Positions 1 through 21,654 of a stretch of DNA of 21,654 bases are shown here, piece by piece. Numbering within the stretch: the first letter of the stretch is position 1; every line of letters begins with the position of its first letter. Location of the stretch: contig JANNXQ010000028.1 of the NCBI GenBank assembly GCA_031409655.1, positions 1 to 21,654 on the forward strand, read 5' to 3'. The notes under the pieces are model-generated. The model had not been told where the DNA came from. It worked only from the letters and a program-made list of their open reading frames with translations, and made no database searches. The position numbers were made by a program, and so were the translations under genes. This stretch comes from Chthoniobacteraceae bacterium. GTDB lineage: Bacteria > Verrucomicrobiota > Verrucomicrobiia > Chthoniobacterales > Chthoniobacteraceae.

Positions 1-43
1 CGGCGAAGAAGGGCGAGCGGAGCGCGCGGCGCAGGAGTTTCAC
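1..43 (-). CDS. Probable 5' end of a gene running off the left edge (MKLLRRALRSPFFA...), coupled to the CHAT gene
   Basis: GTG at 43-41 overlaps the CHAT TGA stop (42-40) as GTGA. The frame is open to position 1. A basic N-terminus turning hydrophobic fits a signal or membrane anchor. Only 14 codons are visible. Confidence 0.5.
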   Translation of the reverse strand, partial: MKLLRRALRSPFFA

Positions 44-2394
44 AGCCAATTCCCGATGATGAGATACGGGGCCCAGAGGCACGGGTGACGGTAGCGCGGA
101 TTGGCCAGCAGCTTGCGTTGCGCGCCGCGCAGGGCCTGCGCCTTGGTCAGCTCCGGATCGGTGTGCAGCGCGGTGTAGAAGTCGTTGATGAGCTGCGTGG
201 AAGCCTCGTCACTGACAAACCAGAGCGTCGCGAAAGCGGCGCGCGCGCCCGCCTTCACGGCCACGCCCGCGAGGCCCAGCGCGGCGCGGTCGTCGCCGGC
301 CGCGGTCTGGCAGGCGCTGAGGGTGAGCAGCTCGACGGGCTGCTCGCGGAGTTGGCTCGGGCGGATCATCTGCTCGAGCTTGTCGAGCGAGAGCTTGCCA
401 TCGAAGGTGAGCACGAAGGACTTCTTCGCATCGCTGCTGAATTCGCCGTGGGAGGCGATATGCACCACGGAGAATTGCTGCTCTTTGAACTCCTTCGCCA
501 CGCTCTCGGTGAGGAACGTGCCGTTGAGCAGTTTGCTCCCTCCGTAGAGCGTATTGAGATCGCCGACTTCCTTCGCGACGAAAGGCAGCGCCGGAAAGCT
601 TTCGCCGTCCCGCTCCACGGCCTCGGAGAGTCCGCTGACCATCATCGCGATGCTCACGCGTTTGATTGCCTTTGGCTCCATGAGGCTGAGCCCGGGAGTG
701 ACGGCGATGGCATATTTTTCGACGAGAAACTTCTGGCCATCGTGGAGCGCGGCCATCGGGATGGTGCGCAGCGCGCCATCGGGCACGAAGACGAGCGTGT
801 CGATCTTCCCGCGGGCGAGCCGCGGCTCGAGGGGGCGGATGAGCCAGTCGTAGAGCTGCCAGGCTTCGGCAAGGAATTCGTTCGTCGTGCGGGTCTCGAG
901 ATGGGTGCGGAAGGCCCGGACGGTGTTGGTCAGGACGGCCGCAGTCACCGGCGCTTTCACCCGCTCGAGTCCGGCCGCGGTGCTGATGATGATCTCGGTG
1001 CGATCCGGCAGCGGCACGAGATAGAGCACCGCGGCACCTTTGGAGATTTCCTTCACGGTCGCCTCGACGGTCTTCTTTTTCGATTGCAGGAGATGCACAC
1101 AGTCGTCCTGAAAGTAGTCTTCGAGTTCCACCGCCTTGAGCAGCTCGCAGGTGTCCTGCGCTTCCCGGATGCACTGCACGACGGCCTCGGCATTGCCCAG
1201 CCCATCGGCGCGCTGGAGGAGCAGGTCCGCGAGTTCGAGGAAGACGTCGCCCACGGTTTCGCGGAAAGAGGTGCGGGCATTCGGATTCCCGAACCGGGCC
1301 GAGAGATCGGTGCGGATGCGCTCGATGTTCCCGATGGCCCGCCGGTAAGCCGCGATGGCTTCGTCGCGCCGGCCTTGCGCGCGGTCGATCCGGGCGGTCT
1401 GCCACTCCCAGCGATACAAGGCGTCGGGCGATTGCACCTTCTGTGCGAGGAAGGCCGCGCGACGCGTGAGGCGCAGCGCGTCCGCCCATTTTTTCTCCTG
1501 TTCGTAGAGATGCCCGGAGTAACCCAGCGCATAGGAAAGCGCGCGATCGTCGCCGAGCGCGGTCGCCGTGACGGCCGCTTTCTCATACGCGCGCAGGGCG
1601 TCGGCGCGCAGCCGATTGTCATGCGCCGGGGCGCGCTCGAAGAGCAGTTCCCAGTTCTTGCCCGCGCGCATCAGCGAGAAGGCCTTGTCGTGGGAATCGG
1701 GCAGCGCGAGCGCGGCGGCGAGGCCCGCGCGGTTCAAGTCGGCCGCCACCGCGAACTGCTCGCCGAGAACGGCGGTGCGGGCGGCGTTGATCGAGGCCTT
1801 CGTCGCGAGCGAGCCGTGGCCAGCCGCCTTGGCCAGCGATGCCGCCTCGCGATACGCATCCAGCGCCATGGCGAATTTCTCCTGCGCGCTCCGCAAGTTC
1901 CCGAGATCGTTCAGCACCGCCGCCACGGTCTCCTTTTCCCCAGCGGCACGCGCCACCTTGAGCGCTTCCTCCAGCGTCGGCTCCGCAGCGGCGGCGACAT
2001 GGGAAAATATCTGCAGACTCCCCAAGCGGGAGAGAGCCGCGGCCAGCCGGGCGCGGTCGCCCAGAGCCCGCGCTTCCTCGACGGCGTCGGTGGCCGCCTC
2101 GATCGCGCGGCGCTGTTCCCCGAGCGCCGCGTAGGCGCTCGCGAGATCGAGCTGGGTGTCGATCACCGCCGCCGCAGCGCTGTTTCGCTGATAGAGCACG
2201 AGCGCCGCTTGGTGCTCCGCGATCGCCTCCTCGAAGGCACCGCGTTCCGCAGCCTTCTCCGCCTTCATCCGCCGCTCGGAAGCACGTTCCTCCCAACCAG
2301 CGGAGGCCGTCGCAGAACCGACCCAGAGGGCCAGGAACGCGAGGACCAGCGGCCGCCACTTCATCGCCTGCTGAACGGTGCCAGTTTGTTGCAT
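40..2394 (-). CDS. Exported TPR + CHAT domain (caspase-like) protease
   Basis: Signal-like MKWRPLVLAFLALWVGSATASA, Ala-rich TPR helices, and CHAT motifs LVFVPDGALRTIPMAAL, VVHIASHG (His), LTLSACQT (Cys), ATLWFV and HPCLWAPYLIIGNWL. GAGGA SD precedes ATG 2394; alternative start at ATG 2364. Confidence 0.92.
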   Translation of the reverse strand: MQQTGTVQQAMKWRPLVLAFLALWVGSATASAGWEERASERRMKAEKAAERGAFEEAIAEHQAALVLYQRNSAAAAVIDTQLDLASAYAALGEQRRAIEAATDAVEEARALGDRARLAAALSRLGSLQIFSHVAAAAEPTLEEALKVARAAGEKETVAAVLNDLGNLRSAQEKFAMALDAYREAASLAKAAGHGSLATKASINAARTAVLGEQFAVAADLNRAGLAAALALPDSHDKAFSLMRAGKNWELLFERAPAHDNRLRADALRAYEKAAVTATALGDDRALSYALGYSGHLYEQEKKWADALRLTRRAAFLAQKVQSPDALYRWEWQTARIDRAQGRRDEAIAAYRRAIGNIERIRTDLSARFGNPNARTSFRETVGDVFLELADLLLQRADGLGNAEAVVQCIREAQDTCELLKAVELEDYFQDDCVHLLQSKKKTVEATVKEISKGAAVLYLVPLPDRTEIIISTAAGLERVKAPVTAAVLTNTVRAFRTHLETRTTNEFLAEAWQLYDWLIRPLEPRLARGKIDTLVFVPDGALRTIPMAALHDGQKFLVEKYAIAVTPGLSLMEPKAIKRVSIAMMVSGLSEAVERDGESFPALPFVAKEVGDLNTLYGGSKLLNGTFLTESVAKEFKEQQFSVVHIASHGEFSSDAKKSFVLTFDGKLSLDKLEQMIRPSQLREQPVELLTLSACQTAAGDDRAALGLAGVAVKAGARAAFATLWFVSDEASTQLINDFYTALHTDPELTKAQALRGAQRKLLANPRYRHPCLWAPYLIIGNWL

Positions 2395-2401
2395 TTTGTC
2401 C

Positions 2402-4882
2402 TCAGGATGCGTTCGTCACGCGCGCCAGCAGTTCGGAGCCGGTCATCCGGAAAGCCGCCTCGTGCGGACAGGAATAAACACAGCGCGGCAGCGGAGAGGA
2501 GCGCGTTCCGGCAGAATCGCAGAGGTCGCAGGTGGCGGCCTTCGGTTGCGCGATGCGCAGGCTGTGCGTGTGGCCCGCCGCCTTCGGTAGTTCGAGGGGC
2601 CGATGTTCATCCGGCGTCATGAAAATGCTGCCGTAAGGGCAATTCGTTGCGCACAAGCCGCAGCCGATGCAGTGATCTTCGATGACGATCTGCTGATGCC
2701 GGCCGCGATGGATGGAGTCCACCGGGCAGCCAGTCATGCAGTGCGGCGTCTCGCAGGAGCGGCAGGAAGTGGCGACGACGAAATTCCCGAAACGCGGCCC
2801 ATCGCGGAGCAGGCGGGTGATCGGCACGCCGTGCGATTCGACGCCGTGCTGCTGCACGCAGCCCTTGGTGCATTCGTCGCACCGCGTGCAGAGATCCAGG
2901 TCGAGCACGAGGACGCTCCGGGCCTCGTAGAGTCCCTGCTCCACGTACTGATTCATGAAGGGGTTCAGGTCGCGGGCGCTCCGCAGCCGCTCGAGGGAGG
3001 TCTCGACGATCCGGCGCCGCAGCGTCGGAAAATCGCGAATCATTTCGAGGAAATCGGCGCGATTCAGGCGCGCCAGTTCCACATGCTCCAGAGCCGTGCA
3101 GGTGGCCATGCGGACGCCGGCTGGGATCGCCCCAAGCAGTTCGGTGCCCGCGCCATCGAGCACGGCTTTGACGGCTCGGTCCACTTCGTCCGCGGTCTTG
3201 CCCGCGTCATCCGGCGAGACCGCCAGGAGGGCGATCTCGCCGAAAATCGAACCGGGCGGAAGACTGACCACGCGAGACTCACTGCCGAAGCGACGCAGCC
3301 CGACGCGGATGCGGCCGAGCCGCAACAAATAAAGACCATCGGCGGGATCCCCCTGCCGGAAGACGGTCTGGCCCGCGCCGACGCTCAGAAAGGAGAGTCG
3401 CGGTCGGAGAAATTCGATGAGCCGTCCGTACTCCGCGGTTTCGATCCCCTTGAACAAGTCCACACTCGACAAAACGACATCCAGCGAGCGCTCGCGATAG
3501 AGCCGCTCGAATTTTCCCCGCTGGCTCGGCAGCCGCATCAAACGATCGAGCACATTGCGGCGAATCTCCCAAATCTCCCCATCGTCCAGAGCCACGATGT
3601 CGGCGGATCTTGGCGAACTGCTCAGGCAGGCCATCTCGCCGACGATCACATCCGCGGGCGTCCGCTCCGCGCGAAACAAAACCTTTTCGCCCCTGCTCCG
3701 CGAGCGTCCGCCCCCAGATTGCGGCGCGCTCGCGAAGACCGACACTTCCAGTCTGCCGCGCCGAATGATGAACGCCGAATTGCCCGGATCGCCCTGCCGG
3801 CAAAGCACGTCACCCGCCTGGAATCGCCGGCGAACCGCCAGCCCTTGTTGCCAGAGGAGAAACTTCGGCGGCACGCCCGCGAAGAGCGGATCGCTGGTGA
3901 TTTCCGCGGCCGTCAAGACTTCGGATTTCCCCTGCCCGCTCGCGATTTTGACCTGCGCCACCGGTTTGAAAGTGATGGCGCTAGTCGGGCACGAGACCAT
4001 GCATTCGCCGCATTGCACGCAGCCCGATTCCGCCATCGGATCGTTCAGGTCAAAACCGATGCCCGCGCCCGCGCCCTTGCCCGTCCGGCCGATGATGTTG
4101 TTCCCCTTCACCTCATCACAGGCCCGGACGCAGCGGTCGCAGAGGATGCACGCGCTGTGATCAACGAGGAACACGGGAGACGAGGCGTCCACCGGCCGCC
4201 GCGGCGCGGCGGGAGCGTGGTTGGCAAAGGCGTCGAGCTGAAAGCGCGCGGCATCTCCCCCGCACCGCGCGTGGGCCTGCCCGAGTTCATTGAAGGCGGC
4301 GAGTTCCAGCGCGGGCGCGGGGGCGGGGGCCGGCTTCAAATGATCCGCGGCCAGCAATTCCGTGACCACTTTCACCGCCTGCCGGACGCGTTCTCCGTCC
4401 CGCCCAGGGGCGTTCATGGTGAAGACCTCCATCCCGTCTTTGACCGGATGCTGGCAGGCGGGCAGGAGCTTGCGTTCGGCGGCTCGCTTCCCGCGCTTTT
4501 GTCCGTAGATCTGCACGACACACACGCGGCAGACCGCCACCGGCGTCATGTGGGGCTGATGGCAAAGCGTGGGGATCGGGATCTTCGCTTCGTCGCCCGG
4601 CTCCCTCACGTAGAGCTTCACCGCGGCGTCGAAGATCGTGGTGTAGCGGGGCGTCGTCCGCCCTTCCCCATCGAGCACGATGTTGCCATTGGCATCGCCC
4701 AAGGGCTCCGCCAGTGGCACGGTCACGGCCTGGCCGTCGATCTGCAAGGTCACCGTCTTTCCGTAATCGGACTCCGCGGGAGCATCGAGGCGCACGAGTT
4801 GCCCGTCGATGTCGCGACTGAACAATCCCTCGTCGTCATCGCGAATGAACAGGCCCGTTTCGGGTTCGGGAGCTAGCGGCAT
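2402..4882 (-). CDS. Multi-Fe-S protein with tandem cNMP-binding domains ([2Fe-2S] + 2x[4Fe-4S] + 2x cNMP + 4x[4Fe-4S])
   Basis: IPTLCH..CRVC..LLPAC (NuoG/FdhA-type 2Fe-2S). CILCDRCVRAC and CVQCGECMVSCP. Two cNMP folds (RQGDPGNSAFIIRRG..VGEMACL..PRSA; RQGDPADGLYLLRLG..FGEIALL..VRMA). C-terminal 16-Cys DmsB-like pattern. GGAGG SD upstream; 10-bp overlap with the upstream gene. Confidence 0.9.
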   Translation of the reverse strand: MPLAPEPETGLFIRDDDEGLFSRDIDGQLVRLDAPAESDYGKTVTLQIDGQAVTVPLAEPLGDANGNIVLDGEGRTTPRYTTIFDAAVKLYVREPGDEAKIPIPTLCHQPHMTPVAVCRVCVVQIYGQKRGKRAAERKLLPACQHPVKDGMEVFTMNAPGRDGERVRQAVKVVTELLAADHLKPAPAPAPALELAAFNELGQAHARCGGDAARFQLDAFANHAPAAPRRPVDASSPVFLVDHSACILCDRCVRACDEVKGNNIIGRTGKGAGAGIGFDLNDPMAESGCVQCGECMVSCPTSAITFKPVAQVKIASGQGKSEVLTAAEITSDPLFAGVPPKFLLWQQGLAVRRRFQAGDVLCRQGDPGNSAFIIRRGRLEVSVFASAPQSGGGRSRSRGEKVLFRAERTPADVIVGEMACLSSSPRSADIVALDDGEIWEIRRNVLDRLMRLPSQRGKFERLYRERSLDVVLSSVDLFKGIETAEYGRLIEFLRPRLSFLSVGAGQTVFRQGDPADGLYLLRLGRIRVGLRRFGSESRVVSLPPGSIFGEIALLAVSPDDAGKTADEVDRAVKAVLDGAGTELLGAIPAGVRMATCTALEHVELARLNRADFLEMIRDFPTLRRRIVETSLERLRSARDLNPFMNQYVEQGLYEARSVLVLDLDLCTRCDECTKGCVQQHGVESHGVPITRLLRDGPRFGNFVVATSCRSCETPHCMTGCPVDSIHRGRHQQIVIEDHCIGCGLCATNCPYGSIFMTPDEHRPLELPKAAGHTHSLRIAQPKAATCDLCDSAGTRSSPLPRCVYSCPHEAAFRMTGSELLARVTNAS

Positions 4883-6948
4883 GACACATCCTCCCGGGTT
4901 TCGTCACGGACGGCATTTTCCGCCGCCCCCAAATGCTGCGCCAGGTCCTCTGGGAAAAAGCGGACCACCGTGCGCAGCGGCACCGGCACGGAGCGTCCGA
5001 GCCCGCAGATGGAAGCCAGCTCGATGACCGTGCCCATCTCCTGGACTAGGGGAAGGATCTCCTCCTGCCAACGAGCGGCGCTGATGCGACCTTCGAGCAG
5101 GTTTCTGCCGAGGTCCGCCAGCTTCTGCGAACCCAGCCGGCAGGGCACACATTTTCCGCAGGACTCCTGGCGGAAAAACTCGTTGGCATTCGCGGCCTGC
5201 TCCAGCATGTCGCGCCCCTCGGCATAGACCACCATGCCCGCGCCGAGCGCTTGCGTCGGGCTCAGCGCGCGGAAGACATTCAGCTCCAGTTCGAGATCGA
5301 GAATGTCGAGTTCGCCAGCCGCCGGATCGAAGCCCCGGCGGGCCGCGAGCGCCAGCCAGGTCTCATTGCTCGTGTGGTTTTTCGGCAGGCCACTCGCGAC
5401 CGTGAGTTTCGCCGGGAGAAATCCGCCTGATGGCCCGGAAGGCGCGAGCGCCTTCAAAGGCCGATCACCGACCATCCCCTGGCAGTAGCCTTCGCCGAAG
5501 AGCAGCTCGCGCACGGTGAGCCCCATCGGCACCTCATAGACTCCCGGCCGCTGCACATCGCCCGAGATCGAAAAGAACCGCCGCCCTTTCCACCCGTTCA
5601 CGCCCTGATCGGCGTAAGCCTGGCCGCCACGAAGTAAGATAAACGGCACCCAGATGAAGGTCTCCACATTACTAACGAGCGTCGGGAGATCTTGCAGTCC
5701 ATTGGTCTCGAGCTTCGGGGGCAAATTCCGTGGCTCACCCCGGCGGTCGGACATCGCCTCAATGAGCGCACTCTGCTCTCCGCAAATGTAGCCCCCGGGG
5801 CTGACGAACACCGAGATGGGAAAAGGCCGGCCCAGCACCGAAGCGTTTTCCCCGCAGATTCCCAACTGTTCGGCGCGCCGGATTTCCTCCCGGCACGCGG
5901 CGATCTGCTCGCTGTATTCGTGGCGGATGTAAATGAAGCCCTGGGTGGCTTCGGTGATCAGCCCAGCCAGGATCACCCCTTCGATGATGAGATGCGGTGT
6001 CCGGAGCAGGAGTTCGCGATCCTTGAAAGTGCCGGGCTCACTCTCGTCTCCATTCACCACGATGAAGGCCCGGTCGTCGGCCTGACGGCCGCGCGCCGTG
6101 CGCACCGCATCGCGCACATCGCGCCATTTCTGGATCGCCGGGATACCCGCGCCGCCCATGCCGCGGAGATCGGCCTGCTTGAGTTCCTCCAGCAAGCCGT
6201 CCGACCAGCCGCCGAGGTGCGCGCCCTTGGCCCAATCGTCGTCGAGCTGCCAGCAGCGCACGGCCTGCGCAACCGCGGCATCCATGGCGACTTCCACCCG
6301 CATCTGCCGGATCGCCCCAAACCGGAACTGTTCCGTGTTCTCGCGGCGCCAATCCGACCGCTCCGCCAGCAACTCCATCGCCGCCGCCAACGAGGCGTCG
6401 CGCACGGCGACCGCGTTTCGGACCGCCGCATAATCCGACGGACCTTCATAAGTCTCGACCATCCAAGCCGCCATCGTCGGCGCCAGATCCCCATCCCGAT
6501 CCGCCGGCGGGAGCAGACCCTGAAGACAACCCGCGGCCACCCCATCCAACTCGCCAAACGACCGCCCGAGGTAATAGTGGTCGTGCTCCAAACCTTTGAC
6601 CGAAAAACAAGCTGCCGGCGCCCGGTCACAGCGGCCCTGGCAAGACACGCTCTCGACCGCGACTTCGTCCCCTTCCAGAGACCCGGCCCGCGCGCGAAGC
6701 TCCGCCGAACCCGCCATGGAGCACGCCATATCCCGGCAAATCCGCAGGACGATCCGCCGCGCTGGCGACAAACGAAAATGCGGAAAGAAACTCGCCACTT
6801 CCTGAATGCGGTAGAGGGGCACACCCGATTCCTGCGCATACCGCTGCAAGGCGCTGCGCTCAAGATGCCCATACTCCTCCTGAATCCGCTGCAAAGTGGG
6901 GACGAGAACCGAACGGTAGAAATTTTCCTTCGTTGCGCTCATCTTCAC
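4873..6948 (-). CDS. NuoE-NuoF (HoxF-like) fused NAD(P)H-dependent flavoprotein/diaphorase
   Basis: NuoE part: VASFFPHF and CRDMAC...SCQGRCDRAP. NuoF part: LRGMGGAG, VNGDESEPGTFKDR, YICGEQSAL, NVET, SLBB region, and ESCGKCVPCRLG...SICGLG (N3 cluster). Start is GTG 6948 or ATG 6942. Confidence 0.9.
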   Translation of the reverse strand: MKMSATKENFYRSVLVPTLQRIQEEYGHLERSALQRYAQESGVPLYRIQEVASFFPHFRLSPARRIVLRICRDMACSMAGSAELRARAGSLEGDEVAVESVSCQGRCDRAPAACFSVKGLEHDHYYLGRSFGELDGVAAGCLQGLLPPADRDGDLAPTMAAWMVETYEGPSDYAAVRNAVAVRDASLAAAMELLAERSDWRRENTEQFRFGAIRQMRVEVAMDAAVAQAVRCWQLDDDWAKGAHLGGWSDGLLEELKQADLRGMGGAGIPAIQKWRDVRDAVRTARGRQADDRAFIVVNGDESEPGTFKDRELLLRTPHLIIEGVILAGLITEATQGFIYIRHEYSEQIAACREEIRRAEQLGICGENASVLGRPFPISVFVSPGGYICGEQSALIEAMSDRRGEPRNLPPKLETNGLQDLPTLVSNVETFIWVPFILLRGGQAYADQGVNGWKGRRFFSISGDVQRPGVYEVPMGLTVRELLFGEGYCQGMVGDRPLKALAPSGPSGGFLPAKLTVASGLPKNHTSNETWLALAARRGFDPAAGELDILDLELELNVFRALSPTQALGAGMVVYAEGRDMLEQAANANEFFRQESCGKCVPCRLGSQKLADLGRNLLEGRISAARWQEEILPLVQEMGTVIELASICGLGRSVPVPLRTVVRFFPEDLAQHLGAAENAVRDETREDVSCR

Positions 6949-7185
6949 ATAAAGCCACGCGGGCGGGAACGGGGGTCAGGAATGCCAGTGCGCACAGGGC
7001 GCATGGAAATGCCCCAGCCTTCTGACGTCAAACGCATTTCGGGGATCCAAACGAATGACGAACCGCCATCCGTCCGTGGATGGGCGCACTTGGACTTCTC
7101 CAGATCATGCGCCGAACGGCCGTCCTGGCGAATAAACCGCCCCCCGCCCCATCGCAAGACCCTCGCAAAAAGGCCGAACAAACAC

Positions 7186-7213
7186 TTGCAAAGGCATCTC
7201 CCCTCCCCATACT
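7186..7213 (+). promoter_or_regulatory. Putative sigma70-type promoter of rpsO-pnp
   Basis: TTGCAA (7186-7191), 16 bp spacer, CATACT (7208-7213), ending 21 bp before the rpsO ATG. Confidence 0.45.
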
Positions 7214-7234
7214 GCGCGGCTCCTAAAAACTGAT

Positions 7235-7489
7235 ATGACTGACACCACGGAAATCCAGGCACTCCGCATCCACGAAAAAGACACGGGAAGTGCCGACGTG
7301 CAAATCGCCCTCCTGACTGCGCGAATCAACCACCTGACGGAGCACTTGAAAGGTCATGTGAAGGATCACTCCTCACGGCGCGGCCTGCTGATGCTCGTCG
7401 CCCGGCGGCGCAAGATGCTCGATTATCTCAAGCGCACCGCGAGCGATCGCTACAAGAACGTGCTCGAGAAATTGAGTCTGCGGAAATAG
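7235..7489 (+). CDS. rpsO: 30S ribosomal protein S15
   Basis: [47 protein letters not shown] signature; lies upstream of pnp. Confidence 0.98.
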
Positions 7490-7503
7490 CGACTCTTCGA
7501 TTT

Positions 7504-7548
7504 TGAAAACGGTGCGCCCGCGATCTTCTCGCGGGCGAACTGTTTCAG
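7504..7548 (+). other. Stem-loop after rpsO (possible attenuating terminator or processing stem)
   Basis: CGCCCGCGA (7515-7523), loop TCTTC, TCGCGGGCG (7529-7537), extended imperfectly by TGAAAACGGT/ACTGTTTCA. No clean U-tract. Confidence 0.5.
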
Positions 7549-7651
7549 CCCCCAACGAAAAACTTTCCCGCAGCGCTTTGGCCCTTCGCCTGAGCGGTGC
7601 GTCAACCACAGGAAAAACAACCAGCCGGCACTCCCTTTTTCCCCTCCGGGC

Positions 7652-7794
7652 CTAGTCTTAGCCCCGGGCTTTCACGGCCTCCCTCTTCTTCTCCTTCTTC
7701 ATCTCCTCCTCCTTCTTCCGACAATCCACCGGAAGCAGAAGGAGATGAAGTAGGAGAAGAAGAAGATTTGAGAAAGTCCCGGGCTACGAGCTAG
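7652..7794. repeat. Long imperfect inverted repeat (about 140 nt hairpin) in the pnp leader
   Basis: Left arm 7652-7720 (CTAGTCTTAGCCCCGGGCTTTC...TCTTCTTCTCCTTCTTCATCTCCT...CTTCCG), loop ACAATCCAC, right arm 7730-7794 (CGGAAG...AGGAGATGAAGTAGGAGAAGAAGA...GAAAGTCCCGGGCTACGAGCTAG). Confidence 0.85.
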
Positions 7795-7846
7795 CCGTCC
7801 GTTCGGAAAATGTGGGTGCCAGGCGCAAAACAAAACAAGCACACCC

Positions 7847-9982
7847 ATGATCCATAATGTCACCGCCCACGTCGGGCCCAATCCCATCACCATCGAAACC
7901 GGCAAGCTCGCGAATCTCGCGGACGGCGCCGTCACCGTCCGCAGCGGCGAGACCATCATGTTCGTCTCCGCCGTCTCCGCAACCAGCATCAAGGAAGGCC
8001 AGGACTGGTTCCCGCTTTCCGTCGAATATCGCGAAAAAGCCGCCGCGGTCGGCAAGTTCCCCGGCGGCTACTTCAAGCGCGAAGGCCGGCCCACCGAAAA
8101 GGAAGTCCTCACCTGCCGCATGACGGATCGCCCGCTGCGTCCGCTCTTCCCGAAAGGCTACCTCTACGACACCCAGATCATCGGCGTCCTGCTCAGCGCG
8201 GATGGCGAGCATGATCCCGACATTCTGATGATGAACGGCGCGAGCGCCGCCCTCATGGTCAGCGATATTCCCTTTGCCGGCCCCGTGGCCGCCGTCCGCG
8301 TCGGACGCGTGAATGGCCAGTTCGTCGTGAATCCCGGCCATAGCCAGCGCGAGTCGAGCGATCTCGACCTCGTCTATGTCGGAACGAAGGACGACGTCAT
8401 CATGATCGAAGGCGCTGCCGACGAGTTGCCTGAGGAAGATTTCGTGAACGCGTTGAAATTCGCGCATGCGGAAGCCAGCAAGCTCATCGCCGCGCAGATC
8501 GAACTCGCCGCGAAAGCCGGCAAGGTGAAGCGCGAAGTCCCGCTCTTTACGGTGCGCGAAGAACTCATGGAAGTCGCCTATTCTGTCGCTGGTGATCGCA
8601 TCGAGGGAGCCATCTACAACCCGACCAAGGTCGCCCGCTCCAAAGCGATCGGCGCGCTCAAGGAAGAAGTCACCGCCGCGATCGTGGCGAAGTTCCCCGA
8701 AGCCTCGAAGTTCGAAGTCAGCCAGGCCTTTGACTATCTCCAGAAGAAGGCCTTCCGCATCAGCATCCTCGACAAGCAAGTGCGCGCCGACGGTCGCGGA
8801 CCCGATGCCATCCGCCCGCTGAGCGCCGAAGTCGGCATGCTCCCGCGTTCACATGGCAGCGCCATCTTCAATCGCGGCGAAACGCAAGCCGTGGCGCTCG
8901 CCACCCTCGCTCCCGCCGAGGAAGCTCAGGATCTCGACGGCTACACTGGCGGCGAGACTACCAAACGCTTCATCCTGCACTACAACTTCCCGCCTTTCTC
9001 CGTCGGCGAGACCGGCCGCACCGGCGGCATGAACCGCCGCGAGATCGGCCACGGCGCGCTCGCCGAGCGCTCCATCGAGCCCGTCATCCCGAGCGTCACC
9101 GATTTCCCCTACGCCATCCGCGTGAGCAGCGAAGTCATGTCGTCGAATGGCTCCACCTCCATGGCCAGCGTCTGCTCCGGCATCCTCGCCCTCATGGACG
9201 CAGGCGTGCCGATCAAGAAGCCCGTCGCCGGCATCAGTTGCGGCCTCGTCACCGAGTACGACGGCGCCACGCTGAAGCGCTACACGATGCTCAACGACAT
9301 CATCGGCAGCGAAGATCACTTCGGCGACATGGACTTCAAACTCTGCGGCACCGACGCCGGCGTCACCGGCTTCCAGCTTGACCTCAAACTCCCCGGCATC
9401 TCGCTGCGCATGATGGAGGAAGCCGTCTATCGCACGCGCGACGCCCGCATGATCGTGCTCGCCGCGATGGCCGAGGCCATCAACGCCCCGCGCACCGAAC
9501 TCAGCAAATACGCCCCGCGCATCGAGACCATCAAGATCAACCCCGAGAAGATCGGCATGCTCATCGGGCCCGGCGGCAAGAACATCAAAGGCATCGTTGC
9601 CGAGACCGGTTGCGAAATTAACGTCGACGACGACGGCATGGTCCGCATCTACTCGAACAACCCCGAAGGCATGGCCCGCGCCAAGCAGATCATCGACGGC
9701 ATGTTCGCCGAGATGGAAGTCGGCGCGATCTACCAGGGCAAAGTCGTGACGATCAAAGAATTCGGCGCCTTCGTCGAAGTCCTGCCCGGCAAGGACGGCC
9801 TCGTCCACATCAGCGAGCTCGCGGACTTCCGAGTAAATCGCACCGAAGACGTCGTCAAGATGGGCGAACTCATCTGGGTGAAAGTCGTCGGCGTAGATGA
9901 AAAGGGCCGCGTGAAGCTCAGCCGCAGAGCCGCAATGAAAGAGCGCGGCGAAGCCATGGCCCCCGCGCCGGCTCAAACGTAA
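7847..9982 (+). CDS. pnp: Polyribonucleotide nucleotidyltransferase (PNPase)
   Basis: [51 protein letters not shown] and [10 protein letters not shown] motifs, then KH (IGPGGKNIK) and S1 ([20 protein letters not shown]) domains. Confidence 0.98.
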
Positions 9983-10006
9983 GCGCGTCGCCAACCGAAA
10001 ATTCGC

Positions 10007-10042
10007 AAACCGCCGCCCAGCAATGGGCGGCGGTTTTGCTTT
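10007..10042 (+). terminator. Intrinsic terminator of rpsO-pnp
   Basis: 13-bp stem AAACCGCCGCCCA / TGGGCGGCGGTTT with a GCAA tetraloop, running into a T-rich tail, 24 bp after the pnp stop. Confidence 0.85.
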
Positions 10043-10253
10043 GCGCGAATATGGCGAGGTCATCTCCGGCTCAGGCGGAGGAAGGCCGCGAGGGCCGGGA
10101 GAGGTGCTGGGGAAGCAGACCGGGTAGCCGCTGTGAAATCGATCATCACCATGCCATCGTCAATCTCCACCATTCCCTTGCGCCGCCCGATTGCCTATCT
10201 ATCACCTCCCACAGCTTACTCGTATTTCCGAACGAGCCACTCCTCCTCATCCC

Positions 10254-11504
10254 GTGCTTACCCTCGAAAAATTCTCCATCGGTGTCGGCGACCGTTTCGC
10301 CCACCAAGCCAAAGCCCAGCTCCGCGCCTGCCAGCTCCTCGCCCGCGATGGCGCGGAGGTCGTGCCGGTCTGGAATAAGTCGAACCGCGAACATACCTTC
10401 GTGGGCTCGGAGCCAGAATCGGTGCTCGTCGCCGCGCGCGACGCGGTGCAGGCGCTCGGCTGGAAAGGCGGCTGGCACGTGGATGCCGATCACATCCGGC
10501 TCGAAACCGTGGATCGCTTTCTCCCGCACTCCGATTTTTTCACCCTCGATGTCGCGGATTCCATCGGCCAGCCAGCGGCTCCCGCGGACGTGCAGGCTTT
10601 CGTGGATCGGCATCCCGAACTCCTCGGAATGATCTCGATCCCGCAGATCGCGACACCCTTCACCACCACCCGCGCTGAGATCGAGCGCATCGCCGGGAAG
10701 TTCCTTCTGGCCGTGCAGGATGCAGGGAAGATCTACCGCCACATCGCGGAGAAGAAGGGCGCGGACCACTTGATCGCCGAGGTCTCGATGGATGAAACGG
10801 ACACGCCGCAGACACCGCCGGAGCTGCTGGTGATCCTCGCCGCGCTCGCCGACGAAAAAGTGCCCGTACAGACCATCGCGCCGAAGTTCACCGGTCGCTT
10901 CAACAAGGGCGTCGATTACGTCGGTGACCTCGCGCAGTTCGAACGGGAATTTCACGACGATCTCGCGGTCATCGCCCACGCCATTGCCCGCTACGGACTC
11001 CCGGCGAATCTCAAGCTCAGCGTCCACAGCGGGAGCGACAAATTTTCCCTCTACCCGATCATCCGGCGCACGCTACCGAAATTCGGCGCGGGTCTGCATC
11101 TGAAGACGGCGGGCACGACGTGGCTCGAGGAACTCATCGGCCTCGCCGAAGCCGGAGGGGAAGGTCTCGCGCTCGCGCAGGAGATCTACGCCGGAGCGAT
11201 CGGTCATGTGGATGAATTCTGCGCGCCCTACGCCTCGGTGATCGACATCGACAAAGCGCAGCTCCCGACCGCGGACGAAGTCGCCGGCTGGACCAGCGAC
11301 CAATACACCGGCGCGCTCCGCCACGATCAAAAGAACCCGCGCTTCAACGCCAGCTTCCGGCAACTCCTCCATGTGTCCTTCAAACTTGCGGCCAAGAAAG
11401 GCCAGCGCTACCTCGACCTCCTCCTCGCCAACGAAGAGATCGTCGGGAAGAACGTGACGGAAAACCTCTACGTGCGGCACCTGAAGCCGCTCTTTATCGG
11501 ATAG
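10254..11504 (+). CDS. uxaE: Tagaturonate/fructuronate epimerase family protein (UxaE)
   Basis: FSIGVGDRF, HVDADH, EVSMDET, APKFTGRFNKGVDY, KLSVHSGSDKFS and HLKTAGTTWLEE motifs. GTG 10254 is preferred over the ORF-track start at 10191. Confidence 0.85.
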   Translation: MLTLEKFSIGVGDRFAHQAKAQLRACQLLARDGAEVVPVWNKSNREHTFVGSEPESVLVAARDAVQALGWKGGWHVDADHIRLETVDRFLPHSDFFTLDVADSIGQPAAPADVQAFVDRHPELLGMISIPQIATPFTTTRAEIERIAGKFLLAVQDAGKIYRHIAEKKGADHLIAEVSMDETDTPQTPPELLVILAALADEKVPVQTIAPKFTGRFNKGVDYVGDLAQFEREFHDDLAVIAHAIARYGLPANLKLSVHSGSDKFSLYPIIRRTLPKFGAGLHLKTAGTTWLEELIGLAEAGGEGLALAQEIYAGAIGHVDEFCAPYASVIDIDKAQLPTADEVAGWTSDQYTGALRHDQKNPRFNASFRQLLHVSFKLAAKKGQRYLDLLLANEEIVGKNVTENLYVRHLKPLFIG

Positions 11505-11506
11505 CG

Positions 11507-11550
11507 AATTTTGAAAACACAGAGATGCAGAGACGCGGAGGACGCAGAGA
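11507..11550 (+). repeat. Left inverted-repeat arm of the GxxExxY cassette (tandem ~8-9 nt CGCAGAGA-like units)
   Basis: AATTTTGAAAACACAGAGATGCAGAGACGCGGAGGACGCAGAGA, a near reverse complement of 11978-12019. Confidence 0.88.
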
Positions 11551-11556
11551 AGAGAC

Positions 11557-11976
11557 ATGCATGAGAATGAACTTTCGCGGTTGATCATCGGGGCCGCGAT
11601 CGAAGTGCATCGCGAAGCAGGACCGGGACTGATCGAAAAGCCTTACGAGGAAGCGATGTGCCATGAGTTGAATCTGCGTGGGTGGAAGTTCACTCGCCAG
11701 CGGGCAGTGCCGTTCGTTTATAAGGGAATCACGCTCTCCACAGACTTGCGCACGGACCTCATCGTCGCGGACAAGGTGATCGTGGACTTAAAAGCGAAAG
11801 ATCAAATCAGCGCCATCGACAAAATGAAGATGCTCACCTACCTGCGCTTTCACAATCTGCGGCTCGGACTGATCATCAACTTCCACGTCGAGTTGCTCAA
11901 AGATGGAGTTCATCGAGTCGTCAACAACCTCCTGCCTCCTCCCCCGCCCGAAACACCAGCAAACTTCCACGCCTGA
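11557..11976 (+). CDS. GxxExxY protein (PD-(D/E)XK nuclease-like)
   Basis: IIGAAIEVHREAGPGLIEKPYEEAM (GxxExxY), RTDLIVADKVIVDLKA (D...DxK) and YLR...GLIINF. 139 aa with a Pro-rich tail; visibly more A/T-rich than its neighbours. Confidence 0.93.
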   Translation: MHENELSRLIIGAAIEVHREAGPGLIEKPYEEAMCHELNLRGWKFTRQRAVPFVYKGITLSTDLRTDLIVADKVIVDLKAKDQISAIDKMKMLTYLRFHNLRLGLIINFHVELLKDGVHRVVNNLLPPPPPETPANFHA

Positions 11977-11977
11977 A

Positions 11978-12019
11978 TCTCTGCGCTCCTCTGCGCCTCT
12001 GCATCTCTGCGTTAAAATT
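11978..12019 (-). repeat. Right inverted-repeat arm of the GxxExxY cassette
   Basis: TCTCTGCGCTCCTCTGCGCCTCTGCATCTCTGCGTTAAAATT, starting 1 nt after the GxxExxY stop. Confidence 0.88.
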
Positions 12020-12036
12020 TTACCGATTGTACCGAA

Positions 12037-12891
12037 GTGAAATCCGCCATCACCGTCTCCCTCGTCCCGCAAGCCGCTGGCGGTCCATTCGTTTTTTGGA
12101 ACGGACTGGCTGACGCTTTTGAACAGGCGGCGGCGTTCGGTTTCGATGCGGTGGAGATTTTTCCGCCGGGCGCTGAGGCTCTCGACACGACCGCGATTCG
12201 GGCGCTGGCGGCGAAGCATCGCCTCGCGATCGCTGCGGTCGGCACAGGTGGCGGATGGGTGATCCATAAATTGACGCTCACCCATGCCGAACCATCGATC
12301 CGCGCGAACGCCCGGGAGTTCATCCGCGGCCTCATCGACAAAGCCGCGGCGCTCGATACGCCGGCGATCATCGGCTCGATGCAGGGACGATGGGAAGGTG
12401 GCGTGACCCGCGAACAGGCCCTCACCTGGCTGGGAGAAGCACTCGAGGATCTCGGCGCGCACGCGGCAAAGCTTGGGCAGCACTTGCTCTACGAGCCACT
12501 GAACCGCTACGAGACGAATCTCCTCCACCGCACGCCGGATGCCGCCGCCTGGCTGCGCACCCTCGACACGGACAATGTCCGCATCCTCTCCGACCTCTTT
12601 CACATGAACATTGAAGAGCCCGATATCGCGACCTCGCTCCGCGAAGCGGGCAGCCTTGTCGGCCACGTTCACTTTTCCGACTCAAACCGGCGGGCGATCG
12701 GGCTCGGGCATACGGACGTGGCGCCGATCATCGGGGCGCTGAGGGATATCGATTACACTGGCTACCTCTCGGCAGAGATCGTCCCGCTGCCGGATGCGGC
12801 CACGGCGGCACGGAAGACGATCGAGAGCTTCCAGCACTTCACGACGGGCGAACATCGAACCTCGAACGTCGAACATCGAACCTCGAAATGA
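12037..12891 (+). CDS. Sugar isomerase/epimerase, xylose-isomerase-like TIM barrel (D-tagatose 3-epimerase / IolO-like)
   Basis: GFDAVEI, IIGSMQG, YEPLNRYET, DLFHMNIEE, HVHFSDSNRR and YLSAE metal-binding motifs. GTG start; the last 13 aa are repeat-encoded. Confidence 0.88.
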   Translation: MKSAITVSLVPQAAGGPFVFWNGLADAFEQAAAFGFDAVEIFPPGAEALDTTAIRALAAKHRLAIAAVGTGGGWVIHKLTLTHAEPSIRANAREFIRGLIDKAAALDTPAIIGSMQGRWEGGVTREQALTWLGEALEDLGAHAAKLGQHLLYEPLNRYETNLLHRTPDAAAWLRTLDTDNVRILSDLFHMNIEEPDIATSLREAGSLVGHVHFSDSNRRAIGLGHTDVAPIIGALRDIDYTGYLSAEIVPLPDAATAARKTIESFQHFTTGEHRTSNVEHRTSK

Positions 12892-12952
12892 TTGGGCTGC
12901 CGCGCTGTTTCCTTGTTCGAGGTTCAGTGTTCGAAGTTCGATGTTCGATGTT
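12849..12952. repeat. Inverted heptamer tandem-repeat hairpin, (CGAACNT)n...(NGTTCGA)n
   Basis: Left 12849-12887: CGAACAT CGAACCT CGAACGT CGAACAT CGAACCT CGAA. Spacer 26 nt. Right 12914-12952: TGTTCGA GGTTCAG TGTTCGA AGTTCGA TGTTCGA TGTT. Confidence 0.9.
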
Positions 12953-12963
12953 TTCTCCACTCC

Positions 12964-13413
12964 ATGCTCAAGACCACCCAACTCCTCCACCCCGAGATCC
13001 TGCGCATCGTCGCTCGCGCCGGGCATCACTCCAAGATCCTGATCGCCGACGGCAACTATCCCGCCTCGACGAAACGGGGTCCCAACGCCGAACTCGTCTG
13101 CCTCAATCTTGCCCCCGGCGTCGTCACCGTCGCGCAAGTCTTGCGCGCGCTGCTCAGTGAAGTCCCCGTGGACCATCTGAATACCATGGGCATCCCGGCG
13201 GACGATCCGTATGCCAGTTTTGGCGAGCCGCCGGTGTGGGCGGAATTGCGCAGCATCACCCACGAAGCCGGCCTCAAAGTGATGGTCGAGCCGATCCCGA
13301 AATGGGACTTCTACAAGGCCGTGGAATCACCCGACCATGTGCTCACCATCCAAACTGCCGACCAGGCGCTGTGGGCGAATGTCCTCCTCACCATGGGCTG
13401 CCGCACCGCCTGA
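12964..13413 (+). CDS. RbsD/FucU family sugar mutarotase/pyranase
   Basis: MLK..LLHPEILRIVARAGHHSKILIADGNYP N-terminus, KWDFY and IQTADQALWANVLL. Start is ATG 12964; the ORF-track extension is repeat-derived. Confidence 0.88.
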   Translation: MLKTTQLLHPEILRIVARAGHHSKILIADGNYPASTKRGPNAELVCLNLAPGVVTVAQVLRALLSEVPVDHLNTMGIPADDPYASFGEPPVWAELRSITHEAGLKVMVEPIPKWDFYKAVESPDHVLTIQTADQALWANVLLTMGCRTA

Positions 13414-13418
13414 CGGCG

Positions 13419-13449
13419 GAAATCCGAAATCCGAAATCCGAAACTCGAA
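13419..13449 (+). repeat. Solo heptamer tandem array (GAAATCC)3 GAAACTC GAA
   Basis: Fills almost the whole gap between the mutarotase stop (13413) and the AKR ATG (13450). No inverted partner was seen. Confidence 0.85.
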
Positions 13450-14385
13450 ATGTTACCCACCCGCCGCCTCGGTCGCACCGATCTCCAACTTCCCATCCTC
13501 AGCTTCGGCGCTTCATCGCTCGGGCAGGAATTTCGCAGCGTCAAACTCGATGAAGCCCTCGGTAGCGTCCGCGCGGCGCTCGATGCAGGGCTCAACTTCA
13601 TCGACACCTCGCCCTTCTACGGACGCGGTATGAGCGAAGTCCTGCTCGGTATCGCGCTCCGCGGCATCCCGCGCGAGAGCTACATGCTTTGCACCAAAGT
13701 GGGGCGCTACGATCTGCAGCATTTTGACTTCAGCGCGAAGCGCATGGCGGAAAGCGTGGAAGTCTCGCTGCACCGCCTCGGCACTGAGTATCTCGACATC
13801 GTGCTCTGCCACGACATCGAGTTCGTGCCGCTCCAGCAAATCGTGGATGAGACGATTCCCGCGCTCCGCAAAATCCAGCAGCAGGGCAAGGTGCGCTACA
13901 TCGGCTTCAGCGGATATCCCATGAAGATCTTCCGCACGATCCTCGACCAGACCCATGTGGACTGCGTGCTGAGCTACAATCAATACACGCTGCAAAACAC
14001 GCGCTTCGCCGACGAGATCATCCCGTATCTGGAGTTGAAAGGCGTAGGCGTGATGAATGCCGGCCCCTTCAGCGCCCGCCTGCTCACCAATGCTCCCCTC
14101 CCCGCGTGGCTCAAGGAACCCGAGGAAGTGAAGGCCGCCGCACGCAAGGCCGCGGAACTCTGCGAAAAGGAGGGTTCGGACATCGCCAAGCTCGCGCTGC
14201 AATTCTGCATCGGGAATGCGGACATCACGACGACCATCGCCGGGAGCGCCAATCCCGAGAACGTGAAGAAGTGGGCCGAATGGGCCGCCGAACCGCTCGA
14301 CCGCAAACTGCTCGCGAAAGTGGAGAAGATCTTCGAGCCCGTGAAAAACATCGGCCACCCCGAAGGCCTGCCCGAAAACAACTAA
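13450..14385 (+). CDS. Aldo/keto reductase, L-galactose dehydrogenase-like
   Basis: RRLGRTDL..LSFGASSLG, GLNFIDTSPFYG, LCTKVGRY, SLHRLGTEYLDIVLCHDIEF and GKVRYIGFSGYP. Confidence 0.85.
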   Translation: MLPTRRLGRTDLQLPILSFGASSLGQEFRSVKLDEALGSVRAALDAGLNFIDTSPFYGRGMSEVLLGIALRGIPRESYMLCTKVGRYDLQHFDFSAKRMAESVEVSLHRLGTEYLDIVLCHDIEFVPLQQIVDETIPALRKIQQQGKVRYIGFSGYPMKIFRTILDQTHVDCVLSYNQYTLQNTRFADEIIPYLELKGVGVMNAGPFSARLLTNAPLPAWLKEPEEVKAAARKAAELCEKEGSDIAKLALQFCIGNADITTTIAGSANPENVKKWAEWAAEPLDRKLLAKVEKIFEPVKNIGHPEGLPENN

Positions 14386-14399
14386 CCGCGCGTCATTCC

Positions 14400-15428
14400 A
14401 TGAAGGCCATCTCGCTCAACGAGCCTCAGCAATTTAGCCGCATCGAAGTCTCCGAGCCCCCGGCCCCCGGCGCGGGCGAAGTGCTCGTGCGCGTCCATCG
14501 TATCGGCATCTGCGGCACCGACTACAGTGGCTATCTCGGGAAGATGCCGTTCTTCAGTTACCCGCGCATCCCGGGACATGAACTCGGCGTGGAAGTTCTC
14601 GCCGTCGGCGAAGGTGTCACCCAAGTGCGCGTCGGTGATCGCTGCGCCGTCGAGCCGTACATGAATTGCCAGCAGTGTTACCCATGCCGGCATGGCAATG
14701 GAAACTGCTGTGAATCCCTGAAAGTGATCGGCGTCATGACCGACGGAGGCATGCGCGAGCGGATCCTCTTACCCGCCCGCAAAGTGCATCCGGCAAACGC
14801 GCTCTCTCCCGATCAATGCGCGCTCGTCGAGACCCTGGCGATCGGCTGCCACGCGGTAAACCGCGGCGCACCCGTGCCCGGAGAAAATGTGCTCGTCATT
14901 GGCGCGGGCCCGATCGGGCTCAGTGTCATTGAGTTTGCGAAGCTCAGCGGCGCGCGGACCATCGTGATGGACTTGAACGAGCAGCGCCTCGAATTCGTGC
15001 GTAAGAAGATGGGGGTACCGGACACGATTTTTTCCAAAGGCGACGGCTCGGAACTCGAGACGCTGCAGGAAATGACCAGCGGCGATCTCGCGCAAGTGGT
15101 GATCGACGCGACGGGCAGCCACAAATCCATGTCGGGATGCTTCCAATTCGCCGGCTTCACTGGGCGCGTCGTTTACGTCGGCATCACGCAACAGGAGGTC
15201 TCCTTCCCGCACGCCCCACTCGTCCACCGCCGCGAACTCACCCTCCTGGCCAGCCGCAACGCGCATCCCGCGGACTTTACGCGGATCGTAAAATTGATCG
15301 AAGACGGCAAAATCGACACCCGCCCGTGGATCACCCACCGCGCGACTTTCGACGCGATGATCGACGTCTTCCCGGCCTGGCTGAAGCCGGAGAGCGGCGT
15401 GATCAAAGCAATCGTGAGTGTGGACTGA
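14400..15428 (+). CDS. Zinc-dependent sugar-acid dehydrogenase (L-galactonate 5-dehydrogenase YjjN/LgoD-like)
   Basis: GICGTD, YPRIPGHELG, structural Zn motif CQQCYPCRHGNGNCC, VIGAGPIG and RRELTLLASRNA. True start is ATG 14400. Confidence 0.88.
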   Translation: MKAISLNEPQQFSRIEVSEPPAPGAGEVLVRVHRIGICGTDYSGYLGKMPFFSYPRIPGHELGVEVLAVGEGVTQVRVGDRCAVEPYMNCQQCYPCRHGNGNCCESLKVIGVMTDGGMRERILLPARKVHPANALSPDQCALVETLAIGCHAVNRGAPVPGENVLVIGAGPIGLSVIEFAKLSGARTIVMDLNEQRLEFVRKKMGVPDTIFSKGDGSELETLQEMTSGDLAQVVIDATGSHKSMSGCFQFAGFTGRVVYVGITQQEVSFPHAPLVHRRELTLLASRNAHPADFTRIVKLIEDGKIDTRPWITHRATFDAMIDVFPAWLKPESGVIKAIVSVD

Positions 15429-16258
15429 TGCGTCTCGATTCGCATCAACACTTCTGGCGCTACGACGCGGCGCAGTACCCCTGGATTCCGCAGGGCTCGC
15501 CTTTGCACCGCGACTGGCTGCCTGCGGATCTTGCGCCGCTGCTCGCGACCGCGAAGCTCGATGGGTGCATCGCGGTCCAGGCGCGGCAGACGCTCGACGA
15601 GACGCGTTGGCTTTTGGGGCTGGCGGAATCTTCGGCGATCATCAGAGGTGTGGTCGGCTGGGTGGATTTGCGGAGCGAGCGCGTGGGGGAGCAACTCGCG
15701 GAGTTTGCGGGCAATGCGAAGTTCGTTGGCGTGCGCCACGTGGTGCAGGATGAGCCGGATGTGGACTTCATCCGTGGCGCGGACTTTCAACGCGGGATCG
15801 CACGGTTGCAGCCGCTAGGGCTGACCTACGACCTGCTCATATTCCCGAAACAACTTCCCGCAGCGATCGATCTCGTGAGCAAATTTCCGGAACAGCGTTT
15901 CGTGCTCGATCACATCGCCAAACCGGCGATCAAGAACGGCACGATGTCGCCGTGGCGGGAGCTGATCCGCGAACTGGCGCAGGCGCGGAATGTGACCTGC
16001 AAGGTGAGCGGCATGATCACTGAGGCCAGCCGCGCCGGGTGGGCGGCGGACGACTTCAAGCCGTATCTCGACACGGTTGCCGAGGCCTTCGGTTCGGGCC
16101 GGCTGATGTACGGCAGCGACTGGCCGGTGTGCCTGCTCGCGGGGAGTTACGAGCGGGTGTTTCAGCTGGTGGAGGAATACTTTGCGCCGCTTTCCGCGAT
16201 GGAACGTGCGGCAGTCTTCGGGGTGACGGCGGAGACGTTTTACTTCGGGGCTCGCTGA
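15428..16258 (+). CDS. Amidohydrolase-family sugar lactonase (L-fucono/L-galactono-1,5-lactonase-like)
   Basis: MRLDSHQHFW, IAVQA, GVVGWVDL, GVRHVVQDE, FVLDHIAKP, CKVSGMITEA and RLMYGSDWPV. TGATG overlap with the upstream gene. Confidence 0.88.
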   Translation: MRLDSHQHFWRYDAAQYPWIPQGSPLHRDWLPADLAPLLATAKLDGCIAVQARQTLDETRWLLGLAESSAIIRGVVGWVDLRSERVGEQLAEFAGNAKFVGVRHVVQDEPDVDFIRGADFQRGIARLQPLGLTYDLLIFPKQLPAAIDLVSKFPEQRFVLDHIAKPAIKNGTMSPWRELIRELAQARNVTCKVSGMITEASRAGWAADDFKPYLDTVAEAFGSGRLMYGSDWPVCLLAGSYERVFQLVEEYFAPLSAMERAAVFGVTAETFYFGAR

Positions 16259-16265
16259 ACCCAGC

Positions 16266-16721
16266 TCAGAAGTATGGCGCGGGAAGCGGGAAGGCGTCGC
16301 GGATGACGCTGATCTCCGAGCTTCCGTCCCGCACGAGGACCTCGACGACGTCGAAGCGGTAGTTGATCTCGGGATTATCCAGCAGGCGCAGCCAGGCGAG
16401 GGCGCCGCGGGCGATGAGCTTTTGCTTCGCCAGATCGACCGCTTCGCCGGGGGTGCCGAAGTCCGTGCCCTGCCGAGTTTTCACCTCCACGAAGACCAGC
16501 GTGTCGCAGGTCCTGTCGCGGCAGACGAGGTCCACTTCGCCGCCGCCTTTGGCGCGGAAATTCCGGTAGAGAATCTTGTAGCGCTGCGCGCGCAGATGCC
16601 GCTCGGCGAGGCGTTCTCCGCGGAGTCCGAGGCGGTGCCTCAGATCCCCGGGATCACGCCGAAAGCCGCAGCGCGTGCGCCACAGGTGCGAAAGACCGCC
16701 GATGAATCGGGCAAGGGCCAT
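16266..16721 (-). CDS. yraN: YraN family (UPF0102) predicted endonuclease
   Basis: LGLRGERLA..YKILYRNFR..GEVDLV..LVFVEVKTR..EAVD..KQ..RFDVV; downstream of rnhB. Start uncertain (68-bp overlap with rnhB). Confidence 0.88.
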   Translation of the reverse strand: MALARFIGGLSHLWRTRCGFRRDPGDLRHRLGLRGERLAERHLRAQRYKILYRNFRAKGGGEVDLVCRDRTCDTLVFVEVKTRQGTDFGTPGEAVDLAKQKLIARGALAWLRLLDNPEINYRFDVVEVLVRDGSSEISVIRDAFPLPAPYF

Positions 16722-17274
16722 GAGCTTGGAGTTGGGCGAGGTGCTGCGGGGTGCCGTAGCCTTTGTGCTGGGCGAAGCCGTAGTGCGGGTGCCGCGCGTC
16801 CCATTCGTGCATCAGCCGGTCGCGCGTGACCTTGGCCAGCACGCTCGCGGCGGCGATGCTGAGACTGCGACCATCGCCACCGACGAGCGCCGTCTGGGAG
16901 TGGGGAAATGGGTGGACGGGCAGGCCGTCGATGAGCACATGACAGGGCTGGACGGCGAGGCCGAGCGCGGCGCGACGCATCGCCTCGTGCGTCGCGCGGA
17001 GGATATTCAGCCGGTCGATTTCGCCGGCATCGACCACGGCCACCGCCCAAACCACCGCCCCATGGGCCGTCAGTTCGGCAAAAAGCCGCTCGCGCTTCCG
17101 CGCGCTGAGCTGCTTCGAGTCGTTGAGTTCGGCGTGCGAAAAGTCGCTCGGCAAAATCACCGCGGCCGCGACGACCGGTCCCGCAAGGGGGCCTCGACCC
17201 GCTTCATCGATGCCCGCGATGCGCAGAGCGCCGCGGGCGTAGAGTTCGCGTTCGTGGTCCAGATTGCAGGCCAT
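16654..17274 (-). CDS. rnhB: Ribonuclease HII
   Basis: AGIDEAGRGPLAGPVVAAA, LNDSKQL, NILRAT, LIDG, SIAAASVLAKVTRD, HKGYGT and IHRRSFAP. Confidence 0.97.
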   Translation of the reverse strand: MACNLDHERELYARGALRIAGIDEAGRGPLAGPVVAAAVILPSDFSHAELNDSKQLSARKRERLFAELTAHGAVVWAVAVVDAGEIDRLNILRATHEAMRRAALGLAVQPCHVLIDGLPVHPFPHSQTALVGGDGRSLSIAAASVLAKVTRDRLMHEWDARHPHYGFAQHKGYGTPQHLAQLQAHGPCPIHRRSFAPVAHALRLSA

Positions 17275-17309
17275 AGCGAAAGCCTCAATCCAAACTCACC
17301 ATCGGGAAC

Positions 17310-17681
17310 TTAAGCGTTCACCTTTTCCCGAACGGCCATGGCCGACTTACCCTTGCGGTTGCGCAGGTAGTTCAGCTTCGCGCGGCGGGCCGTGCCGGCG
17401 ACCTCGACTTCCACCTTCGAGATCCGGGGCGAGTGCAGTGGGAAGACGCGCTCGACACCTTCGCCATAACTGATCCGGCGCACGGTGAAGGTCGAGTTCA
17501 GCAGCGAACCCTTCTTGCCGATGACGATGCCGGTGAAAATCTGGATGCGTTCCTTGACCTTGCCATCCTTCTCGACGCCTTCCCGGACGATGGTATGCAC
17601 GCGCACGCTGTCGCCCACATTGAACTTCGTGACCTCAGGCTTCATTTGTTCCTTTTGGATTTTATCGATGATGTTGGACAT
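17310..17681 (-). CDS. rplS: 50S ribosomal protein L19
   Basis: C-terminal 123 aa of the 795-aa track ORF: FNVGDSVRVH..KERIQIFTGIVI..TFTVRRISYGEGVERVFPLHSP..RRAKLNYLR. Start is ATG 17681. Confidence 0.97.
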   Translation of the reverse strand: MSNIIDKIQKEQMKPEVTKFNVGDSVRVHTIVREGVEKDGKVKERIQIFTGIVIGKKGSLLNSTFTVRRISYGEGVERVFPLHSPRISKVEVEVAGTARRAKLNYLRNRKGKSAMAVREKVNA

Positions 17682-17717
17682 GGCGCGCGGCGGGTTGGTT
17701 TTGAAAAAGGGAGGGGA

Positions 17718-17745
17718 GGAATAGCCGAATCCTCTCCCGACGCAA
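17718..17745 (-). promoter_or_regulatory. Possible promoter of rplS-rnhB-yraN
   Basis: Minus strand TTGCGT, 16 bp spacer, TATTCC; same spacing as the rpsO candidate. Weak match. Confidence 0.3.
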
Positions 17746-17831
17746 TCAGAATGTGTCGCCTCGATCGAGGCCGTCTCCGACCGCTGCCGGCTTGCCATTC
17801 CCCGTTTCAGCGGCACGTTCTGCGGCCTTTC

Positions 17832-18305
17832 ATGGATTTCATCGATCTCAATAGTGACAGCTACTTTATGGGCGAGGCCCTGCGCCAGGCCCGCCGGGCG
17901 TGGGAGACGGACGAAGTGCCCGTGGGCGCGATCATCGTCCATGAAGGGCAGATCATCGCCCGCGCTCATAATCAGGTGGAACTGCTGAAGGACGCCACGG
18001 CCCATGCCGAAATGCTCGCGATCACCCAGGCCGAGAGCGTCATCGGCGACTGGCGGCTGCACGAGTGCGATCTCTATGTGACGAAGGAACCCTGCCCGAT
18101 GTGCGCCGGCGCTCTGGTCCATGTCCGGATGAGGCGGGTCATTTTTGGCTGTCCGTCGATCAAGGACGGCGCGGGCGGCAGCCTCCTGAATCTGCTCCAG
18201 CATCCCGGGCTCAACCATCGCTGCGACGTTACCCACGGGGTGCGGATGGACGAGTGTGCGGCGATGCTCCAGGCCTTTTTCCGCGAGCGACGGGCGGAAA
18301 TTTGA
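17832..18305 (+). CDS. tadA: tRNA adenosine(34) deaminase
   Basis: FMGEAL..DEVPVGAIIV..AHN..DATAHAEMLAI..WRL..LYVTKEPCPMCAGA..R..FG..LQAFFRERR. Start is ATG 17832. Confidence 0.93.
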   Translation: MDFIDLNSDSYFMGEALRQARRAWETDEVPVGAIIVHEGQIIARAHNQVELLKDATAHAEMLAITQAESVIGDWRLHECDLYVTKEPCPMCAGALVHVRMRRVIFGCPSIKDGAGGSLLNLLQHPGLNHRCDVTHGVRMDECAAMLQAFFRERRAEI

Positions 18306-18401
18306 AAGCACCCGAGCCCACGATTCGCCGCGAGCGAATCCTTCCCCGTTTGCGCCGACGCTGCTAACGTCCCGCCACTCCCAGCAGAAAGCCCCTCTCC
18401 C

Positions 18402-20129
18402 ATGGACGCACCCAATTCGCCAAAAAACCGTGTTTCGAGACCCTCGATCCATCCCACCACGCTCAAGCTTTTCCTGGGCGTTGGTTTTCTCCTGCTCGCG
18501 GGTCTGCTCGGCGCGGGCGGATGGAAGGCTTTCAAGGTCATCCGCGAAAACCGGGTGATGTCGCGCGCGCGGGCGTTCATCCAGGCCAAGGACTACACCC
18601 AGGCCGCGATGACGCTCCAATGGGCGCTGCAGATGAACCCGCAAAACGTGGAAGCGGCGAAGTTGCTCGCGAATACCGCGGAGCAGGGCAATGCGAAGGA
18701 CGCCGTTCAGATACGGCGCAAAGTGGCCGAACTCGATCCGAAGGATGAGAAGAACTACCTCGCCTGGGCGGAGCTGGCGCTGAAGAAGGGCGATACTGCG
18801 AATGCCAAACTCGCGCTCGACGGGATGCGCGATGCGAGCCTGGAAAATGGCGCCTACTGGGATGCCCGGGCGCGTCTGGCCGATGCCACAGGGCGTCCCG
18901 AAGACATCGAATCGGCGATGGCCCAGGCCGTGCGCCTGGAGCCGACGAACGCACTTTACCGCCTGCGCCTTGCTTCCATGCAACTCGGCGGAATCAATAA
19001 AAACGCCCACGCCGAGGCGCTCGCCACCACCGAGGAGCTGACCTCCGATCCCGCGACCCGCCGCGCGGCGCTGCGCGTGCTCCTTTACCACGCGCTCGGG
19101 ACCCGCGATTCCAACAAGGCCATCGAGGTCGCCGGCCGTCTGCTGAAAGCGCCCGAGGCCGTCTTTGAAGATCGGCTGGTCTATCTCGGCATCATGCAAA
19201 AGGCGAAGCGCTGGGAATTCTGGTGGGAGCTCGGCGTCCTCGAGGCGATGCCCAATCCGGACCCCTTCCAGCTCACCGAAGTCCTCCGCTGGCTCGTGCG
19301 CAATGGCCTCTCGCAGGTCGCCGCCGACTGGGGTCGGCGGATGTCCAATGAGCGCCGGCTGCGCGCCCCCGTCTCCATCGCACTTTCGGAAGCGCACACC
19401 ATCCTCCAGGATTGGGAAGGCCTCCGCCCGCTGGTCAAGGCGGGCGAATGGGGCGATCTCGATTTCCAGCGCCACGCCCTCCTCGCACGCGTCCTCCGGG
19501 AGCAAAACGATGAGCCTGGAAGCCGCGCCCAGTGGAATACCGCGGTGACCGCCGCCAGCGACCGGGAGGACGCCCTGGCCACCCTGGTCGGCCTTTCGCT
19601 CCGCTGGAAATGGCTCGACGAACACAACGCCCTCCTCTGGGTCATCGCCCGCACCGACAAGAACCCCAAGTGGGCGCTCGACCAGCTCCTCCGGCAATAT
19701 CTGAACGAAGGGAAAACCCGCGAGCTGCTCTCCCTTTTCAATCGCTACCTGGAAGTCGATCCGAAGGACGCCGAAGCGAAGAACAACGTGGCCTACGCTT
19801 CGCTCCTGCTAAATACGGATCTCAAACGTGCCCAAACCCTCGCAGCGGAGGCCTACCAGAAGGATCCCGCCAATCCGGGTTTCGCTTCAACTTACGCCTT
19901 TGCGCTGAACTTCGCGGGCAAGCCGCAGGACGGGATGAAAATCATCCAGGGCATCCCCGAACTGGAACGCACCGTGCCCGCCAATGCCTTGAGCTGCGGC
20001 CTCGTCCTCGCCGCAAATGGCATGAAGGACGAAGCCCGGAAATATCTCGACCGCGCCGCTGCCGGAAAGCTCTTGCCGCAGGAAAAACTGCTCCTCTCCA
20101 AAGCGATCGAAAAGCTGGGCGCGAAATAG
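18402..20129 (+). CDS. Membrane-anchored TPR-repeat protein of unknown function
   Basis: N-terminal hydrophobic segment LFLGVGFLLLAGLLGAGGW. TPR-type turns ALQMNPQN, AELDPKD, VRLEPTN, LEVDPKDAEAKNNVAY and AYQKDPAN. Confidence 0.8.
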   Translation: MDAPNSPKNRVSRPSIHPTTLKLFLGVGFLLLAGLLGAGGWKAFKVIRENRVMSRARAFIQAKDYTQAAMTLQWALQMNPQNVEAAKLLANTAEQGNAKDAVQIRRKVAELDPKDEKNYLAWAELALKKGDTANAKLALDGMRDASLENGAYWDARARLADATGRPEDIESAMAQAVRLEPTNALYRLRLASMQLGGINKNAHAEALATTEELTSDPATRRAALRVLLYHALGTRDSNKAIEVAGRLLKAPEAVFEDRLVYLGIMQKAKRWEFWWELGVLEAMPNPDPFQLTEVLRWLVRNGLSQVAADWGRRMSNERRLRAPVSIALSEAHTILQDWEGLRPLVKAGEWGDLDFQRHALLARVLREQNDEPGSRAQWNTAVTAASDREDALATLVGLSLRWKWLDEHNALLWVIARTDKNPKWALDQLLRQYLNEGKTRELLSLFNRYLEVDPKDAEAKNNVAYASLLLNTDLKRAQTLAAEAYQKDPANPGFASTYAFALNFAGKPQDGMKIIQGIPELERTVPANALSCGLVLAANGMKDEARKYLDRAAAGKLLPQEKLLLSKAIEKLGAK

Positions 20130-20215
20130 GACGCGCATTTTTCGCGGCTCTTTTTCACCTGCCAAATCTTCGTCCCTTTTATCCCGCCGTTCAGCGGATT
20201 TACTCTCCACTTTCC

Positions 20216-21517
20216 ATGAGATCCACCATCGCCCCCCTTGCCTGCCTCGCCTTCGCCCTGACCGTCCCAGCCGTGCTCGCCGGCGATTGGCCGCAGTGGC
20301 GGGGTCCGAATCGCGACGCAGCGATCATCGACAAAGCCCACCAGATCTCATCGTTCCCCGCTGATCCGCAGAACGTCTGGAAACTTTCCGCCGGAGAGGG
20401 TCACGCATCGCCCGTCGTCGCCAGCGGGAAGGTCGTCTATCTCGACTCCAAGGACGGCCACGAAACCGCGCACTGCGTCGCCATCGCCACGGGCAAGGAA
20501 ATCTGGAGCGTGGCAGTGGGGCCGCTCGTGGAGTTTTCGAACTATGGCTCGGGGCCGCGCTGCACCCCGCTTATCGACGGCGATCGCGTCTATGCGCAGT
20601 CGAGCGGCGGCGAGTTCCGCTGCCTGGCCCTCGCGGACGGGGAGACGATTTGGAAGAAAAGTTTTGCTGACGACTACGGCGTCACCTTCCTCGGCAATCG
20701 CAGCAACGATCCCGCCGCCAAGGAGACCGCCTCGCGCCGCCACGGGCACAATGGCAGCGCGGCCATCGACGGAGATCGCATCTTCGTCCCCGTGGGCAGT
20801 GTGGATGGCGCGACGCTCGTCGCCTTTGACAAGAAGACCGGCAAGGAACTCTGGCGCGCCGGCACCGACAACACCGCCTACTCCTCCGTGATGGCGGGCA
20901 CCATCGCGGGAGTGAAACAAGCGGTACATCTCAATGCCGACGCGCTCATGGGCGTGGATGCAGCGACGGGAAAGATCCTCTGGCGCGAACCGGTGAAGAC
21001 CGGCGCGAAACGGCACGCCTGCACGCCGCTGCTGGCCGGCGACACCGTCACGATCACTTCCACTAGCATCGGCACCATTCGCTTTCGCATCGTGAAGGCG
21101 GGCGCGGAATTCAAGGTCGAGAAGATGTGGGAGAACACAGCCTGCAAGACCGTCATCGGCACGCCCACACTCGTCGGGAAGTATCTCTACACCGTCGGAC
21201 CCACGTCGGGAAAAAACTCGCCGCTGACCTGCCTCGACTTTGAGACCGGCAAGGAAATGTGGTCGCAGCCCGGACTCGAAGACTACGCCAGCGTCACCGG
21301 CGTGAACGATAAACTGCTCGTCCACAAATCCAACGGCGAACTCATCCTAGTGAACGCCAATCCCGCGAAGTACGAAGAACTCGGGCGCGCTTCGGTGGGT
21401 GGCAAAACCTGGTCCAGCCCGGCTTACGTGGACGGCGTGCTTTTCGTCAAAGACGACAAAAACGTAACCGCGCTGGTCATCGCTCCGAAGGTGCCACTTT
21501 CGAAGACGCTTCCCTGA
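20216..21517 (+). CDS. Exported PQQ-binding-like (BamB-like) beta-propeller protein
   Basis: Signal peptide MRSTIAPLACLAFALTVPAVLA, then DWPQWRGPNRD, repeated TGKEIW/TGKELW/TGKILW/TGKEMW blades and TWSSPA. Start is ATG 20216. Confidence 0.88.
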   Translation: MRSTIAPLACLAFALTVPAVLAGDWPQWRGPNRDAAIIDKAHQISSFPADPQNVWKLSAGEGHASPVVASGKVVYLDSKDGHETAHCVAIATGKEIWSVAVGPLVEFSNYGSGPRCTPLIDGDRVYAQSSGGEFRCLALADGETIWKKSFADDYGVTFLGNRSNDPAAKETASRRHGHNGSAAIDGDRIFVPVGSVDGATLVAFDKKTGKELWRAGTDNTAYSSVMAGTIAGVKQAVHLNADALMGVDAATGKILWREPVKTGAKRHACTPLLAGDTVTITSTSIGTIRFRIVKAGAEFKVEKMWENTACKTVIGTPTLVGKYLYTVGPTSGKNSPLTCLDFETGKEMWSQPGLEDYASVTGVNDKLLVHKSNGELILVNANPAKYEELGRASVGGKTWSSPAYVDGVLFVKDDKNVTALVIAPKVPLSKTLP

Positions 21518-21654
21518 GCCGCCTGGGAGCGGCCCCCGGCCCCGGCGCCGCGAACGCAAAATGCGAGCCCCCCAGTTTTAGGCCGGCCAGAATTTTTTGT
21601 GGGGGCGGGGCGGGGTGAAGCATTAGCACCGGCGGGGGGGGGGCGCACACCGCC

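Follow-up and report, generated by a model that had tools for sequence, protein, structure and literature searches.

The question raised by this locus is why genes for a NuoE-NuoF fused flavoprotein (NuoEF), for an 826-aa protein that combines iron-sulphur (Fe-S) modules with cyclic nucleotide (cNMP)-binding domains and for a CHAT protease lie in one tightly coupled run, and with which partners the first two, here called the redox pair, work. We analysed a window of 21,654 nucleotides whose first letter is base 1 of contig C28 in its genome (G000; assembly of 6.85 Mb, 94.9% complete); relatives of the locus come mostly from Chthoniobacterales. An earlier note on this DNA had described three tightly coupled genes and a probable fourth. 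The open reading frames, the domains and the junctions of the three genes were all confirmed, with a 10-bp overlap between the NuoEF and 826-aa genes, a 7-bp gap between the 826-aa and CHAT genes and a GTGA overlap at positions 43-40 between the CHAT gene and the fourth gene (Table 1). The fourth gene proved to be real as well, since the 14 codons at its start match an N-terminus known from the relative G002 (11/14 identical), that of the CHASE2-cyclase whose gene comes after the CHAT orthologue there. An assembly chimera was ruled out, because both internal junctions are bridged by contigs from four public DNA runs, which belong to one study and may include the source sample; one public-run contig reaches 985 nt beyond the window start.

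Table 1. Positions of the genes and domains discussed; plain numbers refer to the window, other positions to contigs of the same genome.
Feature	Position	Strand	Basis or remark
NuoE-NuoF fused flavoprotein, 691 aa	4873..6948	minus	ORF and Pfam
Long PtdE-type cNMP/Fe-S protein, 826 aa	2402..4882	minus	NuoG/HoxU-like N-module, two cNMP-binding domains, C-terminal four-cluster Fe-S module
N-module of the 826-aa protein, residues 42-298	3989..4759	minus	2Fe-2S and two 4Fe-4S motifs
Tandem cNMP-binding domains of the 826-aa protein, about residues 351-612	3047..3832	minus	Pfam, Foldseek, alignment
DmsB/NrfC/HydN-like module of the 826-aa protein, 16 Cys (C665-C805)	2468..2890	minus	NCBIfam, alignment, complex model
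TPR-CHAT protease, 784 aa	40..2394	minus	Pfam; first gene of a CHAT / CHASE2-cyclase / DUF928 module
CHASE2-class III nucleotide cyclase, first 14 codons only	1..43	minus	match to G002 cyclase
Inferred remainder of the CHASE2-cyclase, then DUF928 gene	G000:C91:3569-1794	minus	73% match to G002 cyclase residues 46-622
PCC4/PtdF-type membrane protein	G000:C244:3033-4007		outside the window

In the 691-aa protein, Pfam recognised a NuoE-like 2Fe-2S domain, Complex1_51K, SLBB and NADH_4Fe-4S. Beside an FMN/NAD(P)H site, its 16 cysteines provide only the ligand sets of a 2Fe-2S cluster (Cys 71/76/103/107, N1a) and of a 4Fe-4S cluster (Cys 597/600/603/648, N3), with no extra clusters of the bifurcation type. 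The sequence GEQS is found in 64/65 NuoEF homologues, whereas the NuoF of the organism's own complex I and that of Aquifex have GEET, so that a Gln replaces the second Glu. Work by Morina et al. from 2011 is said to show that a change of this NuoF glutamate lets complex I use NADPH, and together with the GEQS motif this makes NADPH use by NuoEF a lead, by analogy.

The 826-aa protein showed Pfam matches to Fer2_4, Fer4, two cNMP_binding stretches and a further Fer4. Residues 70-314 match the N-termini of HoxU, FeFe-hydrogenase and NuoG in NCBIfam, all below the family cut-offs. This N-module has ligands for one 2Fe-2S cluster (C107/118/121/143) and two 4Fe-4S motifs (C245-C298); of an N5-type motif, H181 is retained and the three Cys are missing. 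The cNMP region, whose top Foldseek matches were regulatory domains of PKA and PKG, contains two phosphate-binding cassettes, G415-E416...R425 and, with about 35 aa inserted, G548-E549...R591. All 28 cluster cysteines (4 + 8 + 16) and the Gly, Glu and Arg of both cassettes were conserved in 70-72 of 72 homologues. Judged by these ligands, the NuoEF and 826-aa proteins are predicted to bind the corresponding cofactors.

The neighbourhood set consisted of the best 80 of 168 confirmed loci. NuoEF was located upstream of the cNMP/Fe-S gene in all 73 loci of this set with at least 500 nt of upstream flank (75/80 overall). The gene downstream of the 826-aa homologue differed widely between loci. Recurrent partners were a membrane protein, a decahaem cytochrome, a c554-type cytochrome, an LVIVD decahaem protein, an HbpS-like protein and a putative porin. 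Two described clusters resemble this set, and the function of both is a prediction. A ptdABCDEFG operon of unknown function was named by Elbon et al. (bioRxiv 10.1101/2023.11.21.568154), and PCC4 (He et al. 2017, PMC5566968) combines cytochromes with 4, 5 and 10 haems, a porin and an Fe-S gene, which one subgroup does not have, with a membrane protein that carries SGXXG and two WX3HX13H motifs. Their gene content suggests that PCC4 subgroup II and ptdABCDEFG are the same type of cluster. Loci L180, L182 and L185 show exactly the ptdABCDEFG order that was published, and the PtdE, PtdF, PtdG and PtdD proteins of the exact-order loci are homologous to proteins of G000 at 23-31%. With PtdE taken as the fifth gene of the recovered loci with the published order, not as the authors' own sequences, residues 354-813 of the 826-aa protein were 28% identical to it (543 columns, E 6e-38), and we refer to the 826-aa protein as a long PtdE.

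Among the best 80 of 168 loci, at least one Ptd-like gene lay within 10 kb in 28 of the 37 fully flanked loci and in 42/80 overall; 33 of the 38 genomes without nearby Ptd-like genes encoded the membrane protein elsewhere (32/37 without the unpublished G328). An even sample of 351 genomes of the phylum yielded 13 with the C-terminal Fe-S module and 13 with the membrane protein, and these were the same genomes; the two genes adjoin in 12/12 carriers besides G000. The membrane protein was also present in 15/15 PtdE carriers among 61 relatives; the genomes compared are kin, so these counts are not independent. Verrucomicrobiota, Acidobacteriota and Planctomycetota of soil and fresh water commonly carry the family, and it was also found in 27/251 sampled genomes (about a tenth) of an alphaproteobacterial-centred class, a culturable Sphingobium among them. 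In the acidobacterial locus L190, a single run comprises NuoEF, long PtdE, the membrane protein and the decahaem; the Fe-S gene is directly upstream of the membrane-protein gene there and in L076, but not in G000. In G000, the membrane protein, the decahaem, the c554-type cytochrome, the HbpS-like protein, the putative porin and the LVIVD decahaem are encoded on contigs C244, C195, C203, C42 and C100. The decahaem has 10 CxxCH motifs and the c554-type protein three, compared to four in the alphaproteobacterial ones.

Three unrelated flavoproteins alternate as input to these clusters, namely an FNR-type protein (L180, L205, L207, L209), a pyridine-nucleotide-disulphide type fused to PtdE, and NuoEF. 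This swap is the best argument for NAD(P)H as the cytoplasmic partner. In a tree of the Fe-S module the grouping followed the type of input, with three changes. In seven relatives a short PtdE precedes the membrane-protein gene and no flavoprotein is adjacent; together with the PCC4 subgroup that has no Fe-S gene, they indicate that neither the flavoprotein nor the Fe-S module is obligatory. A quick tree of the membrane protein mixed long and short forms, and we therefore claim no order of events.

The membrane protein of G000 carries the motifs W94-H98-H112, S135-G139 and W294-H298-H312. Both WX3HX13H motifs, with four invariant His, were found in 53/53 rows and SGXXG in 49/53; alignments A3 and A4 exclude 3/55 gene pairs (L060, L079, L133), which are incomplete or carry a long insertion. 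The protein was modelled with confidence (pLDDT 91), and its matches in the Atlas were unnamed clusters only. A complex model of the membrane protein with residues 641-826 of the 826-aa protein scored 0.70, compared to 0.00 for the best control; the mark used was reached by 116/157 solved and 2/215 mismatched pairs, a calibration that is only rough here given our own alignments and ligands. Contact agreement was at least 93% and the partner pLDDT at least 79. The modelled contacts run from the C665/C805 cluster region to the invariant W94 and P147, beside the first His pair. The last Fe-S cluster is thus predicted to dock on the haem face of the membrane protein, and the complex model supports binding of the Fe-S module to it.

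We favour, by some way short of certainty, the explanation that the locus encodes a cNMP-regulated, NuoEF-fed entry of NAD(P)H electrons into a trans-envelope cytochrome conduit of the PCC4/Ptd type. NuoEF and the 826-aa protein would form the cytoplasmic entry, in which electrons would pass from NAD(P)H via FMN and the NuoF 4Fe-4S cluster to the NuoG-like 2Fe-2S and two 4Fe-4S clusters and then cross a cNMP-controlled gap to the four 4Fe-4S clusters of the C-terminal module, the two cNMP domains between the Fe-S modules acting as a switch. The last Fe-S cluster would reduce two b haems of the membrane protein, whose gene lies on another contig; from these haems a membrane-anchored decahaem, the c554-type cytochrome and the large LVIVD decahaem beside the putative porin may carry the electrons on to a presumed terminal acceptor. 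The nucleotide would be supplied by CHASE2 cyclases, and one such module stands directly behind the redox pair here. That the redox pair has the four-histidine membrane protein as its partner is very probable, and electron flow is probable; control by cNMP is rather likely, and an outward direction of the electrons is the one we lean towards. A fuller scenario is tentative: an envelope sensor, formed by a putatively exported CHAT protease that acts on the CHASE2-cyclase module, would raise cAMP, cAMP would close the gap between the Fe-S modules, and NADPH would drive electrons, quinone-free, via the dihaem membrane protein to multihaem cytochromes of the outer surface, with the flavoprotein input swapped among three folds.

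Several results count against the conduit. Ptd-like genes were absent nearby in 9/37 fully flanked loci (best 80 of 168), no match to the membrane protein was obtained in 5/38 of the genomes without nearby Ptd-like genes (these assemblies are incomplete), and in G000 the redox pair and the cytochrome genes are unlinked, lying on separate contigs. Fold searches of the membrane protein yielded generic helical bundles only and matched no solved cytochrome b fold. The full-length model of the 826-aa protein was weak (pLDDT 67.5, pTM 0.58) and did not resolve the meeting of the two Fe-S modules, and the short PtdE forms without an adjacent flavoprotein are left unexplained.

Electrons might instead run inward, the cytochromes oxidising an outside donor such as Fe(II) or reduced humics and the pair reducing NAD(P)+, or the membrane protein might exchange electrons with quinone. 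NuoF-type modules are reversible, which speaks for this reading. So does the occurrence of PCC4 in genomes of Fe(II) oxidisers, for which a quinone-linked model with flow from donor to quinone was drawn (He et al. 2017, PMC5566968). However, reduction of NAD(P)+ from b or c haems would be uphill, NuoEF has no bifurcation clusters, and no ion-pumping subunit recurs in the best 80 of 168 loci; moreover, the complex model puts the Fe-S cluster directly on the membrane protein. We therefore consider an inward or quinone-linked system unlikely. Improbable, too, is that the system serves signalling and not bulk electron transport, with a small flux or the redox state controlling, together with cNMP, an envelope enzyme such as the LVIVD decahaem or the HbpS-like protein. 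The closeness of the tandem cNMP domains to PKA regulatory subunits, the existence of FHA-fused PtdE variants, the short PtdE forms without adjacent flavoprotein and the Crp, CHAT, CHASE2, ShlB and adhesin-like run that directly adjoins the cytochrome cluster of Sphingobium herbicidovorans would fit such a role, but the pair has no output domain (kinase, DNA-binding), and for a sensor the partner genes, with their more than 20 c-type haem motifs, would be a heavy investment.

The conduit leaves the CHAT gene to be placed. The 784-aa protein consists of TPR and a CHAT domain (Pfam E 2e-57) with His-Gly 649-650 and Cys 695, in motifs at 645-650 and 692-695; on sequence inspection only, its N-terminus resembles a signal peptide, with one hydrophobic stretch near residue 16, and the N-termini of its orthologues are alike. 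Orthologues with 47-76% identity occupied seven loci in 6/60 relatives, and in 5/7 of these loci a CHASE2-class III cyclase follows directly. Contig C91 of G000 ends within an ORF that matches residues 46-622 of the G002 cyclase at 73% and is followed by a DUF928 gene. These matches make NuoEF, cNMP/Fe-S, CHAT, CHASE2-cyclase and DUF928 the most likely order of the run, with a presumed, unassembled join of C28 and C91. The cyclase has Asp, Asp, Asn and Arg at what we take to be the metal-binding Asp pair and the Asn/Arg positions; at the presumed adenine-specifying Lys position G000 and G002 have Arg and G012, G013 and G036 have Lys, which also counts against the conduit as proposed.

A dedicated stress or defence system formed by the redox pair and a putatively exported CHAT protease would account for the tight coupling in the window and in L001 (93% identical), the only locus to show a CHAT gene start after the redox pair. 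All seven carriers of the CHAT orthologue among the 61 relatives have the membrane protein (p 0.018 for 23 genomes of at least 4.5 Mb, which as kin are not independent), and the module adjoins the Sphingobium cluster. Set against this, a CHAT domain was found in 0/80 of the best 80 of 168 loci and in 0/57 of those with at least 2.5 kb downstream, using a profile from 12 sequences that found distant alphaproteobacterial CHAT domains and that very divergent ones could escape. CHAT orthologue and PtdE match never share a contig in the six orthologue-bearing relatives, and the gene after long PtdE is variable. The association seen in the 61 relatives was not repeated in the wider phylum sample: the CHAT orthologue occurs in 5 of the 351 genomes, of which G000 and G589 alone also have the membrane protein, there on other contigs, so that 3/4 other CHAT carriers are without the membrane protein and 11/12 other membrane-protein carriers without this CHAT. 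In 26 alphaproteobacterial carriers, CHAT lay within 11 kb only at two near-identical loci, behind unrelated genes. At the operon level, linkage to CHAT is thus not conserved in other genomes, an outcome that the earlier note had named as refuting its reading. CHAT as a core partner is rejected on these samples, and a joint redox-CHAT system is very unlikely. Linkage of the redox pair to CHAT persists indirectly, through the cyclase module as in Sphingobium, but next to almost all relatives the CHAT gene itself is absent.

A nucleotide cyclase gene, in contrast, follows in the same run, and a CHASE2-cyclase lay within 10 kb in 12 of the 37 fully flanked loci (best 80 of 168), compared to four such genes in the 6.85 Mb of G000. 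These cyclases often sit with FecR, TPR and barrel genes, not with CHAT, and in the alphaproteobacterial G186 and G201 one adjoins the cytochrome cluster. A CHASE2 gene was present in 26/26 alphaproteobacterial carriers and in 3/14 controls, which were not matched non-carriers. The best place for CHAT is within one optional cyclase input, probably a separate cyclase module, and its placement behind the redox pair looks lineage-specific.

An orphan diaphorase for a hydrogenase or formate dehydrogenase (FDH) encoded elsewhere, to which the best solved relatives of NuoEF (the FDH beta subunit 7E5Z and HydB/HoxF) and what we take to be an FdhF/YdeP-like molybdoprotein on contig C13 might point, is highly improbable, since neither a hydrogenase-family search of the 94.9%-complete G000, which yielded no NiFe or FeFe catalytic subunit, nor the best 80 of 168 loci, in which its own molybdoproteins match nothing, provided such a partner, and since the co-occurrence with the membrane protein would be left unexplained. 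The earlier view of a non-respiratory NuoEF with a cNMP-bearing Fe-S partner is supported: the pair comes without hydrogenase, FDH or membrane arm, and complex I has a separate nuoEFG on contig C293. CHAT as a core member is not supported, and the cytochrome partners had been overlooked.

Compared with diaphorases of the NuoEFG, HoxEFU and FdsBG type, the redox pair has the same NuoE 2Fe-2S (N1a), FMN and nucleotide site, N3, and NuoG-like N1b and N4-type ligands. It differs in the loss of the His-ligated N5-type motif, in GEQS in place of GEET, in the tandem cNMP domains and the DmsB-like module, and in having neither a catalytic domain nor a membrane arm. In contrast to electron-bifurcating HydABC, whose NuoF-like subunit has additional C-terminal Fe-S clusters (PMC7483475), NuoEF is without them. 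As in CHAT / CHASE2-cyclase / DUF928 / ShlB / adhesin modules, of which Sphingobium pMSHV has the full set, CHAT is followed by a CHASE2-cyclase, but here the redox pair lies directly upstream of CHAT. A literature search on such modules yielded one paper, an unrelated WD40 survey.

The known targets of cNMP domains are transcription factors, kinases, channels and a small number of enzymes; if an Fe-S relay were gated directly by cNMP, this would be a new use of them. NADPH oxidases and ferric reductases (NOX/FRE) combine trans-membrane electron transfer with an NAD(P)H flavin module and a ligand-sensing domain. The system proposed here is alike in that an NAD(P)H flavin module would feed a membrane domain with two HX13H motifs and two predicted haems, and in that a ligand-sensing domain is attached. 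It differs in the flavoprotein, in a relay of seven predicted Fe-S clusters in between, in sensing cNMP and not calcium, and in its cytochrome c acceptors. For PCC4, the HX13H link of the membrane protein to NOX/FRE has been drawn (PMC5566968); the membrane protein of G000 gave no Pfam or fold match to FRD.

With PCC4/Ptd the system shares the cNMP/Fe-S protein (PtdE), the two-motif membrane protein (PtdF), the decahaem (PtdG), the c554-type cytochrome (PtdD) and a flavoprotein input. Its input, however, is NuoEF with a NuoG-like module fused to PtdE and not the FNR-type PtdC, which had no match in G000 and whose role NuoEF occupies by position in the relatives. The pentahaem PtdA and the porin PtdB gave no tblastn match in the 94.9%-complete G000 at E 1e-4 (single L180 queries); here their place is taken by an LVIVD protein with 10 haems, a different putative barrel and an HbpS-like protein, and the genes are spread over several loci. 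A porin-cytochrome cluster of Verrucomicrobia has eight-haem partners (PMC5615132), and we do not equate it with the present system. Neither cNMP gating nor direct docking of Fe-S on the membrane protein is proposed in the accessible parts of PMC5566968 and bioRxiv 10.1101/2023.11.21.568154, the word 'cyclic' is absent from the accessible text of He et al. 2017 (PMC5566968), and in the open-access literature, where Elbon et al. was the paper returned on the cluster type, neither the gating nor the NuoEF form was found in print. The present work adds that the membrane protein matches the PCC4 motifs, that the inputs are interchangeable and that the Fe-S module and the membrane protein co-occur across the phylum; it also adds a docking model and identifies the fourth gene. 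The published PCC4 model, in which the membrane protein is linked to quinone, would change to one with the cytoplasmic NAD(P)H connection proposed here, and the soluble two-protein module, the two arginines and the modelled interface make PCC4/Ptd function directly testable. Since PtdA, PtdB and PtdC were not found in G000 and its gene order differs, we do not file the system as a strict member of PCC4/Ptd; a membrane protein of the PCC4/Ptd type and multihaem cytochromes accompany it constantly, and we therefore regard it as a variant of a described kind.

Two segments of the 826-aa protein, the long PtdE-type cNMP/Fe-S protein encoded beside the fused flavoprotein NuoEF, are listed in the Table. 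Despite its near-invariance, the acidic N-terminal stretch was modeled with low confidence; it is possibly a docking peptide for NuoEF. The insertion in the second cassette was missing in all six aligned short PtdE forms.

Table. Features of the 826-aa protein and of the remaining window
Feature	Window position	Residues	Remark
Acidic N-terminal stretch of the 826-aa protein	4763-4882	1-40	Near-invariant among long homologues
Helical insertion within the second phosphate-binding cassette of the 826-aa protein	3119-3220	555-588	About 35 residues
Housekeeping genes rpsO-pnp, YraN, RNase HII, rplS, tadA	7235-9982 and 16266-18305		Assigned by eye
Sugar-acid catabolism run	10191-16258		UxaE tagaturonate epimerase first; further genes labelled by eye
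Membrane-anchored TPR protein	18402-20129		575 aa

In the sugar-acid run, UxaE is followed by genes labelled by eye as sugar isomerase, FucU/RbsD-like protein, aldo-keto reductase, zinc dehydrogenase and amidohydrolase. The GC content of the window falls to 58% at 7001-8000. The TPR protein is unrelated to the NuoEF/826-aa finding.

In the source genome, the genes for the LVIVD decahaem and HbpS-like proteins of the cytochrome set are split at contig ends (among C42, C203, C100, C195 and C244). Since their pieces overlap yet differ in sequence, they suggest two copies or a strain mixture. In another genome (G026:C7:160000-164600), frameshifts, through either sequencing error or decay, leave the long PtdE and NuoEF homologues in pieces.

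In three PtdE-family proteins (P0130, P0135, P0144), N-terminal FHA domains replace the redox input, which suggests phosphothreonine control in some lineages. At seven loci (L129-L133, L135, L138), a short PtdE gene lies immediately upstream of the genes for the four-histidine membrane protein and the decahaem protein, with no flavoprotein gene nearby. Loci L207-L210 are hybrid clusters, which combine the FNR-type PtdC input of published ptd clusters with an output of LVIVD decahaem, putative porin and HbpS-like proteins.

Follow-up and report, generated by a model that had tools for sequence, protein, structure and literature searches.

An Fe-S protein with tandem cNMP domains as a likely cytoplasmic arm of a Ptd/PCC4-type electron conduit in a Chthoniobacteraceae bacterium

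The 21,654 nucleotides analyzed here (contig JANNXQ010000028.1, hereafter the window) encode an 826-aa Fe-S/cNMP protein which, together with the NuoE-NuoF fusion (NuoEF) encoded next to it, likely forms the cytoplasmic and possibly second-messenger-controlled arm of a Ptd/PCC4-type transmembrane conduit, as judged from sequence and gene linkage. Conduits of this kind have already been described, and the input found here, NuoEF plus a fused NuoG N-terminal part (NuoG-N), is a variant of them. Bacterial respiration is known to answer to cyclic nucleotides at the level of transcription (CRP) and by way of a few allosteric enzymes. Neither a functional study of the Fe-S/cNMP protein nor a case of an Fe-S electron wire under direct allosteric cNMP control was found in the literature searched, in which the ptd preprint, whose Tables S7/S8 may list NuoG-fused PtdE, came nearest; the available portions of PMC5615132, PMC6295460 and PMC6344600 do not mention cyclic nucleotides.

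Architecture of the Fe-S/cNMP protein and its two cNMP sites

A NuoG/HoxU-type part with [2Fe-2S] and 2x[4Fe-4S] is joined to a pair of cNMP domains and to a DmsB-like module of 16 Cys, and this architecture is real and conserved (Table 1). Pfam placed Fer2_4 at residues 42-156 and Fer4 at both 241-306 and 702-809, as well as two cNMP_binding stretches (E 1e-34), while the NCBIfam matches at 70-320 (HoxU/HydA/NuoG) and 653-811 (HydN/NrfC/DmsB) were all under the curated cut-offs. The domain search thereby bore out the order proposed in an earlier, sequence-only reading of this DNA, and all four C-terminal cysteine motifs quoted there were found as quartets (C665/668/671/675, 707/710/715/719, 738/741/744/748 and 785/788/801/805). 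Seven clusters are predicted for the protein, four of them C-terminal, and all 28 cluster cysteines were conserved in the 98 full-length homologues of alignment A4 (109 sequences, ~27-76% identity). The ORF is no assembly artefact, because at least 120 90%-identity clusters match it near full length (query coverage 97-100%, identity at least 64%) and relatives are encoded on 168 genomic stretches.

Table 1. Features of the Fe-S/cNMP gene and its neighbors (positions in the window)
Feature	Position	Strand	Remarks
826-aa Fe-S/cNMP protein, NuoG-N fused to PtdE-type core	2402..4882	(-)	
NuoE-NuoF fusion (FMN/NAD(P)H diaphorase)	4873..6948	(-)	overlaps start of Fe-S gene by 10 nt
TPR-CHAT protein	40..2394	(-)	7 nt downstream, co-directional; partner in 1/80 loci
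[2Fe-2S] domain, NuoG N1b type (C107, C118, C121, C143), residues 42-156	4415..4759	(-)	Pfam Fer2_4; Cys invariant 98/98
Remnant of His-3Cys [4Fe-4S] site, with H181 and N-E-L retained and the cysteines lost	4283..4357	(-)	
2x[4Fe-4S] ferredoxin domain (C245/248/251/255, C288/291/294/298)	3965..4165	(-)	
cNMP domain A: canonical cassette G415-E416...P424-R425, conserved Y462-R463 helix	3488..3832	(-)	
cNMP domain B, retaining G548-E549 and R591	2978..3397	(-)	
~33-residue helical insert in phosphate-binding cassette of domain B	3119..3223	(-)	spacing counts; model helices
DmsB/HydN/NrfC-like 4x[4Fe-4S] module, 16 Cys	2438..2920	(-)	HycB3 E 1e-11, NrfC/PsrB E 3e-9

Neither an H-cluster nor a Mo/W-bisPGD-fold domain was matched by Pfam or NCBIfam, and residues 321-826 are wholly accounted for. 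The His-3Cys [4Fe-4S] motif of NuoG/HydA was present in none of the 98 close homologues in A4; three regex matches among 64 distant fused forms all fell inside the ferredoxin motif instead. An AlphaFold2 model based on 109 sequences (mean pLDDT 78.3, pTM 0.72) superseded one based on 22 (pLDDT 59.5). Fold searches returned single-domain matches only, a look-up of RNA holders listed none, and a promoter/terminator scan gave no signal exceeding that of shuffles.

Closer examination of the cNMP sites showed that site A (G415-E416-x8-R425) fits the phosphate-binding cassette G-E-x(7-9)-R in all 98 homologues, with a constant spacing of 8, and that G415, E416 and R425 were invariant in 109/109 A4 sequences. 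By lineage, R425 was found in 59/65 NuoG-type, 16/16 TrxR-type and 9/9 PtdC-clade proteins. In site B, E549 (97/98) and R591 (96/98) are present at wider spacing, 41 residues in our protein and 36-44 over the 98 homologues, and a helical insert of ~33 residues therefore lies within this cassette (model helices 557-561 and 564-577); it is missing from the Sphingobium homologue. Site B is degenerate in the PtdC clade, where E549 is absent from 9/9 proteins. Of the earlier statement that both domains keep GE...R, the canonical site A and the retained site B residues stood, but the wide spacing and the insert had been overlooked. Cysteines are also conserved in both pockets (C419 96/98, C595 94/98 in A4), and on this alignment the cNMP pockets appear to be under selection. 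Other cNMP domains of the same genome commonly have GE...R, so that the motif shows the pocket of the fold and not gating. The ligand would most likely be cAMP. The genome contains 12 cyclase-domain matches; a CHASE2 class III cyclase was encoded within 10 kb in 16/80 loci and 12/37 full-flank loci, a minority expressed as raw counts without background control, and the Sphingobium cluster lies between two metallophosphoesterase genes. Fold matches include nucleoside-binding trypanosome PKA-R structures.

Partner genes and interchangeable inputs

NuoEF was located directly upstream of the Fe-S gene in all 67 loci whose upstream sequence exceeds 2.3 kb and in 76 of 80 loci overall (median gap ~4-6 nt), and one protein, P0192, is a natural single chain of NuoE, NuoF and the whole Fe-S/cNMP protein. 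Both observations support the earlier proposal that the adjacent NuoEF feeds the Fe-S relay. NuoF has a complex-I-like DESEPGT motif without extra ferredoxin domains, and in its loop YICGEQS replaces YICGEE (GEQ in 67/68). The change from GEE to GEQ may confer a preference for NADPH, as is reported for E. coli NuoF E183 mutants; support for this preference was not found in the literature searched. The downstream TPR-CHAT gene was rejected as a partner, being conserved in 1/80 loci only.

That the terminal acceptor is not identifiable, as first stated, holds for the window only, since the genome and its relatives indicate a membrane protein with di-haem motifs and a decahaem cytochrome. The PtdF-type membrane protein (C244:3033-4004) has five hydrophobic segments, and in alignment A3 the two WX3HX13H motifs are conserved in 30/30 and SGxxG in 28/30 sequences; the PtdG-type decahaem cytochrome (C244:4017-5528) has 10 CxxCH motifs and one TM segment at 31-49. 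This genome also encodes an LVIVD-decahaem protein, a trihaem cytochrome, an HbpS-like protein and a barrel-like protein that is unrelated to the presumed PtdB. The gene set is split in this genome over C28 (Fe-S gene and NuoEF), C244 (ptdF/ptdG) and C203/C42/C100, and contig-end matching did not join C28 and C244. In 27 of 37 full-flank loci PtdF and PtdG were each encoded within 10 kb of the Fe-S gene, and the remaining 10 genomes carry PtdF elsewhere, so that it is present in 37/37; PtdF, PtdG, NuoEF and the Fe-S gene were co-directional neighbors in 19/80 loci. A survey of the phylum (301 genomes) detected the core (E<=1e-20) and full-length PtdF in the same 13 genomes, and among 61 relatives PtdF occurred in 15/15 genomes having the core. 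The acceptor is likely a PCC4-type membrane protein, which by its motifs probably holds two haems, plus the decahaem cytochrome.

A predicted complex of residues 615-826 with PtdF scored an ipSAE of 0.55 compared to 0.00 for the best control, with at least 93% of contacts agreeing between runs and a partner pLDDT of at least 76. The mark applied was passed by 116/157 solved and 2/215 mismatched pairs, and scores up to 0.60 included 18 solved pairs and both mismatches; the prediction weakly suggests that this region contacts PtdF. The PtdF profile gave two chance cullin matches only against solved structures, and ESM Atlas searches with PtdF and the barrel-like protein returned hypothetical clusters, except for one alginate-export row (21% of members). 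Tblastn detected no PtdC homologue with two queries, save for a match to the FHA region, and no homologue of the pentahaem PtdA or the porin PtdB with presumed L094/L097 queries, which are not the published sequences, in a genome of 306 contigs. A second genomic match, on C127, is unrelated: it is a fusion of DmsB/DmsC type that lacks cNMP domains and is linked to an assimilatory nitrate reductase.

The sequence-only reading had described the cNMP pair as inserted into one Fe-S relay. The unit that travels is instead cNMP-cNMP-DmsB, which recurs with any of three mutually unrelated flavoprotein modules as its NAD(P)H input (NuoEF with NuoG-N as in this genome, a TrxR-like fusion or a separate PtdC reductase) or with none nearby, and we therefore regard it as the PtdE core, to which inputs are joined. 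Nine loci in relatives encode PtdE, PtdF and PtdG without a flavoprotein match nearby, and in five input-less genomes the NuoF-type matches were distant (36-41%) and a dedicated NuoG-N gene was absent with the queries used; an NAD(P)H input of a fixed kind is thus not required. In a FastTree phylogeny of the core, built from 154 sequences over 362 columns with three gappy rows dropped and rooted at the midpoint, the TrxR and PtdC types formed clades, while the NuoG-fused forms were not one clade. Since this tree is unrooted but for its midpoint and its sampling query-biased, we claim from it neither a direction of fusion nor a sequence of events. The TrxR-fused form accounted for at least 6,748 90%-clusters among 8,000 scored candidates and the NuoG-fused form for 64 50%-clusters among the best 150. 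FHA domains are fused to relatives of PtdE, PtdC or PtdG. The family occurs in soil and freshwater Verrucomicrobiota, Acidobacteriota and Planctomycetota, and also in Sphingobium.

Proposed electron path and competing readings

From the pattern of swappable inputs, NAD(P)H is the likely donor, and PtdF followed by PtdG the likely acceptor, which thereby names both for a cluster whose role two papers left open. NAD(P)H would hand electrons to the FMN and N3 of NuoF, from where they would pass through the [2Fe-2S] cluster, the two ferredoxin-type clusters and the four DmsB-type clusters, then to the two b-haems of PtdF, the membrane-anchored periplasmic decahaem cytochrome and finally the trihaem cytochrome and the LVIVD-repeat decahaem protein. 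With the His-3Cys site lost, they would have to leave the N-terminal module through the cluster that, in the topology of HydA/FdhA, faces the catalytic domain, and the DmsB module must consequently dock there. A cNMP bound mainly at site A would shift the C-terminal helices, which run straight into the DmsB module, and this shift would set its docking on the donor or on the membrane partner. We give about even credence to this reading, in which NAD(P)H electrons are exported to haems of the periplasm and the DmsB module is repositioned by cNMP. Held more tentatively, and on balance doubtful, is its extension to a NOX-like exporter widespread in bacteria, in which cAMP on the Fe-S subunit would open an NAD(P)H-to-multihaem envelope wire served by three independently recruited flavoprotein inputs, the one in this genome being a complex-I-derived diaphorase retuned to NADPH.

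The same conduit could operate ungated, which we consider unlikely, if the cNMP-fold pair acts as a structural spacer or as a dimerisation or docking unit, or if the ligand it binds is not a cyclic nucleotide. The 33-aa insert in site B and its degeneration in the PtdC clade would fit such a role, as would the two pocket cysteines, the replacement of R425 by H or Y in 5/65 distant NuoG-type members and the nucleoside-binding PKA-R among the fold matches. The invariance of the site A residues, the retention of R591 although the insert is present, the recurrent nearby cyclase genes and the metallophosphoesterase pair beside the Sphingobium cluster, however, speak against it. Inward flow appears improbable; in it the haems would take electrons from periplasmic or extracellular donors, with either NAD(P)+ being reduced by the Fe-S arm or quinone exchanging with the membrane protein. 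While NuoEF modules run reversibly and PtdE-F-G operons without an input exist, it is usually an uphill step to reduce NAD(P)+ with electrons of c-type haems, and the cluster has no pump or bifurcation. The complex-I-like DESEPGT motif of NuoF and its lack of added ferredoxin domains likewise count against inward flow. The His pattern of PtdF resembles that of membranes of the ferric reductase/NOX type, in which electrons of NAD(P)H flow outward, whereas PCC4 was described from genomes of Fe(II) oxidisers and, in the part of PMC5566968 available, modeled with a membrane protein that exchanges with quinone and electrons that flow inward.

Improbable to a similar degree is a signalling device in place of bulk respiration, that is a low-flux redox wire read or set by cNMP and coupled to envelope-sensing cyclases of the CHASE2 kind, to FecR-TPR barrels and to genes of two-partner secretion. 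Consistent with it are the CHASE2 cyclase (16/80), FecR-TPR (7/80) and ShlB (3/80) loci, the FHA fusions, the patchy occurrence (13/301 genomes) and the presence of the cluster in Sphingobium, an aerobic genus. A fused output domain (DNA-binding, kinase or cyclase) is nevertheless lacking, seven clusters and more than 20 haems are a large outlay typical of real flux, and ptdAB was highly transcribed in MAGs from marine oxygen-deficient zones according to bioRxiv 10.1101/2023.11.21.568154. The question of the conduit can now be approached with soluble proteins and cultured Sphingomonadaceae.

Comparison with known systems

The closest likeness is to ptdABCDEFG, which in the available part of the preprint comprises a cNMP-domain 4Fe-4S protein (PtdE), a ferric-reductase-like membrane protein (PtdF) and the decahaem PtdG, and to which no function is assigned there (bioRxiv 10.1101/2023.11.21.568154). 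As far as that description goes, PtdE shares the cNMP domains and DmsB-type 4Fe-4S clusters and the tie to PtdF and PtdG, a match that rests on architecture and gene order and not on published PtdE sequences. At L097, a locus with the ptd gene set, the core is homologous to residues 415-818 (E 1e-29), and its PtdF (E 3e-10) and PtdG decahaem (E 5e-13, and 6e-12 in a second comparison) matched those of this genome. The input differs, being NuoEF with fused NuoG-N in our genome and a separate FAD/NAD(P) oxidoreductase, PtdC, in the described Ptd; sequence predicts four C-terminal clusters as opposed to the two stated for PtdE, and the genes are scattered over contigs while they are clustered in 27/37 full-flank relatives.

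PCC4 subgroup II, in the portion of PMC5566968 available, combines a five-TM inner-membrane protein bearing SGXXG and two WX3HX13H motifs with an upstream pfam13247 Fe-S gene and a 10-haem cytochrome. The PtdF described here carries the same signature and a decahaem cytochrome is common to both, but the PCC4 cytochromes have 4/5/10 haems compared to 3/10/10 in this genome. Cyclic-nucleotide domains have 0 mentions in the main text and text supplements of that paper, whose domain figure may be an image.

The input module resembles NuoEFG, HoxEFU, FdsGBA and HydABC in its NuoE [2Fe-2S], NuoF FMN and N3, and NuoG-type [2Fe-2S] plus 2x[4Fe-4S] clusters, and its best solved-structure matches were HydABCSL subunit A, FDH alpha subunits and HoxU. 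It differs from them in having no H-cluster, Mo/W or NiFe domain, in the loss of His-3Cys and in the GEQ loop of NuoF. Among the structure matches listed, no solved chain combined CNB and Fe-S domains. The CNB fold, in tandem or fused to an enzyme, and the GE...R cassette are shared with PKA-R, PKG and the mycobacterial Pat acetyltransferase, whereas the effector in the protein described here would be an Fe-S electron-transfer module.

Architecture of the Fe-S/cNMP protein and probable electron entry

Pfam and NCBIfam bore out the domain order that a sequence-only reading had proposed for the Fe-S/cNMP protein: the chain begins with a [2Fe-2S] domain of NuoG/HoxU/HydA type and a 2x[4Fe-4S] domain, continues with a pair of cNMP-binding domains and closes with a module of HydN/NrfC/DmsB type. 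None of the curated whole-protein family cut-offs of these collections was passed. All four cysteine motifs quoted in that reading are present in the ORF, and the 28 cluster cysteines (28/28) are conserved in 98 of 98 full-length homologues (alignment A4). At least 120 clusters align to 97-100% of the protein length with an identity of at least 64%, and relatives are encoded in 168 genomic stretches (80 retained), in the main from Verrucomicrobiota with some Acidobacteriota and Planctomycetota. When the AlphaFold2 model (pLDDT 78.3, pTM 0.72) was used in a structural search, its domains were matched one by one by FDH, complex I and HoxU N-termini, CNB domains and the HDCR Fe-S subunit.

The NuoE-NuoF fusion was found in 76 of the 80 loci (67 of 67 where the upstream sequence suffices), and one representative, P0192 (1,483 aa), unites it with the entire Fe-S/cNMP protein in a single chain. 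NuoF retains the FMN and N3 motifs, lacks an extra ferredoxin domain and carries the loop YICGEQS in 67 of 68 sequences; the corresponding residues are GEE in the beta subunit of an aligned NAD-dependent FDH. In complex I the Glu of the GEE loop selects NADH over NADPH, and in YICGEQS this residue is Gln. Literature support for this Glu as the NADH/NADPH selector was not found, and a switch of the GEQ-loop NuoF to NADPH is possible, as a lead only. A CysJ-like FAD/NAD-binding flavoprotein lies close to the cluster in 9 of 80 loci.

In 98 of 98 close homologues the segment linking the [2Fe-2S] domain to the ferredoxin domain lacks the His-3Cys cluster motif; H181 and N-E-L are still present at the lost site, and some distant fused forms retain a two-Cys remnant. 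In complex I this cluster is the exit toward NuoI, while hydrogenases and formate dehydrogenases use the ferredoxin cluster that faces the catalytic domain; since the His-3Cys cluster is lost, the sole route left here is via the ferredoxin cluster, as in the latter enzymes.

Features of the window (plain positions), the source genome (G000; C, its contigs), compared loci (L) and representative proteins (P); PtdE, cNMP-cNMP-DmsB core type; PtdF, membrane protein; PtdG, decahaem cytochrome
Feature	Location	Strand	Remark
TPR-CHAT protein	40-2394	-	N-terminal hydrophobic segment; 7 nt downstream of Fe-S gene
Fe-S/cNMP gene	2402-4882	-	ORF, 826 aa
NuoE-NuoF fusion	4873-6948	-	overlaps Fe-S/cNMP start codon by 10 nt
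rpsO-pnp housekeeping pair	7235-9982	-	upstream of nuoEF; ordinary
Sugar-acid catabolism run	10191-16258	+	ordinary
HbpS-like, trihaem, membrane protein, decahaem genes	C244
Barrel-like, LVIVD-decahaem genes	C203/C42/C100
HbpS-like haem-binding protein	L081:1-1623; L087:26801-28777
Barrel-like + LVIVD-decahaem pair	L082:1-4211; G000 C42; end of C100
CysJ-like flavoprotein	L009, L015, L040, L049, L052, L054, L059, L079 (upstream), L030
PtdE-PtdF-PtdG operons without adjacent flavoprotein	L101-L105, L107, L108, L088, L089
FHA fusions	L097:9642-11654; L097:11834-13507; L087:17225-19024; P0171, P0184, P0199
Nitrate/nitrite cluster	L083:4085-15862
Repeat-rich ORF run	L084-L085 (G000 C100:10159-49924)

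The TPR-CHAT protein adjoins the Fe-S gene in only one of 80 related loci. The sugar-acid run encodes a UxaE epimerase, xylose-isomerase-like and RbsD/FucU proteins, an aldo-keto reductase, a dehydrogenase and an amidohydrolase. Elsewhere in the genome, translations indicate an assimilatory nitrate/nitrite reduction cluster in which a DmsB-DmsC-like fusion (551 aa) adjoins a molybdopterin enzyme, and very long repeat-rich ORFs (900-2,250 aa) surround a ShlB/FhaC transporter, a run that by its ORF listing is a putative two-partner-secretion-type island.

The core, its front ends and the proposed acceptor side

The cNMP-cNMP-DmsB core occurs with four different front ends: a fused NuoG-N accompanied by NuoEF (64 of the best 150 representative matches); a fused TrxR-like flavoprotein, with E<=1e-100 for 6,748 of 8,000 candidates scored; a separate FAD/NAD(P)-2Fe-2S reductase, Pfam-confirmed in four loci; and an arrangement without a flavoprotein match nearby in nine loci from close relatives. 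In Sphingobium herbicidovorans the gene for the membrane protein and one of the cytochrome c3 family come after the TrxR-fused gene, and the neighbourhood also holds multihaem and haem-binding genes and two metallophosphoesterase genes. With the queries used here, dedicated NuoEF and NuoG-N were not found in five genomes of the fourth type, three of which have distant PtdC-like genes elsewhere. Because the core recurs with all four front ends, the DmsB module and the membrane protein, and not the NuoG domain, are what the cNMP pair belongs to; the insertion into an Fe-S relay that had been proposed does not describe it. Which arrangement came first is not settled by the core tree.

Neighbourhood clustering placed a decahaem cytochrome in 39 of 80 loci, a membrane protein of ~310 aa in 38, a trihaem c554-like cytochrome in 37, an LVIVD-repeat decahaem protein in 27 and a barrel-like protein in 21. 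A multi-domain HbpS-like haem-binding protein accompanies the cytochrome cluster in 20 of 80 loci and in Sphingobium. The barrel-like protein (811 aa, without Pfam match) is followed by the LVIVD-repeat decahaem protein (~1,300 aa), which is split over three contigs, and the pair is highly conserved among relatives (identity 65-77%). In the source genome all of these genes lie on contigs other than that of the window, and cytochrome c assembly genes are present as well.

Among full-flank loci (n=37), the membrane protein lies within 10 kb in 27 and elsewhere in the genome in all other 10. Across an even sample of 301 genomes of the phylum, 13 carried the core and the same 13 a full-length membrane protein, a correspondence to be read with the profile containing sequences from five of those genomes and related genomes not being independent; five further genomes had short weak matches only. 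In 61 relatives the membrane protein was found in 15 of 15 core carriers and in two more genomes, the inspected one of which has the core adjoining it. Two WX3HX13H motifs with four invariant histidines (30/30), SGxxG (28/30) and five hydrophobic segments characterize this protein. Complex prediction with residues 615-826 gave an ipSAE of 0.55 against 0.00 for the best control (contact agreement between runs at least 93%, partner pLDDT at least 76); in calibration 116 of the 157 solved pairs reached the mark, as did 2 of the 215 mismatched ones, but of these no more than 18 solved pairs, together with both mismatched ones, lay at or below 0.60, and the job departs from the calibration. This weakly suggests that the DmsB-like module pairs with the membrane protein.

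Proposed electron flow and cNMP gating

The most likely reading, held with middling confidence, is an outward NAD(P)H-to-multihaem wire in which cNMP repositions the DmsB module. Electrons from NAD(P)H would enter at NuoEF, cross the N-terminal clusters to reach the DmsB clusters, and go on over two b-haems to periplasmic multihaem cytochromes, while cNMP binding would shift the DmsB module through the helices joining domain B to it. GE...R had been claimed for both cNMP domains. Site A, the phosphate-binding cassette of the first, is canonical (E416-R425 spacing 8 in 98/98) and retained in every front-end type; site B of the second keeps G548, E549 and R591, but Glu and Arg stand 41 residues apart in 88 of 98 (range 36-44), with an insert that is helical in the AlphaFold2 model.

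The variability of site B, whose Glu is missing in 9 of 9 PtdC-clade proteins, speaks against cNMP gating, as do the frequency of GE...R in other cNMP domains of the source genome and the minority linkage to CHASE2 class III cyclases (16 of 80 loci by neighbourhood clustering, without background control); we consider an ungated wire unlikely. Inward or quinone-linked electron flow and a mainly signalling role each appear somewhat less probable still. The boldest form of the favoured gated wire, direct gating by cNMP, is a tentative proposal that we rather doubt. The sequence-only reading was sound as observation, and its interpretation stood in part and was extended. In several lineages FHA domains are fused to relatives of PtdE, PtdC or PtdG, a hint that phosphothreonine may exert control besides cNMP.

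Relation to the Ptd and PCC4 systems

Membership of the Fe-S/cNMP protein in NuoG, HoxU, HydA or FdhA was rejected, and a functional study of it was not found in the openly readable main texts of the literature. The accessible text on ptdABCDEFG describes PtdE as binding cyclic nucleotides and carrying 4Fe-4S clusters, PtdF as a membrane protein resembling ferric reductases and PtdG as a decahaem protein, and the authors assign the cluster no function (10.1101/2023.11.21.568154). PCC4 was defined with identical membrane motifs and an Fe-S gene upstream, and was proposed to pass electrons inward to quinone, with cyclic nucleotides not mentioned in the accessible text (PMC5566968). The source-genome system differs from Ptd/PCC4 in PtdC, of which the queries used here found no homologue beyond an FHA-region match, and in clustering, its genes being spread over several contigs; PtdA and PtdB were likewise not found with the queries used in this assembly of 306 contigs. 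The E-F-G core, in contrast, is shared, and the locus would probably work alike; it is a variant of the already described Ptd/PCC4-type system, and the variant itself is new.

Follow-up and report, generated by a model that had tools for sequence, protein, structure and literature searches.

The GxxExxY gene between uxaE and a sugar phosphate isomerase/epimerase gene in the window (the whole stretch of 21,654 nt analyzed here) is enclosed by two inverted arrays of tandem words. The cassette represents a promoter-poor unit of gene plus arms, here in an old and intact copy; the unit has occupied several junctions in this bacterial family and has gene-less derivatives. This distribution suggests that the enzyme likely recognizes its own repeats and helps to spread them. 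Among the explanations considered, a DNA-level partnership of repeat and enzyme fits best, similar to REPIN/RAYT or Ssn/SRM systems and involving a PD-(D/E)XK protein, and we hold it with somewhat better than even confidence. The initial annotation had proposed a minimal selfish or mobile unit, and this part of it is borne out by empty orthologous sites, armed copies elsewhere, repeated change of locus and gene-less derivatives that track the nuclease across genomes. The unit is probably tied to its own PD-(D/E)XK protein.

Architecture of the cassette and its encoded protein

The encoded protein matches TIGR04256 with 127.8 bits (cut-off 35, E 2.5e-37) and PF13366 with 121.8 bits (cut-off 22, E 2.6e-35), in agreement with the first description of a GxxExxY gene in a sugar operon between uxaE and the epimerase. 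PF13366 is the sole Pfam match. No transposase family is matched, and that description had likewise reported no transposase. Residues G24, E27 and Y30 are conserved in homologues. Asp67 and Lys79 are invariant in 73 homologues and Asp77 is present in at least 90%; D67 and the D77-x-K79 pair are the putative catalytic residues of the PD-(D/E)XK fold in the structure model (pLDDT 88.8). Cas4, lambda exonuclease, Hjc and restriction enzymes head the fold matches, with scores that are middling throughout (Foldseek: best E 5e-3; VIA: best Z 7.4, rmsd 3.4–3.7 over 97–101 aligned residues) and do not tell a DNA substrate from an RNA substrate. The function of PDDEXK_3 is listed as 'Unknown' in the accessible part of PMC3424549. 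The features of the locus are listed in Table 1.

Table 1. Position and composition of the cassette, its host genes and the neighboring gene-less element in the window
Feature	Position	Strand	Description
Left arm	11507..11550	+	A/T-rich end, then four CGCAGAG-type words at 11518, 11526, 11534 and 11543
GxxExxY gene	11557..11976	+	139 aa, PD-(D/E)XK fold, motif G24-x-x-E27-x-x-Y30
Right arm	11978..12019	-	Left arm inverted: four words, outer end A/T-rich
uxaE host gene (tagaturonate epimerase family PF16257)	10191..11504	+	True start may be 10254
Sugar phosphate isomerase/epimerase host gene	12037..12891	+	PF01261; IolO-like match below cut-off
Gene-less element, CGAACAT 7-mer arms	12849..12952	.	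Same design as the cassette, different word

The stop codon of uxaE lies 2 nt upstream of the cassette. The arms end 6 nt before the ATG and begin again 1 nt after the stop of the GxxExxY gene, both distances being exactly those first reported. When one arm is aligned with the reverse complement of the other, 38 of 45 columns are identical, 3 are mismatches and 4 contain gaps; the alignment score of 53 is reached by none of 5000 shuffles, the maximum of which is 29. The four words of each arm follow the consensus C/T-R-C-R-GAG at a pitch of 8–10 nt. GC content is 54% in the cassette gene, compared with 61–64% in the neighboring genes. One contig from four DNA sequencing runs covers the cassette with zero differences, and a sequencing-run contig of a relative (about 91% identity) likewise has the cassette beside the epimerase. 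Joints in the runs that skip the cassette were discarded, having fewer than 30 letters on one side and probably coming from other organisms or repeats.

The motif AATTTT had been noted at both ends. The left AATTTT pairs with AAAATT at 12014–12019, within the inverted repeat, and the second AATTTT is present because AAAATTTT is self-complementary. The motif is missing from the orthologous cassettes of two relatives (G003 and G121) and is therefore not a target-site duplication. No such duplication is seen at the cassette, which is an old copy, in comparison with the orthologous junctions of relatives.

A promoter scan finds one weak site within the GxxExxY gene and none upstream of it. The arm duplex as RNA has a predicted energy of -60.9 kcal/mol and encloses the whole gene in the MFE fold, so the gene could loop out on one stem, as suggested at the outset. 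The stability of the 541-nt cassette region overall is not unusual (z -1.0). As for sequestration of the ribosome site by the stem, this region is predicted to be largely paired even when the right arm is removed. The Rfam scan gives no match over the cassette, which is located between two protein genes and not in an rRNA gene.

Arrays of this kind occur at three junctions of this sugar operon. The epimerase reading frame enters the gene-less element downstream and stops inside it, which gives the protein a repeat-encoded tail; Rfam returns three sub-threshold miRNA-hairpin matches for this element. A lone 7-mer array lies at 13419–13451 between a fucU-like gene and an aldo-keto reductase. Elsewhere in the window, an inverted TCT/AGA-rich array lies at 7684–7766 between rpsO and pnp, and at 40–6948 translations read by eye place a TPR/CHAT-like gene beside Fe-S plus cyclic-nucleotide-binding-like and NuoEF-like flavoprotein genes.

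Inheritance and relocation of the cassette

We compared 29 orthologous uxaE-epimerase junctions, 24 from the best 30 epimerase loci (the other 6 have no uxaE upstream and were left out) and 5 more found by a uxaE search; one that was kept, G101, is cut at the left arm. The cassette is present at 4 of the 29 (this genome, G003, G121 and G101), and the same arms stand without the gene at 2 others (G099 and G077). Ten junctions have other hairpins, five of them tandem-word arrays with different words and five of other types. The remaining 13 are bare, with the epimerase abutting or overlapping uxaE. Empty orthologous sites therefore exist and the cassette is not fixed at this locus. The 19-nt spacer that was expected to remain after removal of the cassette is correct as arithmetic, but it does not describe the real empty sites, which range from an overlapping stop/start up to 16 nt. 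The states are scattered over the host-gene tree; one faulty long row (G092) makes its root meaningless, so the scatter of states alone is used.

Between this genome and G003, dS of the GxxExxY gene is 0.96 and that of the epimerase is 1.03. This match shows that the copy is old and not recently mobile, and it rules out a recent transposition of this copy. The dN/dS of the gene is about 0.05–0.12, indicating purifying selection. By these sequence comparisons the insertion is an old one that some lineages have preserved intact and others have lost or replaced.

One alternative is a domesticated host nuclease, where the unit spread long ago and is now kept for a host role at repeat sites, for example as an Ssn-like single-strand nuclease in recombination or DNA uptake, or in tuning operon expression. 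Consistent with this, the gene has been inherited vertically across distances of genus level at a dN/dS of about 0.1, each genome has one or few copies, and there is no match in 50,697 phage records and 8 weak matches in plasmids. A precedent is SsnA, which has a repeat-gene-repeat layout and modulates transformation according to the available text of PMC11893778. Against it stand the frequent loss or replacement at one junction (the 4 scattered cassettes among 29), the deletion derivatives and the placement among unrelated operons, and domestication by itself leaves relocation unexplained. We regard it as unlikely.

GxxExxY genes are present in 110 of 151 genomes of the Chthoniobacteraceae family. 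For a wider comparison, 143 loci were gathered: 52 from genome contigs, the 30 best hits of the family, a further 60 family hits chosen to cover the range of identity, and the paralogue. Removal of 8 with no hit, 12 partial and 13 duplicates left 110. Inverted flanks scoring at least 34 are found at 79 of the 101 loci with flanks long enough, compared with 12 of 978 genes of similar size from this genome, so the flanking arrays first noticed here extend to most other copies. In a quick tree of the 110 rows, the query clade (39 rows from seven phyla, SH-aLRT 97) has CGCAGAG in 33. Among the 71 other rows this word occurs in 3, and the rest have words that include CGCAAAG, CACGAAG, CGCAGAT, CACGAAT and CAGGATT. 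Since the arms are linked to the gene, some covariation of word and protein is expected from co-inheritance. The genome of the window has only 2 GxxExxY genes. The second, on contig C84, is 27% identical and has CAGGATT-type palindromes on both sides. A second architecture, in which two copies of a complete palindrome flank the gene in direct orientation, is seen at L100 and L001/L207 and could recombine to a solo palindrome. The left and right arms of one cassette resemble each other only slightly more than arms taken from separate cassettes do (best match in 5 of 16). On this weak signal, concerted evolution between the arms was set aside. A search for specificity residues by mutual information was also discarded, as clade markers alone emerged.

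The 25 Verrucomicrobiota rows of the clade lie at 7 loci: uxaE-epimerase, DUF58-BatA, MoxR-DUF58, gltB-gltD, trxB and two others. In the tree, the 4 uxaE copies cluster with 8 DUF58-BatA copies (99/98), apart from 7 other DUF58-BatA copies. That the 15 DUF58-BatA copies together form a single clade is rejected (p-AU 0.0014, for a group named after the first tree was seen). This topology points to a likely move from DUF58-BatA to uxaE-epimerase together with both arms, in a tree whose root is not fixed. At 30 DUF58 loci, the cassette is present at 10, arms alone at 3, arms at a contig edge at 2, a different hairpin at 1, and 8 are bare; at the remaining 6 there is no BatA downstream or the locus ends there. 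Chthoniobacter flavus has its cassette at DUF58-BatA. In this genome gltB-gltD is without a cassette and trxB has a different hairpin, while relatives have the cassette at both, and one MoxR-DUF58 junction holds a four-helix-bundle cassette where relatives have a GxxExxY cassette. Unrelated hairpin types and different GxxExxY clades recur at the uxaE-epimerase, DUF58-BatA and trxB junctions (L115–L144, L210–L238, L110, L113 and L146). These recurrently filled junctions represent insertion hot spots or element-by-element replacement.

Gene-less derivatives and the level of action

Two DUF58 loci illustrate the origin of gene-less forms by internal deletion: G082 and G091 both retain the two arms and the gene tail, and G091 also keeps the gene start. 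This genome has about 25 gene-less two-arm CGCAGAG copies (26 counted, 20 paired by script and 6 by eye, two of which are probably one duplicated locus). Their spacers are homologous in 16 of 25 tested, and apart from chance matches of 12–13 nt they contain no gene remnants. A young set of 8 copies at 7 unrelated loci is 85–94% identical to the copy on contig C187, and their conserved ends extend about 25 nt past the arms, closing with a short inverted motif. The homologous spacers and the 8 near-identical copies indicate that the gene-less units were copied as units. No target-site duplication is found at the 8 young copies. One of them is split by a frameshifted IS110-family transposase remnant (L205:1393–2680, contig C29:4892–6179 of this genome), and at C108:6295–6578 a CAGGATT-type hairpin element is nested within a CGCAGAG element.

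Repeat abundance follows the nuclease clade. Of 25 genomes with the clade, 22 have at least 10 matches to a two-word pattern, as do 15 of 126 without it (151 genomes, clade presence being a best E of at most 1e-40; many genomes are incomplete and related, so that kin are not independent). Outside genus g41, 9 of 10 genomes with the clade are repeat-rich, against 7 of 112 without; inside g41 the difference is smaller, at 13 of 15 with the clade and 8 of 14 without.

A de novo scan of this genome gives 281 inverted tandem-array elements, among which CGAACAT is the commonest word. On contig C144 this word brackets a four-helix-bundle (23S_rRNA_IVP, PF05635) gene. The genome has 10 such IVP genes, and the scan places 6 of them inside 6–7-mer arms. 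IVP genes in inverted 6–7-mer arrays at mRNA gene junctions are seen on contigs C12, C23, C47, C63, C144, C184 and C239, several of them in MoxR/DUF58 operons, the junction type used by GxxExxY cassettes in relatives. IVP proteins are not known nucleases, and their presence in the same design may mean that a mobilizer outside the cassette is shared. For this reason the RNA-processing and passive-capture explanations both gain.

An RNA-level element would act through pairing of the arms in mRNA, with RNase III or the protein cutting the stem so that the gene is excised or silenced as in a 23S rRNA intervening sequence; its spread might pass via RNA. The predicted stem around the gene and the shared design of the IVP genes, down to the junctions in this genome, agree with such a role. 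Of 68 cassettes with callable genes on either side, 58 point the same way as both neighbors and 5 are antisense to both; this co-orientation fits reliance on a host promoter or an RNA role alike. Gene-less 8–10-mer elements at co-oriented junctions show 33 G-U and 16 A-C mismatches (p 0.02, uncorrected, one of seven tests), but the sense-strand arm mismatches in 62 cassettes are 50 G-U and 71 A-C, and those in 133 co-oriented 6–7-mer elements are 127 G-U and 130 A-C. Gene-less elements occur at 44 of 619 divergent, 152 of 3224 co-oriented and 21 of 674 convergent junctions, and are thus no rarer at divergent junctions than at co-oriented ones. The antisense cassettes L158, L182, L161 and L169 have inverted arms as well. 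This lack of G-U excess, together with the divergent and convergent elements and the armed antisense cassettes, favors a DNA-level role. Pairing by itself would not demand the conservation of the exact word that is seen across phyla. Moreover, an mRNA from which a piece is excised is not re-ligated, and cutting would therefore split the operon message. The RNase III-excised mRNA intervening sequence, the other idea of the initial annotation, thus fares poorly, and we consider an RNA-level element distinctly improbable, even less probable than domestication.

Alternatively, the GxxExxY and IVP genes may be passengers captured between the arms of hairpins that another enzyme (RAYT or IS110) or palindrome recombination spreads. 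Several unrelated hairpin types do replace one another at the same junctions, Y1 transposases (13 matches) and IS110 (4 matches) are present in the genome, and the IS110 remnant within one gene-less copy and the ability of genes between direct palindromes (L100 and the C84 paralogue) to collapse by recombination also point this way. The cassette locus, however, is not among the Y1_Tnp matches, and the 11 Y1 genes examined carry their own, different hairpins. CGCAGAG arms are absent from these 11 of the 13 Y1 matches and from the 3 IS110 copies inspected, and RAYT and IS110 were rejected as their owner. Moreover, the word follows the GxxExxY clade and not the host, with two clades and two words in this genome, and repeat abundance follows the cognate clade. 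Passive capture is in our judgment the least probable of these explanations.

For the DNA-level partnership, the pathway would be as follows. The protein would be made by read-through of the host operon and would recognize the words at their 8–9-nt pitch, probably on arms in single-stranded form or extruded as a hairpin or a cruciform. It would nick or cut DNA at the recognized arms, and host repair would then copy the DNA bounded by the arms, the gene included or not, into stop/start junctions that tolerate insertion. Binding and cutting of CGCAGAG arrays would drive their spread as RAYT does for REPINs. Weighing against this partnership are the age of the present copy and the low number of GxxExxY genes in the genome, the relatedness of the genomes compared, the linkage of arms to gene, the IVP genes in the same design, the IS110 remnant and the conserved ends beyond the arms in the young gene-less set, the modest likeness of paired arms and the middling fold scores. 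A strand-transfer step is not expected from a PD-(D/E)XK fold, which fits the absence of target-site duplications.

Relation to known systems and significance

The cassette appears to work like RAYT/REPIN and Ssn/SRM systems and to fall outside both classes by its enzyme. As in RAYT/REPIN systems, an enzyme gene lies between inverted repeats, gene-less inverted doublets are dispersed extragenically, the repeat sequence covaries with the enzyme and its abundance follows the cognate gene (PMC2817692 and PMC3116915, accessible text). In the same text the enzyme is an HUH/Y1 tyrosine transposase and the repeat a short palindrome, whereas here a PD-(D/E)XK protein is found and the arms repeat a non-palindromic 7-mer in tandem. 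The cassette gene is under strong purifying selection, with dN not above that of its neighbor, while rayt genes are reported there to evolve faster than their neighbors. Ssn/SRM systems, as presented in the available portion of Chenal et al. 2025 (PMC11893778), also have a small single-domain nuclease between cognate repeats that are dispersed genome-wide, and the repeat has been shown to be the target of the enzyme. These nucleases are GIY-YIG, in contrast to the PD-(D/E)XK assignment through PF13366/TIGR04256 here. An SRM alone is a 20–50-nt hairpin, while the cassette hairpin needs two arms and can enclose the gene.

The 23S rRNA intervening sequences of Coxiella and Leptospira share a small ORF within terminal inverted repeats and an RNA stem (PMC4990558, in the part available), and in this genome PF05635 genes are found in tandem-word arms at mRNA gene junctions. 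The cassette lies outside rRNA, has an ORF with a nuclease fold and not a four-helix bundle, and its stem is without G-U bias; it resembles the rRNA intervening sequences in shape only. In insertion sequences and MITEs, autonomous and non-autonomous forms share terminal inverted repeats and the non-autonomous forms arise by internal deletion. The cassette and its gene-less forms likewise share arms and include internal-deletion derivatives, but there is no DDE, HUH, serine or DEDD transposase in the cassette, the copies are old and few, and no duplication is found. Cyanobacterial short tandem repeat elements may be related. A search that mainly covered the main text of openly available papers gave no description of such arms around GxxExxY or 23S_rRNA_IVP genes, and one may exist elsewhere.

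A broader reading, to which we give slightly less than even weight, is that these cassettes form an undescribed, widespread class of minimal mobile DNA. In this class a single-domain PD-(D/E)XK nuclease would read its own inverted arms made of tandem words, one word per GxxExxY clade, would relocate from one operon junction to another without a transposase or target duplication and would mobilize gene-less hairpins in trans, with the proteins of 23S rRNA intervening sequences as sister cargo.

With the arms described here, the common GxxExxY proteins gain a specific candidate substrate, and the two paralogues with two words in one genome provide a natural specificity-swap test. The partnership would explain a large class of intergenic hairpins, with 281 inverted tandem-array elements in this genome, and it bears on the old question of the origin of ORF-bearing rRNA intervening sequences. 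If the GxxExxY proteins are word-specific nucleases, they would offer, as the Ssn family does, a library of compact enzymes whose targets are diverse.
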